In this document: one piece after another, positions 1-37,768 of the stretch | How the letters are laid out: every line of letters begins with the position of its first letter | Numbering within the stretch: position 1 is the first letter of the stretch | IMG/VR virus record: IMGVR_UViG_2526164599_000010 | Direction: 5' to 3' (one strand) | Length of the DNA stretch: 37,768 nucleotides | Source: a virus | Taxonomy: Duplodnaviria > Heunggongvirae > Uroviricota > Caudoviricetes | Made by a program: the position numbers and the translations under genes | Notes under the pieces: generated by a model | Told to the model about the DNA's origin: nothing | Databases searched by the model: none | Seen by the model: only the letters and a program-made list of their open reading frames with translations

Positions 1-211
1 ACCAGTGCCACTGACAGCCCCAGTGAAACGCTGGCAGCCACCGCAAAAGCGGTGAAAATTGCGATGGATAATGCCAATGCCCGTCTGGCAAAAGCCGGAA
101 CGGAGCAGATATTCCCAATAAGCCGCTGTTTATCCAAAACGTCGGTTTACAGGAAACGGTAAATCAGGCTTCTGGCGCATTACAGAAAAACCAGAATGGC
201 GCAGATATTCC
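1..211. repeat. Inverted-repeat arm (gin-proximal side) of the invertible tail-fibre segment; mirrors 5499..5710
   Basis: By eye: 1..94 equals the reverse complement of 5617..5710 and 95..185 equals the reverse complement of 5525..5615; a single A is missing between 94/95 relative to the partner; identity decays at 186..211. Repeat reaches the window edge, so true length is unknown. Confidence 0.9.
130..155. other. gix-like recombination site (gixR-like) for a Gin/Hin-family invertase
   Basis: Sequence TTATCCAAAACGTCGGTTTACAGGAA: 26-bp imperfect palindrome with half-sites TTATCCAAAAC / GTTTACAGGAA, matching the recalled gix/hix architecture; identical inverted copy at 5555..5580. Confidence 0.8.
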
Positions 212-772
212 AAACAAAGATAAATTTACGCAAACAATAGGTGCTTGCCGCTCTTTTCATGGTGCTATTAGCACAGGTGCAGGAAACTGGACGACGGCAC
301 AATTGATTGAATGGCTGGATTCTCAAGGGGCATTCAATCACCCATACTGGATGTGCAAATGTTCATGGTCATACGGCAATAATAAAATTATTACCGATAC
401 TGGCTGTGGAACTATTCATCTTGCAGGTTGCGTTATTGAGGTTATGGGTAATAAAGGAGCCATGACCATCCGTGTAACCACCCCGAGCACTTCCAGCGGT
501 GGCGGAATTACTAACGCTCAATTCACTTATATTAATCATGGTGATGCTTATGCTCCTGGCTGGCGACGAGACTACAACACGAAAAACCAGCAGCCTGCAT
601 TTGCTTTAGGGCAAACAGGAAGCACTGTCGGAAATGATAAAGCTGTTGGCTGGAACTGGAATAGCGGGGTCTATAACGCAAATATTGGTGGCGCAACAAC
701 ATTAATCCTACATTTCAATATGAATACGGGGAGCTGCCCTGCTGTACAGTTCCGCGTGAATTACAGGAACGG
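156..772 (+). pseudogene. S': Alternative tail-fibre variable part S'v, 5' fragment (interrupted by IS insertion)
   Basis: Open frame (phase 0) from 72 to the IS junction at 772; same phase relative to gix as Sv on the other arm; track ORF 303..800 is this frame read through into 9 IS-encoded codons. Continues in frame at 2901 once the IS and one ACGG copy are removed. Confidence 0.8.
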
Positions 773-822
773 TGTCAGCGCCAATGATATAAGACAGTAA
801 TTCACCATTTGGATTGTCCGCT
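773..822. repeat. IS21-family left terminal inverted repeat region
   Basis: TGTCAGCGCCAATGAT...CACCATTTGGATTGTCCGCT matches the reverse complement of the right end (TGTCAACGCCAAGAT...CGCCATTTTTAATGTCCGCT). Confidence 0.7.
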
Positions 823-873
823 CCACCCAACATGTTGTTTCCTTAAGGTTCCTACACCACAAAGGGAACACTC

Positions 874-2045
874 ATGCTGAGCAGAGAGGATTTTTACATG
901 ATAAAGCAAATGCGCCAGCAAGGTGCGTATATTGTTGATATTGCCACTCAGGTTGGTTGCTCTGAGCGGACCGTCAGACGGTACCTGAAATACCCGGAAC
1001 CTCCGGCCAGAAAAACACGCCACAAAATGGCCAAACTCAAGCCGTTCATGGACTATATAGATATGCGTCTGGCTGAGAACGTCTGGAACGGCGAGGTCAT
1101 CCTGGCGGAAATCAAAGCGATGGGTTATACCGGTGGCCGTTCCATGTTGCGCTACTACATCCAGCCCAAACGTAAGATGCGGCCATCGAAGAAAACGGTT
1201 CGCTTCGAAACTCAGCCCGGTTACCAGCTACAGCATGACTGGGGAGAAGTTGAGGCTGAGGTTGCCGGGCAACGATGCAGGGTTAACTTCGCGGTTAATA
1301 CGCTGGGGTTCTCACGTCGCTTCCATGTCTTCGCGGCACCAAAGCAGGATGCTGAACATACCTATGAGTCACTGGTCCGCGCCTTTCGCTACTTCGGCGG
1401 TAGCGTGAAAACCGTGCTGGTCGATAACCAGAAAGCCGCAGTTCTGAAAAATAACAATGGGAAGGTGGTGTTCAACTCCGGGTTCCTGCTGCTGGCCGAT
1501 CACTATGGCTTCCTGCCACGGGCCTGCCGTCCACGAAGGGCCAGAACCAAAGGTAAGGTTGAACGGATGGTGAAATACCTCAAGGAAAACTTCTTCGTCC
1601 GGTACCGCCGGTTCGACAGCTTCGCCCATGTTAACCAGCTACTGGAGCAGTGGATGGCTGACGTTGCTGACAGGCGAGAACTTCGCCAGTTCAGGCAGAC
1701 ACCGGAACAGCGCTTCACGCAGGAACAGGAGCATCTGCATCCGCTGCCGGGTACGGACTTCGATACCAGCTATTTCGATATCCGTCATGTCTCCTGGGAT
1801 GGCTATATCGAGGTTGGCGGGAACCGTTACAGCGTACCGGAAAGCCTGTGTGGCCAGCCGGTATCAATACGGATCTCGCTGGATGATGAACTACGGATCT
1901 ACAGTAATGAGCAACAGGTAGCATCGCACCGTCTCTGTTCGGCTGCATCCAGCTGGCAAACCGTGCCGGAGCATCACGCCCCACTCTGGCGGCAGGTCAG
2001 TCAGGTGGAACACAGACCGTTGAGTACGTATGAGGAGCTGTTGTG

Positions 2046-2046
<1 letters not shown>
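874..2046 (+). CDS. istA: IS21-family transposase IstA
   Basis: 390-aa ORF with N-terminal HTH-like region (MLSREDFYMIKQMRQQGAYIVDIATQVGCSERTVRRYL) and integrase-core region; stop overlaps the istB ATG (TGATG at 2044..2048). Confidence 0.9.
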
Positions 2047-2839
<793 letters not shown>

Positions 2840-2846
2840 TGACCAA

Positions 2847-2896
2847 TAGCGGACATTAAAAATGGCGAAAAACGGCCAATAATCTTGGCGTTGACA
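2847..2896. repeat. IS21-family right terminal inverted repeat region
   Basis: Reverse complement aligns with the left end 773..822; ends ...GTTGACA immediately followed by the ACGG target duplication. Confidence 0.7.
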
Positions 2897-2900
2897 ACGG

Positions 2901-3222
2901 CGGTATTTTTTATCGTTCAGCGCGTGATGGTTATGGATTTGAGGTTGACTGGTCAGAGTTTTACACCACGACCCGCAAACCCTCTGCGGGAGATGTTGGT
3001 GCATACACGCAGGCAGAATGTAACTCAAGGTTTATTACAGGTGTTCGCCTTGGCGGTCTGTCATCTGTTCAGACATGGAATGGTCCCGGCTGGTCTGACA
3101 GGTCAGGTTATGTCGTTACGGGTTCAGTTAACGGAAACCGTGATGAATTAATTGATACAACTCAGGCAAGGCCAATTCAGTATTGCATTAATGGAACATG
3201 GTATAACGCGGGGAGTATTTAA
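2901..3222 (+). pseudogene. S': Alternative tail-fibre variable part S'v, 3' fragment
   Basis: Phase-1 frame GGIFYRSARDGYGFEVDWSEF...RPIQYCINGTWYNAGSI* ending at TAA 3220..3222; C-terminus parallels the S C-terminus (..[12 protein letters not shown]); joins in frame to 156..772 across the IS. Confidence 0.8.
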
Positions 3223-3224
3223 CG

Positions 3225-3758
3225 ATGATGCACTTAAAAAACATTACTGCTGGCAACCCTAAAACAAAAGAGCAATACCAGCTAACGAAACAATTTAACA
3301 TCAAATGGCTTTATACAGAGGATGGGAAAAACTGGTATGAGGAACAAAAGAACTTTCAGCCTGATACGTTGAAAATAGTCTATGACCACAACGACGTTAT
3401 TATTTGTATTGAAAAGGATGTTTCAGCAATTAATCCGGAAGGCGCAAGCGTCGTTGAGGTTCCTGATATTACAGCAAATCGCCGGGCTGATATTTCGGGT
3501 AAATGGATGTTCAAAGATGGCGTAGTGATAAAGCGAACTTATACCGAGGAGGAACAGAGGCAGCAGGCAGAGAATGAAAAGCAAAGCCTGTTGCAACTTG
3601 TCAGGGATAAAACCCAGCTATGGGACTCACAGCTACGGCTGGGCATCATTTCCGACGAGAATAAACAAAAATTAACAGAGTGGATGCTCTTTGCGCAGAA
3701 AGTCGAATCTACAGACACTTCCAGCTTGCCAGTAACGTTTCCCGAACAACCAGAATGA
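3225..3758 (+). CDS. U': Tail-fibre assembly protein U' (partner of S')
   Basis: 177-aa ORF MMHLKNITAGNPKTKEQYQL...; paralogue of the adjacent convergent U ([20 protein letters not shown]...); position as in the Mu G segment. Confidence 0.85.
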   Translation: MMHLKNITAGNPKTKEQYQLTKQFNIKWLYTEDGKNWYEEQKNFQPDTLKIVYDHNDVIICIEKDVSAINPEGASVVEVPDITANRRADISGKWMFKDGVVIKRTYTEEEQRQQAENEKQSLLQLVRDKTQLWDSQLRLGIISDENKQKLTEWMLFAQKVESTDTSSLPVTFPEQPE

Positions 3759-3761
3759 GAG

Positions 3762-3781
3762 AAGGCCCGATATCGGGCCTT
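3762..3781. terminator. Bidirectional stem-loop terminator between convergent U' and U at the centre of the invertible segment
   Basis: AAGGCCCGA-TA-TCGGGCCTT perfect 9-bp stem, followed by AATTTTT on the + strand; sits between the U' stop (3756..3758) and the U stop (3787..3789). Confidence 0.7.
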
Positions 3782-3786
3782 AATTT

Positions 3787-4314
3787 TTACTCAGGCTTTT
3801 GTGGCCATTCGGGCTTTGCCGTATCCACACGGCTGACCAGAACGCTGTAGCGCTCCCAGGCTTCCAGTCGTGTACGTTCCTCATCTGTTGCCATATTCAG
3901 CCTGACAGCGCGTTCCAGTGGCTGAATAACGCTTTCCGCTTCGGAAAGTAACGCGGCCTTTTGTGATTCGGCCTGTTGTTGCTGTTCTTCTGCCGTATAA
4001 ATCCGTTTAACCACAGCACCATCCTTAAACATCCATTTACCTGAGTCGTCAGCACGTCGGTTGGAGGTAATATCAGGAACCTCAACAACGCTAAAACCTT
4101 CAGGATTAAGCGTTGAAGCATCTCTGGTGATAGCGACAATAATATTATTTTCATCGTAAACAATCTTTATTGTGTCTGACTGAAAGTTCTTCACTTCCTC
4201 ATACCAGTTTTTCCCGTCTTCAGTGTAAAGCCAGATGACTCCATGCTTCTTTGTTAACTCATACTGTTCCAGTGTTTTAGCGTTACCCGCTTTTATGTTC
4301 TTTAAGTGCATCAT
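3787..4314 (-). CDS. U: Tail-fibre assembly protein U
   Basis: 175-aa ORF; immediately downstream of S; paralogous to U'. Confidence 0.85.
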
Positions 4315-4315
4315 A

Positions 4316-6076
4316 TTAAACGCTCGCTACATTATACCATGTGCCATTTATATACTTTTGAACGGGTCTGTAATAAACACCCGCAATATTATCGGCGGAG
4401 TTGGAACCTGTATCCTGAACATTTATACCAGACAATACATGACCTGAAGGGCACTGGAAGTTCCATGTTTGCCAGTTGTTCACACCATAATATTGCTGTG
4501 AGCCAAGCCGAACATCTTTCACATATCTGGAATCAATGTTACCCCAGTTGCTTGGTTGTATCTGACCGTTTACAGCAAATGTCACCGAGTTATCTGTATT
4601 TCGCTGACTATAGAAATGCCAGCCTGAATCATCACCAAGCTCTGCAACAGTTGGTCTTGACGAATTTCCCCACAAGTTAAATGATGCATTACGGGCAGCG
4701 GTATTTGCACTTGAAAGTGTGAAGAACTTACTTTCCCCAGCCTGAATACCCTTTAATGATCTTGCTGAACCATTTATAAAGCGGAATACATGCACACCAT
4801 TAGCATAAGCATCCAGCACCCCATCACCATTTTGTTTAAACCCGGTATCGTTATCTCCTAAAACTATTGAATTGCCACCCAGGGCATTAGCCGTTCCAAT
4901 CCCCAGATTTCCGCTAAAAATGGCATTAATACCGAATATTGAGTGAGAACAATAAAACCCTCGCCCATTGTTAAAATCCAGAATAGCTTGTGCGTTCGTG
5001 CTTTCTGTCGCGGGATTAGTTGCTCCCCACTTATATGTTGTTTGACCGACAGTATAATCCTGAGTTGGAACAATAACCGTTAGCCCTTCTTCAGCAGAAA
5101 CCCGCACAGGAAAAGCCCTGCCTTCAACGTAAAAAACGCTGCATACATCATCTTCTTTAAGGCTTGTTACAATGGAATGGATTGCGCGCTCATTAGTCTG
5201 ATACGTCGAAAAATAACCTGCCGCATATGAACCACGATCAGTCCAGCCACCAGGCATTACCATTCCATTGAATTCGCAGTTATTCATTGCGTAATCACCA
5301 CTGGCAGATGTGGTCGTTATAATCACTCTGGAAGCCAGCTCGCCAGTGCTGCCTGTGGAACGCCGGAAAATAACTGGATACCACTTTCCACCAACTGCAT
5401 TAGACGGCGCATTAAATGCGTACTGCCGCATTCCTTTTTTCTTATCCACCTCGCCTTTGCTGTAAACATTAATGTTACTCAGGAAGCGATCCTTATCAGG
5501 AATATCCGCGCCGTTCTGGTTTTTTTGTAATGCGCCAGAAGCCTGATTTACCGTTTCCTGTAAACCGACGTTTTGGATAAACAGCGGCTTATTGGGAATA
5601 TCTGCTCCGTTCCGGTCTTTTGCCAGACGGGCATTGGCATTATCCATCGCAATTTTCACCGCTTTTGCGGTGGCTGCCAGCGTTTCACTGGGGCTGTCAG
5701 TGGCACTGGTTAGCTGAACGAGTCCTTTTTTGTTCAGGCTGGCATCATAGATATCCAGATTTTCACGTGCTGTACGCTGTGCTGATGCCCCGGCAGTTTT
5801 AATTTCGCTGAGGTTATTTTTTATCAGCAGCGCGTTATTGCTCATAATGGCTTTAATGGACAGTGCAAGCTGGTTTAATTTTGTTTTATCCGGTTGAATA
5901 CCGGCTTCTTCCAGCGTGTTTAATAACTCCGCCTGCACAATATTAAACCAGTCCATGCCGGGCCATGTGATAACATTATTCCCGTCACCTTCTGAAAACC
6001 AGCGAACGATAGCACTACGCTGGGCGGATACGGGCGGCATGACGGTTACGCCGCTGTCGTTATCAATATAAAACAT
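4316..6076 (-). CDS. S: Tail fibre protein S (constant part Sc fused to variable part Sv across the gix site; the S-U expressing orientation)
   Basis: 586-aa ORF running continuously through gixL (5555..5580); N-terminus [26 protein letters not shown]; Gly/Asn-rich C-terminal region typical of fibre tips. Confidence 0.85.
5499..5710. repeat. Inverted-repeat arm (S side) of the invertible segment; partner of 1..211
   Basis: See the 1..211 entry; this copy keeps the S reading frame intact. Confidence 0.9.
5555..5580. other. gix-like recombination site (gixL-like) inside the S coding sequence
   Basis: TTCCTGTAAACCGACGTTTTGGATAA, exact reverse complement of the site at 130..155. Confidence 0.8.
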
Positions 6077-6618
6077 TAGTTATCTCCGTCATGGTAAACA
6101 AATTTATAAATCTGATGCGCGGGTTTATATTTCTCCAGTAAACATTCCAGCGCACCCGATTCATAAACACGTAACGGCGTCAGAACATTATCCAGCACCG
6201 TTGCGTTGCGATAATTTTTAATACCGTAAATATTGACCTGCGTAACCCACTGGCCTTCTGTGGAATCCGTCAGCCTGACGGTAAAACCGTACTGCGCAGC
6301 CAGCCATTCATAAAAGCGCCGACTCAGATTGCCGGTCATACGCATTTTATTCGCGGCAGCCCGCTGGCGTTCGGACAGGGTGCCGTTTTCGCTTGTACAG
6401 TCCGGCAACCCCAGAAATGATTCCCACTCACCCAGATACCAGCGGGATGTGGACGGGAAACGCTCCCGCAGCATTTGTCGCGCATCATCCGCCGCAGTGG
6501 CAATCACGTCGCTGATGGCCTGCGCCAGCGCAGATAATTTGCTGTCGGGGCTTTTATTCCAGGCAAGCCCTGACGGCAGTAATTGCAGAAAGGCCGTCTG
6601 CCAGGGTGTTACAGCCAT
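6076..6618 (-). CDS. R: Tail/baseplate protein (Mu R position)
   Basis: 180-aa ORF; stop overlaps the S start; position in the Mu late-gene order W-R-S. Confidence 0.7.
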   Translation of the reverse strand: MAVTPWQTAFLQLLPSGLAWNKSPDSKLSALAQAISDVIATAADDARQMLRERFPSTSRWYLGEWESFLGLPDCTSENGTLSERQRAAANKMRMTGNLSRRFYEWLAAQYGFTVRLTDSTEGQWVTQVNIYGIKNYRNATVLDNVLTPLRVYESGALECLLEKYKPAHQIYKFVYHDGDN

Positions 6619-7691
6619 TCAATTGTCCCCGGTGTTAACAGTTCCGTATTCTCCGAACGCTGGATCTCTGTCGGGAAACGCACTTCAAAATCATCCAGAC
6701 CGGTAACACCTGCCACCGCACGGATAATACGGGAGGGGGCAAGTGCGCCGCCCGGCGTCACCTCATTAAAAAACATGGTATTAATGGCGTGGGTAATAGC
6801 CTGTTTCAGTTCGGCTGTCTTCGGTGATATATAAATCCGTGGATTTACCGGCTTTGCCTTTGGCGCAAATACAGTGACATTTACACCGTCAGGCTGTCCG
6901 ACAATCAGACCGGTGATCGGGTCAGTATGACCGGCGATATAATCTGCCACGCGTTCCACGTCTGCCGGTTGTGGAAAAATATTGCTCCGGTTATCCATAA
7001 CAAACGTCACCCCGACTGTGCCACCGCCTTTCCATGTCGGAAAACACCAGGCACGGGTAACGCCGCTGACTTCACGCGCCCAGCGGACGTAATCAAACTG
7101 ATTACCGCCGAACGGAGGATACTGGACACGATATTCCAGCCGTGACAGCAGCTCCGCTGCACTCTCAATATCAGCCCCACCGGAAAACCCTTTTACAGTG
7201 ATGGCATCGGAAACAACACAGGCAACCGGGGTGATCAACGTTAAAAGGGTATTCTCACCGGTATTTCCTGCTTCACCGGCAGCCAGTGCGGTAACGGTAA
7301 TTTCCGTCGTTCCTGCACGGTCAATCACAATGGCATCAGCCAGGCTGTAAACCACACCATCAGCACGCTGCCAGCGTGTACCGGCAGGAATGGTGGTCGC
7401 TGCCGATGTGGTGACAGTCAGCGGGCCGCTGGCGGCTGTCGCCTGTTTGCGGCGCACGCCCCAGAACCGGCAGTGCTCCAGCAACTCATCTTCATCTGCT
7501 GTCGACGGGATAATCTGCCGTCCAACCCATGAAATATGCTCGTGACAACCGGCAGCAAGGCCCGCCTGAGCATAAGCAATGGCACTCAGCGTTTTTTCAC
7601 GGGCCTGAGGCCAGCTACCCGGCAGGCGCTGTTCAATATTCTGTTCTGTACGGGCAATCAGCGATGATAATGTCGGTGGTGAATAAGCCAT
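6609..7691 (-). CDS. W: Baseplate protein (Mu W position, gpJ-like)
   Basis: 360-aa ORF; conserved Mu order; overlaps neighbours. Confidence 0.7.
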   Translation of the reverse strand: MAYSPPTLSSLIARTEQNIEQRLPGSWPQAREKTLSAIAYAQAGLAAGCHEHISWVGRQIIPSTADEDELLEHCRFWGVRRKQATAASGPLTVTTSAATTIPAGTRWQRADGVVYSLADAIVIDRAGTTEITVTALAAGEAGNTGENTLLTLITPVACVVSDAITVKGFSGGADIESAAELLSRLEYRVQYPPFGGNQFDYVRWAREVSGVTRAWCFPTWKGGGTVGVTFVMDNRSNIFPQPADVERVADYIAGHTDPITGLIVGQPDGVNVTVFAPKAKPVNPRIYISPKTAELKQAITHAINTMFFNEVTPGGALAPSRIIRAVAGVTGLDDFEVRFPTEIQRSENTELLTPGTIEWL

Positions 7692-8129
7692 TTAAACCCC
7701 GTTAAATGCTGCTTTAAACTCATAAGGAATAACGGAACCATCCGGTAATGTCAGTGCAATGTAGAGGTATAACCAGCCCTGATGTAACTGTTCCGCTCTG
7801 ACGTTAATCGCACTTACCCGGCCCGCTGTTTTCAGCCATTCCAGCGCCTCTTCGGCATACCCTCTGGCGCGTTCCAGCGTATCCGGCGTGGTTTTTTCAC
7901 GTGACAACAGCCACAACCGCGAACCGATGGGGCGGTCGCGGTAACTGTCCCCCCACCATCCACGGCGATCATCTGAACCATCCGGCAGCGTGTCAGAATC
8001 CAGCGCGCGCCGGTCGGTAAACAGGGAGATTGTCACATCGGTTGTCAGGCTGTCGTCGGTCAGCATATCGATGCCATCCTGTGCAATATCGCCGCGTCCG
8101 TTCGTCCAGATAATGGCTAAATCGGTCAT
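7692..8129 (-). CDS. V: Baseplate protein (Mu V position)
   Basis: 145-aa ORF; conserved Mu order. Confidence 0.7.
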   Translation of the reverse strand: MTDLAIIWTNGRGDIAQDGIDMLTDDSLTTDVTISLFTDRRALDSDTLPDGSDDRRGWWGDSYRDRPIGSRLWLLSREKTTPDTLERARGYAEEALEWLKTAGRVSAINVRAEQLHQGWLYLYIALTLPDGSVIPYEFKAAFNGV

Positions 8130-8719
8130 TGCATCGGCCCCGTGGTTCCGCCGCTGTCGCCGCGGTGGATATGCTTATCCGTCGATTTGCCATTGATGAT
8201 GGCATCCGGGGCAGTAATATTGCTGTCGAACTGGCTTTTACCTTTAACGCCCAGACCTTTCTGGATCTCAACGTCGCCGGTAAACGTGGTTCTGGGTGTA
8301 TCAACGGTCATGCTTTCATCAGCGTAAATCTCAACCGTTTTACAGGTAATGATGCAGCGCCCGTCCTTTGTCAGCCTGATACGATGCCCCTCGTGGTGGT
8401 AAATGCCTGCATCACCCGGTTCAAGATTTGTCGGGCGGTAGCGGCGGTCTTCCACCACAACGGCAATCCCCTGATCACGTTGTGCACCCACACAGGCAAT
8501 CAGCGCCTCTGCGCCCGGCAGAGGAACGCTGAAATGCCCGTAATTTTGCAGGCGCTCCACTTCATCAGATTCCTCATCATCCAGCAGACCGACCTGCAGG
8601 TTCTGAACTTTTCGCCCGTCGTTAATCACGTTAACAACGGCACGCGCAAGCATCAGACGCACACGACGCATCAGCGGTGTCAGCAGGCGGTTCATGGCGG
8701 AATCATTTACTCTTTCCAC
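8126..8719 (-). CDS. Q: Baseplate hub/spike-like protein (Mu Q position)
   Basis: 197-aa ORF; ATGA-type overlap with V; conserved Mu order. Confidence 0.7.
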   Translation of the reverse strand: MERVNDSAMNRLLTPLMRRVRLMLARAVVNVINDGRKVQNLQVGLLDDEESDEVERLQNYGHFSVPLPGAEALIACVGAQRDQGIAVVVEDRRYRPTNLEPGDAGIYHHEGHRIRLTKDGRCIITCKTVEIYADESMTVDTPRTTFTGDVEIQKGLGVKGKSQFDSNITAPDAIINGKSTDKHIHRGDSGGTTGPMQ

Positions 8720-9846
8720 GGCGGCGTTTTCTCCGGGTGTCTGCGATAATAATCTTCAACCAGCGCATCAATACCGCCGTTACTGTCGCCGCCTTTCCTG
8801 TTTTTACGGTCGCTTTCAACCGGCACCAGAAAGCCTTCGCGTGGTGCAAGGCTGACGCGGGTTTTCAGCCCGTCCTGGTCATTCAGTATCAGGGTGACTT
8901 TGCTGACCAGTAATTCTGTGGTTTTGATGGCATATTTCGAGGCATCAATAGTGACCAGCAGGTTCGGCATCCAGAGTTGCCCGTCCTTGCGTGTCCATCC
9001 GTCAATTTCTGCCTCAAAGATGATGGATTTTGCCAGTCTGCGGCGTTGCTCACGCAGGGCGCGGGCCTGTGCATCCTTCGCCGTAATTTTGCTGTCGGCA
9101 ATGATGATCATCGGTCTGTAACGGGTCACATCACTGTCAGTGGCGGTCCCTTTCCGGGAGACGATACTTTTCGCATCAATATCATCACCCTCAGCACCGT
9201 TTGCGCGGGCATACCCCTTGACGGTGTATTCGCTGAACCGGTCGCGGAAGTCTTCCTCAAAATCCAGTGTCAGCAGGTTTTCTCCGAGAACCAGCTCATC
9301 AGTGGCTGTGCTGGCAGCCCGGCTGAATACCAGCTCTCCGGCGGCATTGCTGGTCATCAGTACACCGCGTGCGCGGGAGGCACGCACCAGCGCCTCATAA
9401 ACGGTTTCTGAATGGTCCAGCGTGAAGCCGGGAAAAACTGCCGAACTTTCCTTATCGGAAAGCTCCCAGCGAACGGTAACGCCATAAGGAGCGCACAGGT
9501 CACGCGCAATCTGCTCCAGTGTGCGGTTTTTCCACTGTCCGCCACTGTAAACGGCAGCACAGTCAATCAGGTCAGCCGTTTTGTCACGTCCGGCGACAGT
9601 GATTTTCATACTGTCAGCGGTCATCTGGCGTCGCCGTGAATCGATATAACCGGTGCAGATAATCTGCCCCCCGATTTCCAGCGTGAACGCCTTCCCCGGT
9701 GCCAGCCCGGATAAATCCGTACCCGGTGGCACGTTCACCCCCAGCTCAAAATATCCGGCTACGGATTCAATCGAGCGGGTGACAGAGACTGACGTCCAGC
9801 CGGTAAAAAGCCTGCCATCCGTTCGCAGCGTGACGGTATTACTCAT
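8707..9846 (-). CDS. P: Tail protein (Mu P position)
   Basis: 379-aa ORF; conserved Mu order. Confidence 0.7.
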
Positions 9847-11326
9847 TAATCACCTCAATACTGACACCACCGGGAACAAACAACGGGTTGCTGATACCGT
9901 TCCTGCGGGCCAGCCGTTGCCAGTTCCGGCTGTTTCCTGTGTAACGGTACAGGGCCACCATTGCAGGCATCGTCTCCGGCAGGCGGTGCGTTTCACTGCC
10001 CGCCAGTTGCAGCCCGCGTTTTTCCAGGTCGGCAACAACCAGCAGACGCAGTTGCGTAAGCTGAACACTGTCTGTCGAAAAGCCCTGCTCAGATGCCGTC
10101 AGAATGACGGTATCCAGTGCAGCCCCCAGCATGGCGGCTGTTTTTCCGATATCGGACACACTTTCAAATACCGGGGGCGTGGCTGTACCACTGTCTGAAA
10201 AGGATACCTGTGAAAAACCGCTGTCCGGGGTTATGGCAGTTAACTGTAACTGTCCCTGTGTGACGGTAGCAGATGTGCTGCTGGCCCCGCTGGCTGTGCC
10301 GGTTGTGGTGGACGGAGCATCCAGTACAGGTGCACGGGCGGCATTATCCATCCGGCGACTGAAATCCAGTGCCGCAGTCAGTGCCTGGCTGGCAGCTTCT
10401 GCCCGGTATGTCTGCGCCGCTGCCAGCATGACGTAGTTCAGTGTGGCAATATTTTTTTCTGCAACCGGACTGTTGTACGAGGTTGTGATTGTCCCCTGTC
10501 TGCCTGCGGTGGCGGCATGGCGACGTTCGAATCGCTGCGCCAGACGGTTCCATGTGGAAAATGCTGTCCGGGTATCGCATAACGATGAAACGCCGGATAA
10601 CGCCCCCATCAGCGAGGAGGCCAGCATGGCAGGCTGGTTAATCAGGCTGGTCACAGAGCCTTTCATCGCAGAAAGTGACCCCATCAGGCCGCTGACAGTC
10701 TGGGTGATCCCCAGATTATCCACCGCATCACAGATATCATCGATGACACCGGTTACGGCATCCATTACGGCTGTTGCCGCCGCTGTGCCATCTTTTACGG
10801 TCTGCCAGACAGAGGACAGCGTATCTCCCAGAGAACCGGTTACAGCAACAGCCTGTGCCGGTACGGCTGCACTGGTGTCTGTTTCTGCGTCCGGGGCAGT
10901 ATCCTGCAACGACGGATAAACGGTAACGGTGAACGCGTAATAATTCAGTTCATCCGCTTTAGTGCGGCATTCCCATGAATCCACCATGACGTCCACAGTG
11001 CCGAAATCAGGATGTACCAGCTCACCGCTACCCGGAGCATCAAGAGCATCCATCAGCGCACCCGCTTCATCTCTGGCTGTTTCTGCGTTGCTGTTCAGAA
11101 TGCAGGCGCTGAATGTACGGGAGCGAAGCTTTTTCCCCAGGTCATTGACGCCGCCGGTATCACGTAACGGGTACTCGCGTTTAACCAGACGACGTCCGCC
11201 AGCCTGTTTTTGCTCCTCGATGACGAGAAACGGCACGTTACGGAACGTGCCTTTGCCGGTTGTTTTCTTACCACCGCTGATTTTATCCCGGACAGCATTA
11301 ACGGCATTTAAAGCATCTTCAAACAT
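9839..11326 (-). CDS. N: Tail protein, DNA-circularisation protein (Mu N position)
   Basis: 495-aa ORF directly downstream of the tape-measure gene; conserved Mu order. Confidence 0.7.
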
Positions 11327-11330
11327 GGTT

Positions 11331-13499
11331 TTACCAGCCTGTAATGTAGTTATCGCCCGCGTAAATATTCAGCCCCATACCGTCCTCGGTGACACGGGAA
11401 CTGGCCAGTCGTAACCCCTCGCCAAGTTCGACGCGCAGCGAGGCTTCCGCATTCACTTTTTGTTCCTGCGGTTCCTTATCCGGGGCCGTCCATTTCTGAT
11501 ACAGGTCGGTTACAAAACCGCCCAGATACTCCCCGGCGACACTGCCCAGCGTGGCACCGGCAACCGTACCCAGCGGTCCGGCAAGGCTGCCAACGGCACC
11601 GCCGAGCCATGCACCGGCTGTACTGCCAATTGCGCCTGCTTTTTCATGGGTTGACGCCTGCTCATCCATCAGGACGGGGGCAAGCTGGAGTGCCCCCATT
11701 ACCGGGCCACCCAGACGTGACAACGCACGACCGGCACCTTTCCCCATCCAGCCCAGCGCCCCGGCACCTTTTGTCATAACCCGACCGATCGCACTGCCTG
11801 CAAGTTTGTTTCCGATACCGGAAAACCACCCGCCAACAGCACGCCCGGCATCAGCCAGCTTTCCGACCGTTCCCGTAACCAGTTGCCCGGCAGCACTGCC
11901 TGCAAGCCTGCTCAGAAGACCGGATTTACCGGGTAAAGGTAATGGTGCAGGCCGTGCCGTTACCGGTACGCCGGGTGGGGGTAATGCCAGTACAGGGCGT
12001 GGTGCAGGTAATGCCAGCGGCTGTGGCCCCGACAACAGCAACGGCTGTCGGGGTAACAGGGGCGTCATGCCTCTGCCTTTCCGGGTGCGGCCACCACGGC
12101 CACCGCTTCCGTAACCGCCGAACCCGTGAGGCCAGTTAGTGACAAACACACGCTGAATGCCGATGCCTTGCAACAGCGCCTCAGACGTCATGGCATCCGG
12201 GACCGGCAGACCTGCCTGCCCACGTTTGCGGTTTCGCATCCAGCGCCACATACGACGCCCGGTTTTAAACGGATAACTGGCAACCTGCCATGAGGGTTTT
12301 GCCACGGCCCAGCCTGCTCTCAGGGCTTTATTGGCAAGCCAGACAGACACCAGAACAGCAGCCAGTTTTTTCAGGCTGACAATATTCTGGTCAACCCATG
12401 CCAGCGCATCCTTACCCGGTTTCAGCCAGCGCCATAATTCCTGCGCCGCGATTTTTACCGTTCTGAACGTGGTCAGAAATTTCTGACCAATGTTTTCTGC
12501 CAGTGCGTCAAGTTCCCCGGATTTATCCGCCATGTCGTGCCAGTTAAGCACCCGGCGCATCTCGTTCTTGATTTCTTCAAAGGGGCCGCTGTTTGCCACC
12601 TTCGTGCGAAACTCAAGCAGGTTGCCCTCCATCTGGGCCATCATCCCGTCCCAGGAGTTCATGGCAGCCGCCTGTGCGCCTTTTGACTGCTCCAGCAGGG
12701 TCCGGAATACCGTCAGGATGGATTTCAGGCCCAGCTTGCCTTTTTCACCCAACTTGCGGATTTTTTTCTCATCCTCACCCGTTGCATCTGCCAGCACCTT
12801 GTAAACGTTGATGCCATAGCCGGTCAGCAGGTTGGCATCCGCCGCGGTGATTTGCTGGCGGGCAAACATCTGTTTGAACTGTAACGAAGCCCCCTGTGCA
12901 GTGGGTAAATCCCAGCCGTGCATCGCGCCCTGGTTCTGTAGCATGGTGATGAACTGTTTTACCTGTTCATCATTCATACCAAACGCCGTTGATGTGCGGA
13001 TTTCCTGCAGAACGCCGCCCAGCCCCCAGGTGGTTTCTTTTGCGTTCTGTTTCGCCCAGGCCATCATGGCCTGCGCTCTGGCCTTATCGCCGTGATACAG
13101 CGAGTTCATGGCGATGATCTGCTGCTCACGCTGGGCGGCTGCACCAATAAACAGTTTATTGGCGGTGTAACCCACGCCAGCGATACCCAGCGCCCCGGCT
13201 GACAGCATTCGGAATGTACGGGTTGACAGAGAACCCATTCTGTCAATGGCACCAGAAACGCGCACAACCTCCATACGCAGGGCACGAAGGGAACTTTGTC
13301 CGCTACGGGACAGGGCGTTTATCTGGTTCGAATACTGGCGGGAACGCCGGGAAAGATTGCCATTAAGATCAATAATGACAGACGCCTTTAAGCGTTTCCC
13401 GGTCATAGAGATTTCCTGATTTAACGGTGATATTGAGAGAGGGTTTTCGCCTGCTGGCAGTGCCGGAAAAAGCGGGACAGCGGGAGAGACAAGGCCCAT
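11331..13499 (-). CDS. Y: Tail tape-measure protein (Mu Y position); start uncertain (13499 or the internal ATG at 13406)
   Basis: 722-aa ORF, longest tail gene, Ala/Gly-rich with an internal Pro-rich low-complexity region; lies between the tail tube/chaperone genes and N. Confidence 0.75.
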
Positions 13500-13550
13500 T
13501 CCGGGCCACTTTTCAGAATAACGCCAATCGCTGTCGCCGCTTTCTCAATA

Positions 13551-13985
13551 TCATTCCGGCACCGCAGCCACTCGCCCCCGTTCTTGCGTCAGCGATGCCG
13601 CCACAGCCATGTCGTGCATCTCTGTAGCCAGCGACAGACGCTGGAAGTCATCAACAGACAGCTTGCGCATCAGCGCCAGCGATAACGGGCCTTTGATGCA
13701 ACCCACGCTGGCAATCTGTCGGCGCAGCATTTCCAGTCCCATCCGGGACGGGGAACTGACCAGCACCGGGCCTTCCTTGCTCATTACCAGCTTTTCAGCA
13801 GCCGCCTGGGCATCAATCAGATCGCCTGCGGTCAGTTCACGTAGTGTCACGTCATACTGCATTTCAGTCTCGTCACCGGTGCCGAACGGCAGGCCGTCTT
13901 TCAGTTTCAGACCACCGGACTGAAGCTCAGCCACAATGCTGTCATGCAGTTCCTGTGCTTCAGGACTTAAATTCATTTCGTCCAT
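13551..13985 (-). CDS. Tail assembly protein between tube and tape measure (Mu gp41 position)
   Basis: 144-aa acidic ORF in the usual chaperone position. Confidence 0.65.
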   Translation of the reverse strand: MDEMNLSPEAQELHDSIVAELQSGGLKLKDGLPFGTGDETEMQYDVTLRELTAGDLIDAQAAAEKLVMSKEGPVLVSSPSRMGLEMLRRQIASVGCIKGPLSLALMRKLSVDDFQRLSLATEMHDMAVAASLTQERGRVAAVPE

Positions 13986-13994
13986 TGTTTCCCC

Positions 13995-14351
13995 TTATGC
14001 AATGCGTTTGCTTTGTTTTGCCATCAGTACCAGCGAAATTTCGCCGCCGTCGTTTTTCGGTTCATCTGCCTGCCAGGCATTCGCCATCATCCAGGTTTCA
14101 CCGGTGTCTGCCTGAAACTCTGCCGTGATGTTTTCCCAACCGATGATTTCATCCAGACCGATATCACCACCGCCCGGAATTTTGCATTCCAGCTTTGCGG
14201 CACGTGGTTTACCTTTCCAGCCATAAACCCGCGAGCCGGTCACTTCTTCACGGGTGATGCCGGAAGGCGTGAAGGAGGCGCCTTCCATCGTTTCAAGCTC
14301 CATGCCATTGACACGGATGAACGCCACCCCCTGACGCTGATTTCCAGCCAT
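13995..14351 (-). CDS. M: Tail tube protein (Mu M position)
   Basis: 118-aa ORF immediately after the sheath gene. Confidence 0.75.
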   Translation of the reverse strand: MAGNQRQGVAFIRVNGMELETMEGASFTPSGITREEVTGSRVYGWKGKPRAAKLECKIPGGGDIGLDEIIGWENITAEFQADTGETWMMANAWQADEPKNDGGEISLVLMAKQSKRIA

Positions 14352-14360
14352 AAATGCTCC

Positions 14361-15848
14361 TTACAGAATGAACTGAACTTGTGCCGCGAAAATGCGGAAC
14401 TGGTTAATCAGATTCGGGCCGCACAGCACATCAAGGCGGTCTTTGTCGTCCTTGTTACGTGCCACATACAGCTCCTCTTTGAACGTGTCGAAATCCTCGA
14501 CCAGTCCGGCGTTTTCCCATTCTTCAAACAGTGCCAGCAGCTCCGTTTTGATCACGGATGGCGTCACCACGGCCTGACCGGTGGCAAAGCGGGTGCCATC
14601 ACTTGCCAGTTTGTAGTTCGGGAATTTCTGCGTGATGCGAGTTCGCAGCGAATAACGCAGATAACTCAGCGTGGCGATGGTATTCACGTTCAGATAAGAC
14701 GGATCACTGTCACCGTACTTGTTTGTGCGGTACATCGTGATCATGCGTTCAATCTGCATTTCACCACCATCATTCACGTTAAACGTGGAGATGCCGTCAA
14801 ACAGCAGCGCATTACGTTCTGACCAGGTGAAACGATCCCCCACCGCAGGCGGCATTCTTCCGGGCAACGTCAGCGTCTGGAGAGGACGCGCCGGGTCGAT
14901 GGAAAGCGCCTGGCTGGCAACGGCACACAGTGTGGCGGCGTACAGATATGACGGTTCCGGTGCACCGGCAATCCCCATACAGGAGATCAGATGATCATTA
15001 CGACTGACACCAAACGTGGAAATATCCCCATACGTGCCGGACAGCACTGTCACGGCAAAGCCATCAGCCTGATTGACCGGTCCCCAGCGTTCCTGCAATT
15101 CAGTGCGTAACAGATTCAGGTTCGGTTCATCGGTATAGGGCATCACAATATATTTGTATTGCAGATCGCCCATTCCCGCGATACTTGCGCTGATATCCGG
15201 GTTGCTGTTTTTCCCGGATGCGGCTTTGAATGCCGTGATAATCCCGTAAGGGGTGGTTTCACCCGCGTAATAGTTCCAGCGCACGTCCACGGCAGATAAT
15301 GCACCTGTAAATTTTGCACTCAGAACCACATCTGCATGGGTGTCATCATCCCCGCTGTCTGCGCGAACTTCTGCCGTCACCGGTAAATCCGGCTGACCTT
15401 TGATTCGGGCAACCAGCAGGTCAGCCAGCGCCGCTCCCGTTGCACCTGCTGCGACAGATACCGCCAGTCGCTGACCGGCAATGTAAGTCACAAGCGAGCC
15501 GTTTTCGCCTGCTGTTCCTGACAGTGAAATTTCACCGACAGCAGCATTACCGGTGCCGTTCCCCTGCGGAATACACCACAGCTCCGCCACGCGGTTAGCG
15601 TTCAGGAATGCATCTGCCATCAGTGCCAGCATGGAACCCTGACCAAACGCCGCACTGGCCTGTGAGCCGGAACGGATACGGACAGGCACGTCTGGTGCCG
15701 CACTGGCTTTACTTCCGCTTTGCCCGAACATCAGCACGCGCTGACGGGGTGCCGGTGTTCCGCTGACGGCATTACTGTTATCAAATTCGATATACGTCAG
15801 AGGAACACGAACATCTGACGGGATCGCGTTAAATGAAATATCGCTCAT
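14361..15848 (-). CDS. L: Contractile tail sheath protein (Mu L position)
   Basis: 495-aa ORF; size and position typical of a myovirus sheath. Confidence 0.8.
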
Positions 15849-16051
15849 TTCGATTTACTCCGTTTTTTCGGCGCAGCGTCGGTATCATCCGCCGTGTTTT
15901 CGGTGCTCCCGACTTCAACCACATCACCGGCTGCAAGGCGACGTATCCAGAAACTGTTACGGGGCTTTTCTTCTCCCTCAGACGCCAGTAATTTCATCGT
16001 GAGCGGGTCACGGATGGCTTTTCCCGCTGCGGGTTTAATTTTCAGCATCAT
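15845..16051 (-). CDS. Small virion/assembly protein (Mu gp38 position)
   Basis: 68-aa ORF; ATGA overlap with L. Confidence 0.55.
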
Positions 16052-16583
16052 GATCCTTTTCCTGATTCACATTGATATGTGCGGCAAATTCCGGGGTTTC
16101 GTCCGGGAATTTCCAGGTCTGCCAGTGACGCTCGTAATCATCCAGCGAATCCATGTCCACCACAGACGGCAGCGGGGTAGTGCCACTGAACAGAACGCCG
16201 TAAAGCACCACACCGGCATTGATACGGTTGTCGTCACAAAGATTTCTGACCTGCGTCAGTCTCATCCCGGTGGTCGGGCCAAACGTCTGACCGTTAACAC
16301 CGGCAATCAGTCGCTCCACAATCTGATAAATACCGGGCCGGTTTACCGGTTCCCCGTTCAGCAACTCCGCCACGACAAAAAATGCCCAGCGACTTTCAAC
16401 TTCCCGACGCGTACGCCCCTCACCACAGCCCATCCATGCCAGAAATACCGATGGCGGGGCCAGAAAGAGACGGTGCACATCCTCGTTAGTCCATGTGCCG
16501 GTAAGGGGTTCCACCTGCCGCAGGGTTGCCCCAAACAACTCACGAACGCGCGCCAGCAGTGCGGCTTCGGTTTCTTCCAGCAT
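16035..16583 (-). CDS. K: Head-tail joining / tail completion protein (Mu K position)
   Basis: 182-aa ORF; conserved Mu order. Confidence 0.6.
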   Translation of the reverse strand: MLEETEAALLARVRELFGATLRQVEPLTGTWTNEDVHRLFLAPPSVFLAWMGCGEGRTRREVESRWAFFVVAELLNGEPVNRPGIYQIVERLIAGVNGQTFGPTTGMRLTQVRNLCDDNRINAGVVLYGVLFSGTTPLPSVVDMDSLDDYERHWQTWKFPDETPEFAAHINVNQEKDHDAEN

Positions 16584-17008
16584 CAGATAAACCCCTTCTG
16601 TTTTCGTGAAAAAACAGGTGGATCAGACTGAACCTGCACAAGATCCTCTCCCTCCGGCGAGGCTGCCGTTCTGCTTTCCACGCCGGGATCTGTTTTGCCA
16701 TCGCGCACCTGTTCCAGCCAGCGCACCGTGTCCCTGTAAGTTGCGGTGATCTGCTCGGTGGGTTGTGATTCATTCAGATAAAACCAGGCCACCACGCAAC
16801 ACTGCCGTTTCAGCAGTGAGGGGACGACGGTAAGCGGCAGAACAAAGCGCGCGGCGAGATAGCCATCAATAAAGGCCGAAGCATCTGCCAGTGCCTGTTC
16901 TGCCACGGCATCATCCGGCTGCCCGTCCGCTGTTTTAGGGCGGGTGAGAATATCCAGCCGCGTACGTGTATAGCGGGCGCACAGGTCATTTACCGTCGCG
17001 TAATTCAT
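16583..17008 (-). CDS. J: Head completion protein (Mu J position)
   Basis: 141-aa ORF; conserved Mu order. Confidence 0.6.
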   Translation of the reverse strand: MNYATVNDLCARYTRTRLDILTRPKTADGQPDDAVAEQALADASAFIDGYLAARFVLPLTVVPSLLKRQCCVVAWFYLNESQPTEQITATYRDTVRWLEQVRDGKTDPGVESRTAASPEGEDLVQVQSDPPVFSRKQKGFI

Positions 17009-17415
17009 GCATCCGCCTCAGCCAGCGCCGCTTTGATTTGCGCACTGCTCACCGGTTCCCCCAGCGCCGCACTGACGGCTTTCACTTTGGGTTCTCCCCC
17101 TGCGGTAAAGTGCTCCGGGTTTGCCTTATCCAGACCGGCAACGGTCGCACGGATACGGGTATTCAGATCGCCCACACCCAGAACGTCCAGCCCCCCAGCC
17201 TCAGCGAGCGTTTCTGCTGACGATGCAGATACCACAGACAGCACGCTGTCGGCACGAATGATCGCCAGTTGTTCTTCGGTGACTTCCACGGTGTTTTCGC
17301 CACGCGTAAAGGCGATTCCGGCGCGGCGGTAGACCGGACGAAGGCATTTAATAATCGCCGTGCAAGTGATGCGAGAAGTGTCCAGCCGTTGTGAATTAAG
17401 CGAAGTGCCTGACAT
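17005..17415 (-). CDS. Head-associated protein (Mu gp35 position)
   Basis: 136-aa ORF preceded by AAGGAGGAG; directly downstream of the capsid gene and its terminator. Confidence 0.65.
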   Translation of the reverse strand: MSGTSLNSQRLDTSRITCTAIIKCLRPVYRRAGIAFTRGENTVEVTEEQLAIIRADSVLSVVSASSAETLAEAGGLDVLGVGDLNTRIRATVAGLDKANPEHFTAGGEPKVKAVSAALGEPVSSAQIKAALAEADA

Positions 17416-17449
17416 AACACATGCTCCTCCTTTTCCTTTAAATCAGGTT

Positions 17450-17473
17450 AAAAGGCGGTCTGAACCGCCTTTT
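17450..17473 (-). terminator. Intrinsic terminator / attenuator immediately after major capsid gene T
   Basis: Minus strand reads AAAAGGCGG-TTCAGA-CCGCCTTTT (9-bp stem, A- and T-tracts), 8 nt after the T stop. Confidence 0.7.
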
Positions 17474-17481
17474 AATGACGG

Positions 17482-18399
17482 TTACAGGTAGTCAGCGACA
17501 ACCAGTTGCAGCTTGCCCTTCATCTCGTTGGAGACGGTGGTATTGCCATCCGCGAACAGTTCACGGTTAAGCAGTTGCTCTGCGGCTTTTTCCAGCCCGA
17601 CCGGTACAACGATATGCGTCGGCTTCAGGCCCAGCTTCTTACCGCCATCACCTTCAAAAGATCGCATCAGTTGCCAGCCCTTCCAGAGGTTATCCAGCGT
17701 CAGATCGCCTTTTACCGCGACAGCCATCTGCCAGAAGCCGTAACCGGCAGCACGGCGGGCGCTGGCACCAAACAGGAACTCGTTATCCATAAAAACGTGG
17801 TCGTCATCGATACGGGTACGTGCGACCAGCTCCGGTTTGCGGCGCTCCTGGAAAATCAGCGGTTTGACTGCGCGGGAGCAGTCCAGCAGATAGAACGGCA
17901 GACCGCTGAAGCTGTCCTGCTCAACGATGTTGGAGGTATTAACCGCGCTGCCCGTGCCGTCCACATTCGGATATACCGGATGCTCCTTGTCGAAGAAGTT
18001 CTGACCGTCATAGCACGGCTGGGTAAAGCCATCTTTCAGAAGTTTAAAAATCAGCTCATCCGGCTGAACTGCCGCAGAACGGCCCATCTCCTGAAAAATC
18101 GGCGCATAAATACCCAGATTGTCATCCTCGAAGTCATCACGGGAAATACCCACGGTGCCTTCAAACGTTTTATTGGCGATGGAGTAGCCATGCGCTTCCA
18201 TTTGCTGAATGGTTCGCTTACCCACCCATTCTTTCAGGGTCGGGAATTTACCCAGCCAGCCATAGGTATTACTGCGGGTGGAAGAGTTCACCACCATTGC
18301 AATTTTGCTGTACTGCGACGGGGCGTCTTCAAGACCGCCCTGAAAATCCTTACGCCAGGAGGTCATCAGGGCTTTAATGGATGCCGGGGTGACAATCAT
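17482..18399 (-). CDS. T: Major capsid protein (Mu T)
   Basis: 305-aa ORF MIVTPASIKALMTSWRKDFQ...; size and position match the Mu major head subunit; followed by a strong terminator. Confidence 0.85.
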   Translation of the reverse strand: MIVTPASIKALMTSWRKDFQGGLEDAPSQYSKIAMVVNSSTRSNTYGWLGKFPTLKEWVGKRTIQQMEAHGYSIANKTFEGTVGISRDDFEDDNLGIYAPIFQEMGRSAAVQPDELIFKLLKDGFTQPCYDGQNFFDKEHPVYPNVDGTGSAVNTSNIVEQDSFSGLPFYLLDCSRAVKPLIFQERRKPELVARTRIDDDHVFMDNEFLFGASARRAAGYGFWQMAVAVKGDLTLDNLWKGWQLMRSFEGDGGKKLGLKPTHIVVPVGLEKAAEQLLNRELFADGNTTVSNEMKGKLQLVVADYL

Positions 18400-19481
18400 T
18401 TTTCTTGTTCCTGTTTCATTTTCAGATACTCAGCCTCAGTAATGCCGAGCGCCTTCACTGCTGCCTGTTCATCAGCAGACAGCACCGCCACCGCCGGTTT
18501 TTCCTGCGACGGGATTTTCGCTGTGGTGGTCTGCATGGCAGATAACGCAGCGATGGGCTGTTTTTTCTCAAGCTGTGCCGACAGTGCCGCCACGCCAATC
18601 TGACCGCCAAGCTGTTCCAGATAGGTACGTTCGCTTTTGAAAATGCGGCCTTCCTGTTCCGCCTTGTCCAGAACGGCGCTCAGGCTGGCTGTGGCGCTTT
18701 GTGCAGTCGCCTGTGCCAGTTCATCACGCAGGGCGTTGTAGCTTTCCACAGGGACGTATTTCGTCAGGTCAACGGCGGCTTTCTGTGCCTTTTCCAGTTC
18801 GGCGGATAACGACGCCACTTTTCCGGCATCTGTTTCGAGCGCATCAAGCGCACTCAGGGCCGCGCTGGCCTGTTCATCGGTGATGTCTGCATTTTCGGGG
18901 ACAGTCACCCCAAGACGCGCAAGCAGCTTGCGCAGCGTTTCATTCATGGGTTTGTTCTCCTGTTGAAGGATGTCGGGAAGGTCTGCCGCCAGTGCGGTCA
19001 GCTTTTTCATGCCGGTGGCACCGGGGTCATTGGTCAGCGCAGCAAGGCGGATTTGCAGCACCGCACCGGTGGCGGTGTCATACGGAAAAACCGCAGAGAG
19101 ATAACCAAATTCGCCGTCATCGATGCGCTGCTGGGCCGCCGCCGTCCAGCGTGGGTGGATAAATAACCCTTCACCTTCACGCCACTGCATTTCATCGGCG
19201 TTAAACCAGCCAGCCGCGACGAGTTGTTCCGGGGGTAATCCTTTGTCCTTACGTAGCTGGTTATGCTCGTAATCAATCAGCACGTCCTGGTTGAGCGCGC
19301 GAATGCCTTCAACCAGACGCCCGGCAATCTCACCGTCGATGAACCACCCCTGACCACCTGTCACATCAAACGGGCGACCATCACGGGCACTGAAATGACC
19401 GGCAGGCAATAGCTGGCACCAGCCGTCATCGTCAATGGACAGCGCATTCAGTGCGGCAATGCCAATCGCGTGTTTTTTCAT
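18396..19481 (-). CDS. I: Head maturation protease / scaffold (Mu I; the C-terminal scaffold Z is expected as an in-frame internal product)
   Basis: 361-aa ORF; N-terminal protease-like domain then Ala/Glu/Gln-rich coiled-coil scaffold-like C-terminus. Confidence 0.8.
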   Translation of the reverse strand: MKKHAIGIAALNALSIDDDGWCQLLPAGHFSARDGRPFDVTGGQGWFIDGEIAGRLVEGIRALNQDVLIDYEHNQLRKDKGLPPEQLVAAGWFNADEMQWREGEGLFIHPRWTAAAQQRIDDGEFGYLSAVFPYDTATGAVLQIRLAALTNDPGATGMKKLTALAADLPDILQQENKPMNETLRKLLARLGVTVPENADITDEQASAALSALDALETDAGKVASLSAELEKAQKAAVDLTKYVPVESYNALRDELAQATAQSATASLSAVLDKAEQEGRIFKSERTYLEQLGGQIGVAALSAQLEKKQPIAALSAMQTTTAKIPSQEKPAVAVLSADEQAAVKALGITEAEYLKMKQEQEK

Positions 19482-19677
19482 GTCCTGCTGCTCATCATGG
19501 TTTGTGAGCAGTCAGTTTGCGGGAGGTGCGGGAAAATCTGGGGTTATGCTATTTGAGTAATGGAGAAAGAAAGTGAAAGGAAGATAAAACGGGATTCATA
19601 CACCGTTAAATACCGGTTTAAAAATCCCGTGGCGCGTTTTAAAAAATCTGTGCGGCTGATTTCATGTCTGATTCCGT
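19482..19677. promoter_or_regulatory. G-I intergenic region: expected site of the Mu central strong gyrase site (SGS) and late promoter PI
   Basis: 196-bp non-coding gap at the centre of the prophage, between genes G and I where the Mu SGS is described; contains the 10-mer AGGTGCGGGA (19523..19532), shared with the lys upstream region. Confidence 0.6.
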
Positions 19678-20148
19678 TTATTGCCTCAGAGCGGCGCTGA
19701 CGCGTTTTCTGATGGCATCAAAAATTTCCTGTTCCCCGGTCTTATCCAGCCCCATATAAGGACGCGCAGGAACGCCTGCCGGGCGGGGTGCCATATCGGG
19801 TGTACCGCCCCACTGATGAATGGCAGCATAAATTTTTGGCGAACCAATCAGGGCATAATCCTGTCCATAATCGGTGGTAATGCTGCGTGCCAGATCGCCA
19901 TGCAGGGTAAGAATACTGCCCGGAACAAAACCATGATCCTGACGCCATGCCTGCCACGAATCGCTCCACGCTTCCCAGCCTTTCCCTGTATCCGGGTCTG
20001 CCTGCCGTTCAAATGCCTGTTCCGTGGATGACAGCAGCGCCGCAGCCATCACACGGGGAATGGCGCGGTCACGTGTAACGGTTCCCAGTTCATCCAGTGC
20101 AAGCTGAATACGTCGCACATCCACGGCAACGTTCATATCAAGACTCAC
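19678..20148 (-). CDS. G: Virion morphogenesis protein (Mu G position)
   Basis: 156-aa ORF; conserved Mu order. Confidence 0.7.
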   Translation of the reverse strand: MSLDMNVAVDVRRIQLALDELGTVTRDRAIPRVMAAALLSSTEQAFERQADPDTGKGWEAWSDSWQAWRQDHGFVPGSILTLHGDLARSITTDYGQDYALIGSPKIYAAIHQWGGTPDMAPRPAGVPARPYMGLDKTGEQEIFDAIRKRVSAALRQ

Positions 20149-21500
20149 TTATTCACCTCCACATGCCCCTCCAGTACGTCAATCATCCCGTCAGCAATCG
20201 CGGCTTCAAGCGACTGTGCAGATACGCGGCTGATACTGACCAGCACATCCGCACGGTCATTCTGTCTGCCGACTGTCTGTGATGTTCTGACCACAATCCG
20301 GGCCATGCCGTCACGGGTTGCCACAACATACAGCAACTGGTGGTTCTCCCTGTCCCACAATACCGCCTGTGGTTTTGCCATCAGCGACGGCAGACGCTGT
20401 AAATCCTCCGGTTTCAGGGCGGCATCAGAAGTGGTCGCCAGACTTTTCCCGTTCATCACAAGCAGACGGGCTGGCATATTCCCGGTGCGCTGATATACGG
20501 CCTCCGCCACGGATCCCGTCATAAAACCCAGCGCACGGACCTCATGTCCTGCCCGGCGTGATTTCGCCAGACGTTTAAGCCAGAGGGAAAAAGCAAGCTG
20601 ACGCTCCCGGCTGTTATTCAGCGTCTGAACAACCTGCTCACGCAGCTGCGCGTCACGAACTTCCACCAGTTTTCGAATCAGTGCCTGATCCGTACCAAAT
20701 GCCGCCGAACCGGGGTTATATGACCAGCCCACATCTGGCGTCATTTTTACCCGACCGTTGTCAAACGTGGTTGACGATGTGCGGAAAATCTCTCCGGTGC
20801 TTTCATCCGTACCGGCATCCACTTCGCGGGTATTCATGAATGACGCACCATAACTGACCTGTAGCCCCAGTTCTTTCATGCGGGCCGCAGACAGCGCCCG
20901 GACGCGACAGCGGCAGTTCCAGCCATTGGGCGGGTAATGCGTCTGCCAGAAAATGTCGTCATACTGGAAAACCATATTGTGCAGCCGCGCATGTTCCGGG
21001 CGTGTTCTGCCATCCATAACGGCAACGTACTGCCAGTACGGGTACAAATCGGCGGTATTCATCATCTGCGCATAACGTCCTGCCCCATACGCCGTACGGG
21101 TATTGACGTTATAAATGGTTGCCAGACGACGCGGACTGCCCAGTTCGATTTCCTTCGCGTTTCCCTCTGCATCCACGATGATTTGTTTTCCCCACCATCC
21201 GAGTTTTTGCAGCCGGGGGGCCAGTGTGCGGGTAAATTCCTCACGGGTGATGCCTTCACTGACAGCCCGCTCCACTTCCTCACGGATTGTGGTCAGGACA
21301 TCCATCCGGGTGGCTTTGGCAACGGTAAAGGCGCGGGCGTGCGCGTCTGCCAGTTGTTCGTACCAGTTCCAGGTGATGTTGTAGCCTTTGGCGCGGAAAT
21401 ACGCGACAGCCTCCTTTGGCGGGAGGCGTGCGGCATACGCCAGATCAATGGTCTGCTGCGGCATCCAGACGCCCCCATATATCGGCAACAAAAATGGCAC
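20145..21500 (-). CDS. F: Head morphogenesis protein (Mu F position); start uncertain because the ORF overlaps the H 3' end
   Basis: 451-aa ORF directly after the portal gene. Confidence 0.75.
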   Translation of the reverse strand: MPFLLPIYGGVWMPQQTIDLAYAARLPPKEAVAYFRAKGYNITWNWYEQLADAHARAFTVAKATRMDVLTTIREEVERAVSEGITREEFTRTLAPRLQKLGWWGKQIIVDAEGNAKEIELGSPRRLATIYNVNTRTAYGAGRYAQMMNTADLYPYWQYVAVMDGRTRPEHARLHNMVFQYDDIFWQTHYPPNGWNCRCRVRALSAARMKELGLQVSYGASFMNTREVDAGTDESTGEIFRTSSTTFDNGRVKMTPDVGWSYNPGSAAFGTDQALIRKLVEVRDAQLREQVVQTLNNSRERQLAFSLWLKRLAKSRRAGHEVRALGFMTGSVAEAVYQRTGNMPARLLVMNGKSLATTSDAALKPEDLQRLPSLMAKPQAVLWDRENHQLLYVVATRDGMARIVVRTSQTVGRQNDRADVLVSISRVSAQSLEAAIADGMIDVLEGHVEVNK

Positions 21501-22983
21501 GGGTCAGCATGTCGATAAGTTCTGCATCATCCATCTGCGGATATAATGAAGCGGCTTTGTTCATGGCGGCTTCCGGGCCATCTTTCAGCACAGAAAAAAT
21601 GACGGGTTTCAGCAGGGGGTCAACCGAACGCTGCCAGTCTTCCGGTGAGACGCCCATCCGGTCGATATCATCCTCCTGCGGGATATCTTCAGCGGATAAT
21701 GCGGCCTCTTTCTGCGAACCGTTATCCGGGACAACCGGTTGTATAGTAAACACGGCTTCATCACCGACCGGCTGTGGAATATGAAGTTTTTCCTGTATCC
21801 AGGAGACCGGAATACGCATTCCCGCCGCCAGTTTCGGAATGGCGTCAGACAGTGCCGTAATATCACCCGCTTCACTGGTATCAAATACAATGCCCGGCAG
21901 GCGGTTAATATCAATGGTGCTGTCACTGTTCAGTGCCAGCAGGGGATAAATCAGGTCACGGTTAATACTGCGGGCAAGCTGGCCCACATCCGCATTACGG
22001 ATTTCCCGGCGAACCTCATCATGCACTTCACCCAGCGACCGCGCACCTTTATCGCCAGCCTCTGTGGTCAGGGTGCCGCCCAGAATGGCTTTTGAAATCG
22101 CTTTTTCTGCCCAGCCAATCATCGCCATAAAAGGGTCTGACTGACCATCTGCGGCGCTCTGAAAATCCAGCGTCATCCCCATCGGAATAATGCCACCGGC
22201 ACGTCGCCCGATATCCATCACGGCCTGCATCAGCGTGGCTTTCTCGCGGTTCGTTGAGCCGGTCGGATATTTACCGACGCGCATGGGGAGTCCGTAAATT
22301 TCCAGAAACTCTGCAAAATCACGCACGGAATAGTTTTTAAAAATAAAAGGCCAGATAAGCGTGCGCACAAGGCCATTGGTGCCGACATACCCGGTGCGGG
22401 ATTTGGCCCGGTGCATAAACCAGCCGAACGGTTGCAGCTCCAGCCCGTGATAAGACGCATCACGCAGGCGTAATTCGTTCAGATTGTCGGGGTTCGCGCA
22501 AAATAGCGCCGGATCGCGATGATGCAGCGCCACCGGCACGCGCATTTTCCCCAGCCAGCCCCATTCAATCTCCTGCATGGAATAGCCCTTGAGAATGGCA
22601 TCACCGGCATCAAACAGGGCATCTTCAAACCACGCCGCATCATGCAGATATTCATTCAGCATGTCGGCGTCTTTTTTCTCCTGTGCGCTGGCATCACGTG
22701 CCGGAGCGATGCGCCATTCCAGCGCCTGAATGGCAAGGCGGCGTTTGCTCAGTTCGGAAAAAAGGTGGGTGTCCTTTTCTTCCATATCAAAGGCCAGGTC
22801 AGCCTGTGCTGTCAGATCACCGCGTTCGGCATCACGCAGCATCTGCGCGGCCCGGTTCGGCGTCACACCACTGGAAGGATGCTCCTGCGTACGCTTCATG
22901 ACCATTGCCAGCTCATCGCTGCGGGTCTGCATTTCATCGTCAAAATCAAACGGCTGCCCGGAAATATCCAGAATACGGCCCAT
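21445..22983 (-). CDS. H: Portal protein (Mu H position)
   Basis: 512-aa ORF following the large terminase gene; start overlaps the E stop. Confidence 0.8.
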   Translation of the reverse strand: MGRILDISGQPFDFDDEMQTRSDELAMVMKRTQEHPSSGVTPNRAAQMLRDAERGDLTAQADLAFDMEEKDTHLFSELSKRRLAIQALEWRIAPARDASAQEKKDADMLNEYLHDAAWFEDALFDAGDAILKGYSMQEIEWGWLGKMRVPVALHHRDPALFCANPDNLNELRLRDASYHGLELQPFGWFMHRAKSRTGYVGTNGLVRTLIWPFIFKNYSVRDFAEFLEIYGLPMRVGKYPTGSTNREKATLMQAVMDIGRRAGGIIPMGMTLDFQSAADGQSDPFMAMIGWAEKAISKAILGGTLTTEAGDKGARSLGEVHDEVRREIRNADVGQLARSINRDLIYPLLALNSDSTIDINRLPGIVFDTSEAGDITALSDAIPKLAAGMRIPVSWIQEKLHIPQPVGDEAVFTIQPVVPDNGSQKEAALSAEDIPQEDDIDRMGVSPEDWQRSVDPLLKPVIFSVLKDGPEAAMNKAASLYPQMDDAELIDMLTRAIFVADIWGRLDAAADH

Positions 22984-24638
22984 TACCAGCCCCCTCGTTC
23001 AAACTGGTGATAATCATCAAAATCATCGTTATCAACATCATCACCACGGTGGCGTGGTGGCAGCGCCTGTATGCTGTCCTCGTCGATAACAAAACCATTC
23101 ATATAAGACGCTCTGACAGCCATACAGAGCGCCACGGCAAAGTCGCCATGTCGTCGGCCTTTACCGCCTTCATCTTTTGTGCGCCCCTTATCAATCTGCG
23201 GAATACCTTTGTCCACCTTGATGTGGAGCAGGTCATCAAGTGTGGTCTGGTGCCGGGCAATCGTGATGTTCGGCGCTTCAAACTCGCCTTTCAGTTTTGG
23301 CATCCACTCCTGATACCAGGATGCGGTCAGATTCACACAGTCGATCATCTCCGGGCCATAAATCAGACGGGCGGCTTCTGCCAGATAACCGCCGTTACCG
23401 GTGGCATCAAATGCAGCGCCGGTAAAACGGGGCAAACGGGACAGAATGAATAAAAGGATTTGTCGCTGCTGGTCATAGGTCACATTACGCAGCTCCACGC
23501 GGAAACATTCGCGTTTGCGTAAGTCTGGAGTGATGGCAAGCGGCACAAACACCGTCAGGTCGCCACGGCGTGCAAAGTCTTCGCCCAGTACGTGTTTATT
23601 GAGCGGCGACAGCGCATCGAGCAACGGGAGCAGCTCCTGTTCACACCAGTCCTGAACGATGCCGTGGCGCATTTGTGGTGTCAGCGATTCAAAATCGTCC
23701 GGGGCTTCAAAACGCAGAATCGGGATATCCCGCGCTGGCGTCATGGCGGCTTCAATCAGCACGCGTGACAGATAAGCGCCCCCGGATTTTTTAGGAATGC
23801 AGCCGTATTCCTCGTCGGCACTCTCTTTATTCGGCGCATTCCGGTACAAGCCATCACGCCAGGCTTTTTCCGCTTCCGGCGACCACGGCTGATTCGTGAC
23901 GTAACAGATACGTCGGTACAACCCGTCAGCGATGGCATCATCCAGCGTGATGCGGTGAACGCTGTAATCCTTGCGCCCCTCGCGCGCATCCTGAATGTAC
24001 TGGTTAAACAGGTTATCGACGCCGTTATGTGTCGATATGATGCGCACGCTGGCACCCCACATGTTTAGTGCAAAGGCCGCTTTCAGCAGTTCGTCCAGGG
24101 CTTCATGGAATGCCGCCTCATCAATCACCACGTCCCCCTGCAAACCACGCAGGTTAGACGGGCGGCTTGACAGCGCCTGTATCTTAAATCCGCTGTTCGG
24201 AAAGCGGATCATGTAGGTGAGGATTTCTTCTTTTTTGTCGCTGTCCCAGAAGGTCTGCTCCCAGACGTCAGCCTTTGCCAGTTGGTTAAAGGCGCGGGCA
24301 AACAGGGCACAGGCGGCGATGTATTCCAGCGCCATTTCCTGACGGGAACCCACATAAAAGACGTTGCGACCACCGCGACGCTTCGGCTTTGCGGCCGTCA
24401 TGACATTGCGGCCCGCTTCAGCCCATGTCAGACCGGTTCGACGGGATTTTTCAGCAATACAAATCTGGCTTTCATCCTCAAACCAGCGGCGCTGATAGCC
24501 CAGAAAAACCGGTTCATTGCGGGGCTGTGCTTCCCCGATATCGGTCACGATATTCACGCCCAGCAGTCCGGCTTCCTTACGCAGGTCGATTTTGCGGGGC
24601 GCATGAAGGGCTTTAAGTTTGCTTTCTCTGGTACTCAT
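22983..24638 (-). CDS. E: Terminase large subunit (Mu E position)
   Basis: 551-aa ORF with an N-terminal ATPase-like region and a C-terminal nuclease-like region; position before the portal gene. Confidence 0.8.
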   Translation of the reverse strand: MSTRESKLKALHAPRKIDLRKEAGLLGVNIVTDIGEAQPRNEPVFLGYQRRWFEDESQICIAEKSRRTGLTWAEAGRNVMTAAKPKRRGGRNVFYVGSRQEMALEYIAACALFARAFNQLAKADVWEQTFWDSDKKEEILTYMIRFPNSGFKIQALSSRPSNLRGLQGDVVIDEAAFHEALDELLKAAFALNMWGASVRIISTHNGVDNLFNQYIQDAREGRKDYSVHRITLDDAIADGLYRRICYVTNQPWSPEAEKAWRDGLYRNAPNKESADEEYGCIPKKSGGAYLSRVLIEAAMTPARDIPILRFEAPDDFESLTPQMRHGIVQDWCEQELLPLLDALSPLNKHVLGEDFARRGDLTVFVPLAITPDLRKRECFRVELRNVTYDQQRQILLFILSRLPRFTGAAFDATGNGGYLAEAARLIYGPEMIDCVNLTASWYQEWMPKLKGEFEAPNITIARHQTTLDDLLHIKVDKGIPQIDKGRTKDEGGKGRRHGDFAVALCMAVRASYMNGFVIDEDSIQALPPRHRGDDVDNDDFDDYHQFERGGW

Positions 24639-24912
24639 GGGTGAAAAATCCGGTGTAAAACGTTACCGGCGAATCCAGGAACAACCGATCACCTGACCTG
24701 CCGTCGCCGGGCATCCGCCATTTTCATCTCCTCAGGACAACATCCTTAGTTGCTTTATGGTGGTATGCCATGAATTGCCTGAAGCCATGGCCTGAACAAG
24801 CACATCCCGAATCTGGTGTATCAACCGGACATCAGACAATGTTGCAATCCTGAAGGCTTTTTTATGGGCACTGATTAGCTGTGCTTTGTAATTATTTTTC
24901 ATAACGTAACGC

Positions 24913-25503
24913 CTACGCTTTCCCCAGCAGTACATCACGGATGCGCTGCTCCAGTTCTTCGCTGATGCCATCCTGCCCGCGCAGTTCTTCACTGACAGCG
25001 TTTGCCGCTTCTTCTGCGAACGCCTGGCGGATTTCTTTCTCGCGCCGGTGGCTGGACATTGCCGTGGATTCCAGACGCTGTGCCGCCAGCATGGCATTTT
25101 TCAGCAGGTCAATATCCACGTCAGATTCCGGGTTTTCGATTTGCCGCATCATGGCCTTAAAAAGCTGGCTGCGGGCCATTTCCAGAATCAGCTTTGTGGT
25201 TTCGCCCATTGGCTTGTCGCCAAGTTCTGCGGTCAGTGCTGACGTCATTTCACGCATCTGTCGCAGGTTATGGCCTACCTGCTCGACGTTCGTCGCGTAA
25301 CGGTTCAGACCGGAACGGGAGAGTTTCATCTCATCCGGCAGGCCTGCGTCTTCAATCAGTGCGTTAATTTCTTCCAGAATGCGGGCCTGTGGGATCGCCT
25401 TATCACGCAGCATTTCATGCAGCGTTTTACGTACGTTTTCCGGCAGTAAATCCACTTTTGAAGCCCGGCCCCGTGTTTTCCTGTCCATCACGCCTCCTGT
25501 CAT
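24913..25503 (-). CDS. D: Terminase small subunit-like DNA-packaging protein (Mu D / gp27 position)
   Basis: 196-aa ORF, charged and helical, upstream of the large terminase gene. Confidence 0.6.
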   Translation of the reverse strand: MTGGVMDRKTRGRASKVDLLPENVRKTLHEMLRDKAIPQARILEEINALIEDAGLPDEMKLSRSGLNRYATNVEQVGHNLRQMREMTSALTAELGDKPMGETTKLILEMARSQLFKAMMRQIENPESDVDIDLLKNAMLAAQRLESTAMSSHRREKEIRQAFAEEAANAVSEELRGQDGISEELEQRIRDVLLGKA

Positions 25504-25790
25504 GCACGTGGACGCGGACGCTTGACACCGGCAACGCGGGCGCGGCCTTCCGCCACATCCTGACCTCGGGAGGTCAGCGTTACGACATAAAAGCCGCGCA
25601 GGTTTTCCACGGTGACCAGTTGCTGCTCTGCCAGCCAGTCAATCTGGCCGCGAACCACATCGCGGGAAACGTTGTGTCCGTATGCATCCAGACAGTCCTG
25701 AAGGATGGATTCGTTGGCTTCGTTATTGCAGTCCATCAGGGAACGCAGGATGACCAGACGACGGTCTTCAGTCAGAATATCGTTAATCAT
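25500..25790 (-). CDS. Late protein (Mu gp26 position)
   Basis: 96-aa ORF, ATGA overlap with the downstream gene. Confidence 0.6.
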   Translation of the reverse strand: MINDILTEDRRLVILRSLMDCNNEANESILQDCLDAYGHNVSRDVVRGQIDWLAEQQLVTVENLRGFYVVTLTSRGQDVAEGRARVAGVKRPRPRA

Positions 25791-26104
25791 GAATTACTCC
25801 GGTTTACTGCGTTTTCAAGCAGTAGCTCCAGTTGATGGGAAAATGACTGCACCCGCTGGGACAGCACCCGGATATCGCCGGACAGCTCTGCAATACGCAG
25901 GCGCATTTCGTGTACATCTTCTGTGCCAGGGATGCTGGCGTAGCGGGTTTCCATTTCGGTCATCCGGTTTTCAAGACGCTCCACACGCTCGGTGCTGGCA
26001 AAACTACGACGCATCGCCCAGACGGCCCCACCGGCCACAACAGGCAACAGGTAAGGCCATAACGCTAAAACTGAAATCAAATCCATTATTCTGCTCCACG
26101 GCAC
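25787..26104 (-). CDS. Membrane protein in the lysis region (Mu gp25 position; candidate releasin)
   Basis: 105-aa ORF with an N-terminal hydrophobic segment (LISVLALWPYLLPVVAGGAVWA) and a charged coiled-coil tail. Confidence 0.6.
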   Translation of the reverse strand: MPWSRIMDLISVLALWPYLLPVVAGGAVWAMRRSFASTERVERLENRMTEMETRYASIPGTEDVHEMRLRIAELSGDIRVLSQRVQSFSHQLELLLENAVNRSNS

Positions 26105-26280
26105 CAGTGGCAGTAGTTCGCCATCGGCTGCTGTCTCAGCACATCAGGCCGCAGCTCACGACCGCAACCGGCACACAATACAGGCGGGTCATACGCCGCC
26201 GGGCGGGGAATATCACGGGTATCCCCCTGCCAGAGTTCAGCGAGCAGCAGCGCCACCGCCCGGTTCTGGTCTTCGTTCAT
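26086..26280 (-). CDS. Small Cys-containing protein (Mu gp24 position)
   Basis: 64-aa ORF with CxxC...CxxC motifs. Confidence 0.5.
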   Translation of the reverse strand: MNEDQNRAVALLLAELWQGDTRDIPRPAAYDPPVLCAGCGRELRPDVLRQQPMANYCHWCRGAE

Positions 26281-26578
26281 AAATTTCTTTCCTTCGGATC
26301 TCCTGTTCCCGGACTGATGCCTTGTCGCGGTTGCACTGCCCGAGCGCCATCAACAGGTCAGCATTCCAGAGAAGGGATGCTCCCCACGTCAGGGGCTGTG
26401 GCATGGGCGGAACGGGCGTTGCTTCTGTCAGTTCTGTATCAGTTTCGGGCAGGATCACCACCGATGGCACGGGTGCGTTTTTCGAGTTCCCGCAACCTGT
26501 CAGCAGCAACGGCAGGCACAGGACGAGTGCTGCAATTGTCACCAGTAATGGCGGTTGTAATTTTTTCTTTTGCATCAT
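26237..26578 (-). CDS. Outer-membrane spanin lipoprotein (o-spanin), overlapping the i-spanin gene
   Basis: Starts MMQKKKLQPPLLVTIAALVLCLPLLLTGC: signal peptide plus lipobox LLTGC; out of frame and overlapping the 3' part of the preceding TMD-protein gene, the classic overlapped spanin arrangement. Confidence 0.7.
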   Translation of the reverse strand: MMQKKKLQPPLLVTIAALVLCLPLLLTGCGNSKNAPVPSVVILPETDTELTEATPVPPMPQPLTWGASLLWNADLLMALGQCNRDKASVREQEIRRKEIYERRPEPGGGAAAR

Positions 26579-26825
26579 GATGTTCTGTCTCATCTGCCAG
26601 CCGTGCGGCACGATTTGCGGCACGGATAGCGGAAAATACCTGCATCGTCTGTTCCTGACCGTGTAACAACCATTCAGCAGTGTGGCGGGCCTGTTGCTCC
26701 GTCTGTAATTCACGGCGCAGCGTCTGGTTATCGTGGCGGGTGCTGTCCAGCCTGTGCCACAACACCCCAGACAGAACGGCGGTAAACACGGCTGCCAGCA
26801 GTAAACTTTTACTGGCGAAGGTCAT
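26439..26825 (-). CDS. Inner-membrane spanin (i-spanin)
   Basis: 128-aa ORF with an N-terminal TMD (SLLLAAVFTAVLSGVLW) and a charged helical periplasmic domain; immediately after the endolysin gene. Confidence 0.7.
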   Translation of the reverse strand: MTFASKSLLLAAVFTAVLSGVLWHRLDSTRHDNQTLRRELQTEQQARHTAEWLLHGQEQTMQVFSAIRAANRAARLADETEHHDAKEKITTAITGDNCSTRPVPAVAADRLRELEKRTRAIGGDPARN

Positions 26826-27327
26826 CCGCCCCCCTGATATTCCAGATTGCCATTTCCACTTCGCGACGGTTCATCAGTCCTTTCCATTTATGGCCTGCGG
26901 CAAACACCCAGCGGGCCATCTGGTCACGCGCTCCGGCGTAATCACCGGCATTGAGTTTTTTCAGCAGCGTTGATTTACTGAATGCGGTAACACCGGTGTT
27001 GAAAATAAATGTTGCCAGCGCCGTTTTCTGATATGGCGTCAGCGGCACCCTGACAAGACGATCGATTGCCGCATAAACCGGTTTTAAATCACTGTCGAGG
27101 AGAGCCATACACTCCGCATGGCTGTAACGGCGCATTTCGATATCCGGCCCGGTATGTCCCACACAGACCGTAAGCACACCGGCAATATCGCGGTAAGGCA
27201 TATAAGCGATATTTTCCAGATGGATCAGAGACTGACGGGTCATTTCCTGATAACCACCCACACCACCACCGGCAATCGTTGCCGCCAGCAGTGCGGCTTT
27301 CAGTTTTTTTGGTATCCCCGCCATCAT
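26809..27327 (-). CDS. lys: Endolysin with N-terminal signal-anchor-release (SAR) type segment (Mu lys)
   Basis: 172-aa ORF; N-terminal Gly/Ala-rich weakly hydrophobic segment (LKAALLAATIAGGGVGG) followed by a lysozyme-like domain; first late gene after C. Confidence 0.85.
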   Translation of the reverse strand: MMAGIPKKLKAALLAATIAGGGVGGYQEMTRQSLIHLENIAYMPYRDIAGVLTVCVGHTGPDIEMRRYSHAECMALLDSDLKPVYAAIDRLVRVPLTPYQKTALATFIFNTGVTAFSKSTLLKKLNAGDYAGARDQMARWVFAAGHKWKGLMNRREVEMAIWNIRGADDLRQ

Positions 27328-27398
27328 GCTTCCCTGAAAAAATGCTCTGATGGCAGTCTAAAAAATCAGGTGACAGGTGCGGGATTATGGTGACAGGA
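27328..27398 (-). promoter_or_regulatory. Candidate C-activated late promoter Plys region
   Basis: Non-coding interval between the C terminator and the lys start; contains AGGTGCGGGA (27375..27384), identical to the 10-mer upstream of gene I. Confidence 0.55.
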
Positions 27399-27423
27399 AA
27401 TAACCGGCAGGATGCCGGTTATT
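27399..27423 (-). terminator. Intrinsic terminator of the middle transcript, overlapping the C stop codon
   Basis: Minus strand reads TAA-CCGGCA-TCC-TGCCGG-TTATTTCCT; perfect palindrome AATAACCGGCAGGATGCCGGTTATT. Confidence 0.7.
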
Positions 27424-27841
27424 TTGGGCTTTCAGGTGAGAACAGATCAGGCTGATGACGCCGTGTATGCAGCTTTCTCTGGCGGGCAATAATCTGGTAG
27501 ATCTGCGGCTGGGACAGGCGGTACTGGCGACGCAGTTCTTCCATGTTACGACCATTGAACTGGCAGTAAAGCAAATCGTCGCGTAACGCGGTCAGGATAG
27601 TATCGCCACAGGGGATATAAAACTGCCGCCCGCCCAGAAAACAGGACAGGGCAACGGCCTGTTTACGGGCAAGCTCACGGGGATTGCTGACGTTCTGGCG
27701 TTTCAGTTCGTTTTCCAGAACATCAATCAGATCAACCACCGAACGGGGCCAGCGTGATTCCAGTTCCGGGGCCGGGATGTTATCAATATGTCCGATTAAC
27801 TGGCGAATTGCCGGATCGTGTTCAAATAAATCATGCTGCAT
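27419..27841 (-). CDS. C: Late-gene transcription activator C
   Basis: 140-aa ORF, last gene of the ~1.2-kb middle operon; C-terminal HTH-like region; paralogous in layout to Mor (both ..FNGRN..EL..Y..). Confidence 0.85.
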   Translation of the reverse strand: MQHDLFEHDPAIRQLIGHIDNIPAPELESRWPRSVVDLIDVLENELKRQNVSNPRELARKQAVALSCFLGGRQFYIPCGDTILTALRDDLLYCQFNGRNMEELRRQYRLSQPQIYQIIARQRKLHTRRHQPDLFSPESPK

Positions 27842-27854
27842 ATTTTCCCCCGGT

Positions 27855-27974
27855 TAACAGACAGAAAGATACACCACGGCACTGATGGTTATCAGAACCA
27901 CAAGGGCAATCACTTTTATCGCATTAATCAGCGTGGACGGCCCGAAACATTCATCACTGAATTTTCTGTACATG
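27855..27974 (-). CDS. Small hydrophobic peptide (39 aa) in the middle operon
   Basis: ATG..TAA ORF MYRKFSDECFGPSTLINAIKVIALVVLITISAVVYLSVC, too short for the ORF track; fills the gap between the upstream membrane-protein gene and C. Confidence 0.4.
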
Positions 27975-27982
27975 GTGCCCCT

Positions 27983-28345
27983 TTACCCGAACAGACGAGC
28001 GCGAAAACGAAAGGAGAGCCAGAACGTCAGCAATCCGGCCAGCGCCCAGATGACATGCTCAGGACCCGTTTTCAGTTGAGACGTTGCCATCACGGCTAAT
28101 CCCAGCCCGGACAGACTCCCCAGCCAGGTCAGCGGCCAGACGAACCGGGCAAAATGTTCAGGCACCCGGCAGCTCATTATCAGCGCATCCAGACAATCAC
28201 CGGCAACACATAAAGCAACACTGAAAACCGAGGCACAGCAAAACATCAGCGCGCGCCAGCCACAAAACAGACTTATCCACAATAACAGCGCCAGTAACAC
28301 CACCGATAAAAAATCAGGCCACTGACGAGCAGAACGCTCAGACAT
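27983..28345 (-). CDS. Integral membrane protein of the middle operon; start chosen at the internal ATG 28345, which has a GGGAGA Shine-Dalgarno
   Basis: Multiple hydrophobic segments; 8-nt overlap with the upstream ORF. Confidence 0.6.
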   Translation of the reverse strand: MSERSARQWPDFLSVVLLALLLWISLFCGWRALMFCCASVFSVALCVAGDCLDALIMSCRVPEHFARFVWPLTWLGSLSGLGLAVMATSQLKTGPEHVIWALAGLLTFWLSFRFRARLFG

Positions 28346-28556
28346 AATGTTTCTCCCTGTAAAGCAGGCAATGATGAAGAATTTCCGGCATATCAACTGA
28401 CTGCCAGCCTTTCATGTAATAACTGCCGTGGGTGCCATCATGACCGGTATAGTCGCGGGGTGCAGGCCGTGGCCCACCGGCGACACGGTGCAAAACCTCC
28501 TGACGCAGCCGCTCACGTCTGCCAAGATGAAAGGATGCATTCCAGCCTTTACCCAT
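28338..28556 (-). CDS. First gene of the middle operon (Mu gp18 position)
   Basis: 72-aa ORF just downstream of the early terminator. Confidence 0.5.
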   Translation of the reverse strand: MGKGWNASFHLGRRERLRQEVLHRVAGGPRPAPRDYTGHDGTHGSYYMKGWQSVDMPEILHHCLLYREKHYV

Positions 28557-28603
28557 GATGATTTCCCCCGGTACGGTTATTCATCACAGGATATTGAGGA
28601 CGT

Positions 28604-28628
28604 AAAAAAAGCCGGATTAACCGGCTTT
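28604..28628 (-). terminator. Intrinsic terminator at the end of the early operon, just after mor
   Basis: Minus strand reads AAAGCCGG-TTAAT-CCGGCTTT followed by TTTTTTTACG; located about 6 nt after the mor stop. Confidence 0.75.
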
Positions 28629-28633
28629 ACTGT

Positions 28634-29023
28634 TTACAGAAGTGAGGGCTGGTACTGGCGGTATTTCAGCCGTCGCATCCGGCGAATGGCCTTGTAAACC
28701 GTATTGAAAGTGACACCATAACGGGTGGTCAGTTCGCTGACGTTGCGACCGTTAAAATCATTCCAGATACGCAAATCCCGAATCAGCGAGTCCAGAACCT
28801 GACCGCGTGGAATGTAGACCTGACCGCCGCCCAGATGCTTACAGATAGCCACAACAATCTCCAGTGAATGGGCAGGATCAACACCCAGCCGGGACAATTC
28901 CCCGCGTAGTAAATCGTTCAGCTCCGCCAGCAGTGCCGGAAAGCGTGACGTATCCTCTGCGGGATTGTCAAGATGTGCCAGGATGGTGTCATCCTGCAAA
29001 TCACCAAATAAATCTTCCGTCAT
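28634..29023 (-). CDS. mor: Middle operon regulator Mor
   Basis: 129-aa ORF, last gene of the early operon, ATGA overlap with gemA; same family as C. Confidence 0.85.
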   Translation of the reverse strand: MTEDLFGDLQDDTILAHLDNPAEDTSRFPALLAELNDLLRGELSRLGVDPAHSLEIVVAICKHLGGGQVYIPRGQVLDSLIRDLRIWNDFNGRNVSELTTRYGVTFNTVYKAIRRMRRLKYRQYQPSLL

Positions 29024-29571
29024 TGTGCCATCCTCCGTGTCTTTCTGGCATGGGCATAAGCCGCCGTCATGGCATCATAGCCGCGCAGTTCACGCCCGGA
29101 CGGACTGACTGGCAACGGAAGCCCGTGACGGGAAAAGGCTTCACGAATACAGCGGATATGCCACTGCTTGAGAGTTTCGAGAACAATCAACAGGGTGTCG
29201 CCATGACACCACGCCAGCGTGGAAACGCCCTGTCCGCCATTACGTTTCGCCGTCAGGCGCTGAACATATTTATCCAGCGCCACATCACCGCCATCGGTAA
29301 TAAAACCGTCTTCTGCCATCTGCTGCCAGACTTTGTATACCTTCTCGCGGGGCGTGACATGCCCCTTAAAGCGGCGACGTGGATGTTTATTCAGCTTCTT
29401 AAAGCCGCGTTCTTTCATGGCATCGAGCACCTGTTCCAGTTGCGTAACCGTCAGCTCGCGGCAACTGATTTTGCCCGTTTTCTGCATCAGAAAAGCGCGG
29501 TAAGTGTCGTCGTCGAGTTGTAGCTCCCGACGGGCGACATGGATTAATTTAATCAGGGATGTGCGATTCAT
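29020..29571 (-). CDS. gemA: GemA protein
   Basis: 183-aa ORF directly upstream of mor; preceded by AGGAGGT. Confidence 0.75.
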   Translation of the reverse strand: MNRTSLIKLIHVARRELQLDDDTYRAFLMQKTGKISCRELTVTQLEQVLDAMKERGFKKLNKHPRRRFKGHVTPREKVYKVWQQMAEDGFITDGGDVALDKYVQRLTAKRNGGQGVSTLAWCHGDTLLIVLETLKQWHIRCIREAFSRHGLPLPVSPSGRELRGYDAMTAAYAHARKTRRMAQ

Positions 29572-29845
29572 GATCGTACCTCCGGAAAGAGGCGGTGCTG
29601 CAACACCGCCTGAATTTACACATCAATCAGAGAGGATTTTATGGAAAATAATGTACAACCTTATGATGTTGCAGGTTATGCGATTGCATCAGCACTGGTG
29701 CGCCTTCTGGTGAAGAAGGCGATCATCACCGCAGAAGAGGGCCAGGCCATTTTCAGCTCTTCAGCAGAGATTTTAAAAGATGCGCCTGCAATAAGAACAA
29801 GCCGCCGCGAAAACATGCAACTGTCAAAGATCATGGAAGACATTA

Positions 29846-30148
29846 TCAGTTCGTTAGACCCAGATGCTGACGGATCTCAAAAGCCTCAAACACATGAGCG
29901 TCAGTAACAATATCCTGGTCTGATAACCCCAGCCTGCGGCGGATGTACTCCTCGCGGGCTGTTTCATTTTGCAGTGCCACTACTGTTTCCAGACGATTCA
30001 TTTCGCGGTTGATAATGTCACGGACTTCTCTGGCGGTGAGATTATGCTTAATACCATATTCAACGATAGCGCGAACACGTTCCAGCATCCCTTTTTCAGC
30101 CATGACGTTATCAATATTAAGGGGAGTAAATTTATCTTCATTGTTCAT
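29846..30148 (-). CDS. Early semi-essential region protein, function unknown
   Basis: 100-aa ORF, translationally coupled to the upstream gene. Confidence 0.6.
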   Translation of the reverse strand: MNNEDKFTPLNIDNVMAEKGMLERVRAIVEYGIKHNLTAREVRDIINREMNRLETVVALQNETAREEYIRRRLGLSDQDIVTDAHVFEAFEIRQHLGLTN

Positions 30149-30468
30149 TTTGCGGCCCTCAGAATAAATTCAGGATAAAATTTCAGACTCATTTGCCGTA
30201 ACACATCCAGTGCAGCAACGGCTGCTGATTTATCGTTGCCATCAGCAATAGCGCGGAGATTTTCAATAATCCAGTGAGGACTCAGTGACTCAGCAATAAT
30301 GCCAAACCGGTACGCCATGACCTCATCAATAGCTTTTTCATGAGACGTCTCATATACAAAATTCACAAATTCATGCACTTCTTTTTTCGGCAAACCACCG
30401 GCAATCAGCAGGGCGGCAAGCTCTTCTGATTTTGAAAATACACCATTATTCATATCACTCACCTTCAC
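30145..30468 (-). CDS. Early semi-essential region protein, function unknown
   Basis: 107-aa ORF. Confidence 0.6.
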   Translation of the reverse strand: MKVSDMNNGVFSKSEELAALLIAGGLPKKEVHEFVNFVYETSHEKAIDEVMAYRFGIIAESLSPHWIIENLRAIADGNDKSAAVAALDVLRQMSLKFYPEFILRAAK

Positions 30469-30637
30469 AATTCATGCACGCCGTGTCATCGCCCATATCG
30501 CAGTGGTTGCATTTCTGCCCGCCACAATGAGGGCACTCTTTCAGATATTCAGGGGATTCATTACCGCAGGTCGGGCATTCCTGTTTCACCGTGGTAAATT
30601 TCCCCAGCCACGAATACGATGTTTCACTGTTTTCCAT
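30455..30637 (-). CDS. Small zinc-ribbon protein (three CxxC pairs), function unknown
   Basis: 60-aa ORF with CPTC...CPHC...CNHC...CMNC. Confidence 0.6.
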   Translation of the reverse strand: MENSETSYSWLGKFTTVKQECPTCGNESPEYLKECPHCGGQKCNHCDMGDDTACMNCEGE

Positions 30638-31154
30638 TAGTTACCTCCGCCTGTTTTTGCGCCCGGATAAATTCGTCAGAAAGGATTTCAGTCATGCGGC
30701 CTTGCGCGGGTGTCATCCCCGTCATGACGTAAATCACATCACCAACACGGAACCACTGGAGCGGCCCGAATATTGTTGCGCTGAAATCCAGTCCCAGTGC
30801 GGGTAAAAGAGCGTCTGTGCGGGCGTAAGTGACCGGAATATTCTCCTGCCATATTTTCGCCAGCTCTCTTGCCTGCTCCCTGAGATGAGCAGGTATCCGC
30901 GAAGTTCTGGGCCTGCAACTGTTACCTGATGCGGGCCGTTGTACGGTCCACAGCTCCCGCGAGAAGGGGCGCTCATTCCCCGGAAAGTTCACACCATGAA
31001 AATGACGCCCACCAATACCGGTGCTGAATACTGACCGGCAACCACAGCCCAGAACCTTATCAAGATGGCGGGCTTCTTCGCGTAGTTTCAGGCAGTCCGC
31101 CATAAACTGGTCCCATGCCAGCAGTGCTGCGGGATTTGACGTTTTAAAAAACAT
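30624..31154 (-). CDS. Early region protein, function unknown; start set at the internal ATG 31154, abutting the upstream stop
   Basis: Track ORF 30624..31193 begins inside the upstream gene; MFFKTSNPAALLAWDQF... from 31154. Confidence 0.55.
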   Translation of the reverse strand: MFFKTSNPAALLAWDQFMADCLKLREEARHLDKVLGCGCRSVFSTGIGGRHFHGVNFPGNERPFSRELWTVQRPASGNSCRPRTSRIPAHLREQARELAKIWQENIPVTYARTDALLPALGLDFSATIFGPLQWFRVGDVIYVMTGMTPAQGRMTEILSDEFIRAQKQAEVTNGKQ

Positions 31155-31684
31155 CACGCCACCTCCTGCACCGTTGCGGGAACCGGAGAACAATCAAGAA
31201 TGAGATAACGCAGTACATGGTCGGTGATATTCCAGGCGCTTGAACTGCAAATAAAACGCCCCAGCCGGATATCGATATAAGCCATCACAAAACGGGGCAT
31301 TCCCTGTTCGCACATTCTGTTATCCACCTCAGCAACAATGTGGACTGACTCACAGGTCAGCACGCCCGTCGCAAACTCTTTTGCCAGTGCGGGGATGGTA
31401 TTACCTTCCACCCAGGGTAATGAGCGACGCCAGTTGCACCACACCGCATCATCAACAGCAGGCTGTTCAGTTGCGCTTCGTCTTACAGGCGGCGTCGGAC
31501 GCGGGCGCGGAACGTCATAAAATCCGTTGCATTCGGTGAGAACGCCGGCATCAACCGCATCACGCAGGAAATACACCATTGATGAGGAAGGCATCTTCAT
31601 TTTTTCAGCCAGAACTCCGCAGGTCAGGCGTCCGTAAGCCCGTAATAATGTGCTGACACCATTCAGAATTTTTGCATCAACCAT
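31154..31684 (-). CDS. Early region protein, function unknown
   Basis: 176-aa ORF preceded by GAGG; first gene after the gam-proximal intergenic gap. Confidence 0.6.
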   Translation of the reverse strand: MVDAKILNGVSTLLRAYGRLTCGVLAEKMKMPSSSMVYFLRDAVDAGVLTECNGFYDVPRPRPTPPVRRSATEQPAVDDAVWCNWRRSLPWVEGNTIPALAKEFATGVLTCESVHIVAEVDNRMCEQGMPRFVMAYIDIRLGRFICSSSAWNITDHVLRYLILDCSPVPATVQEVA

Positions 31685-31782
31685 GTTTTATTCCTCAGTA
31701 ATCTTTTTCAGGCGCGAGCAATCCCCTGACGCATCGCGCCATAATTAAAAGAATGTGAATTAATTAAATATTAATGGTGGTA

Positions 31783-32307
31783 TTAAATACCGGCTTCCTG
31801 TTCAAATGGAATAATGGAAAAATCTTCAATTCCCGATTTAACCGTAATTCCGGCAACACCTGCGACGGCTTTTGGTTCCAGTAAAATCGCCTCCTTGTTG
31901 ATTTCCTGCTTCGTGCGAATAAAGCGTTGCAGGCCAAGGCGCTCCAGCGTTTCCATCACTGCATCCATACCACGAATACTTACTGATGGTGGACGGACCC
32001 GCCACGATACATCACCGGTGACAAGATTCGCCGTCTTCACTTTGCCGCCGTTCGTCAGTTCGTCGCGGTTCGCTTCACACCATCCCTGAACGCCTTTTGA
32101 AAGGGTTTCAATATCGGTTTTAATCGGTGCAATCCGGGCCGCAAATTTCTCCGTAATTTCCGCGATGGCATCATTCATTTCCGTTTCCAGACGTGATGCT
32201 TCGCGCTGTAAATCCCCGATGCGTTTAATATCGATAATCACCGCATCGCGGTTTTGTGGCACATAAGCCGCTGCGGCACTTTTGATGCGTTTTGCTGGTT
32301 TAGCCAT
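31783..32307 (-). CDS. gam: Gam, Ku-like DNA-end-binding host-nuclease inhibitor
   Basis: 174-aa ORF MAKPAKRIKSAAAAYVPQNRDAV...; recognised as Mu Gam by sequence recall and by size and position. Confidence 0.85.
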   Translation of the reverse strand: MAKPAKRIKSAAAAYVPQNRDAVIIDIKRIGDLQREASRLETEMNDAIAEITEKFAARIAPIKTDIETLSKGVQGWCEANRDELTNGGKVKTANLVTGDVSWRVRPPSVSIRGMDAVMETLERLGLQRFIRTKQEINKEAILLEPKAVAGVAGITVKSGIEDFSIIPFEQEAGI

Positions 32308-32326
32308 AAATTAAAGCTCCTGTTAA

Positions 32327-32626
32327 TTAATATCCGCTGTATACAATGCTGGATACAGCACGATTGCTTAATTCCATCTTTCGGGCAATGACATGAATAT
32401 CCAGCCCTTCTTTATAAAGTTCACGACACAAATATTTATCGTGTTCACTGACCTGGTATGCACATAACGATATTCCGTGCCTTCTGGCATGTGCCCGGAG
32501 GGCGGTTGTGGCGACGTTCAGTTTTTCCGCCATTTCTTCAACGGTCATTTTTCCAACGTTGGCTTCAATAAATTCCCGGTCTTCGCGTGACCAGTGCTTA
32601 CGATTACACTTCATGTCAGCCACCAT
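32327..32626 (-). CDS. Small HTH-type DNA-binding protein
   Basis: 99-aa ORF with a helix-turn-helix-like stretch (MTVEEMAEKLNVATTALRAHARRHGI). Confidence 0.6.
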   Translation of the reverse strand: MVADMKCNRKHWSREDREFIEANVGKMTVEEMAEKLNVATTALRAHARRHGISLCAYQVSEHDKYLCRELYKEGLDIHVIARKMELSNRAVSSIVYSGY

Positions 32627-33046
32627 TCAGTACAGCAGAGGCTCGCGCATTGATGCCGGAATATGCCGCAGCGATAGCTGAACGGCTTTCAGGGCAAGCG
32701 AGGAATAACAGCAGCGCGCCCAGCTTTTTGCCATTAATCGGTAATCGCGCCAGATACGCTGCCACGTTTCACGTGCTTTCGGGTCTGATACACAGATGTA
32801 TTCCCGGTCCATGACGTATTCCCATAAATCCACGTTGAACGCACCGCCAAACGCAATGGCGCGGGAAATGCTTTCACCGCAATAACGCGCACAGATGCTG
32901 TAATGGTCGAAAGCAATCAGGTAAGTCTTTTCACCATAACCATCAACTTCACGCGCACAAATAAACTCGCGTAATTCACCACCGTTGTTATTACGTTCCC
33001 GGATTCGGATTAATGCCTGAATTTCATTTCGGATTTTGACGTTCAT
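32627..33046 (-). CDS. Early region protein, function unknown
   Basis: 139-aa ORF. Confidence 0.55.
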   Translation of the reverse strand: MNVKIRNEIQALIRIRERNNNGGELREFICAREVDGYGEKTYLIAFDHYSICARYCGESISRAIAFGGAFNVDLWEYVMDREYICVSDPKARETWQRIWRDYRLMAKSWARCCYSSLALKAVQLSLRHIPASMREPLLY

Positions 33047-33066
33047 TGTCAGCGCTCCTTTGCGAA

Positions 33067-33336
33067 TTAATGTTTAACCGCATTCACCGGACGTGGTACT
33101 AAATCACATTCAGCTTCCATACCCGCTTTCTTCATAGTGGTCAGCATCTCATCTTTGGCCTTTTTAATAATTTCAGGAGCCATAGTCAGGACGATATTTG
33201 CCAGTAAATCATGAGGCCCGGTATTTTCCGTTGGCGAGATATCTGCAAGACATGCTTTTGCATCCAGAACTTCTCTGCGCCCATTGCAACCGTCACTACT
33301 TTCCAGCCATGTAAACTCAAAGATAACTTTTGCCAT
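33067..33336 (-). CDS. Early region protein, function unknown
   Basis: 89-aa ORF. Confidence 0.55.
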   Translation of the reverse strand: MAKVIFEFTWLESSDGCNGRREVLDAKACLADISPTENTGPHDLLANIVLTMAPEIIKKAKDEMLTTMKKAGMEAECDLVPRPVNAVKH

Positions 33337-33347
33337 TTTGCTTCTCC

Positions 33348-33560
33348 TTATTGATTAACGGGCGTTGCATTTGTGATTTTGTTAAGTTCACAAAGCACAT
33401 TTTCTGCGTGATGATGGTTGCCGACATGAACGACCAGCCTGTGACCACCAACAAATTCAAAAGCAACACCGCCCTCAACAGTCGTTTCCATTACATTGAC
33501 ATTATCAAGGTTGATTAACTTACTAATTCCCAGATTATCGTGAATATTTATCACCATCAT
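33348..33560 (-). CDS. Early region protein, function unknown
   Basis: 70-aa ORF. Confidence 0.5.
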   Translation of the reverse strand: MMVINIHDNLGISKLINLDNVNVMETTVEGGVAFEFVGGHRLVVHVGNHHHAENVLCELNKITNATPVNQ

Positions 33561-33567
33561 TTAAATG

Positions 33568-33795
33568 CTATCTCCAGATTATCTGACAACCATTAAGACG
33601 GGCCGTCCATACAGAACGGGCCACCCCGGACTTATGCTCCATAATTCTGACCGCGTTTTTTACCAGTTCCACCGGTGGGTAAGTGATTTCAAGAATCGGA
33701 CGCGCCACGCCGAGATATGATTCATTTACATGGCTCCCGCGCGCCTGTAACCAGTTCTGCGCATCCGTTGCCATTTTTATATTTCGGGCCATCAT
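33568..33795 (-). CDS. First small gene after B; position and size fit Mu kil (host-killing protein), assignment by position only
   Basis: 75-aa ORF 15 nt downstream of the B stop. Confidence 0.6.
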
Positions 33796-33810
33796 AATTT
33801 CTTCTCCTTC

Positions 33811-34749
33811 TTAATTACGCAGCAGCGTTGAAATATCAACGTCCAGGTCTAATTCACGGAAAGCCTGACGCAGATAATCTTCGTTAACACGCTCACCTTT
33901 ACCGTGAGCCGTCATGGCGGCAAGGCGAAGTGAATGATTCAGAATGCGAAGCGCACCTGGTTTCTGCGCAATCTGCTGTAATAACTCCAGTTCTTTTTCG
34001 CCGTTAATCTGCCAGGCATCCGCAATAGCTTTTACATCGGCTTTTTTGGTTTTATTAATTGCAGTGCGCTTTGCAATACGGGAAAACAGACGGGCAAATT
34101 CAACCGTTCTGTTACCCCCCGTCATATTTGAATAAACCCGGTGATTTCCCATCAGCACAAGGCCAGTGCGGGTTGATTCCTGTAACAGGCGGAGTTCTTC
34201 CAGAACTTCGGCACCAAGATGATCAGCTTCGTCGATGATAACCAGCCCCTGTGTACCTTCAAGGCGACGTCGCAGGGCGCGGGAGAGCGGCCCTTTACGG
34301 CGTGGTGCGTCATTCATTCCCAGCTCAAACGCCAGTTCAGTAAGACATTCCAGAACGCTGGCACAGGATGGCGTAATGGTGATCATCCAGACATTGTTAT
34401 TGGTGCGGCGATATTCACGGGCCGCTTCGGTTTTGCCCACACCAGGATTGCCACATACAACAGCAATACTTTCAGTCAGGCTGGCAAAACGCATACTTGT
34501 CCAGATTTGTTTTACCGTCTGCGTTTCCACAAAGCGGGGCGGTTCAGGTAGTTCTGCAACTGCATGATATTTTTCCAGCCAGCGTTGCAGAATTTGTGAA
34601 ACACGCTCGTTATCCCCGTTGTACTTATCATTGATAAAACTACTGATAGTTCCGGTAGAAAGTCCGCTCTCAAGAGCAATTTGTTTAAAGGTGGTTTCTT
34701 CATTTTCTACAAGCGTGCGCAGTCCTGCGCGAATATCGGAAATATTCAT
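33811..34749 (-). CDS. B: MuB transposition target-DNA activator (AAA+ ATPase)
   Basis: 312-aa ORF MNISDIRAGLRTLVENEETTFKQIALESGL...; Walker A GNPGVGKT, Walker B LVIIDEAD; directly downstream of A. Confidence 0.9.
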   Translation of the reverse strand: MNISDIRAGLRTLVENEETTFKQIALESGLSTGTISSFINDKYNGDNERVSQILQRWLEKYHAVAELPEPPRFVETQTVKQIWTSMRFASLTESIAVVCGNPGVGKTEAAREYRRTNNNVWMITITPSCASVLECLTELAFELGMNDAPRRKGPLSRALRRRLEGTQGLVIIDEADHLGAEVLEELRLLQESTRTGLVLMGNHRVYSNMTGGNRTVEFARLFSRIAKRTAINKTKKADVKAIADAWQINGEKELELLQQIAQKPGALRILNHSLRLAAMTAHGKGERVNEDYLRQAFRELDLDVDISTLLRN

Positions 34750-34787
34750 CTGAATAACCTCGTAATTAAATCTTGTTTAAACGTTAA

Positions 34788-36779
34788 TTAAATGGCTTTT
34801 TTACGTCTGTTCTGTTCCAGTATATCCAGCGAATGATTCAGATATTCATCACGCTCAGTTTCGTATTCATCATCACGCTCCTGATTCTTCACTCGTTCCG
34901 TATTACCGGAAGGCCGGAAAATGCCGACAATTCGTGATTCTGGTGCTTCAGGTTCGGCTATCTGCGGCAGCAGCTCTGCCACTTCCAGTGCATCCATTTG
35001 TTTCTGTGCCTTAATTGCTGCTTTCGTCGCAGATTTCAGTTGTTTCTGGCGGCGGCGATATTCACGGCCTGCCGCAGCATCATTAAACGCAACAGGTGCC
35101 AGACATTCCGCTTCACAGATAAACCGACCGTCCAGGGTGTAGCAATAAACCGTGCTGTGTAGCTGTTGTGGATCAAATCTGACCACAACTTTTTTCACTC
35201 CGGCATTCATTAACGCCATGTTGTAATAAACGTTTTTCGCGCCTTTAAGGGAGCCGCCAACTTTAAGCGTAAACTCGCCTTTGCGTGAAACGTTCACCGC
35301 CTCGGCAGGCAGTAACAGCATCCGTTTTTGTTCTTCGGTTGGCTTACGCACAATCGTTCTGGCGTATTCACGCTCGAAAACATCATCAAACGAGAGTTTG
35401 CCCCCGCACATTTCTGTTTCACGGCCTGTTCTGGCATTGAACATCGCCACACCTTCGGCAAGGGTTTTCAGAAACAGCTCTGCATCAACAGCGCGGTCGC
35501 CATAGTTATCAGGTTTTGCCTGCGGATTAGGCCCCGTATATGCGCCAGCCAGTGCCGGATGCTTATCAACGTATTCCTCAAGCCCACCAACACCGAAAGC
35601 ACGTTCAACAGGTTTTGCCTGGCCCCAGCCTTTACCGGCAACAACGCTTGTCCAGTGCATTTTCGCCCCCATCAGTAAAAACAGTCCTTTTGGATCGTCC
35701 TCTTTTACCTTAAAGCGGTAGCGATTGGGCGCGCCTCCCGTCAGCCATTTATTCGCAGCACCACGGGTGTTATCAATGGTGATGTGAAAATCCTCCGGGA
35801 TACCGTAGCGAGTCACAACATCCATGAACGAGAGGCGAATTGAATCAATGTTCTCGCTCACATCGCAGCGCCAGCCCAGAATTTTTCGGGTTTTCACATC
35901 CTGCCAGAACCATGTTTTCGGGCGGATCACATCACCGTTAAACCAGCGTACAAAGACGTTATGCAGATAACCGTCGCCGTTGATCCACTGCATGGCGTCC
36001 AGGTGTTCCACAGTTCGCTGCTGTGCCGGTATCAGATGCATCAGTGCATGTTCACCTTCACGACAGGCAACAACCATTGCCTCGTCCAGTTGCTGAATCC
36101 GGCGAAAGGCCGTGGCACGGGAGGGAATACTCCAGCCATGCTCGCGGGCTGCCAGTTCCAGACGCTCATAACATTTGCGGAAGGCGGGTTTTTCCGGTCG
36201 CAGATAATCTGCAATCAGAAACTGCCAGGCATCCTCGTCAAATTCACTTTTGTGAACGTTGCGACGGGATGCACCACGTCCATCAACAAGCGCAGCCGCC
36301 CAGTCAGGCTTCGCAAACTTCTGTACCTGGTAATACTTGTCCCGCAAAGTGGATGCGCTGACCTGGTAATGCCCTGCAACGGTCGCAAAAGCCGTTTTTG
36401 TTGAAATCCCCTGGTTCAGCATTTCGTCTGCAGCCTGAACCGCAGGCAACCATTTTTCAGCAAGTCTGCGCTGGGAATCGCTGGCGTTATCCCATTTGCT
36501 CCACAGTGCCTCACGATCATAATCATGGGCTTCCAGCGTGGGGCGGGCGATTTCAAAATACCCCAGGCTTGTTTCAATCTCTCCTTGTCTCAGCAATAAC
36601 GCCGCTTTCGCTTCAACAGGTAAAGAGTTCGCATTGTATTCAATTGCTTTACCACCTTTGACACCTGCTCTAGTGCGGTTTTGCCATCCTTGCTTTTTAG
36701 CAACATAAATCACACCAGCCGATGTTTTCGGCAAACCAGGAAGATTCGCACACTCTTTCGGTGATACCCAAAGTTCCAT
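34788..36779 (-). CDS. A: MuA DDE transposase
   Basis: Track ORF 34788..36788 (666 aa); start moved to the third Met ([18 protein letters not shown]...), giving 663 aa with the ATG one nt after the ner stop; sequence recognised as MuA. Confidence 0.95.
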
Positions 36780-36780
36780 G

Positions 36781-37008
36781 TTATTCACCTGCTTGATATC
36801 GGCTAGGCCAGATTACTTCCGGTTTAGTTTCTAAGGCGTTAGCAATAATCTGCTCACCCTTTGGCCAGTGTCGTTCTAGCGCATTAGCTAATGTAGTTGG
36901 CGCATAACCAAACTGCCGGGAAAGAGCTGATAAAGAGAGCTTTCTTTTCTTAAGTCCCGCAATCACATCCGCACGATGCCAATCACGGGCCTTTTCGTTG
37001 GAACACAT
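36781..37008 (-). CDS. ner: Ner, negative regulator of early transcription
   Basis: 75-aa [51 protein letters not shown]...; divergent from c. Confidence 0.9.
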
Positions 37009-37177
37009 TTAAAAACCCTCCTAAGTTTTGTAATCTATAAAGTTAGCAATTTAACTAAGTGTAAAAACTTAGCTAGCTTGCTAAAAAGATAATTACTGAA
37101 AAGCTTTTTGTAAAGCTGCTTTTTAGTAAATTCCTTTGATTACTGATTAACGCATTGATAAATAAAGGATTTAAATT
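37009..37177. promoter_or_regulatory. c-ner divergent control region: repressor operators, Pe/Pc promoters and the overlapping transposition enhancer (IAS)
   Basis: AT-rich 169-bp interval between divergent c and ner; repeated CTTTT-AGTAA-type motifs, e.g. TTACTGAAAAG (37093..37103) and CTTTTTAGTAA (37119..37129). Confidence 0.75.
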
Positions 37178-37768
37178 TTGAAAAGTAACTTTATAGAAAA
37201 GAGCAATACTGAAAAGTCAATTTGGTGTTCGCCGCAAGAAATTATGGCTGCTGATGGTATGCCTGGATCTGTTGCTGGTGTTCACTATCGAGCAAATGTT
37301 CAAGGCTGGACGAAGCGGAAAAAGGAAGGTGTCAAGGGGGGGAAAGCTGTTGAATACGATGTGATGTCGATGCCCACCAAAGAACGAGAGCAAGTTATTG
37401 CGCACTTGGGGTTATCCACACCGGATACTGGTGCTCAAGCCAATGAGAAACAGGATTCTTCGGAACTGATAAACAAATTAACCACAACCTTAATCAATAT
37501 GATTGAAGAGTTGGAACCAGATGAAGCACGCAAGGCACTGAAACTTTTAAGTAAAGGGGGGTTGTTGGCGTTAATGCCTCTTGTATTTAATGAACAGAAA
37601 CTTTACAGCTTTATAGGATTTTCACAGCAAAGTATTCAGACGTTGATGATGCTAGATGCATTACCTGAAGAAAAACGCAAAGAGATTTTGTCAAAGTATG
37701 GGATTCATGAACAGGAAAGTGTTGTAGTACCTTCACAGGAACCACAGGAGGTAAAAAAAGCCGTATAA
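37178..37768 (+). CDS. c: Mu repressor c
   Basis: 196-aa ORF MKSNFIEKSNTEKSIWCSPQEIMAADGMPGSVAGVHYRANVQGW...; its N-terminal DNA-binding region is homologous to the MuA N-terminus (..[21 protein letters not shown]..); stop codon is the last triplet of the window. Confidence 0.9.
   Translation: MKSNFIEKSNTEKSIWCSPQEIMAADGMPGSVAGVHYRANVQGWTKRKKEGVKGGKAVEYDVMSMPTKEREQVIAHLGLSTPDTGAQANEKQDSSELINKLTTTLINMIEELEPDEARKALKLLSKGGLLALMPLVFNEQKLYSFIGFSQQSIQTLMMLDALPEEKRKEILSKYGIHEQESVVVPSQEPQEVKKAV

Follow-up and report, generated by a model that had tools for sequence, protein, structure and literature searches.

[quoted passage not shown] The DNA analysed here, called the window in the following, is a stretch of 37,768 nucleotides holding a Mu-type transposable phage on the minus strand, which is ~98-99% identical to phage Mu and, in a blastn comparison, collinear with it from Mu coordinate 339 (the window end) down through the tail-fibre genes. 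Both the transposase A and the activator B required of a Mu-type transposable phage are encoded in the window, with 99.8% (MuA) and 99.4% (MuB) identity to Mu, and P_I, C, MuA and MuB are all intact. Around the G-I gap the local identity to Mu is 98.9% over 1.4 kb, and positions can be converted there by Mu = 37537 - window position. We consider it very likely that the gap is the orthologue of the Mu G-I region, with three cis-acting elements (SGS, terminator and P_I) on the minus strand. The basis for this reading is the orthology itself, the exact register of the site, the identical right arm, the presence of the variant in viable phages, the phasing across lineages and the central position in complete relatives.

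The preliminary description of this DNA had placed the interval at 19482..19677, and this was confirmed to the base, as the gap runs exactly from the ATG of I (19481, minus strand) to the TAA of G (19678..19680). The flanking genes are:

18396..19481, minus strand: gene I, head maturation protease / scaffold, 361 aa (PF10123, 1.3e-97)
19678..20148, minus strand: gene G, virion morphogenesis / tail completion protein, 156 aa (PF05069, 1.6e-42), equivalent to Mu_31

The gap measures 196 bp, the same length as in Mu and in 18 of 18 close relatives compared, and 192 of the 196 bases are identical to the Mu G-I gap, leaving four differences. Each of the 69 related loci with both genes has a G-I gap (173-238 bp, in one case 676 bp), which indicates a conserved feature and not chance spacing. 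An Rfam scan of the gap matched no known RNA family. The gap had also been described as the one non-coding interval of notable size among the head genes, which had to be corrected, since the interval 24639..24912 (274 nt) is larger and is likewise without a long ORF. This second interval separates the genes of the small and the large terminase, which in Mu are 7 bp apart; prophage L021 has it too, and phage vB_YpM_Tongde carries a version of 89% identity. A 56-aa protein is possibly encoded in it (24732..24902, minus strand), beginning directly behind the stop codon of the small terminase gene; the sole family match of this ORF is a weak one to PHROG 220 (E = 5e-4).

The SGS of Mu comprises 150 bp, with a left arm (-65..-26), a gate-segment core (-25..+25) and a right arm (+26..+85) (PMC6463007, Rovinskiy et al. 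2019). Its right arm is essential, with the first 40 nt being critical, and its left arm is dispensable (PMC6463007); accordingly, loss of the right arm abolishes SGS activity (PMC6463007; PMC13284261; PMC10052514). The gap had been proposed as the location of the SGS by its position, with an alignment to the Mu sequence as a check, and this alignment supported the proposal with 147 identical bases out of 150. The gap holds most of the SGS, but the 150 bp (-65..+85) correspond to window 19575..19724 and reach 47 bp into the 3' end of G, beyond the interval first proposed. The parts of the site are:

19685..19724, minus strand: SGS left arm (-65..-26), in the 3' end of G, 0 differences from Mu
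19635..19684, minus strand: SGS core, gate (G) segment (-25..+25), three differences from Mu
19575..19634, minus strand: SGS right arm (+26..+85), 60 of 60 bases identical to Mu
19658..19661: gyrase 4-bp cleavage stagger, GATT on the plus strand and AATC on the Mu strand, centre between 19659 and 19660

The register of the site was derived from the landmark bases reported for the Mu SGS, which are +3A, +7G and +8C on the top strand and -3T, -7G and -8C on the bottom strand (PMC6463007). When every possible centre from Mu 17860 to 17899 was scored against these six landmarks, a single one, between Mu 17877 and 17878, had all of them. The 133-bp 'Mu SGS' fragment that was used in gyrase binding and supercoiling assays (Sutormin et al. 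2019, PMC6379681, supplementary table S2) best fits the gyrase consensus in the same 17877/17878 register; this fragment corresponds to window 19593..19725, where the window is identical to wild-type Mu at 130 of 133 positions. In the cryo-EM analysis of gyrase on Mu217 DNA the cleavage site was named 'GATT' (PMC11626157 SI). As the landmarks, the Sutormin register and the cryo-EM designation agree, we assigned the stagger to window 19658..19661. In NC_000929 as well as in AF083977 a 'gyrase cut site' is entered at 17879^17880 (window 19658/19657), which marks the cut on one of the two strands.

In Mu, the right arm wraps the C-terminal domain of GyrA and presents the T segment (PMC6463007, PMC13284261, PMC11626157). 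If gyrase binding and cleavage and the role in end synapsis carry over from Mu by analogy, the host DNA gyrase would place its gate segment on the core and cleave with a 4-bp stagger at 19658..19661, and the right arm (19575..19634), with A/T tracts about once per helical turn, would be wrapped around one GyrA C-terminal domain. Such wrapping would result in unusually processive supercoiling and, because the SGS would lie midway between the phage ends, the supercoiled loop could bring attL and attR together for the assembly of the transpososome. Synapsis of attL and attR would in turn allow efficient replicative transposition.

Computed proxies for gyrase preference gave little information. 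In a composition-normalised correlation of strong and weak bases with the gyrase consensus the site ranks 23-24 of ~75,000 window positions (z ~3.3), which is supportive without being decisive. Raw matches to the 133-nt consensus were rejected as a measure, as GC content dominates this score (site rank ~360-400). In divergent lineages the best in-gap register is mostly found 15-20 bp after the stop codon of G, in agreement with +18.5 in Mu, and the site reaches the top five of its locus in only 5 of 17 divergent loci. A Fourier test of the A/T content at 10-11 bp was unremarkable for both arms (right arm 11th percentile, left arm 31st); the phasing described below becomes visible only after explicit location of the T-tract motifs.

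Besides the gyrase site, the gap holds counterparts of a terminator and a late promoter annotated in Mu. For Mu, AF083977 annotates a TransTermHP terminator (17908..17953), P_I (17977..18043) and the ribosome binding site (RBS) of I. The corresponding features of the window, together with the gene of the activator, are:

19584..19629, minus strand: terminator-like hairpin and U-tract, CGGGATT...AATCCCG TTTTAT, overlapping the SGS right arm
19494..19560, minus strand: late promoter P_I (C-dependent by homology), from the AF083977 annotation, with a CATAACCCC box
19491..19493, minus strand: RBS of I, from the Mu annotation mapped by the conversion given above
27422..27841, minus strand: gene C, encoding the late activator that P_I needs; 99.3% identity to Mu C (tblastn)

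The RNA fold of the hairpin has -19.8 kcal/mol (z = -3.3; none of 200 shuffles was as stable) and is followed by GUUUUAU. In many lineages the distal part of the right arm likewise holds a hairpin with T-tail, the stems differing in sequence, which agrees with conservation of a terminator for the lys-to-G transcript; this is an observation made by comparison and not by a formal covariation test. If termination carries over from Mu, hairpin and U-tract, which lie within the right arm, probably end the lys-to-G late (lys-operon) transcript.

The late promoter P_I, which had also been expected in the gap, was found there with 66 of 67 positions identical to Mu 17977..18043. The single change is at Mu 17977, at the upstream edge of the promoter and +100 from the cleavage centre. 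The activator C binds a dyad TTAT-N5-6-ATAA centred at -43.5 (PMC2582627; PMC12867686), and CATAACCCC matches the right half of this dyad. The half-site is common to P_I and P_P, and P_lys in the same window has the variant CATAATCCC. With C-dependence as in Mu, P_I would be activated by C and drive I and the downstream head genes. A simple promoter and terminator scan of 19300..19900 detected neither element: the hairpin was missed because the rules of the scan exclude its internal loops, and P_I because it has no -35 element. The same range contained no sigma-70 consensus promoter, as expected for an activator-dependent promoter.

The placement of the gap near the middle of the prophage could not be read from the window directly, as both phage ends are absent, and centrality (46-49%) is derived by homology. 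The window end coincides with the stop codon of the repressor gene c, so that the ~338-bp left end of Mu including attL is absent, and the comparison with Mu found none of gin, com, mom and attR in the window. When Mu-sized ends are added to the window, the element has an estimated length of ~39.7 kb, and the site would be located at 46.5% of it with an insertion sequence (IS) described below and at 49.1% without. In two complete prophages with an identical core the site is located at 49.6% and 49.8%, and in Mu at 48.7%. Deletion of the Mu SGS reduces end synapsis 30-fold (PMC3820752) and delays replication by ~100 min (PMC10052514), and relocation to 11.4 kb or 24 kb from the left end reduces synapsis 7-fold and 3-fold (PMC3820752). 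Measured against these relocation effects in Mu, a shift of ~1 kb caused by the IS is probably minor.

The IS belongs to the IS21 family, spans 2.1 kb (772..2896) and has no counterpart in Mu. It encodes:

874..2046: istA, 390 aa, with rve and Mu-transposase C-terminal domains
2162..2839: istB (IstB_IS21, 8.8e-81)

It lies within S'v, the alternative tail-fibre cassette of the invertible G segment; owing to the IS this segment measures ~5.4 kb in the window versus 3 kb in Mu. Sequence of the constant part of S is found on both sides of the G segment: window 1..221 is an inverted copy of 5489..5710 (94 nt at 100%, 132 nt at 93%), and the copied stretch is the end of the constant part of the tail-fibre gene S plus the inversion site. 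The start of the window resembles a junction contributed by a mixed G(+)/G(-) population, at which the contig breaks off. Mu DNA is packaged by a headful mechanism from the left end, with roughly 39 kb per head. If a headful of ~39 kb is correct, packaging of the estimated ~39.7-kb element including the IS might drop the right end.

Three of the four differences from Mu in the gap are located in the SGS core, all of them in its left half:

19663 (Mu 17874): core position -4, A>G on the Mu strand
19667 (Mu 17870): core position -8, G>A on the Mu strand
19675 (Mu 17862): core position -16, A>G on the Mu strand

The stagger and the landmark bases +3A, +7G, +8C, -3T and -7G are kept in the window, and -8C is changed to T on the bottom strand. 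The three substitutions form a linked natural haplotype that is not private to the window. The combination G-A-G at Mu 17862/17870/17874 is also present in vB_YpM_5, vB_YpM_Tongde and the FDAARGOS_1059 and RM8082 prophages, T-A-G is present in D108, Mu_3F6 and the FDAARGOS_1058 and 2014C-3075 prophages, which equal the window at -4 and -8, and A-G-A is present in Mu, SfMu, E. coli W and others. The Mu-family phages thus have two common classes of core alleles, A-G-A versus G/T-A-G. A 301-bp region 100% identical to the window was found in two E. coli genomes, and target duplications of 5 bp (ATCAG and ACCAC) border both complete prophages that have the identical core. The occurrence of the haplotype in isolates and in duplication-flanked prophages indicates that the allele occurs in plaque-forming phages and in intact-looking transposition products. 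L021 and L092, the two prophages whose gap is 100% identical, have early modules other than those of the window and no IS, and L092 also has a different repressor. Prophage L092 is located in NZ_CP151071.1 (E. coli 22KM0354), where three places match the gap region; this prophage is complete, has a D108-like repressor and lies within an adhesin gene. The early (semi-essential) region in which L021 and L092 differ from the window comprises 30151..30444 and 33061..33569, two segments without a megablast match to Mu in the blastn comparison, which to judge by their sequence are replaced or diverged modules.

The position of the substitutions raises the question of whether the strength of the site is altered. 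The -7G/-8C dinucleotide is the place of one of the two bends induced by gyrase, and the up-mutation nuB103 was placed at -3 as a T>C exchange on the bottom strand, the nuB alleles being described as transitions (PMC6463007). The -4 substitution is a bottom-strand T>C exchange as well and adjoins the reported position of nuB103, and the -8 substitution alters the bend dinucleotide. As the substitutions lie in the core, at the bend dinucleotide and beside nuB103, the SGS strength could differ from that of Mu in either direction. We therefore put forward, tentatively and as a rather unlikely proposal, that the haplotype -4G/-8A/-16G is a natural variant in SGS strength like 'nuB' and that the phased TTTT(G/A)AA triad described below is a family-wide signature of the right arm. 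Should the reconstructed numbering be off by one, the common natural -4 allele would be nuB103 itself. A further core change, G17881C (+4), is present in addition in the E. coli RM8082 prophage; at this position the experimental fragment of Sutormin departs from the GenBank sequence of Mu and has the same base as RM8082. G17881C was considered as a possible nuB allele, but it is a transversion, whereas the nuB alleles are described as transitions; its natural occurrence in RM8082 points to a natural polymorphism and not necessarily to a nuB laboratory mutation.

A more far-reaching consequence of the same substitutions would be that the gap is a transcription boundary only, composed of terminator and P_I, with a gyrase site that is weakened or inactive. 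All three changes sit in the gate segment, where -8 changes the -7G/-8C bend dinucleotide and -4 no longer agrees with the published consensus (T>C as read on the fragment), and the proxy gyrase score at the site is not the maximum of the window. The net consensus match is nevertheless unchanged, with one match lost, one gained and one neutral, and the core motif of gyrase is degenerate (PMC6379681). The essential right arm is identical to Mu. Moreover, the -4 and -8 alleles are shared with D108, the full haplotype occurs in plaque-forming isolates, and in the complete prophages that carry this allele the 5-bp target duplications look fresh and the site is centred. We thus regard a mere transcription boundary as improbable and retain the reading of the gap as an orthologous SGS with terminator and P_I.

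The gap had been described as not obviously repetitive, a statement that overlooked three helically phased T-tract motifs:

19637..19646, minus strand: motif 1, TTTTTTAAAA (+14..+23), at the right-hand edge of the core
19617..19624, minus strand: motif 2, TTTTTAAA (+36..+43)
19606..19610, minus strand: motif 3, TTTAA (+50..+54)

Motifs 2 and 3 fall in the part of the right arm that was reported as critical (+26..+65). The comparison with other lineages is based on an alignment-based scan of IMG/VR with the G protein (68 loci, G proteins 51-100% identical) and a scan of species-representative genomes with the same protein (2 loci, an Enterobacteriaceae MAG and Citrobacter braakii); clustering of the gaps at 90% identity resulted in 20 lineages. 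Motifs of the type T3+[GA]A2+ are present in the gap in 18 of these 20 lineages, two to five each and mostly three, with a density of 28.3 per kb in the first 110 nt of the gap versus 1.04 per kb in the coding flanks. Almost all spacings between them (40/42) are 10-12, 20-22 or 31 bp, equal to one to three turns of the helix. An ungapped profile aligned at motif 2 reads aaa.t.tTTT.AAcGC(N9)tTTT.AA.GgGtTTT.AA and contains 1.17 bits per column at the motifs versus 0.44-0.49 in neighbouring gap columns, so that no other part of the gap is as conserved. The triad has spacings of ~20-21 and 11 bp and a near-fixed distance from the stop codon of G and persists in loci whose G protein is only 51% identical, and the surrounding gap is not conserved. 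This conservation in distant relatives argues for selection on the arm well beyond Mu itself. It also fits the view that the right arm acts through anisotropic bendability, its AT repeats being turned toward the C-terminal domain of GyrA (PMC11626157, PMC6463007).

An array of this kind could in principle be bound by another bending or regulatory protein such as IHF, Fis, HU or a phage factor. The repeat unit tTTT.AAcGC looks sequence-specific and is conserved across lineages, and the formation of the Mu prophage domain also requires IHF, Fis and HU (PMC3820752). On the other hand, DNase footprints and cryo-EM locate the arm at the C-terminal domain of GyrA, its AT repeats turned to the protein (PMC11626157; PMC6463007), the motif spacings are multiples of ~10.4 bp as predicted by anisotropic bending, and the SGS literature compared reports no other protein site in the right arm. 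A binding array for a different protein is therefore highly improbable, and we continue to assign the motifs to gyrase wrapping.

The idea that the gap codes for a small protein can practically be dismissed: two deposited records annotate gap ORFs, D108 'gene 31.5' on the Mu strand and the 46-aa ORF VUD37893 of Mu_3F6, which stays open in the window (19560..19700, plus strand), but 'gene 31.5' lacks a standard start codon (the first residue of its translation is Ile), the SE11-type gap (71% identical) has stops in all six frames so that no gap ORF is conserved there, and the RefSeq annotation of the prophages examined calls no gene in the gap. Both annotated ORFs are probably spurious.

The feature as such is already known, as it represents the Mu SGS and P_I in a phage ~99% identical to Mu, and there is nothing new in kind. 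The Mu SGS is needed for efficient synapsis of the Mu ends and for replication, it is the best-studied strong gyrase site and it serves as a standard gyrase substrate in single-molecule and cryo-EM work. In most deposited records of the Mu family the gap is either unannotated or carries doubtful small ORFs, and the coordinates of stagger, core, arm, terminator and P_I can be transferred to these records. As by-products, the two natural core alleles and the conserved phased motif of the right arm are possibly useful to gyrase research; if the triad is indeed a signature of the family, it could be used to predict SGS right arms. Oram and Pato have reportedly worked on SGS sequences of Mu-like prophages.

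Among the known gyrase sites, pSC101 par, pBR322 and the chromosomal BIME/REP elements share preferential gyrase binding and cleavage and match the 130-bp periodic gyrase motif (PMC6379681), but they have no sequence homology to the site described here and are without a Mu-type right arm. Inserted centrally into Mu, they fail to sustain its replication, and among the alternative gyrase sites tested in Mu only the one from the Sakai Mu-like prophage could substitute (PMC10052514). Resemblance in sequence hence does not guarantee equal function. Closer to the window are the gaps of the E. coli SE11 type, of Citrobacter braakii and of the IMG/VR loci, which measure ~175-240 bp and carry the phased TTTT(G/A)AA triad at a similar distance, a hairpin with T-tail and a C-box-like CATAAcCC. 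Core and spacers have diverged in these distant relatives: the SE11 version, found in E. coli SE11 and two other genomes, is 71% identical, and the others are unalignable. Compared with Mu itself, the element in the window differs by the IS in the invertible segment, which would shift the site slightly off-centre, by the three core substitutions and by the one at +100 at the upstream edge of P_I. It shares with Mu the flanking genes, the 196-bp gap, the AATC/GATT stagger, both arms, the terminator hairpin and the downstream P_I.

Follow-up and report, generated by a model that had tools for sequence, protein, structure and literature searches.

Why should 274 bp separate the two terminase genes of a phage whose relatives mostly keep them side by side? 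The window analysed here, a stretch of 37,768 nt from IMG/VR virus record IMGVR_UViG_2526164599_000010, holds a Mu-like (Muvirus) genome in reverse orientation, with gp27/D, gp28/E (TerL) and the interval between them all on the minus strand. The gp27 stop codon (TAG, 24915–24913) and the TerL start codon (ATG, 24638) leave 24639–24912 between them. A preliminary description of this DNA had drawn attention to the interval and, within it, to a 56-codon frame that opens with an ATG at 24902, 10 nt past the gp27 stop, and ends at 24732; all of these coordinates proved correct, and the translation of the frame was identical to the one quoted there. We propose that the interval is probably what erosion has left of an optional cassette of accessory genes (a moron slot); these genes are called ORF-A, ORF-B and ORF-C below. 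The 56-codon frame, ORF-A, would be the sole intact gene of this cassette in the window, and the remaining 93 bp would be scars (Table 1). The gp27 ORF as listed by the ORF program (24913–25503, MTGGVMDRK...) opens 5 codons upstream of the Mu-annotated start (MDRK..., 24913–25488), which is the one tabulated here.

Table 1. Coordinates of the features at the gp27/TerL junction, and of the related gene gp30/F, in the window.
Feature	Position	Strand	Remarks
gp27/D (DUF3486, putative small terminase subunit)	24913..25488	-	Left flank; Pfam Phage_Mu_Gp27, E 1.4e-52
ORF-A Shine-Dalgarno, degenerate AGGCG	24910..24914	-	Overlaps gp27 TAG; AGGAG / AGGAGG in other ORF-A lineages
ORF-A, intact 56-aa CDS, MKNNYKAQL...RMLS	24732..24902	-	Stop TGA 24734-24732; pI 11.1, 6.4 kDa
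ORF-B 5′ remnant	24689..24733	-	Intact GAGGAG 24733-24728 and start ATGAAAATGGCGGAT; aligned with Tongde, RM8082 and L013
ORF-B 3′ remnant	24663..24712	-	Original TAA 24665-24663; out of frame with the ORF-B start
ORF-C deletion scar (200 bp) and conserved cassette right end ACACCGGATTTTTCACCC	24639..24662	-	Right end abuts the TerL start; from alignments
gp28/E (TerL, large terminase subunit)	22983..24638	-	Right flank
gp30/F minor head protein (Phage_Mu_F + MuF_C)	20145..21500	-	Residues 45-93 of the 451-aa ORF are the paralogous counterpart of ORF-A

Inserts at the gp27/TerL junction

By whole-window BLAST and alignment, homology to Mu was last seen at the gp27/D stop codon and came back at the gp28/E start codon, two positions that lie 7 bp apart in Mu itself. 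The window and Mu were collinear at ~98% over 5542–24638 and 24917–30151, with the interval as the only break in the late region. When a 1-kb query across the junction was used, Mu, D108, SfMu, four Yersinia Mu-like phages and others matched as two pieces lying 267 bp closer together. Among these matches only Yersinia phage Tongde carries an insert at the junction, one that is longer than the insert of the window.

A survey of IMG/VR with a gp27 profile returned 63 loci (36–100% identity to the window gp27), 62 of which were scorable. The gap between gp27 and TerL measured –4 to +14 nt in 43 loci, 39–43 nt in 4 and 237–633 nt in 15; one of the 15 long-gap loci (L068) represents a broken gp27 and was left out, giving 14 real cassettes. 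The D–E junction was also found in 44 out of 5,426 complete E. coli genomes, 31 of them with the Mu-like 7 bp and 13 with a cassette (274 bp in nine, 613 bp in one, and 437 bp, with ORF-B and ORF-C but no ORF-A, in three). Overall, a cassette occupies this junction in about a quarter of the relatives. In most Mu-like phages, Mu, D108 and SfMu among them, D and E directly adjoin or overlap each other (–4 to +14 nt). Tight D–E coupling looks ancestral, given that this arrangement is found without exception in the most distant lineages.

The inserted DNA differs in composition from its surroundings, with a GC content of 42.7% for ORF-A, 43.1% for the full RM8082 cassette and 37.9% for the ORF-C part, versus 55.0% for gp27 and 54.7% for TerL. 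One IMG/VR locus (L016) has a gp27 that is 100% identical to that of the window next to an ORF-A that is just 46% identical, revealing a sharp mosaic boundary. No target-site duplication or mobile-element ends were seen to flank the cassette, beyond the trivial ATGA of the two start codons.

These data bear on the possibility, raised in the preliminary description, that the interval is a packaging-related cis site. The location between both terminase genes would suit a site recognised for packaging, or a spacer through which TerL expression is regulated. Moreover, the cassette uncouples TerL translation from gp27, since cassette-free phages have the gp27 stop and the TerL start overlapping or 1–14 nt apart, and TerL in the window has no recognisable Shine-Dalgarno sequence at 24639–24660 (TTTTTCACCC-ATG); TerL expression is probably altered as a side effect. 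The interval is nevertheless missing from Mu, D108, SfMu and most relatives (43 of the 62 scored loci), despite their near-identical terminases, and Mu-like packaging begins at the phage end, in the adjoining host DNA (PMC5557969). The interval thus lacks both marks of a pac or cos site, namely conservation along with the same terminase and a position at the start of packaging. An Rfam scan of the interval gave no match at E <= 1, RNA folding of the interval was nothing unusual when compared with shuffled sequence (MFE z-score 0.12), and a consensus scan of 24639–24912, which is weak negative evidence, revealed neither a sigma-70-like promoter nor a terminator. Finally, the conservation of ORF-A tracks codons and gene boundaries, not the nucleotide sequence, and the 93 bp that follow it align as scars of other genes. 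We therefore regard a cis element as very improbable. The apparent anomaly would then resolve into a decaying accessory slot, with no hidden packaging signal. By breaking the near-universal translational coupling of the terminase genes, the cassette also provides a natural experiment on the amount of TerL that a Mu-like phage needs. The TerL start codon is GTG in the SE11-type and L013/L014 cassettes.

The proposed accessory cassette and its erosion

In its complete form the cassette measures 613–633 bp and comprises ORF-A (56–69 aa) and ORF-B (63–67 aa) on the late strand, followed by a convergent ORF-C (61–65 aa) on the opposite strand. The ORF-B start overlaps or adjoins the ORF-A stop, which is itself overlapped by the GAGGAG ribosome-binding site of ORF-B. 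The 613-bp form was found in the E. coli RM8082 prophage, in IMG/VR contigs L013/L014 and in metagenomic contigs L005–L008. When aligned, the junctions make up a size series with clean internal deletions, running from 613–633 bp (A+B+C) over 433–476 bp (SE11 type, containing ORF-B and ORF-C without ORF-A; 437 bp in SE11 itself), 416 bp and 274 bp to the 7 bp of Mu. The 416-bp form, carried by Tongde and a Cronobacter prophage, has lost ORF-C through a 200-bp deletion. In the window, which shares the 274-bp form with nine E. coli genomes and two IMG/VR contigs, the 200-bp deletion took ORF-C and a frameshifting deletion of 139 bp (136 bp when compared with Tongde) wrecked ORF-B, leaving ORF-A intact.

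Because of the 139-bp deletion, the ORF-B start now reads a frame of only 12 codons (MKMADARRRQVR followed by a stop, 24727–24689), with the deletion joint located between 24713 and 24712. The stretch past ORF-A had earlier been described as ~90 bp of non-coding DNA. Its length holds up (93 bp to TerL), but the alignments replace the plain non-coding reading by the scars of two further genes.

The 14 IMG/VR cassettes consist of A+B+C (five), A+B (one), A with a deleted B (A+deltaB; two), B+C (two), B alone (one) and A with a 162-aa ORF (three). ORF-A, present in 11 of the 14 and accompanied by three different downstream partners, is the most persistent element. The 162-aa ORF, which is unrelated to ORF-B and ORF-C, was seen in three IMG/VR Mu-like contigs and is split in L039; on the opposite strand it follows ORF-A in place of ORF-B and ORF-C (L019 3236–3724 and L038 3245–3733, minus), the 3′ ends overlapping. 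The convergent pair of ORF-B and ORF-C was observed with ORF-A (L003 2710–3133, RM8082) and also without it (L015 702–1071, E. coli SE11). The ORF-C alleles have a common N-terminus (MKEKLTIDQKI[EQ]IA), after which they diverge strongly (41–47% identity).

Full-length ORF-B corresponds to phrog_21398 (E 2e-39) and ORF-C to phrog_25148. Neither of the two had a match in Pfam or NCBIfam, and the 162-aa ORF had no usable Pfam match. PADLOC returned no match for ORF-A, ORF-B or ORF-C, and for the 162-aa ORF only a chance-level hit to Csx15 (E 0.008). Foldseek found no match for the ORF-B model in the PDB at E <= 0.001, and tblastn of ORF-B against 50,697 phage records retrieved Tongde alone. ORF-B was also considered as the continuation of a decayed muF copy, an idea that was discarded because ORF-B matches its own PHROG only and shows no similarity to gp30.

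With its patchy presence, precise insertion between conserved genes, low GC content and small exchangeable genes, the cassette resembles the morons of lambdoid phages and ORFs 3–5 of SPP1, the latter being accessory genes between the terminase and portal genes (PMC6316719). Presence or absence with breakpoints at gene boundaries was observed here, as was a composition differing from that of the surroundings. The classical definition of a moron further includes an autonomous transcription unit. Unlike such morons, ORF-A shares the orientation of the late operon, with which it is nearly coupled, and neither a promoter nor a terminator of its own could be detected; in the full cassette, autonomous transcription may apply to the opposite-strand ORF-C only. 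The gp27/TerL junction of Mu-like phages can be seen as a recurrent small-gene hot-spot, hosting at least four exchangeable families (A, B, C and the 162-aa ORF) that automatic annotation mostly misses. No mention of this hot-spot was found in the literature compared, including a paper on Yersinia Mu-like phages in which the words terminase, insertion, Tongde and hypothetical do not occur.

ORF-A as a gene and its likeness to the minor head protein F

The length of the ORF-A frame by itself is weak evidence for a gene, because an ATG-initiated ORF of at least 56 codons was obtained on the minus strand in 4.4% of mononucleotide shuffles of the interval. What raises ORF-A above chance is that its frame stays open in each of the related loci examined, together with the absence of the interval from Mu. 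In total, ~11 alleles were found that share 23–91% identity with the window copy, and across loci the ORF-A start constantly lies 8–10 nt past the gp27 stop. The preliminary description had named beforehand the loss of the open frame in homologous intervals as the observation that would speak against a small ORF; in this comparison the frame was never broken. Its small-ORF reading is thus supported by diverged alleles that all remain open, by their position directly after gp27 and by the homology to the N-terminal part of MuF that is described below. The Shine-Dalgarno sequence, also called weak there, is indeed so in the ORF-A lineage of the window, which has AGGCG where three other lineages have AGGAG or AGGAGG in the same position. 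The AGGCG version is not peculiar to the decayed form, because alleles within intact A+B+C cassettes (RM8082, L013) have it too.

Pairwise dN/dS values for ORF-A were 0.18–0.46 (about 0.2–0.5) for most pairs, 0.69 for the window versus Tongde, and ~1.0–1.3 among the L010, L019 and L038 alleles. Two of the latter (L019 and L038) carry the overlapping antisense 162-aa ORF, and the L010 contig ends short of that point. The constraint on ORF-A is real but weak. Most alleles conserve an AHxxAFxVA...G motif. Judged from these sequence comparisons, ORF-A represents a genuine family of protein-coding genes that diverges rapidly. AlphaFold2 predicted, at moderate confidence (pLDDT 73), that this small basic protein forms three helices (residues 3–20, 25–41 and 45–55). 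A difference between Tongde and the window near the ORF-A C-terminus was examined as a pair of compensating frameshifts. This explanation was dropped since the 'SWHTT' version also occurs in a 50%-identical allele (P0012), so that the two C-termini are rather two old alleles.

Database searches with ORF-A itself yielded little by way of known families. It had no Pfam family at E <= 1 and none in NCBIfam, and at E <= 10 the sole Pfam match was a weak one of the RM8082 allele to DUF7799. Three ORF-A alleles also matched phrog_30922, an unannotated PHROG. A profile search of 1.8 billion representatives revealed two small homologues (P0003 and P0012), a profile search of genome contigs gave no confirmed locus, and tblastn of a divergent ORF-A against the 50,697 phage records gave no match. 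Foldseek at E <= 0.001 found no BFVD match for the ORF-A model, an outcome that is unsurprising for a short helical bundle.

ORF-A could also be part of a pure relic, in which case the whole interval would be a functionless leftover of the stepwise-deleted cassette and the frame would still be open for lack of time. Two of the three cassette genes have already been destroyed in the window, the Shine-Dalgarno sequence of ORF-A is degenerate, and some of the dN/dS values lie near 1. Automatic annotation passes over ORF-A as well: PGAP annotates no gene at its position in 9 of 10 E. coli genomes, and it is left uncalled in the published annotation of Tongde. Moreover, the 274-bp copies share no less than 98.7% identity throughout, which points to one recent event, so that the intactness of ORF-A after the loss of ORF-B and ORF-C may only reflect recency. 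However, neither of the two deletions reaches ORF-A, and the gene persists next to all three of its partners without ever being disrupted. Most pairwise dN/dS values lie at 0.2–0.5, and the degenerate Shine-Dalgarno sequence is shared with the intact cassettes of RM8082 and L013. We consequently consider a pure relic unlikely.

A further alternative is that ORF-A serves as a C-terminal extension of gp27, reached by programmed frameshifting. The ORF-A frame is in fact free of stops for 65 codons upstream, to 25097, over the 3′ end of gp27, and one database entry (P0001) begins within this upstream extension. Yet the frame of ORF-A with respect to gp27 is +1 in the window, where the spacer measures 10 nt, but –1 in the L005-type lineage, where it measures 8 nt, and no conserved frameshift geometry is possible because this frame relation differs between lineages. 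Every ORF-A allele furthermore has its own ATG and a sequence resembling a Shine-Dalgarno, and the gp27 homologues surveyed all end at the same point. Such a fusion is extremely improbable.

The only relationship to a known protein led to gp30/F, the minor head protein encoded in the same genome. Residue numbers of F given here are those of the 451-aa ORF as listed (GTG start), which exceeds Mu F (439 aa) by 12 codons. BLASTP aligned ORF-A residues 4–42 with residues 45–83 of F (E 2e-5), and hhalign of the ORF-A family alignment with gp30 gave a probability of 93–94% (E 1.4e-7 to 2.7e-7) over ORF-A residues 4–50/52 and F residues 45–91/93. In a control covering every window ORF of 90 aa or more (91 in all), gp30 alone scored (94%) besides ORF-A itself, the next best reaching 1%. 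All six ORF-A family members tested matched phrog_220 ('minor head protein and DNA pilot') at profile positions 918–968; gp30 matches the same profile with E 7e-120, its residue 13 falling at position 887. In an exhaustive search of 1.8 billion representatives, the ORF-A HMM also matched residues 72–120 of a 959-aa MuF protein (E 8.7e-4). These sequence tests are not fully independent of one another. ORF-A and F have a motif in common, AHxxAFxVA ... [IV]R ... A ... G-x-[ST]-x-x-[ED]-F. Two other matches were judged spurious, namely a 2353-aa repeat protein (P0011), as the ORF-A profile also matches repetitive helical proteins with its positions 27–45, and the designed repeat protein 7rdr, the sole match of the ORF-A profile among PDB sequences, by way of the helix at 27–44. 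A search of PDB sequences with gp30 revealed no solved relative.

On this basis, ORF-A is a free-standing homologue of the helical N-terminal part of F (residues 45–93). The identity between ORF-A and the F of its own phage is just ~26–31%, and for this reason we see in ORF-A an old paralogous fragment and no recent duplication. It is a partial paralogue of MuF that stands outside the MuF family proper (MuF/SPP1 gp7; PF04233, phrog_220). Some 47–49 residues align and the AHxxAFxVA ... G-x-[ST] signature occurs in both, but ORF-A has 56 aa where F has 439–451, lacks the Phage_Mu_F domain core as well as MuF_C, and is basic, unlike the F segment. Consistent with this, the PF04233 domain model does not find ORF-A above its gathering score, and in the window gp30 the Phage_Mu_F domain (111 bits) covers residues 71–200, leaving the counterpart of ORF-A mostly upstream of it. 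MuF genes adjoin the portal gene on its downstream side (PMC5576092), whereas ORF-A, lying between gp27 and TerL, precedes the portal gene. The F of the window is ~98% identical to that of Mu, although ORF-A is absent from Mu, indicating that ORF-A and F do not co-vary.

Candidate roles of ORF-A and further features of the window

Since no promoter of its own was found, ORF-A is assigned to the late operon and would be transcribed within the lys–D–E transcript. Its translation would proceed from the weak Shine-Dalgarno sequence, by re-initiation 10 nt past the gp27 stop, or by both. ORF-A would be dispensable for packaging, since Mu and most relatives do without it.

One speculative role builds on the likeness to F: while heads are assembled or packaged, ORF-A, as a non-essential factor, would occupy or modulate the partner of the matching F segment, be it the portal, DNA or F itself. 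According to PMC6316719 and the titles cited there, SPP1 gp7 reaches the procapsid through its strong binding to the portal, and it binds DNA. We deem such a role unlikely, although it is our best guess; it might, for example, come into play in competition between related phages. A more specific version, which strikes us as quite improbable, would make ORF-A a mimic of the N-terminal module of F that is produced along with the terminase and competes for a partner on the portal or procapsid, either to disturb the head assembly of Mu-like phages that co-reside or superinfect, or to hide a portal- or terminase-associated surface from immune sensors of the host. MuF/gp7 proteins occur in about a third of tailed phages and their function is described as unknown (PMC5576092), a point against the mimicry idea. 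If this idea were true, the D/E junction would be a conflict locus, and ORF-B, ORF-C and the 162-aa ORF would be further exchangeable players. ORF-A may in any case offer a handle on MuF/gp7 function, since an excised and independently evolving copy marks the F segment as a separable functional module with a partner that can be searched for.

Alternatively, ORF-A might be expressed for a role outside head assembly, such as anti-defence, superinfection exclusion or a benefit to the lysogen, so that the likeness to MuF would tell of the origin of its fold only. Such a conflict gene would suit the patchy, low-GC and fast-evolving nature of the cassette and its sharp mosaic boundary. The neighbours of ORF-A vary and include two opposite-strand genes, ORF-C and the 162-aa ORF, which could be expressed from the prophage. 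The locus would also resemble the anti-CRISPR loci that lie inside the head operon of Pseudomonas Mu-like phages. In the JBD30/D3112 group, variable sets of 50–150-aa ORFs occupy one fixed junction of the morphogenesis operon (G/protease) in only some relatives. The likeness thus consists of variable small ORFs at one fixed junction in some members of a group of transposable phages; the differences are that the junction is D/E here, and that the cassette genes are not known to resemble Acr or Aca proteins, gave no defence-related match and include no identified HTH regulator. Against a conflict gene, none of ORF-A, ORF-B, ORF-C and the 162-aa ORF had a match among the Pfam, NCBIfam and PADLOC searches run for them, no promoter was found, and the sole homology signal is to a virion protein. 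We rate a conflict gene with incidental MuF ancestry as possible but doubtful, and as an alternative just as viable as modulation of an F partner. Within the cassette interpretation favoured here, nothing categorically new is called for: ORF-A is a new, mostly unannotated example of the small accessory genes of phage late operons, unusual in having arisen from part of a virion protein.

Elsewhere in the window, two breaks with respect to Mu were observed in the early region, namely ~290 extra bp (30152–30443) at Mu 7652–7664, near gp14/gp54, and ~500 bp (33062–33568) that are non-homologous to Mu 4538–5047, which holds the early genes E5/E6. Near the other end, positions 1–221 are an inverted copy (93–100% complementary) of 5489–5710, comprising the end of the constant part of the tail-fibre gene S and the inversion site. 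These arms flank ~5.3 kb, and the window contains none of gin, com and mom. The inverted left end looks like an assembly or contig end made from reads of both orientations of the G segment.

The invertible G segment itself contains an insertion sequence of the IS21 family (773–2896; ends TGTCAGCGCC and GGCGTTGACA, ACGG duplication) that encodes IstA (874–2046; rve and Mu-transposase C-terminal domain) and IstB (2162–2839). The element interrupts the equivalent of Mu 34389–34393, in the variable part of the alternative tail fibre S′, and has probably knocked out one host-range state of the phage.

Follow-up and report, generated by a model that had tools for sequence, protein, structure and literature searches.

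The window, by which we mean the whole 37,768-nucleotide stretch of DNA analysed here, carries a gene cluster that is almost certainly the late-operon lysis cassette of a transposable phage of the Mu/D108 type, working as published for Mu. Gene identities, gene order, overlaps and sequence features were observed in the window itself; the functional steps come from the work of others on proteins that are 99-100% identical to those encoded here. All elements of the cluster lie on the minus strand (Table 1).

Relationship of the window to Mu and D108

Judged by its sequence, the whole window is a Mu/D108-type transposable phage of the species Muvirus mu, in reverse-strand orientation. Over most of its length, from the repressor gene c (Mu_1, ahead of the transposase genes) to the tail-fibre gene S, with Mor and C in between, it is collinear with Mu. 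Between positions 25400 and 27900, DNA identity amounted to 98.8% with Mu and 99.2% with D108 (GQ357916.1), and across the 2.5 kb of the lysis region 31 nucleotides differed from the former and 21 from the latter, which is the nearest sequenced phage in this region. At the protein level, gp24 and gp25 were 100% identical to their Mu counterparts, while gp22, gp23 and gp23.1 (99.1-99.4%) carried one substitution each, V15A, G21V and I46T, respectively, and all three are also found in D108, a functional phage. The cassette gp22-gp23-gp23.1-gp24-gp25 matches the Mu record AF083977.1 in the order of its genes, in how they overlap and in their reading frames. Mu and the window further share the lysines K6, K7 and K9 and the E37-D46-T52 triad of gp22, the lipobox Cys29 of gp23.1 and the DUF2730 match of gp25, as well as, upstream of lys, the activator gene C, a terminator and the promoter Plys. 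Because the DNA shares 98.8% identity with phage Mu, and the encoded proteins 99.1-100% with Mu gp22-gp25, we regard the lysis genes as real and not as chance open reading frames (ORFs).

The positions of the terminator and of Plys were obtained by coordinate transfer, the window position being 37804 minus the Mu coordinate (AF083977.1). The terminator hairpin, CCGGCAtcctGCCGG, is followed by a run of T, and from 27335 to 27421 terminator and promoter together displayed only two base differences from Mu, at 27373 and 27344. The base found at 27344, within Plys, is present in neither Mu nor D108.

Table 1. Position and supporting evidence of features in and upstream of the lysis cassette.
Feature	Coordinates	Strand	Evidence
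gp25, releasin (DUF2730), 99 aa	25787..26086	minus	PF10805 E=2.5e-13; 100% identical to Mu gp25; 'releasin' in AF083977.1
gp24, 64 aa, function unknown	26086..26280	minus	100% identical to Mu gp24; PHROG_3260 (unknown function)
gp23.1, o-spanin lipoprotein, 113 aa	26237..26578	minus	PF23793 LysC/Rz1-like E=4.5e-14; 99.1% identical to Mu_55
gp23, i-spanin	26439..26825	minus	PHROG_214 Rz-like spanin E=1e-34; 99.2% identical to Mu gp23
gp22 (lys), SAR endolysin, 171 aa	26809..27324	minus	PF00959 E=1e-37; 99.4% identical to Mu gp22
Plys, C-dependent late promoter	~27335-27401	minus	transferred from Mu feature 10403-10469
Terminator after C	~27398-27421	minus	transferred from Mu feature 10383-10406
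Gene C (gp21), late-gene activator switching on lys operon promoter	27419..27841	minus	Pfam Mor family E=9.4e-34; 99.3% identical to Mu C; AF083977.1
gp20, 39 aa, one TMD, middle operon	27854..27973	minus	hydropathy; 100% identical to Mu
gp19, 120 aa, multiple TMDs (four annotated), middle operon	27983..28345	minus	hydropathy; 99.2% identical to Mu

The endolysin and the search for a holin

The lys ORF extends from 26809 to 27327, and translation is annotated to begin at its second ATG (27324), which gives a protein of 171 residues in which the lysines fall at K6 and K7. The catalytic domain belongs to the Pfam family Phage_lysozyme, a PHROG endolysin family was also matched, and the active-site triad E37-X8-D46-X5-T52 is intact. 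Residues 6-25, KKLKAALLAATIAGGGVGGY, begin with K6, K7 and K9 and contain Gly, Ala or Thr at 11 of the 20 positions. This N-terminal segment is weakly hydrophobic, with a maximum Kyte-Doolittle value (15 residues) of 1.55 versus 2.5-2.9 in the transmembrane domains (TMDs) of the spanins. When gp22 was aligned to the PDB chains 3hde, which we take to be the phage 21 SAR endolysin, and 4zpu (RrrD), the alignment started at residue 5 and included the SAR segment (E ~1e-37). The SAR endolysins R21 of phage 21 and RrrD of DLP12 are of the same muramidase family, with a Gly/Ala-rich N-terminal SAR segment that aligns with that of gp22; however, their release is timed by the pinholin S21-68, whereas the Mu type has no holin and requires a cytoplasmically oriented DUF2730 protein. 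The proposal of the earlier note, made before any database search, that lys encodes a SAR endolysin with a Gly/Ala-rich N-terminal segment is borne out by these features and by the near identity to Mu gp22, which has been shown experimentally to be a SAR endolysin (PMC9239132). The V15A change makes the SAR helix slightly less hydrophobic than that of Mu, the same residue being present in D108, and could in principle alter the kinetics of release.

By sequence alone, the small residues that follow the hydrophobic stretch (the run IAGGGVGG) would be compatible with a signal peptidase I site, and gp22 might then be a soluble secreted enzyme whose Sec signal peptide is of the usual kind and is cleaved off, the role of gp25 being unrelated. 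We give this reading practically no credence. Mu gp22 alone is not lytic, yet it is released by the phage 21 pinholin (S21-68) or by chloroform (Chamblee et al. 2022, PMC9239132). SAR endolysins are defined operationally by just this behaviour, and since gp22 alone is non-lytic, constitutive secretion of an active enzyme is incompatible with its behaviour. Moreover, its N-terminal segment aligns with its counterpart in 3hde and 4zpu, lysozyme chains that were crystallised at full length with this segment present.

A hydropathy scan was carried out on all ORFs of at least 30 amino acids, on both strands and over the whole window. On the coding strand, the membrane protein candidates were gp19, gp20, gp23, gp23.1 and gp25, plus one dubious ORF of 53 amino acids with a TTG start (33317..33478), which is situated in the early region, in overlap with better ORFs. 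All other ORFs with hydrophobic segments were off-frame and within known genes. Some DNA of the window is missing from Mu, namely 24639-24922, 30151-30444, 33061-33569 and an IS21-family element inside the G segment, and when it was scanned for a hidden lysis gene, no convincing late-expressed small membrane protein was found. A 284-bp insert in the gap between gp27 and gp28 holds a hydrophilic 56-aa ORF, and early-region ORFs of 107, 89 and 70 amino acids had no Pfam match.

Apart from the spanins, the small membrane protein nearest to lys is gp20, encoded 529 nt upstream, with gp19 just beyond. The earlier note had assigned that place to the ORF now identified as gp25, which lies farther away, at 722 nt. 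Both gp19 and gp20 are separated from lys by gene C, the terminator and Plys. Being small membrane proteins near lys, they might form a holin/antiholin pair, a pairing that Samanta et al. proposed from predicted topology (as cited in PMC9239132), and the system would then be a conventional holin-endolysin-spanin one whose holin has moved to the middle operon. This arrangement is extremely improbable, as the two are middle and not late genes, they caused no lethality upon depolarisation with DNP whether expressed one at a time, as a pair or along with every other candidate, and DNP delays Mu lysis instead of triggering it (PMC9239132). Furthermore, genetic studies of an earlier date had shown that lysis does not need them (as given in PMC9239132), and the proteins of the window are 99-100% identical to those tested in Mu. 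No canonical holin, whether of class I, II or III or a pinholin, was therefore recognised in the window: the hydropathy candidates were only gp19, gp20 and gp25, and in Mu none of the three is DNP-triggerable or lethal or behaves as a holin (PMC9239132). With window proteins 99-100% identical to these, the absence of a canonical holin, already suspected from the sequence, holds.

Releasin, gp24 and spanins

The fourth gene after lys, which starts 722 nt past the stop codon of lys, encodes gp25, whose match to PF10805 scored 50.4 bits (cutoff 24.9). Its annotated start is the ATG at 26086, which has GGAG 7 nt upstream and overlaps the gp24 stop (TAATG). The alternative GTG at 26104, from which a product of 105 amino acids had initially been read, lacks a Shine-Dalgarno sequence, and the length has to be corrected to 99. 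The protein has a single TMD (residues 3-22), preceded by about four residues and followed by R26-R27 (RR motif), which by the positive-inside rule suggests an N-out/C-in topology. In an AlphaFold single-sequence model (mean pLDDT 79), helices span residues 10-49 and 56-97, and the heptad a/d positions of the second helix are 83% LIVMF; the TMD followed by a coiled-coil tail that the earlier note had described is in agreement with this picture. A Foldseek comparison of the model with the PDB gave nothing at E <= 0.001 and no clue to mechanism, the matches being only generic helical hairpins (de novo designed bundles, WXG100, ESCRT-III-like).

In Mu, gp25 is needed for the release of gp22 from the membrane: a 25::cam lysogen did not lyse for about 3 h, while gp22 and gp25 together brought about lysis at about 50 min (PMC9239132). 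As gp25 of the window is 100% identical to this releasin, the role that had been suggested for it by analogy with Mu is supported. Neither a cleavable endolysin signal nor an unimpaired lysis without gp25, the two outcomes that had been named as arguing against the scheme, was seen in the Mu experiments with the near-identical proteins (PMC9239132).

Being small and late-expressed, with one TMD and a place within the lysis cassette, and being required for lysis, gp25 could also be an unusual holin or pinholin, depolarising the membrane and in this way releasing the SAR endolysin; like a pinholin, it does help unrelated SAR endolysins to be released (PMC9239132). Nevertheless, we consider this reading very unlikely. 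Induction of gp25 left growth unaffected, triggering with DNP did not make it lethal, and just four of its residues are periplasmic, while 73 belong to a soluble domain in the cytoplasm (PMC9239132). In addition, either of the substitutions K6A and K7A in gp22 abolishes the dependence on gp25 (PMC9239132), and this bypass suggests that gp25 acts on the cytoplasmic N-terminus of gp22 rather than on the proton-motive force. As to how gp25 might work as a releasin, it has been proposed in the literature that charge at the N-terminus of gp22 is neutralised or removed, that a transient channel forms, or that a partner from the host takes part. A search of the literature on releasin and DUF2730 since 2022 returned citing papers only, with no new mechanistic work.

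Between the spanin genes and gp25 lies gp24, which contains two CxxC pairs. Its gene shares 44 nt with that of the o-spanin, and in TAATG the stop of gp24 and the start of gp25 overlap. Against Pfam, gp24 gave nothing above threshold, and it is absent from the text of Chamblee et al. 2022 (PMC9239132). There is a slim chance that gp24 is an unrecognised fifth player of the cassette, modulating the releasin or the timing of lysis, or that the D108-type V15A variant of the SAR segment shifts the dependence on gp25.

The i-spanin gp23 shows an N-terminal TMD (residues 4-22, by hydropathy), and the o-spanin gp23.1 a lipobox, LLTGC, with Cys29, proline accounting for 10 of the 85 residues of the mature part. 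Lambda Rz/Rz1 is alike in pairing an inner-membrane subunit that has an N-terminal TMD with a Pro-rich outer-membrane lipoprotein read in the +1 frame. The lambda Rz1 gene is, however, wholly embedded within Rz, whereas here the o-spanin gene, in the +1 frame relative to gp23, has 140 nt within the i-spanin gene and runs 202 nt beyond its stop. Therefore, the architecture is overlapped and not embedded. The earlier note was right about an i-spanin followed by an out-of-frame o-spanin with LLTGC, and its description of the pair as overlapped stands, but its wording of an embedded gene does not. In an E. coli prophage, the start of the o-spanin called by PGAP lies 12 codons downstream. The two Mu proteins have been shown to be spanins; 23.1 amber mutants display the spherical-cell spanin phenotype, and a 23.1 amber mutant was complemented by lambda RzRz1 (PMC9239132).

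Lysis pathway and annotation of relatives

Following the published Mu scheme, lysis would begin with the activator C switching on the late promoter Plys. The endolysin gp22 would be exported by Sec and remain inactive, tethered to the inner membrane through its weakly hydrophobic N-terminal SAR helix, which the cytoplasmic K6 and K7 would hold in place. With no holin at work, the SAR helix would leave the bilayer only in the presence of gp25, predicted to cross the membrane once (N-out/C-in) and to form an acidic helical hairpin in the cytoplasm. Once released, gp22 would refold and degrade the peptidoglycan, and the gp23/gp23.1 spanin complex would then disrupt the outer membrane.

Lysis that lacks a holin and depends on a releasin is already known, having been shown for Mu in 2022 (Chamblee et al., mBio 13:e00813-22, PMC9239132), and in the current Mu GenBank record AF083977.1 the homologous genes already bear the names SAR endolysin, i-spanin, o-spanin and releasin. 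As the genes are the same as those of Mu almost base for base, the window is of little value as a discovery. What it brings to light is a gap in annotation. The deposited D108 record (GQ357916.1) still lists genes 23-25 as 'conserved hypothetical' and leaves the o-spanin unannotated, and in D108, SfMu, the Yersinia vB_YpM phages and PGAP-annotated E. coli prophages the cassette proteins are still 'hypothetical' or 'DUF2730 family protein', with the o-spanin left out or shortened in some of the deposited relatives.

Identity of the cassette

When the minus strand of 25400-27900 was compared with phage records by megablast, full-length matches were obtained with Escherichia phage D108 (99.2% identity) and Escherichia phage Mu (98.8%), and further close matches with SfMu, PhiR68_1 and several Yersinia vB_YpM phages. 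By blastn, the reverse-complemented window was collinear with the Mu GenBank record AF083977.1 from position 339 (window 37768) to 31991 (window 5542), at 96.7-98.9% identity, the minus strand being the conventional left-to-right phage orientation. Because of these matches and this collinearity, the window is assigned, on its sequence, to the species Muvirus mu, as a transposable phage or prophage of Mu type.

All open reading frames (ORFs) listed in the earlier note are present and pair one-to-one with annotated Mu genes. A base-by-base comparison showed that the three amino acid changes with respect to Mu are all common to the window and D108, a functional phage. The lysis cassette is already known and was in effect rediscovered: it is that of Mu, in a phage of Mu/D108 type, and the current GenBank Mu record names a 'SAR endolysin', an 'i-spanin', an 'o-spanin' and a 'releasin'.

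Genes of the lysis cassette (minus strand), with gp26 and gp27, compared with Mu
Gene	Position	Length	Identity to Mu	Change
gp22 (lys)	annotated start, second ATG at 27324	171 aa	99.4%	V15A
gp23, i-spanin	26439..26825		99.2%	G21V
gp23.1, o-spanin	26237..26578		99.1%	I46T
gp24	26086..26280		100%	none
gp25	25787..26086		100%	none
gp26			100%	none
gp27			100%	none

DNA that departs from Mu

Between the gp27 (small terminase) stop and the gp28 (large terminase) start, the window has 284 bp (24639-24922, minus strand), compared with only 17 bp in Mu and D108. This insert contains a hydrophilic 56-aa ORF (24732..24902; MKNNYKAQLISAHKK...) with no Pfam match and only a weak one to PHROG_220 'minor head protein' (E=4.9e-4). 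It also occurs in about 10 of 5426 complete E. coli genomes, at ~98-99.7% identity, and is left unannotated by PGAP. Since other Mu-like prophages hold different hypothetical genes at this site, the gp27/gp28 junction is suggested to be a moron insertion hot-spot.

The invertible G (tail-fibre) segment carries an IS21-family insertion sequence (874..2839, plus strand) coding for IstA (390 aa; rve and Mu-transposase C-terminal domains) and IstB (225 aa; PF01695, E=8.8e-81). With this element inside, the segment measures ~5.4 kb versus 3 kb in Mu, and one tail-fibre variant is probably disrupted. The early region departs from Mu twice, by a ~293-bp insert with a 107-aa ORF lacking a match in the Mu genome (30145..30468, minus strand) and by ~510 bp in which genes 6 and 7 of Mu give way to two unrelated ORFs of 70 and 89 aa (33061-33569); none of these three ORFs had a Pfam match.

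At the left end, 1-221 repeats 5489-5710, at the S-gene/G boundary, in inverted orientation (1-94 is 100% complementary to 5617-5710, and 90-221 is 93% complementary to 5489-5620). The sequence passes through the right G inverted repeat and folds back into the constant part of the tail-fibre gene S, and therefore gin, com and mom are missing; the right phage end is likewise absent. This fold-back does not look biological: it resembles what assembly from G(+) and G(-) forms mixed in one population would give, or the end of a contig.

Spanins and gp24

gp23 carries an N-terminal transmembrane domain (TMD) and, at E=1e-34, matches the PHROG family of Rz-like spanins, while gp23.1 shows the lipobox LLTGC with Cys29, a Pro-rich mature part and a match to Pfam LysC/Rz1-like (E=4.5e-14). 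The earlier note had proposed an i-spanin with an embedded, out-of-frame o-spanin lipoprotein. All of this stands except the word 'embedded': the gp23.1 gene, in the +1 frame, shares the last 140 nt of gp23 and runs 202 nt beyond its end, so the architecture is 'overlapped'. In Mu, 23 and 23.1 amber mutants show the spherical-cell spanin phenotype, and the 23.1 defect is complemented by lambda RzRz1 (Chamblee et al. 2022, PMC9239132). Relatives differ in how the o-spanin is annotated: the GenBank record of D108 omits it, and in one E. coli prophage it is named 'lysC' by PGAP, which sets the start 12 codons downstream.

The gp23.1 gene overlaps by 44 nt with gp24, which lies between the o-spanin and releasin genes, codes for 64 aa with two CxxC pairs and goes unmentioned in the releasin paper (PMC9239132).

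Endolysin, holin candidates and releasin

gp22 matches Phage_lysozyme (E=1e-37) and has the triad E37-X8-D46-X5-T52. Its residues 6-25 (KKLKAALLAATIAGGGVGGY) include 11 Gly/Ala/Thr, with a peak Kyte-Doolittle value over 15 residues of only 1.55. At E ~1e-37 it aligned from residue 5, SAR-like segment included, with two lysozyme chains of solved structure, 3hde (SAR endolysin of phage 21) and 4zpu (RrrD). The three N-terminal lysines are all kept in the window. The D108-type change V15A falls within the SAR helix and may set its behaviour apart from that in Mu. Mu gp22 alone does not cause lysis and is freed by the phage 21 pinholin S21-68 or by chloroform, the behaviour by which a SAR endolysin is operationally defined; positive charges at positions 6 and 7 make gp22 dependent on gp25 (PMC9239132). 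Thus, the SAR-type endolysin with a Gly/Ala-rich N-terminus described earlier is borne out, and a cleavable signal peptide at this N-terminus is contradicted by these experiments on a protein 99-100% identical to that of the window. In the Plys region, ~20 nt ahead of the start codon of lys, position 27344 is C in the window versus A in both Mu and D108.

The gp25 ORF had been taken for the small membrane protein nearest to lys. However, gp20, a 39-aa protein with one TMD, is closer: on the upstream side 529 nt separate its end from lys, with gp19 (multiple TMDs) just beyond, whereas on the downstream side 722 nt separate the lys stop from the start of gp25. Both gp19 and gp20 belong to the middle operon; gene C, a terminator and Plys, the late promoter that depends on C, stand between them and lys. 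Published experiments on Mu proteins that are 99-100% identical to those of the window contradict a reading of gp19/gp20 as a holin-antiholin pair, or of gp25 as an atypical pinholin: after DNP depolarisation gp19, gp20 and gp25 were not lethal singly, as gp19 plus gp20, or all combined, and DNP delayed rather than triggered Mu lysis, so Mu has no holin (PMC9239132). A hydropathy scan of all window ORFs of at least 30 aa revealed no further credible coding-strand membrane protein. Together, these data uphold the claimed lack of a canonical holin. A holin hidden in DNA absent from Mu was also considered and rejected, those segments encoding hydrophilic small ORFs or an insertion sequence.

gp25 matches DUF2730 (E=2.5e-13), with a TMD at residues 3-22, then R26-R27, and a predicted cytoplasmic domain of 73 residues, 12 of them acidic. 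A single-sequence AlphaFold model (mean pLDDT 79) predicts helices 10-49 and 56-97, the second with heptads in regular 3-4 spacing, so the earlier note's description of a coiled-coil tail after one TMD is fair. The proposed length of 105 aa comes from reading the ORF at its longest, from a GTG; the start that is supported, ATG 26086, gives 99 aa, with GGAG 7 nt upstream and a TAATG shared with the gp24 stop. The protein is still 'DUF2730 family protein' or 'hypothetical' in RefSeq, SfMu and Yersinia phages. We found no mechanistic work on the releasin in the literature after Chamblee et al. 2022, later papers merely citing the concept. Those authors proposed that gp25 removes or neutralises N-terminal charge, forms a transient channel or acts with a host partner (PMC9239132). 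A Mu 25::cam lysogen continues to grow for ~3 h, compared with wild type lysis at ~40 min, plasmid-borne gp22 and gp25 together cause lysis at ~50 min, and gp25 also promotes the release of unrelated SAR endolysins (PMC9239132). The observation in the earlier note is confirmed, and its interpretation, a Mu-type releasin role for this small single-TMD protein, is supported by its complete identity to Mu gp25 and by the 25::cam data.

Follow-up and report, generated by a model that had tools for sequence, protein, structure and literature searches.

A 10-base match between the Plys and PI late promoters of a Mu-type phage is not the sequence recognised by C and probably has no function of its own

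The same sequence of 10 bases precedes two late genes, lys and I, of a Mu-like phage, and the question raised by this locus is whether it marks the promoters that the late activator C switches on. A sequence-only reading had proposed it as the candidate core of the C-dependent late promoters. Sequence comparison identifies the window, by which we mean the whole stretch of 37,768 bases analysed here, as a phage of the Mu/D108 type in inverted orientation. For most of its length it matches Mu at 97-99% identity, with Mu position 339 at its right end and the G segment at its left end. Mu 35038-36717 has no match anywhere in the window, and gin and mom therefore lie outside it, as had been said correctly of the mom region. 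Gene C was located directly upstream of Plys, and its product is 98-99% identical to the C proteins of Mu and D108.

27419..27841, minus strand: gene C (late transcription activator, 140 aa), from its translation, directly upstream of Plys.

The 10-mer, AGGTGCGGGA on the plus strand, has exactly two copies in the window (27375-27384 and 19524-19533); in the phage sense, on the minus strand, it reads TCCCGCACCT. Exact matching confirmed the coordinates first proposed for the copy near lys. The copy near I had been placed at 19523..19532, one base off, and it lies 43-52 nt upstream of the I ATG (19481) rather than 42-51 nt. The distance of 48-57 nt given for lys holds for the first of two adjacent ATGs but not for the annotated one (27324), for which it is 51-60 nt. 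In agreement with the earlier statement, the window contains no third exact copy. The suggested search with mismatches was run on the whole window and yielded no candidate for PP: 42 sequences with one or two mismatches were found and 35 were expected, so that there was no enrichment.

The annotated Mu sequence (AF083977) contains four 67-bp features described as "late promoter activated by C", citing Margolin et al. 1989: Plys (10403-10469), PI (17977-18043), PP (27287-27353) and Pmom (35693-35759). Without gaps, the four have cCATAAcCCC in common at feature positions 11-20, and their -10 hexamers occupy positions 42-47 (TAGACT in Plys, CAAACT in PI, TATCCT in PP, TAAGAT in Pmom). The promoter oligonucleotides of Swapna et al. 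extend by design 20 nt downstream of the start site (PMC4461284). When this length is subtracted from the ends of lys F and I F, +1 falls seven nt after the -10 hexamer in both promoters, and the same numbering puts the centre of the TTAT-N6-ATAA dyad of Pmom at -43.5, matching the published centre. The gap-free alignment of the four Mu features together with these start sites provided the register for the following elements of Plys and PI.

27335..27401, minus strand: Plys (-53 to +14), 65/67 bases identical to AF083977 10403-10469.
27384..27399, minus strand: 16-bp imperfect dyad of Plys (-51 to -36), the published C-binding site, derived from "centred at -43.5" (PMC2582627).
27381-27389, minus strand: C-box of Plys, CATAATCCC, a match to CATAAYCCC consisting of the right half of the dyad and the C-tract.
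27375..27384, minus strand: TCCCGCACCT, Plys copy, exact match (-36 to -27; -35 region and upstream spacer).
27348 to 27366, minus strand: further parts of Plys, namely a T6 run (27361-27366), the -10 hexamer TAGACT (27355-27360) and the deduced +1 (A 27348; from oligonucleotide design, PMC4461284).
19494..19560, minus strand: PI (-53 to +14), 66/67 bases identical to AF083977 17977-18043.
19507 to 19548, minus strand: parts of PI, namely the C-box CATAACCCC (19540-19548; CATAAYCCC match), the -10 hexamer CAAACT (19514-19519) and the deduced +1 (T 19507; from the oligonucleotides).
19524..19533, minus strand: TCCCGCACCT, PI copy, exact match (-26 to -17; spacer only).
19518..19524, minus strand: second TCCCGCA in PI, 9 bp downstream of the first and overlapping the -10 hexamer.

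Both copies of the 10-mer lie where Plys and PI had been expected, within published C-dependent promoters (AF083977) whose start sites were confirmed. The window and Mu differ at -25 and +5 in Plys and at -53 in PI. The 10-mer, the C-box and the -10 hexamers are free of substitutions and occupy the same positions in both. C-dependent transcription has been published for the Mu late promoters (PMC4461284, PMC2582627), and from the 97-99% identity to Mu we infer that the window promoters would be C-dependent as well. Plys, PI and PP are each oriented in the phage sense upstream of a late operon (lys, I and, from within N, P). Each has a recognisable -10 hexamer at -12 to -7 and no consensus -35 hexamer, and a generic sigma-70 scan of the 10-mer regions detected no -35/-10 pair on either strand.

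The C site of Mu is a 16-bp imperfect dyad centred at -43.5, and C gives a DNase I footprint from about -30 to -55 (PMC2582627). According to the summary of an extensive set of Plys point mutants, normal C-dependent activity requires only -52 to -34 and the -10 region (PMC2582627). The consensus of the C site is TTAT-N5-6-ATAA (PMC12867686), and cryo-EM on Pmom places a C tetramer upstream of the -35 element (bioRxiv 2025.05.02.651988). Relative to +1, the -10 hexamer and the C-box, the two copies of the 10-mer are 10 bp out of register, the Plys copy taking feature positions 18-27 and the PI copy 28-37. The Plys copy adjoins the dyad and lies partly inside the footprint; it shares just its first base with the dyad and just its first three (TCC, -36 to -34) with the required region. 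The PI copy has 0/10 bases in -52 to -34 and lies wholly downstream of the equivalent region. Unlike the C-binding dyad, the 10-mer has no dyad symmetry and no fixed distance from +1, and neither TTAT nor ATAA occurs within it.

These positions bear directly on the reading in which TCCCGCACCT is the core element bound by C, or defines the class of C-dependent promoters. That reading draws on the presence of both copies inside C-dependent promoters, on the overlap of the Plys copy with the downstream part of the footprint and on the local improbability of the match (discussed below). However, besides being out of register and outside the published dyad and consensus, the 10-mer is absent from PP of the window and from Pmom of Mu, which are C-dependent without it. 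In addition, other lineages keep their C-boxes and not the 10-mer, and the PI copy is broken in a natural variant (both below). Comparison with published C-binding sites, which the sequence-only reading had proposed as a check on itself, turned up sites that do not contain the 10-mer, and the proposal of a core falls on that comparison. As an element recognised by C the 10-mer fails on every side: some C-dependent promoters lack it, its position relative to -10 and +1 is not fixed, it does not match the footprint, the required bases or the consensus, and relatives do not conserve it. The 10-mer is not the sequence recognised by C, and we regard a role as a C-bound or class-defining core as very improbable.

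A related arrangement is known from the Mor-dependent middle promoter Pm of Mu. Its activator site overlaps the -35 region, and it has a recognisable -10 and no consensus -35 hexamer, like Plys and PI. Its activator dyad is centred at -43.5, and bases just downstream of the dyad are also critical (PMC2582627; PMC4390567). Pm differs from Plys and PI in its activator and in the site, and the 10-mer occurs nowhere else in the window.

The element that is in register is CATAAYCCC, which occupies -41 to -33 in Plys, PI and PP and comprises the right half of the dyad and the adjoining C-tract. It has exactly three matches in the 37.8 kb (0.42 expected), all in the phage sense, in Plys, PI and PP, and in each it lies 24 nt upstream of the -10 hexamer. 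Since it matches these promoters only, it locates PP within gene N. The earlier statement that the 10-mer does not locate PP stands, as PP lacks the 10-mer; but PP can be placed, by CATAAYCCC, at 10181-10247.

10181..10247, minus strand: PP, within gene N, without the 10-mer, 65/67 bases identical to AF083977 27287-27353.
10201 to 10235, minus strand: parts of PP, namely the C-box CATAACCCC (10227-10235; CATAAYCCC match) and the -10 hexamer TATCCT (10201-10206).

The two substitutions that separate PP of the window from PP of Mu are both in the spacer (-28 and -23).

Relatives of C were collected together with 10 kb of DNA on either side, enough to include both Plys and PI. They comprise about 21 near-identical Mu-type loci and five other lineages in which C is 54-67% identical (L004/L026/L027/L028; L031-L034; L035; L036; L029/L030). 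L004 is an Erwinia tracheiphila prophage; a scan of genome contigs with C as the query gave a single relative, from Erwinia tracheiphila. Wherever both promoters of a lineage were recovered, a C-box common to Plys and PI was present in register. The shared box amounts to 19-21 identical bases, beginning TCAGATACCGGAATC, in two lineages, and to a much shorter match in two others. A good -10 hexamer follows the box at a distance of 24 nt throughout, except in PI of L029, where the distance is 23 or 24 nt, and this spacing is conserved across six lineages (Mu and the five others). The 10-mer of Mu was not found in the five other lineages, where blocks shared off-register between Plys and PI reach at most 7 nt. 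In the lineages compared, evolution has kept the C-box and its spacing and not the sequence of the spacer.

The lineages with C about 62-67% identical (L004, L026-L028 and L031-L034) share a box of the form TCAGATACCGGAATC(C/A)CC, in which GGAA replaces the ATAA of Mu and over which Plys equals PI for 19-21 bp. A box of this type suggests a shifted specificity of C, and the similarity from promoter to promoter would be much tighter than in Mu. The T6 run of the window (27361-27366, minus strand), directly upstream of the -10 hexamer of Plys, has similarly placed counterparts in Plys of the Erwinia-type, L031-type and L036 phages; it is the second spacer feature marked in Fig. 1B of Swapna et al., where it is shared with Pmom (PMC4461284).

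Within the Mu-type phages, 23 sequences show no change in the Plys copy of the 10-mer, for which no more than about 0.75 variable columns would be expected; Plys varies at -25, -22, +3 and +5. The PI copy is variant in one of 16 Mu-type loci, where it reads CCCCGCCCCT. This locus (L020; IMGVR_UViG_2541047851_000005, 18014-18080) has CCCCGCCCCT in place of TCCCGCACCT through substitutions at -26 and -20, and the I reading frame downstream is intact (360 aa). In 15 aligned Mu-type G-I regions, 13 of 236 columns are variable and two of these fall in the PI 10-mer, so that it is under no greater constraint than its surroundings. A search of E. coli genomes returned 41, all at least 98% identical over 201 bp, a divergence too low for power.

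How surprising the match is depends on what is compared. As many as 2,996 distinct 10-mers recur within the window, and in 49% of dinucleotide-preserving shuffles some 10-mer was shared, in either orientation, between two of the seven non-coding gaps. When only the 67-bp segments of Plys and PI were compared, a shared block of at least 10 bases arose in 27 of 5000 such shuffles (about 0.5%); allowing any of the three promoter pairs raised this to 87 of 5000. The match is real, and it is modestly improbable only under a prior hypothesis that compares these two promoters. On the non-template strand, the spacers (-36 to -13) of 13 promoters contain 134 C (43%), 90 T (29%), 47 A (15%) and 41 G (13%), and this strong pyrimidine bias favours C-rich coincidences.

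We put the probability at roughly 85% that the 10-mer is a match specific to the Mu clade in the C-rich -35/spacer DNA of two promoters, with no function of its own. C acts through the imperfect dyad that lies upstream (TTAT-N5-6-ATAA, centred at -43.5) and through the C-tract next to it, and on this account the 10-mer would be a Mu-lineage match in the C-rich DNA between that dyad and the -10 of two sigma-70 promoters. The Plys copy begins at the last base of the dyad, with TCC inside the required region and the other seven bases in the spacer. The PI copy, one helical turn farther downstream, is spacer throughout and forms a 9-bp tandem with the sequence that bears the -10. We infer that the two blocks came to be identical by chance, aided by the strong C/T bias, or through local sequence history, with no shared function. 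The only functionally relevant part of the 10-mer is most likely the TCC that continues the Plys C-box. Three observations count against the absence of function: a block of this length between the two segments is uncommon by chance (27/5000), the Plys copy is unchanged in all 23 Mu-type sequences, and the offset between Plys and PI is almost exactly one helical turn, which puts both copies on the same face of the helix.

In a different proposal the 10-mer, or its core TCCCGCA, would be an auxiliary spacer element of the Mu lineage that depends on the helical face. It would modulate the C-independent binding of RNA polymerase in the closed complex or C-stimulated isomerisation at the two strongest promoters for morphogenesis and lysis, or bind some further factor. 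Besides the one-turn offset and the local improbability of about 0.5%, the presence of three copies of TCCCGCA across Plys and PI, within about 80 bp of promoter DNA, is consistent with such an element. RNA polymerase binds Plys, PI and PP without C, which acts at isomerisation (PMC4461284), and the spacer could for that reason matter. However, PP lacks the motif and yet shares with Plys and PI the kinetic step at which activation occurs (PMC4461284). The motif is not conserved in relatives, the summary of the Plys mutants names only -52 to -34 and the -10 region, the L020 variant exists, and no factor is known. We consider an auxiliary element unlikely, in each of these modes.

Sequence history offers another route to the same match. 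The 10-mer directly follows ATAA in Plys (ATAA, TCCCGCACCT), and in PI the two are separated by 10 bp (ATAA, CCCCAGATTT, TCCCGCACCT). PI and Plys may have come from one promoter, with PI gaining the 10 bp CCCCAGATTT and then a new -10; alternatively, slippage or the transfer of a patch between promoters may have produced the match, which would be a relic with no present function. The region 19514-19533 of PI (minus strand) is a 9-bp tandem, TCCCGCAcc/TCCCGCAaa, in which the -10 hexamer CAAACT comes partly from the second unit, and this tandem of the same heptamer hints at local slippage. The long identical Plys/PI blocks of other lineages, which suggest promoter exchange or co-evolution, would also fit a relic. 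Against this, no intermediate forms were found, and PI has the 24-nt spacing between C-box and -10 in all lineages, so that an insertion would have needed simultaneous compensation. On present data a relic and chance are indistinguishable; we regard the former, as a distinct origin, as quite unlikely. The preferred reading remains a match in C-rich spacer DNA without function of its own.

Earlier work on Mu already contains the promoters, the start sites, the C dyad and the 10-bp match. Swapna et al. used oligonucleotides, lys F and I F, that contain tcccgcacct (PMC4461284), and the match is drawn in their Fig. 1B, the legend of which describes the marked features as "in the spacer region" (PMC4461284). 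What they marked is the same 10 bp, with no difference, so that the match is already published; that paper assigns it no function. The importance of the 10-mer is small and the useful outcome is a set of corrections. What truly marks the C-dependent promoters is CATAAYCCC, in register and 24 nt before the -10 hexamer, and this box finds PP where the 10-mer could not. If the spacer match were functional, it would add only a minor detail on the tuning of C-dependent promoters.

Four other candidate roles or features were considered and rejected. A divergent promoter containing AGGTGCGGGA on the plus strand was dismissed after a promoter/terminator scan that gave no consensus promoter on either strand. 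The plus-strand AGGTG was weighed by eye as a possible Shine-Dalgarno sequence of an antisense mini-ORF and rejected: at Plys the ATG that follows is derived from ATAA in the C-box and starts a frame of only about 22 codons, and at PI the frame has four codons and is unrelated. A role at the RNA level was discarded because both copies lie upstream of +1, outside the late transcripts. A second WWCCC, one turn downstream of the C-box, is present in PI and Pmom of Mu, in Plys of L004 and in L029; its positions vary and some promoters lack it, and it does not hold as a conserved feature. WWCCC reduces to general C-richness.

Several further features were observed in the window and its relatives. 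In C, an N-terminal Q-x-(D/E)-L-F and a C-terminal QPDLF are conserved in three aligned lineages (window 27419-27841; L004 9992-10411; L029 9995-10417), with the L, the F and the QPDLF residues invariant in the alignment; the two motifs have been reported to bind the sliding clamp (PMC12867686). At the 5' end of the lys homologue of L004 (10529-10610) there is a 9-bp tandem repeat, CCCAAAAGC, in nine copies that encode (PKS)n. The repeat is also present in L027, and far fewer copies stand at the same place in L026 and L028, so that the length of the array varies.

Window positions 1-221 repeat 5489-5710 in inverted form, first over 94 nt at 100% identity and then over 132 nt at 93%. The arms correspond to the end of the constant part of the tail-fibre gene S and the boundary of the G segment. 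They are about 5.3 kb apart, compared with the 3-kb G segment of Mu, and about 3 kb of what they enclose matches nothing in Mu. At its end the window returns to S and does not run on into gin and mom. This reflects either an assembly join that arose from G inversion or the end of a contig.

Between G and I, a block at about 19600-19670 (minus strand) surrounds the position of the annotated strong gyrase cut site of Mu (Mu 17879/17880, about 19657 in the window). Its pattern, TTTTAAACGCG...ATTTAAAC...TTTTAAAC, was seen in the G-I regions of L004 and L026-L035, and it is recognisable in all the divergent lineages although the flanking intergenic DNA differs.

Follow-up and report, generated by a model that had tools for sequence, protein, structure and literature searches.

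The predicted terminator after mor and the Mor-dependent middle promoter share the same DNA in a Mu/D108-type phage sequence

The middle promoter of phage Mu, Pm, has been dissected experimentally over three decades. It has neither a -35 element nor an extended -10 (PMC4287176). The Mor binding site in Pm is 16 bp long, from -51 to -36, and is described as a G/C-rich hexanucleotide between two inverted repeats of 5 bp (PMC4287176, PMC4390567). Individual bases have been named further upstream, G at -57, T at -56, and A at -55, -54 and -53 (Ma and Howe 2015, PMC4390567), and in the open complex the bottom-strand T residues at -12, -4, -1, +1, +3 and +4 are reactive to permanganate (Mo and Howe 2014, PMC4287176). 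The positions of the UP-element subsite and the alpha-CTD footprint used below were taken from PMC4390567 and PMC4287176. On the Mu record AF083977, positions 9163..9233 are annotated as 'middle promoter, activated by Mor, PMID 8602357', and positions 9179..9200 as a terminator predicted by TransTermHP. The D108 record GQ357916 has a rho-independent terminator at the matching place (9228..9249). All of the promoter feature (71/71 bp) and all of the terminator feature (22/22 bp) of Mu are identical in the DNA analyzed here, at 28641..28571 and 28625..28604, respectively, and the flanking genes, gemA and mor on one side and 18, 19, 20 and C on the other, are in common as well. The feature is thus already known, as Mu Pm and the terminator after mor, both of which are annotated on the Mu record. 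The difference from Mu nearest to the element is at 28565 in the 5' UTR, which is G here and in D108 and A in Mu.

A comparable arrangement is found in Mu one step later in the regulatory cascade, where the activator gene C ends with a hairpin that is directly abutted by Plys, a promoter that also has no -35 hexamer. Like Pm, Plys depends on a dimer of the Mor/C family bound at -43.5. In contrast to Pm, the activator is C instead of Mor, the hairpin has a different sequence and a poor T tail, the annotated overlap between hairpin and promoter is only 4 nt, and the activator site is not inside the hairpin as the Mor site is. The hairpin after mor also resembles generic intrinsic terminators of E. 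coli and phages, in that it has a G+C-rich stem, a short loop and an immediate U tract just after a stop codon, and in that an upstream A tract pairs with part of the U tract. Compared with these generic terminators, its stem is shorter than average, and it is unusual in lying wholly within the recognition region of the next promoter.

The window, i.e., the whole stretch of 37,768 nt that was analyzed (IMG/VR record IMGVR_UViG_2526164599_000010), has the reverse orientation of the standard Mu map. The region from 27300 to 29100 is 99.5% identical to D108 and 98.7% identical to Mu. Over 25 kb, the alignment with Mu runs from Mu position 339 onward, and the alignment with D108 begins only at position 1181 of the window query. 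By these alignments the window is a Mu/D108-type mosaic, in which the immunity end aligns with Mu and the mor-C region is closest to D108. The start of the window is exactly Mu position 339, the end of the repressor gene c. A short-query blastn search of the window gave no match to the left end of Mu (1..60), the right end (36650..36717) or Pmom (35693..35759), and the phage ends, perhaps along with the mom region, may be missing from the window or different in it.

An earlier reading made from the letters and open reading frames alone (the sequence-only reading) had called the gene upstream of the hairpin mor. This identification was confirmed by a match of the product to the Pfam family PF08765 (Mor) with E = 4e-33, and by identity to Mu Mor at 128 of 129 residues. 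The coordinates of mor, of the middle operon and of the control elements between and after them are listed in Table 1. The semi-early promoter before gemA (Mu 8151..8217) is kept in the window at 29652..29591 on the minus strand (62/62 identical), and the terminator after mor would therefore be the end of a gemA-mor transcript as well.

Table 1. Coordinates of genes and control elements at the junction between mor and the middle operon, at the end of C, and in one complete related phage.
Feature	Position	Strand	Position relative to Pm start, or remarks
mor, 129 aa, last gene before the terminator	28634..29023	minus	ORF list; annotated as mor in the Mu and D108 records
mor stop codon TAA	28636..28634	minus	Read ...CTG TAA, then ACAGT (5 nt)
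Pm upstream region	28641..28632	minus	-61..-52; overlaps the last mor codons and the stop
alpha-CTD footprint	28641..28639	minus	-61..-59; inside the last mor codons
UP-element proximal subsite	28637..28632	minus	-57..-52; includes the mor stop codon (-56..-54)
Mor DNase I footprint	28636..28613/28616	minus	-56..-33 or -36
Mor-binding dyad AGTAA-AGCCGG-TTAAT	28631..28616	minus	-51..-36, centre -43.5; published description and sequence
Predicted terminator hairpin in the early RNA, AAAGCCGG / TTAAT / CCGGCTTT	28628..28608	minus	-48..-28, centre -38
Hairpin 5' arm, AAAGCCGG	28628..28621	minus	
Hairpin loop, TTAAT	28620..28616	minus	
Hairpin 3' arm, CCGGCTTT	28615..28608	minus	-35..-28; pairs with -48..-41
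T7 tract (U tract of the predicted terminator)	28610..28604	minus	-30..-24; the first three T are the end of the stem
Putative Pm -10 hexamer, TATCCT	28593..28588	minus	-13..-8; assigned from the melted -12 and conservation
Start (+1) of the middle transcript	28580	minus	Derived from published permanganate data and base identities
Middle operon coding region	27419..28556	minus	ORFs; Mu and D108 annotation
Gene 18	28556..28338	minus	First ATG at 28556, 47 nt past the T-run
Gene 19	28345..27983	minus	
Gene 20	27973..27854	minus	
C, 140 aa	27841..27419	minus	Pfam Mor family, E = 9e-34
C-stop hairpin, AAATAACCGGCA-TCC-TGCCGGTTATTT, 12 bp	27424..27398	minus	-15.5 kcal/mol; overlaps the C stop (27421..27419)
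Plys, C-dependent promoter	27401..27335	minus	AF083977 10403..10469; overlaps the last 4 nt of the hairpin
Mor/C-family gene and core of Klebsiella phage Kp4866-3	7569..7949 and 8309		Coordinates in Kp4866-3

The sequence-only reading had placed a textbook terminator, a hairpin followed by seven T, at 28604..28628, six nucleotides after the mor stop. We found that the outer coordinates are correct and that the spacing is five nucleotides (ACAGT) between the stop codon and the stem. An 8-bp stem that is then followed by seven T does not hold, because three T are counted twice. The tract has seven T in total, three of which pair with the AAA of the stem, and past the 8-bp stem the minus strand continues with TTTT (28607..28604) and then ACG. 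The hairpin can be read equivalently as an 8-bp stem with T4 or as a 5-bp G-C stem with T7.

Several properties of this site point to an intrinsic terminator. The 8-bp stem, with five G-C pairs and a 5-nt loop, was the top terminator-like site in a consensus scan of 24000..33000. The folding energy was -11.7 kcal/mol for the hairpin alone and -8.3 kcal/mol for the 5-bp G-C core alone. Within a 61-nt context the energy was -14 kcal/mol (z = -4.2), and none of 200 shuffled sequences folded as well. Using a stricter scan (5 or more perfectly paired bp in the stem, 4 or more of them G-C, 3-8 nt in the loop, and an uninterrupted run of 6 or more T), we found exactly one site on both strands of the whole 37.8-kb window, the hairpin after the mor stop. 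The number expected by chance was 0.07 sites per sequence, as determined from simulated sequences with the same dinucleotide content, 21 of 300 of which had any such site. There were only two runs of seven or more T on the minus strand of the window, and the T7 tract is one of them. There was no Rfam family match anywhere in the window at the gathering threshold. The stem-loop, the U-run and the position after a co-oriented gene that characterize intrinsic terminators were thus all found together, at a site that is rare in this sequence. We conclude that the hairpin after the mor stop is a canonical but short predicted terminator, with five G-C pairs and four U after the 8-bp stem. Given these numbers, the efficiency of termination could be modest. 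In the papers searched we found no experimental proof of termination at this site.

The palindrome also folds when read from the plus strand (-12.2 kcal/mol), and any 3' hairpin stabilizes an RNA that ends there. Both points would fit a hairpin that serves mainly as a 3' stability element, protecting mor mRNA from exonucleases, or as a bidirectional terminator, and that does not mark an operon boundary. We consider this very improbable. A stabilizing effect would be a consequence of termination and no alternative to it, and there is no credible convergent plus-strand gene here in the ORF list. A bidirectional terminator was rejected because the stem is followed only by TTTAC on the plus strand, making it a poor terminator in that direction. 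The hairpin is best read as a predicted terminator of transcripts that come through mor.

The sequence-only reading had also argued that Pm must lie within or overlapping 28557..28640, and had proposed comparing this stretch with the published Pm sequence and Mor footprint. The position of the annotated Mu feature bears out the placement, and on comparison the sequence was 100% identical and the published landmarks fell on these bases. To assign them, we determined the register of the promoter. Placing +1 at 28580 is the only register in which there is a top-strand A at all six permanganate positions. It also makes 28637 a G, 28636 a T and 28635..28633 AAA, as published for -57 to -53. Because two independent sets of published base identities fit, we fixed +1 at 28580. 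The annotated Mu Pm feature then ends at +10, which is consistent with this assignment, and the span from about -62 to +10 is identical at 71 of 71 positions to the experimentally characterized Pm of Mu. The sequence in the place of a -35 hexamer is CCGGCT, which matches the consensus at two of six positions, and there is no TGn ahead of the -10 hexamer.

A consensus scan of the spacer between mor and gene 18 detected no full sigma-70 site. Taken by itself, this would favor the hairpin being a terminator only, with no part in initiation, and Pm lying elsewhere, either further downstream or inside gene 18. Pm, however, is known to have no -35 hexamer, and a consensus scan is therefore unable to detect it. 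The sequence, footprints and start site published for Pm fall on these bases with 100% identity, so that published footprinting and mutational data on the identical sequence contradict a location elsewhere. In addition, a -10-like hexamer at a fixed spacing and the A at -51 are conserved in 87 contexts among the matches listed (see below). We give a location of Pm elsewhere almost no probability, and we place Pm on the hairpin. Its cognate activator, Mor, is encoded directly upstream of Pm in the same genome. Mor-dependent transcription from +1 has been shown in the literature for the identical Mu sequence, and by virtue of the 100% identity it is predicted for this phage.

With the register fixed, it is apparent that the terminator and the promoter are the same DNA and not neighbors. 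The Mor-binding dyad is the 5' arm and loop of the hairpin, and the 3' arm and T tract occupy promoter positions -35 to -24, with the 3' arm in the place of a -35 hexamer. A single stretch of 40 bp holds the mor stop codon, the terminator and the Mor site. We think it highly probable that the 77-nt spacer between mor and gene 18, together with the last mor codons, is one control element that is read both as RNA and as DNA.

In the RNA reading, polymerase coming from Pe, or from the semi-early promoter before gemA, would transcribe AAAGCCGG-UUAAU-CCGGCUUU-UUUU, which would act as an intrinsic terminator. The early RNA would be released at about -24 to -21 of Pm (28604..28600), just short of the -10 hexamer, and its release there would insulate C and the late genes from early transcription. 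We infer this step from the sequence, from the annotation of two records (program predictions), from conservation, and from the terminator, or end of the early transcript, near 9.2 kb in the Mu literature.

In the DNA reading, the same bases are the upstream half of Pm, a sigma-70 promoter without a -35 hexamer. Once Mor accumulates, a Mor dimer would bind the dyad AGTAA-N6-TTAAT, and alpha-CTD would bind the A-rich stretch just upstream, over the mor stop codon. Together they would recruit the sigma-70 holoenzyme to the -10 hexamer, with transcription starting at 28580. These DNA-level steps are published experimental facts for Mu, carried over to the window through the 100% sequence identity. 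Since all of the hairpin is upstream of +1, Pm transcripts never contain it and are not terminated by it. They would run 1183 nt through 18, 19, 20 and C to the C-stop hairpin. In this form of dense coding, one palindrome would serve as RNA for arriving polymerases and as a protein site for starting polymerases. For annotation, the value of this assignment is that the early/middle boundary is fixed, with the end of the early RNA and the start of the middle RNA predicted at the positions given above.

The downstream end of the middle operon agrees with the size of its transcript. According to the sequence-only reading, the next gene starts about 50 nt after the terminator and begins a unit of about 1.16 kb that ends at a terminator overlapping the C stop, a length said to match a middle transcript of about 1.2 kb. 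The ATG of gene 18 is indeed 47 nt past the T-run. Measured to the end of the C-stop hairpin at 27398, the distance is 1159 nt from this ATG (28556) and 1183 nt from +1 (28580), in good agreement with both lengths. The C-stop hairpin has a poor T tail and was absent from the list of sites in the consensus scan. Both the Mu record (AF083977 10383..10406) and the D108 record list it as a terminator, and we presume that it is the 3' end of the middle transcript. Overall, the interpretation given in the sequence-only reading is supported, with refinements in the count of T residues, in the identity of the terminator and promoter DNA, and in the reach of Pm into the coding end of mor. There is a candidate C half-site, TTAT (27403..27400), in the 3' arm of the C-stop hairpin; it is separated by 11 nt from ATAA (27388..27385), and the published spacing is 5-6.

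We compared the junction with Mor loci from IMG/VR (25 loci, with Mor 35-100% identical), from metagenome and NCBI contigs (Mor 65-83% identical) and from GTDB (12 loci). A core, rAAGCCGG-TwAAT-CCGGC followed by T7 or T8, was present and invariant at every locus with Mor at least 62% identical. Both flanks of the core diverge. On one side the 3' coding end of mor differs, and on the other, from about -3 on, the sequence can differ wholly; in some Mor-linked loci the flanks around the core are replaced. The core was absent from distant Mor/C homologues with 34-45% identity (from Vibrio, Shewanella, BD1-7, Spirabiliibacterium, Defluviitaleaceae and two IMG/VR contigs). Unrelated hairpins occur at some of these loci, and at others there is no spacer. 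Because the distant homologues are without the core, the arrangement cannot be generalized to the whole Mor family.

The genes around the core vary as well. In relatives with Mor 65-81% identical (L030/L031, 1975..2535; L033, 582..1178), the first gene after the core is not gene 18 and encodes GH108 and PG_binding_3 domains. An endolysin-like GH108 gene in this place would put a peptidoglycan hydrolase under the control of the middle promoter. In prophages of Raoultella, Klebsiella, Kluyvera and Pluralibacter (L034-L039), there is an extra ORF of about 110 aa between mor and the core. It lies directly after mor, and the core sits 350-550 nt further on. The one product that was searched, from L036 (1890..2222), had no Pfam match. 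The extra ORF is poorly conserved, would be the last early gene, and looks like a moron-type insertion. Since it separates mor from the core, the core belongs to the operon junction and not to the mor stop.

To extend the comparison beyond these loci, we searched IMG/VR for the exact 24-mer core. There were at least 125 instances in at least 120 stretches of DNA, with 87 distinct contexts among the matches listed. Among these matches, a Mor homologue was found within 2 kb upstream in 97 of 125 instances of the core. A hexamer whose second base is A and whose sixth is T was located exactly 10 nt past the T-run in 68 of the 87 contexts listed, and in most of the remaining ones the spacing differed by 1-2 nt, in keeping with T8 or T9 runs. 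At other offsets the same hexamer was found mostly in 0-1 contexts, apart from 8-14 at offsets of 7-9 (T8/T9 runs) and 10 at an offset of 16, again among the matches listed. The A at -51, which is outside the hairpin and inside the Mor dyad, was invariant in 87 of 87 contexts among these matches, and the T tract ranged from T7 to T9 and was never shorter. G-21, A-12, T-8 and G-7 were invariant among 20 distinct Mor-linked sequences. Selection thus acts on the DNA itself, as seen in this comparison from the A at -51 and the fixed geometry of the -10 hexamer.

This pattern of conservation bears on whether the hairpin functions in RNA at all. The palindrome and T tract could be kept as DNA, as a promoter element only, with the hairpin terminating little or nothing and early transcripts ending elsewhere, ending through Rho, or reading through at a low level. 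The invariant positions -47 to -24 coincide with the promoter region, and the A at -51 and the fixed spacing of the -10 hexamer are constraints on DNA. Activation is reported to depend critically on bases immediately downstream of the Mor dyad, and this could alone explain why the 3' arm does not vary. The stem is also short, with five G-C pairs. There was no compensatory double change in the stem among the 87 contexts in the matches listed, in which the sole variable position of the stem was -48, either A or G, both of which pair with U. Since the stem is invariant save for this A or G, covariation has no power to separate an RNA hairpin from a DNA site.

Other observations speak against a role in DNA only, however. 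The perfect hairpin is strictly kept, and the 8-bp complementarity between -48..-41 and -35..-28 is centered at -38, whereas the Mor site is centered at -43.5; no described protein contact requires this complementarity. Where the operon ends, an exact 8-bp complement leads into a T7, the only one in the region, and this is the one such site in 37.8 kb against the 0.07 expected. Two independent annotations say that there is a terminator here. Moreover, the lone substitution seen in the stem of relatives, A to G at -48, keeps the pair in RNA (A-U to G-U). We therefore regard a promoter element without termination as unlikely, and favor a single stretch of DNA that would both terminate early transcripts and bind Mor.

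The core is not always next to mor. Within the window, there was no second or degenerate copy of the core with up to 5 substitutions. The sequence ACCGGTAAATCCGGC at 15379..15393 of the window has one mismatch to the palindromic core GCCGG-N5-CCGGC, with the TAAAT loop that is typical of relatives. Elsewhere, about 22 of the 125 instances among the matches listed belonged to a second flank class, ...CAGTG-core-CTGCCTTCCG-CATACT-G, with no Mor gene upstream. Some Mu-like IMG/VR contigs, in which Mor is about 63% identical, have two exact 24-nt cores. In L048 (IMGVR_UViG_2778261064_000003) these are at 4001..4024 and 11735..11758, both on the minus strand, and the same was observed for L066, L087 and L091. 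The two copies are on one strand, the second some 7.7 kb further downstream than the one linked to Mor. This second copy is located between an F-like gene (PF04233) and the gene for the I protease (PF10123), which is the place of the C-dependent promoter PI in Mu. The second copy, for which the cassette in L048 is at 4024..3990, has CATACT 10 nt past the T-run, and A-51, G-21, A-12, T-8 and G-7 are all kept.

We also counted the activator genes in these phages. L048, L087 and L091 have one Mor/C-family gene each within the captured 12-15 kb; L066 was left out of this count because too short a sequence precedes its first copy. Klebsiella phage Kp4866-3 (OK490420.1; L167), whose genome is complete at 33 kb, has one core and one Mor/C-family gene, the latter as a single tblastn hit (Table 1). 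It is quite possible, short of probable, that the core is a portable cassette, consisting of a Mor site within an intrinsic terminator and then a -10 hexamer at a fixed spacing, that serves as a general operon junction in a large clade of enterobacterial Mu-like phages and not just as the Pm of Mu, that there is a clade with a single activator, and that the cascade of Mu is derived. If so, a lone Mor-like activator would switch on the morphogenetic operons directly in that clade. The cascade there would have two steps, and the three steps of Mu (Mor, then C, then the late genes) would be a derived elaboration. Only the invariant core across contexts, the second copy before gene I and the single activator are possibly new, and these concern other phages.

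In one relative (L024, IMGVR_UViG_2531839192_000008), the terminator/Pm core is partly duplicated in tandem, ...GCCGGTTAATCCGGGAATCCGGCTTTTTTTACGCCCTCAATGCCGGTTAATCCGGCTTTTTTTACGCCCTCAATATTCTGT..., at about 1899..1965 of the locus. Either the control element is truly duplicated there, or the repeat may be an artefact of assembly.

Follow-up and report, generated by a model that had tools for sequence, protein, structure and literature searches.

Comparative analysis indicates that the interval between gemA and the preceding early gene of a Mu-like phage (29572..29845 in the window, i.e., the whole stretch of 37,768 nt that was analyzed) is probably not empty regulatory DNA, but a conserved junction formed by a real antisense gene, gp15, and a conserved RNA hairpin. 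The locus is mostly known and not new, as the gene is already catalogued as gp15 of phage Mu, and the findings on gp15 and gemA reveal no new kind of system. What is added here is the resolution of the conflict between gp15 and the sense-strand ORF Mu_54, the delimitation of a wider, syntenically fixed family of gp15 relatives, and the covariation found in the hairpin of the gemA leader.

Organization of the junction between gp14 and gemA

The window is the genome of a Mu-like phage with the early operon on the − strand; positions 29000..30200 share 99.8% identity with Shigella phage SfMu and with Yersinia phages vB_YpM_5/6, and 96.8% with phage Mu. The genes and translation signals considered are:

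28634..29023, − strand: mor, early operon
29020..29571, − strand: gemA (gp16), which opens the gemA-mor unit; Pfam GemA, E = 2.5e-30; annotated in Mu and SfMu
29579..29583, − strand: Shine-Dalgarno (SD) sequence of gemA, GGAGG, 7 nt 5′ of the ATG at 29571; ribosome-binding site of Mu_16 in AF083977
29630..29636, + strand: SD of gp15, GAGAGGA, 4 nt 5′ of the ATG
29641..29907, + strand: gp15 (homolog of Mup15/SfMu_16), ATG ORF of 88 aa, antisense to the early operon and divergent from gemA
29676..29843, − strand: Mu_54, ORF of 55 aa, with its ATG 2 nt past the stop codon of the gp14 homolog; annotated in AF083977.1
29846..30148, − strand: homolog of Mu gp14, 100 aa, phrog_6075; convergent with gp15, whose 3′ end is overlapped by the last 62 nt of this gene

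The gene coordinates bear out the space of 274 bp (29572..29845) that the original prediction had described between gemA and the upstream early gene, as well as the 88-aa antisense ORF, which starts with ATG as proposed and overlaps the 3′ end of that early gene by 62 bp (29846..29907). The SD sequence GAGAGGA assigned to this ORF is also present, at a spacing of 4 nt and not of 5 nt. The interval had also been said to hold no sense-strand ORF, which is incorrect, there being the 55-aa ATG ORF of Mu_54 on the − strand. Neither is the antisense gene unannotated, as had been supposed: it appears as Mup15/gp15 (NP_050619.1) in NC_000929 and as SfMu_16 in KP010268, it is contained in "F-134" of M64097, an old record of the left end, and homologs in E. 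coli prophages are called by PGAP as hypothetical proteins. The deduced product from the window shares 100% identity with SfMu_16 and 95.5% with Mu gp15, and matches phrog_8747 along residues 1–88 of 88 (E = 1.3e-60), a family to which PHROG gives no function. Mu gp15 and SfMu_16 are the same gene as the ORF from the window, with the same slot between gp14 and gemA, orientation, overlap with gp14 and SD, and we found no substantive difference among them; only the current GenBank record of Mu, AF083977.1, swaps gp15, which is absent from it, for the sense ORF, listed as Mu_54 (AAF01092.2).

The antisense frame is conserved as a protein

Homologs of gp15 with 50% and 40% identity occupy the same site, have the same length and show no indels. 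The E. coli prophage clade formed by lineages L008-L010 contains an 88-aa ORF in the same place and strand, with 50% protein identity, 65% DNA identity and 0 indels in 267 nt; the leader just 5′ of this ORF has a 2-nt indel and the SD is still present. An exhaustive HMMER search added the homologs P0008 (86 aa) and P0007, and in both contigs the homolog is antisense, is flanked by GemA and a gene of 104 aa, and overlaps the 3′ end of that gene. No indels were seen over at least the first 66 codons in three lineages (window/Mu, L008-L010, and L012-L015), at a nucleotide identity of 60–65%.

Selection was measured, with the NG86 method, on the part of gp15 that is free of overlap with gp14, using these three lineages, which differ at around 40% of the nucleotides. 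The gp15 frame showed a pS of 0.61–0.70, a pN of 0.29–0.33 and a dN/dS of 0.19–0.34, which was matched by 1% or less of the column shuffles (p 0–0.01). When the six frames were compared, the lowest dN/dS corresponded to gp15 on the + strand (0.27–0.31), followed by the Mu_54 frame (0.40–0.50), with the rest at about 0.8–2.1. The codon log-likelihood of gp15 was 0.32 per codon versus 0.27 ± 0.16 for the true genes of the phage, and the values for the other frames were negative. Additionally, a purine-rich SD (AGAGGA, GAAGG, AAAGGA, AAGGAG or GGAGA) is found 5–9 nt 5′ of the antisense ATG in every lineage, and it stays in place while the spacer around it diverges, with indels. Conservation of the ORF in Mu-like prophages and codon usage relative to the phage genes were comparisons envisaged in the original prediction, and both came out in favor of an antisense gene: the frame is kept as a protein in diverged lineages, under purifying selection, and its codon usage is gene-like. 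Judged by selection, absence of indels, codon usage, and the conserved start and SD, gp15 is a real protein-coding gene. The other possibility that had been contemplated, a regulatory RNA or structure, stands in part, because the hairpin described below is a separately conserved structure; the ORF itself, with its conserved amino acids, is not a regulatory RNA, and an Rfam search returned only two chance-level matches, far under the gathering scores.

The discrimination between gp15 and Mu_54 was based on dN/dS, stop codons, ORF boundaries and codon usage. Periodicity by codon position was tried as a further discriminator and dropped, since both frames have their third positions in common. For the same reason, a low dN/dS in the Mu_54 frame is an expected echo of that in gp15. 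It is very unlikely that both ORFs are coding, as a fully overlapping antiparallel pair. The Mu/SfMu and L008-L010 clades do have both frames open, each ORF has been annotated by a different group, and functional antiparallel overlapping genes are known in another transposable phage, Fc02 (PMC9936078); however, the frame of Mu_54 does not stay open in the L012 lineage, it has no counterpart in D108-type phages or in other members of the family, its codon usage is poor, and it carries no signal beyond the echo of the constraint on gp15.

It appears most improbable that Mu_54, expressed from the early transcript with translational coupling to gp14, is the true gene and gp15 a chance open frame. 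Such an arrangement would agree with the annotation of Mu_54, and not of gp15, in AF083977.1, with the closeness of its ATG to the gp14 stop codon (TGAtaATG), which is consistent with a packed operon, with the dN/dS below 1 of its frame, and with the presence in L008-L010 of an ORF of 61 aa in this frame. It would also agree with the five nucleotide differences between Mu and the window within the gp15 ORF, which count against gp15: all of the changed codons (4/4) lead to amino-acid changes, albeit conservative, and two of the five substitutions are silent in the Mu_54 frame versus none in the + frame. Nevertheless, these substitutions are too few to outweigh the other evidence for gp15. The dN/dS of the Mu_54 frame is above that of the + frame, as befits an echo of gp15; the frame is interrupted by an internal stop in L012/L014, a lineage with an intact gp15, and the positions of the start and stop of Mu_54 are shifted in L008-L010. 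Its codon usage is unlike that of the phage genes (log-likelihood of −0.23 over the region and of 0.05 over the ORF, versus 0.32 for gp15), it has barely any SD, and it matches no PHROG or Pfam family. Moreover, the conserved N-terminal codons of gp15 with silent changes extend past the end of Mu_54: the best conserved stretch, QPYDVAGY, includes two such changes and lies partly outside of it. Lastly, all the family matches in a survey of 80 loci (46/46, see below) are on the antisense strand. We thus judged Mu_54 to be most consistent with an open antisense frame of gp15, and not with a conserved gene; in the conflict between the RefSeq record of Mu (gp15) and the updated GenBank record (Mu_54), the comparative evidence clearly favors gp15, and we advise its restoration.

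It is scarcely credible that 29572..29845 is only non-coding control DNA (a semi-early promoter plus the hairpin), with neither ORF translated and with any leftward transcript serving as antisense RNA to counter early read-through: Mu has an annotated promoter at this place, our scans found no promoter for gp15 and its family has no known function, but the amino-acid sequence is conserved down to around 15–20% identity between genera, with the start, the SD and the length class being kept, and the absence of indels inside the ORF at 60–65% nucleotide identity, the dN/dS and the gene-like codon usage also speak against it.

The gp15 family and the slot upstream of gemA

The gap of phage D108 consists of unrelated DNA, yet it contains a 119-aa antisense ORF (phrog_38610; unannotated in GQ357916) starting at the same position as gp15. 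A gp15-family profile matched this ORF with E = 1.5e-4 in a one-to-one test, and phrog_32893 matches gp15, P0006, P0008 and the D108 ORF; the relationship rests on these profiles, as a BLASTP comparison of gp15 with the D108 ORF was not significant.

We surveyed this slot in 80 GemA loci from IMG/VR, whose GemA products are 41–100% identical. Many of these loci have an antisense ATG with a good SD at 64–73 nt from the gemA ATG, opening ORFs of 79–119 aa with a common two-helix core. The gp15-family HMM identified a member in 29 of the 80 loci, and DUF2513-like genes were found in the same slot in another 17; matches to either group were antisense to gemA in every case (46/46). A large protein database added members from Klebsiella, Citrobacter and Salmonella, all of them named hypothetical; those from Klebsiella and Salmonella that we looked up show the same synteny and the same hairpin. 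Scans of genome contigs yielded no confirmed relatives.

The D108 ORF and the relatives from Klebsiella, Citrobacter and Salmonella (79–112 aa) resemble gp15 in slot, orientation, distance to the gemA ATG and accompanying hairpin, and they share with it the core motif [FY]D[VI]A[AG][FY]..[AG].L...L[VI].KG[VI]I, spanning two helices. They differ from gp15 in that their identity is only 9–22%, some are extended at the N-terminus, and the third helix and tail are different (...LF.KLW..RP). The DUF2513-like genes also coincide with gp15 in slot and orientation but are longer, at 134–138 aa; their match to Pfam DUF2513 has E = 6.6e-5, which is below the Pfam cut-off. Homology between these genes and the gp15 family was considered and is not claimed, the hhalign probability being 7% and involving a motif of 16 columns only.

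By these profiles and alignments, the gp15 family, comprising phrog_8747, phrog_38610 and the relatives from Klebsiella, Citrobacter and Salmonella, is kept antisense and at a fixed distance from gemA in many enterobacterial Mu-like phages and prophages. Therefore, gp15 is not an orphan, but belongs to a family, including the D108 ORF, in a fixed divergent arrangement with gemA, which suggests that its function is tied to the gem operon, itself poorly understood, and to the delivery of Mor, the switch to middle transcription. The gene has been lost by a deletion of around 220 bp in YpM_3/23 and L051, and by a larger deletion in L048. It is also disrupted by an IS insertion in L016 and by a frameshift in one E. 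coli genome (P0004). The existence of natural deletions indicates that gp15 is dispensable.

A covarying hairpin in the gemA leader

The elements found in and around the leader of gemA, together with the terminator of the early operon, are:

29584..29590, − strand: pyrimidine/U-rich stretch, UCUUUCC in the gemA sense, between the hairpin and the gemA SD
29591..29610, − strand: GC hairpin with a 7-bp stem (GGCGGTG/CACCGCC) and a 6-nt loop (CTGCAA), located upstream of gemA, at 19 nt from the ATG and 7 nt from the SD
29587..29652, − strand: stretch homologous, by alignment, to the "semi-early promoter" of Mu (8151..8217, AF083977.1 citing PMID 9454718), which includes the hairpin
28628..28608: early terminator after mor, far stronger than the hairpin of the gemA leader and a separate element

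The hairpin GGCGGTG-CTGCAA-CACCGCC had been correctly placed just 5′ of the gemA ribosome-binding site, although its actual coordinates (29591..29610) are 9 nt to the right of those originally given (29582..29601). Its sequence is unique in the window, where 0.01 matches were expected by chance, and either strand folds with an energy of −15 to −16 kcal/mol (z = −3.8 to −4.2). In every lineage having a hairpin, this is separated from the gemA ATG by 15–22 nt, and the SD GGAGG of gemA is almost invariant between lineages.

For the comparison of the hairpins, fixed-length 24-mers were aligned, and a MAFFT alignment with flanks was discarded due to the gaps introduced inside the 3′ arm. Covariation, likewise envisaged in the original prediction, was evident among the 13 distinct variants: all 91 cells are paired, and three of the seven pairs show compensatory changes (G-C to A-U, U-A to C-G twice, and G-C to U-A), which amount to around three independent events in a set of sequences that were chosen because they fold and that includes several related lineages. 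None of 500 shuffles reached the observed values, no such changes appeared in slid registers, and the loop varies freely. Mu-like prophages of E. coli, Shigella, Salmonella, Klebsiella and Citrobacter thus have a covarying hairpin whose distance to the start of gemA is fixed.

The hairpin occurs unchanged where gp15 has been lost or where the slot contains sense-strand genes (YpM_3, PhiR68_1, L048, L051, and L072), and it is also kept beside the DUF2513-like gene in L095-L100. Its persistence in these situations indicates that it belongs to gemA and not to gp15. Additionally, L105 has an unrelated hairpin, of 11 bp, at the same distance from the gemA ATG. From the pattern of substitutions, the hairpin is a conserved RNA structure adjoining the gemA ribosome-binding site, and both the compensatory changes and its persistence in phages lacking gp15 make a role in the expression of gemA-mor plausible.

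The stem has the dimensions of that of an intrinsic terminator, with 7–9 bp, six G-C pairs and −15 kcal/mol. On the gemA-sense strand, the 10 nt located 3′ of the stem include 3–7 T in 16 lineages, in runs of up to 6; runs of 5–6 U follow the stem in the relatives L092, L058, L012, L101, and L111, and the run is of 3 in the window and in Mu (UCUUUCC and CCCUUUCC, respectively). The 8 nt after the stem in the window (UCUUUCCG) hold 4 U, with a run of 3, compared to the at least 5 U expected of a terminator U-tract, and the hairpin was not called as a terminator by our scan of the window or by TransTermHP in Mu. In summary, the hairpin is similar to intrinsic terminators and to intercistronic stabilizers in its GC-rich stem of 7–10 bp, its short loop and the U-rich stretch that follows, but it differs from intrinsic terminators in having a short U-tract and in preceding, within the same operon, a gene that is needed, mor; therefore, at most partial termination is to be expected at this site.

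What the comparisons establish is that gp15 is coding, that its site and strand are conserved, and that the hairpin is preserved as a structure; the promoters, the timing of expression, the function of gp15 and the mode of action of the hairpin are inferred. Rightward transcripts would contain the hairpin, then the U-rich stretch and, directly afterwards, the gemA ribosome-binding site. Tentatively, the hairpin could act as a leaky intrinsic terminator or as a 3′-end stabilizer, separating the upstream early genes from gemA-mor and setting the dose of Mor. The next best reading, which we consider rather doubtful, is that the hairpin is a stabilizer in the 5′ leader of a semi-early gem transcript.

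It seems quite unlikely that the inverted repeat is instead a DNA operator between the divergent genes gp15 and gemA, where a dimeric regulator (perhaps gp15) would bind and control the semi-early promoter. Such an operator would fit with the location of a gene for a small helical protein divergent from the operon, and with a perfect inverted repeat of 7 bp, with a constant spacing of 6 bp, in the middle of a spacer of around 70 bp. The other family found in the slot is DUF2513-like, by the sub-threshold match given above, and DUF2513 is a winged-helix-type family; part of the DUF2513-like lineages have a different inverted repeat, TCTCAT-N8-ATGAGA. However, an operator is at odds with the conservation of the hairpin where gp15 was lost, where sense-strand genes are present and beside the DUF2513-like gene, with stem changes that are compensatory for pairing, and with the equally spaced but unrelated hairpin of L105. 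Likewise, neither Pfam nor fold searches detected a DNA-binding domain in gp15.

Expression and possible role of gp15

No sigma-70 promoter (−35/−10 boxes with 16–18 nt spacing) was found on either strand of 29300..30200, nor near the site in a scan of 27300..31300, and a relaxed scan of 13 lineages gave no consistent conserved candidate for either gp15 or gemA. A search of the literature, including a term search of the SfMu paper, retrieved nothing on gp15 or its expression. Since gp15 points against the early operon transcribed from Pe, it would not be made from the early transcript, but would need its own leftward promoter, and its translation would start from its own strong SD.

A parallel for this situation can be found in the transposable Pseudomonas phage Fc02, which contains the opposite-strand lysogeny genes olg1 and olg2, whose expression and exclusion activity have been demonstrated (PMC9936078). 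These genes resemble gp15 in being small, antisense to a Mu-like early lytic operon and overlapping with an early gene, and they are transcribed from their own promoter (PMC9936078), as predicted for gp15. They differ in that they are next to the repressor, and not to gemA, and in that they have no sequence relationship with gp15. According to Paolozzi and Ghelardini (1992), as cited in PMC3820752, expression of gem is constitutive in lysogens. By analogy with the gem operon in lysogens and with the opposite-strand genes of Fc02, gp15 may be expressed independently of Pe.

Searches of Pfam, NCBIfam, PADLOC, the PHROG categories and fold databases gave nothing informative on the function of gp15, and Pfam, including DUF2513 (PF10711), contains no family for gp15 or its relatives. 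An AlphaFold (AF2) model built with 18 sequences (pLDDT 70, pTM 0.54) shows helices at residues 6–25, 31–46 and 61–72, and a predicted disordered tail at residues 77–88; gp15 is hence predicted to be a soluble three-helix bundle of around 10 kDa, with the last 20 or so residues disordered. As a working proposal, which we advance with reserve, gp15 could be an accessory protein, made independently of Pe (e.g., in lysogens, as is the gem operon) and acting by protein-protein contact.

A broader and more speculative possibility, which we regard as unlikely, is that a divergent small gene, either from the gp15 family or DUF2513-like, forms a conserved control module together with the hairpin at a fixed position and gemA-mor. 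Leftward transcription of the small gene would then collide with read-through from Pe and, with the leaky terminator, gate the early transcription that reaches mor. If this were true, lysogens would be protected from the accidental production of Mor and the switch from early to middle transcription would be timed; also, the small protein itself may modulate the functions of gem or act on a target in the host.

In the overlap between gp14 and gp15 (last 60 nt), dN/dS is 0.41 in the gp14 frame versus around 1.3 in the gp15 frame, in which the tail of gp15 thus lacks purifying selection; the lower dN/dS in the gp14 frame indicates that gp14 dictates the sequence of this tail. As a side observation, a tail that rides free on gp14 agrees with the disorder predicted for the C-terminal end of gp15.

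Deletions and insertions at the gp15 site

Natural deletions affect gp15, the 88-aa antisense gene upstream of gemA. In Yersinia phage vB_YpM_3 (locus L007, positions 1372..1424), and also in locus L051, about 220 bp are missing, with short similar motifs flanking the junction (ACATCAATCAG / ACATTATCAG). This natural deletion takes out the Shine-Dalgarno sequence and the first ~66 codons of gp15, and the gp14 homologue acquires a new stop; the gemA leader and its hairpin are unbroken. Upstream of gemA in locus L048 (IMG/VR UViG_2875703104_000002), codons 1–5 of gp15 (MENNV) are joined to sequence matching the plus strand of the window at ~30503..30640. This fusion implies a deletion of roughly 0.85 kb, with loss of gp15, gp14 and the next gene.

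In locus L016 (3001..4444), the aberrant C-terminus of the gp15-family protein P0007 is due to an IS256-type transposase gene (Pfam Transposase_mut), which is inserted at, and replaces, the 3′ end of its gene. P0004 is a frameshifted gp15 variant of 76 aa from a single E. coli genome. In strain STEC388 (locus L008, 751..1232) it is gemA that is a frameshifted pseudogene, and the adjoining gp15 homologue is intact.

Other antisense genes around gemA

In loci L037, L057, L075 and L097, as well as in 13 further loci, the gp15 slot upstream of gemA is held by a different antisense gene, whose product of 134–138 aa begins MKIDYDE... and shows a weak match to DUF2513. Loci L012 and L013 carry a second opposite-strand gene (2052..2387, plus strand; 111 aa), located between gemA and the mor-proximal genes, for which no Pfam match was found. 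Two other antisense frames are the following:

L004 2142..2501, plus strand: 119-aa antisense ORF of phage D108, without annotation in GQ357916/NC_013594
Window 28864..29523, plus strand: 219-aa ORF antisense to gemA and the start of mor

These D108 records show a 376-bp "gap" at the site of the 119-aa ORF, and its sole annotation is in LR595867 (Mu_3F6). The 219-aa ORF is the counterpart of "D-196" in M64097, the old left-end record, and looks like a further open antisense frame, not a gene.

Hairpins before gemA and after mor

In those DUF2513-like loci that belong to the 30-nt-gap type, the GC hairpin preceding gemA gives way to an inverted repeat rich in AT, TCTCAT-N8-ATGAGA, whose loop contains the Shine-Dalgarno sequence of the DUF2513-like gene. 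In locus L105, from a lineage without an antisense gene, an unrelated 11-bp hairpin (AGAGCGTTACG...CGTGACGCTTT) lies equally far from the start of gemA, 20 nt before the ATG. The hairpin before gemA in locus L064 has the loop CTGCAA on the gemA-sense strand, the reverse complement of TTGCAG in Mu-type phages, as if the entire palindromic element had been flipped. Directly 3′ of mor lies another hairpin:

Window 28608..28628, minus strand: strong terminator-like hairpin, AAAGCCGG-TTAAT-CCGGCTTT followed by TTTTT

It is the equivalent of the terminator annotated within the middle-promoter region of Mu and D108.

Follow-up and report, generated by a model that had tools for sequence, protein, structure and literature searches.

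What is the block of small genes that lies between the transposition gene B and gemA in this 37,768-nucleotide stretch of Caudoviricetes DNA (the window), and what might its products do? A preliminary description made from the sequence alone had placed about ten small genes here, assigned them to the semi-essential early region of phage Mu, and singled out two as candidate binders of nucleic acid or defence proteins. We examined the following features.

29846–33795, minus strand: early block of 11 ORFs between B and gemA
33568–33795, minus strand: kil (Mup05 of Mu), 75 aa, small and basic; 99% amino acid identity to Mu Kil
33348–33560, minus strand: gp6-slot cassette, 70 aa; phrog_3375 (E 3e-33); not homologous to Mu gp6
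33067–33336, minus strand: gp7-slot cassette, 89 aa; vB_YpM_5 allele (97%); phrog_2230 (E 2.6e-35)
32627–33046, minus strand: gp8, 139 aa; 94% identity to Mu gp8; phrog_3690
32327–32626, minus strand: gp9, 99 aa, predicted tandem helix-turn-helix; phrog_323 'transcriptional regulator, D5-like' (E 5e-28)
31783–32307, minus strand: gam (Mup10); Pfam PF07352 (E 1e-41); 99% identity to Mu Gam
31685–31782, minus strand: gam–gp11 spacer, 98 nt; fold of −21.9 kcal/mol, z −2.4
31711–31740, minus strand: GC-rich hairpin, the main stem of this spacer
31154–31684, minus strand: gp11, 176 aa; Gp11_C, Pfam PF25754 (E 1.3e-40, residues 90–167)
30624–31154, minus strand: gp12, 176 aa, basic (pI 9.3); always followed by gp13
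30455–30637, minus strand: gp13, 60 aa, four CxxC pairs, core KCxxCDMGDDxxCxNCE; own Shine-Dalgarno GGAGG inside the gp12 3' end
30145–30453, minus strand: extra gene, 102 aa, helical; phrog_1988 (E 6e-49)
29846–30148, minus strand: gp14, 100 aa, acidic and helical; 99% identity to Mu gp14; phrog_6075
29641–29907, plus strand: gp15 (Mup15), 88 aa, convergent; Shine-Dalgarno GAGAGGA upstream; phrog_8747 (E 1e-60)

Eleven genes between B and gemA

The preliminary ORF coordinates proved exact on re-check and the size range of 60–176 aa agrees with our measurements; the block of small genes thus stands, though with 11 closely packed ORFs, all on the minus strand, rather than about ten. Their order from B is kil, gp6-slot, gp7-slot, gp8, gp9, gam, gp11, gp12, gp13, extra gene, gp14. 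Just 156 of the 3,950 nt are non-coding, each ORF matches a PHROG family (E ≤ 3e-28), and dN/dS against relatives runs from 0.09 to 0.69 across the block; because of this 96% coding density, these family matches and these dN/dS values, we conclude that the ORFs are real genes and not chance frames. The opposing idea, that several of them are non-genes in the B–gemA spacer, has only small size and missing annotation in its favor. It is contradicted by the dense coding on one strand, by the fact that each start has either a Shine-Dalgarno site or stop-start coupling, by dN/dS values below 1 in all but single gp6-slot and gp13 comparisons, and by intact homologues of gp9, gp11, the extra gene, gp14 and gp13 at 40–50% identity. 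We consider it refuted by the conservation data and extremely improbable. All of the block proteins are already in public databases, labelled 'hypothetical'.

The ORFs had also been described as translationally coupled. This holds at five of the ten internal junctions: gp8/gp9 (gap 0, the gp9 start sitting on the gp8 stop codon, TGAATG), gp11/gp12 (1-nt overlap), gp12/gp13 (14-nt overlap), gp13/extra gene (1-nt gap), and extra gene/gp14 (ATGA overlap). It fails at the other five: four have gaps of 7–20 nt, each with its own Shine-Dalgarno, and gam and gp11 are separated by the 98-nt spacer; at the upstream edge of the block, B and kil are 15 nt apart and kil likewise has its own site. Translation of the block proceeds via tight coupling or via Shine-Dalgarno sites of the individual genes. 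Terminator-like sites are not in excess within the block (9 found, 5.8 ± 2.3 expected). [quoted passage not shown]

The 3' end of the convergent gp15 overlaps gp14 by 62 nt. The gp15 ORF is intact in two related loci (L027 and L044) at 51–52% identity; a same-strand 'Mu_54' ORF was considered as an alternative and rejected, as unlike gp15 it is not conserved in these loci.

A semi-essential early region of a Mu-type prophage

The assignment to the Mu semi-essential early (SEE) region was borne out. At the DNA level the block shares ~97% identity with both phage Mu and Yersinia phage vB_YpM_5, and its position, strand and gene order (B-kil-...-gam-...-gp14-gemA) match those of the Mu SEE region (Mup05–Mup14, NC_000929 4315–7957), with 96.7–98.5% DNA identity over shared segments and 94–99% identity for Kil, gp8, gp9, Gam, gp11, gp12, gp13, and gp14. 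Exact copies of the block's proteins are present in E. coli DEC13D/E.

Differences from Mu include a 292-bp insertion (30152–30443) that carries the extra gene between gp13 and gp14, a gp7-slot allele 26% identical to Mu gp7, and an unrelated protein in the gp6 slot (16% identity to Mu gp6). vB_YpM_5 (97.3% DNA identity from 29001 to 33356) has both the extra gene, as its gene 21, and the gp7 allele. In vB_YpM_5, vB_YpM_6 and SfMu, the gp6 slot is occupied by a member of the Mu gp6 family (in vB_YpM_5, 78% identical to the Mu protein) rather than by the block's allele. SfMu also encodes the extra gene (RefSeq gp14), termed 'unique to SfMu' in 2015 as ORF14 (PMC4406740). Unlike the block, SfMu lacks an annotated gp12 and carries a DUF5420 gene (184 aa) that separates gam from gp11; the gam–gp11 spacer is the insertion point of this cassette in SfMu and in related loci L004, L013 and L027.

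In Mu, the SEE region includes kil, gam, sot, arm and cim (PMC4553209). It is poorly conserved, with small, uncharacterised protein products (PMC8705779), and its genes are still described as largely uncharacterised (PMC3820752, PMC3325207, PMC8705779); deleting the SE region allows hosts to regain viability after MuBam infection (PMC3325207, PMC3820752). The block is ordinary for a Mu-type phage, and belongs to a region that is well known yet still largely uncharacterised.

A conserved core and exchangeable cassettes

Comparison of 80 Gam-anchored and 69 gp13-anchored loci separates the block into two layers. In the 80 Gam-anchored loci, the conserved core consists of kil, gp8, gp9, gam and gp11, which are under purifying selection (dN/dS of 0.09–0.20, a range that also covers gp12). 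Whereas the preliminary description saw a clear function for gam only, kil too has a known role: the first gene after B, it matches phrog_2743 (E 2.8e-43), has a dN/dS of 0.09, and corresponds to a Mu gene annotated as 'protein Kil, also known as cim'. As established for Mu, Kil would block septation and kill the host, and Gam (dN/dS 0.09) would act as a Ku-like binder of double-strand ends and host nuclease inhibitor, shielding DNA ends from RecBCD. Gam and the Gp11_C domain each correspond to a Pfam family.

For gp8 (dN/dS 0.15) we found no Pfam or PDB relative. The helix-turn-helix protein proposed at 32327–32626, gp9, is supported at the family level by its phrog_323 match and by two segments (residues 22–49 and 73–93) with sub-threshold similarity to Sigma70_r4_2, HTH_Tnp_1 and GerE; the second (LCRELYKEGLxIxxIAxKMELS) is invariant down to 47% identity. 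gp9 occurs only in Mu-like phages and has no solved structural relative that we could find. In gp11 (dN/dS 0.17), a winged-helix-like N-domain with weak HTH_20/MarR similarity (residues 9–53) is followed by a Pro-rich linker and Gp11_C, with C22, C111, C146 and H156 invariant down to 36% identity. The helix-turn-helix matches of both proteins are all sub-threshold in Pfam and PDB; gp9 and gp11 are predicted to bind DNA as accessories to the lytic programme of Mu.

The second layer comprises the two slots for gp6 and gp7 together with the gp12–gp13–extra gene–gp14 group, which are gained and lost among otherwise near-identical phages and evolve faster (cassette dN/dS 0.31–0.69, above the core's). 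Among the 80 loci, the parts swapped in and out are the gp6 slot, the gp7 slot and the gp11-to-gemA interval. A tblastn search of 50,697 phage records gave no match to the gp6-slot protein; its DNA has 81–89% matches in eight complete E. coli genomes, the exact protein is in E. coli DEC13D, and its dN/dS is 0.56–1.1 (n=3). The gp7 slot holds other alleles at ~40% identity or the Mu type in related loci. The extra gene (dN/dS 0.32) retains the motif AESLSxxWIIEELR...AAVAALDVL invariant down to 40% identity; neither it nor gp14 (dN/dS 0.31) has a PDB relative that we could find. Other temperate phages have comparable early accessory proteins, such as those with which transposable phages of Pseudomonas modulate their host and the products of the lambdoid early-left 'ea' genes; their genes are likewise small, fast-evolving and mosaic, and lie downstream of replication or transposition genes. 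We found no sequence relationship between the block proteins and any characterised member of these groups.

Possible roles of core and cassette genes

Apart from Kil and Gam, none of the block proteins (9 of 11) showed significant similarity that gives a function. The cassettes, taken as gp6-slot, gp7-slot, gp12/gp13, extra gene and gp14, might be counter-defence genes against restriction or abortive infection that are swapped as hosts change. Consistent with this, they are early in position, mosaic in presence among phages 97% identical elsewhere and faster-evolving than the core, with small, mostly acidic products (pI 4.5–5.8 for gp6-slot, gp7-slot, gp13, extra gene and gp14), and lambdoid-type prophages have the gp13 module in their early-left regions and phage-plasmids have it too, as expected of portable accessory functions. 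However, no similarity to a named anti-defence protein was found (the Lar restriction-alleviation family appears only at E ≥ 0.14), the basic protein gp12 is strongly constrained by purifying selection (dN/dS 0.15), and the literature searched contains no experimental tie of the Mu SEE region to defence evasion, so this role is a tentative one. It seems unlikely that some cassette genes, rather than serving lytic growth, are active in the prophage and help the lysogen by excluding superinfecting phages or defending it against other phages. Low-level SE transcription from Pe and a second promoter has been reported in Mu lysogens, together with the suggestion that the host gains from some SE genes (PMC3820752), and relatives L027, L029 and L031 carry, in the same interval, a small ORF that is rich in Cys and has a hydrophobic N-terminal segment. 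By eye, no block protein has such a segment; PADLOC defence models matched none of them, bar two weak HTH-type matches to gp9; and the better survival of infected cells after SE deletion points to host-harming products (PMC3325207).

For gp8, gp9 and gp11, a possible but doubtful role is to assist the replicative transposition of Mu or early gene regulation by acting on Mu or host DNA, and to underlie the classical 'arm' (amplified replication of Mu) type of phenotype that maps to this region. The three are kept with kil and gam across Muvirus under purifying selection, gp9 and gp11 have HTH-like segments, gp9 is confined to Mu-like phages, and the SEE region is said to hold arm and cim functions in replication and immunity (PMC4553209). 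Against this, all HTH matches score below the curated cut-offs, we identified no binding site, and none of the three is recognizable where a Mu-like phage has a Gam of only ~60% identity, which argues that they are not general needs of transposable phages. Our preferred explanation, which we consider likely taken as a whole, is that the block makes up the SEE part of the early operon in a transposable E. coli prophage of the Mu type, built from a conserved core and exchangeable cassettes and including gp13 in the role described below.

gp13 represents an acidic family of predicted twin zinc ribbons

Titled a triple-CxxC protein in the preliminary description, which nonetheless listed four pairs, gp13 has CxxC pairs at C21/24, C35/38, C43/46 and C54/57, and all eight cysteines are near-invariant among homologues. 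The first two pairs align with generic C4 zinc ribbons (Pfam DZR and Zn_Ribbon_1, ribosomal L40e, the RadA N-terminal finger; best E 0.011–0.02), and the four together recall the two-zinc cysteine-rich domain of DnaJ (E 0.0015; 19.2 bits against the 32.7-bit cut-off of DnaJ_CXXCXGXG); these Pfam matches are generic and all below curated cut-offs. For the second half, KCxxCDMGDDxxCxxC, neither Pfam nor PDB gave a match. Structure prediction yielded a model of low confidence (pLDDT 54), and we read both the zinc binding and the two-site topology from sequence: gp13 is probably a ~42-residue twin zinc-ribbon module that binds two Zn ions.

A search with gp13 returned 172 library matches at E ≤ 1e-3, and 85 of the 149 examined have the strict motif. 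The core motif C..CG…C..C…KC..CDMGDD..C..C is found in at least 85 protein clusters. Unlike generic C4 ribbons and the DnaJ domain, the gp13 domain is strongly acidic and C-terminal (72 of 85 family members). Binding to nucleic acid, as had been proposed, is unlikely because gp13 is so acidic (net charge −7.4, pI 4.5), a property kept in 83 of the 85 family representatives. We infer that gp13 most likely acts via protein-protein contact.

A candidate partner is encoded immediately upstream. gp12 has a confident predicted model (pLDDT 92), for which we found no solved structural relative, and is accompanied by gp13 in 17/17 complete Muvirus intervals that carry it and in 13/13 more distant Mu-like loci that carry it. 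gp13 also exists without gp12, either directly after gp11 (L004, L009) or fused elsewhere, with independent fusions to unrelated N-domains in two lineages (P0070 and P0075). Mere adjacency could explain the gp12–gp13 link; since gp12 never occurs without gp13 and the module is fused to the C-termini of unrelated proteins elsewhere, gp13 probably works together with the protein encoded upstream, here gp12. In early-left regions, gp13-type modules adjoin exonuclease, xis and int genes (L127, L132). By its sequence features, gp13 belongs to a family of acidic twin-zinc-ribbon domains that carries no name and is widespread among temperate phages.

A mosaic form of the Mu semi-essential early region

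Mu is a textbook phage and, to our knowledge, no functions besides kil and gam have been assigned for decades within the ~4 kb between B and gemA. In the window, this interval holds a minus-strand block (29846-33795) of 11 ORFs of 60-176 aa, with a coding density of 96% (156 of 3,950 nt are non-coding). A and B lie upstream and gemA and mor downstream, all on the same strand. We refer to the positions of Mu gp6 and gp7, which are filled by exchangeable alleles, as the gp6 and gp7 slots, and to a gene absent from Mu as the extra gene.

Genes of the block and its flanks (coordinates, strand, feature)
33811-34749, minus, B, upstream flank of the block
33568-33795, minus, kil, 75 aa
33348-33560, minus, gp6-slot gene, 70 aa
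33067-33336, minus, gp7-slot gene, 89 aa
32627-33046, minus, gp8, 139 aa
32327-32626, minus, gp9, 99 aa
31783-32307, minus, gam, 174 aa
31154-31684, minus, gp11, 176 aa
30624-31154, minus, gp12, 176 aa
30455-30637, minus, gp13, 60 aa
30145-30453, minus, extra gene, 102 aa
29846-30148, minus, gp14, 100 aa
29020-29571, minus, gemA, downstream flank of the block
28634-29023, minus, mor, downstream of the block

Every ORF in the block matches a PHROG family (E 5e-28 to 4e-105), and a Shine-Dalgarno motif is present at every start except that of gp9, whose ATG directly abuts the gp8 stop codon (TGAATG). Five junctions are coupled, their genes overlapping or lying no more than 1 nt apart (gp8/gp9, gp11/gp12, gp12/gp13, gp13/extra gene and extra gene/gp14); the others have gaps of 7-20 nt, with 98 nt between gam and gp11. 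dN/dS, computed against IMG/VR relatives, was low for kil (0.09), gam (0.09), gp8 (0.15), gp12 (0.15), gp11 (0.17) and gp9 (0.20) and higher for gp14 (0.31), the extra gene (0.32), the gp7-slot gene (0.41) and gp13 (0.45); the gp6-slot value of ~0.7 comes from only three comparisons. The family matches, the Shine-Dalgarno or coupled starts and the dN/dS values therefore confirm the block of small early genes noted in the preliminary description, with two corrections: it comprises eleven ORFs rather than about ten, and the 60-aa protein described as carrying a triple CxxC has four CxxC pairs.

[quoted passage not shown] The block occupies the expected position between B and gemA/mor on the strand of A and B, and kil directly follows B and encodes a protein with 99% identity to Mu Kil. 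The Gam protein matches PF07352 across profile positions 6-148 of 149 (E 1e-41, 142.8 bits, gathering cut-off 28.3). The block is also a dense array of small ORFs that are poorly conserved among transposable phages; published accounts describe the SEE region as long and poorly conserved, with small, uncharacterised protein products (PMC8705779), and its SE genes as mostly unknown (PMC3820752). The ordinary reading, in which the Mu early operon has this block as its distal accessory part, is the best supported. By analogy with Mu, we predict that the early (Pe) transcript includes the block at its distal end and that the block is dispensable for plaque formation (PMC3325207); terminator-like sites show no excess within it. 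Deletion of the SE region allows hosts to regain viability after MuBam infection (PMC3325207).

Megablast placed the block in the genus Muvirus, with 96.9% identity across 95% of its length to Yersinia phages vB_YpM_5 and vB_YpM_6, 97% across 80% to Mu, and 93.5% across 87% to SfMu. Its ORFs correspond one-to-one to Mup05 (kil) through Mup14 in annotated Mu records. Relative to Mu, a 292-bp insertion (30152-30443 in the window, by pairwise blastn) creates the extra gene, which is also present in vB_YpM_5 and equals SfMu gp14, described as an SfMu-only protein (PMC4406740). vB_YpM_5 shares the gp7-slot allele, which shows just 26% identity to Mu gp7. The gene in the gp6 slot encodes a protein that is unrelated to its Mu counterpart (16% identity to Mu gp6) and had no tblastn match among 50,697 phage records; its DNA is present in eight complete E. 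coli genomes at 81-89% identity. Identical protein sequences are already public in the E. coli DEC13D and DEC13E drafts, labelled "hypothetical" or "Mu prophage protein". The window copy is nothing categorically new, but a new mosaic form of the known SEE region.

A conserved core and exchangeable cassettes

We mapped 80 Gam-anchored loci with the proteins of the window. Muvirus-like elements almost always keep kil, gp8, gp9, gam, gp11, gemA and mor, while the gp6 slot, the gp7 slot and the gp11-to-gemA interval vary, the last occurring in nine distinct combinations of gp12, gp13, the extra gene and gp14. Relatives also carry cassettes that encode a 184-aa "DUF5420" ORF inside the gam-gp11 spacer or a 92-aa Cys-rich ORF downstream of gp11. 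At ~60% Gam identity the only recognisable genes are gam, gemA and mor, in agreement with published descriptions of SEE regions (PMC8705779).

The core includes Kil (host killing and a septation block) and Gam (end protection), the two proteins whose functions have been characterised, together with predicted DNA-binding proteins, and the cassette slots hold fast-evolving small proteins. The gam-gp11 spacer (31685-31782, 98 nt) is the sole sizeable spacer of the block and contains a stable GC hairpin on the minus strand (31711-31740, z -2.4). The DUF5420 gene sits in this spacer in SfMu and several IMG/VR relatives.

Among core proteins, gp9 matches phrog_323 ('transcriptional regulator, D5-like'; E 5e-28). 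Five Pfam helix-turn-helix (HTH) families, with sigma-70 region 4, GerE and HTH_Tnp_1 among those compared, match residues 22-49 and 73-93, all below cut-offs (E 5e-4 to 9e-3). The second HTH-like segment (LCRELYKEGLxIxxIAxKMELS) is unchanged down to 47% identity, and tblastn matches to gp9 are restricted to Mu-like phages. The gp11 protein has an N-terminus with weak MarR/HTH_20-like similarity, then a proline-rich linker and a Pfam Gp11_C domain. Across its winged-HTH-like and Gp11_C domains, C22, C111, C146, H156 and several Asp/Glu residues are invariant down to 36% identity, which suggests that these residues form either a metal site or an active site of Cys-His type.

Other searches returned little. 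PDB sequence and profile searches gave nothing significant for gp8, gp9, gp11, gp12, gp14 or the extra gene; gp8, gp14 and the extra gene have no Pfam relatives; and NCBIfam gave only sub-threshold matches for block proteins. PADLOC-DB 2.0, which covers known anti-phage defence systems, gave no match for nine of the ten block proteins scanned (all except gam), with gp9 showing weak HTH-type matches only (E 2e-3). Rfam matched nothing in the whole window, and the literature searched yielded no paper on the function of these ORFs.

gp13 represents a family of acidic twin zinc-ribbon domains

The four CxxC repeats of gp13 (CPTCGNES, CPHCGGQK, CNHCDMGD and CMNCEGE) contain eight cysteines, all near-invariant among close homologues. 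No Pfam zinc-ribbon family (DZR, Zn_Ribbon_1, Zn_ribbon_LapB and others) scored above its gathering threshold; the best Pfam scores were 19.2 bits for DnaJ_CXXCXGXG (cut-off 32.7), 16.2 for DZR (27.3) and 14.6 for Zn_Ribbon_1 (25). NCBIfam gave no zinc-ribbon match, and an AlphaFold2 model built from a 15-sequence alignment was unusable (pLDDT 54).

We considered three known identities for gp13 and rejected them. Only the fourth repeat fits the CxxCxG motif of the DnaJ cysteine-rich domain, and the score is below the cut-off. Mu depends on gyrase, which made a resemblance to the gyrase inhibitor YacG attractive; the match (E 0.13 with a narrow profile) was lost with a broader family profile, YacG is absent from the Pfam matches, and gp13 has no YacG-like tail. 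Comparison with the Lar restriction-alleviation protein family (PF14354) gave a best E of 0.14 among 15 gp13 family members and 11.8 bits for the window protein against a threshold of 28.6, and the motifs do not fit.

The pattern C-x2-C-G-x(5-20)-C-x2-C-x(3-5)-C-x2-C-D-x-G-x4-C-x2-C, located at the C-terminus or close to it and combined with a net negative charge, is satisfied by gp13 through its residues 21-57. A gp13 profile searched against 1.84 billion representatives yielded 172 matches (E <= 1e-3). The strict pattern, C-x2-C-G...C-x2-C...K-C-x2-C-D-M-G-D-D-x2-C-x2-C, was present in 85 of the 149 matches examined. Among these 85 representatives, the last cysteine lies within 10 residues of the protein end in 72, net charge is negative in 83, and 39 are extended N-terminally, to protein lengths of up to 316 aa. 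The domain corresponds to PHROG 5584 and the C-terminus of PHROG 6418. When a profile of 27 diverse cores was compared with solved structures, the first half matched classical C4 ribbons alone (L40e and RadA, E ~0.01-0.02); the second half matched no structure.

Based on these sequence features, we conclude that gp13 belongs to an unnamed family of acidic twin zinc-ribbon domains of temperate phages. The preliminary description had proposed gp13 as a candidate nucleic-acid binder, which is unlikely for so strongly acidic a protein (pI 4.5, charge -7.4). Action as a protein-interaction module is most likely.

gp13 is portable and linked to gp12

gp13-type modules occur in varied settings. At four related loci (L012, L015, L019 and L047), the module is fused in frame to another N-domain of ~175 aa, giving a 231-aa protein (P0070) that clusters at 90% identity with a set of 138 members in all, 60-63-aa gp13 forms among them; the N-terminal part of P0070 belongs to phrog_2510 and is also found by itself as a 129-aa protein (P0071). 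In a 271-aa protein of a Salmonella-type lineage (P0075), the module is fused to a different, mosaic N-region. The two N-regions are unrelated, and their modules come from large families of unknown function (phrog_2510, phrog_60 and phrog_660). At two loci (L004 and L009) gp13 directly follows gp11 and brings its own ribosome-binding site. The module also occurs in early-left regions beside a DnaQ-like exonuclease, xis and int (L127 and L132), and on 52-kb Klebsiella plasmids that we take to be phage-plasmids from their size and non-mobilisable typing. Among distant viral loci, five again adjoin gemA/mor. Temperate elements with the domain core KCxxCDMGDDxxCxxC are Mu-like, lambdoid-type or putative phage-plasmid ones, and, judged by these sequence contexts, the module is portable. 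At the SfMu locus (L154, NC_027382), a 514-bp unannotated gap between gp13 and the gp11 homologue (locus positions 1093-1606) probably holds an unannotated fusion-type N-domain or its remnant.

Within Mu-like phages gp13 keeps close company with gp12: it lies downstream in all 17 of the complete gp12-bearing Muvirus intervals and in 13 of 13 more distant gp12-carrying Mu-like loci. Homologues of gp12 (54-99% identity) carry PF26885, and its fold is predicted confidently, with no solved relative. A relationship of gp12 to the alternative cassettes (the DUF5420 ORF and the fusion-protein N-domain) was rejected by hhalign (probability <1%). A 212-aa database protein (P0066) combines the N-terminal gp12 half with the C-terminal Mor half (PF26885 and PF08765) and probably arose by deletion in a Mu prophage. 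Because in-frame gp13 fusions occur in relatives, we considered a programmed gp12-gp13 frameshift; from the sequence it appears unlikely, as a GGAGG of its own precedes the gp13 ATG by 6 nt, a +1 shift would be needed, and there is no slippery site.

The gp14-gemA spacer and other sites

Public Mu records conflict over the gp14-gemA spacer.

Annotated genes in the gp14-gemA spacer (coordinates, strand, feature)
29641-29907, plus, gp15, annotated in NC_000929; phrog_8747
29676-29843, minus, Mu_54, annotated in AF083977, 55 aa

The opposite-strand gp15 has a good Shine-Dalgarno site, keeps an unbroken reading frame in two relatives (L027 and L044, 51-52% identity), and converges on gp14 with a 3' overlap of 62 nt. 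The frame of the same-strand Mu_54, in contrast, is not conserved and lacks a Shine-Dalgarno site, a PHROG family and intact homologues, and the comparison therefore favours gp15 as the likelier gene.

Just upstream of gemA (29585-29606, minus strand), a perfect 8-bp GC hairpin (GGCGGTG...CACCGCC) is followed by CTCTTTCC. It lies between the Mu-annotated 'semi-early promoter' region and the gemA ribosome-binding site and may act as an attenuator or, in common with the divergent gp15, as a bidirectional terminator. Elsewhere in the window, GC content falls to 0.415 at 4001-5000, against ~0.55 in the late region, and GC skew changes sign nearby; this stretch may represent the invertible tail-fibre segment or lie close to it.

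Possible roles of the block

Beyond its identity as an accessory part of the early operon, we weighed what the block may do. That the cassettes serve counter-defence is a tentative proposal; the slots are exchangeable and fast-evolving. That the core helps replication or regulation is, to us, similarly doubtful; the conserved genes include the HTH-like gp9 and gp11, whose HTH similarities are weak. The two proposals are not mutually exclusive. A bolder one builds on gp13: as the Mu form of a widespread unnamed domain, it would be a portable host-protein-docking module with interchangeable partner domains, and would make up with the separately encoded gp12 a novel bipartite system for host takeover or counter-defence. 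We hold this reading to be rather improbable.

The comparison sharpens targets by setting the conserved core (gp8, gp9 and gp11) apart from the exchangeable cassettes, and shows gp13 to be an acidic, modular protein from a broad family, associated with gp12. These points can be tested directly in screens that look for host takeover or anti-defence activity among the early genes of phages. We regard the gp13 domain family, and the link between it and gp12, as the most useful of the new leads.
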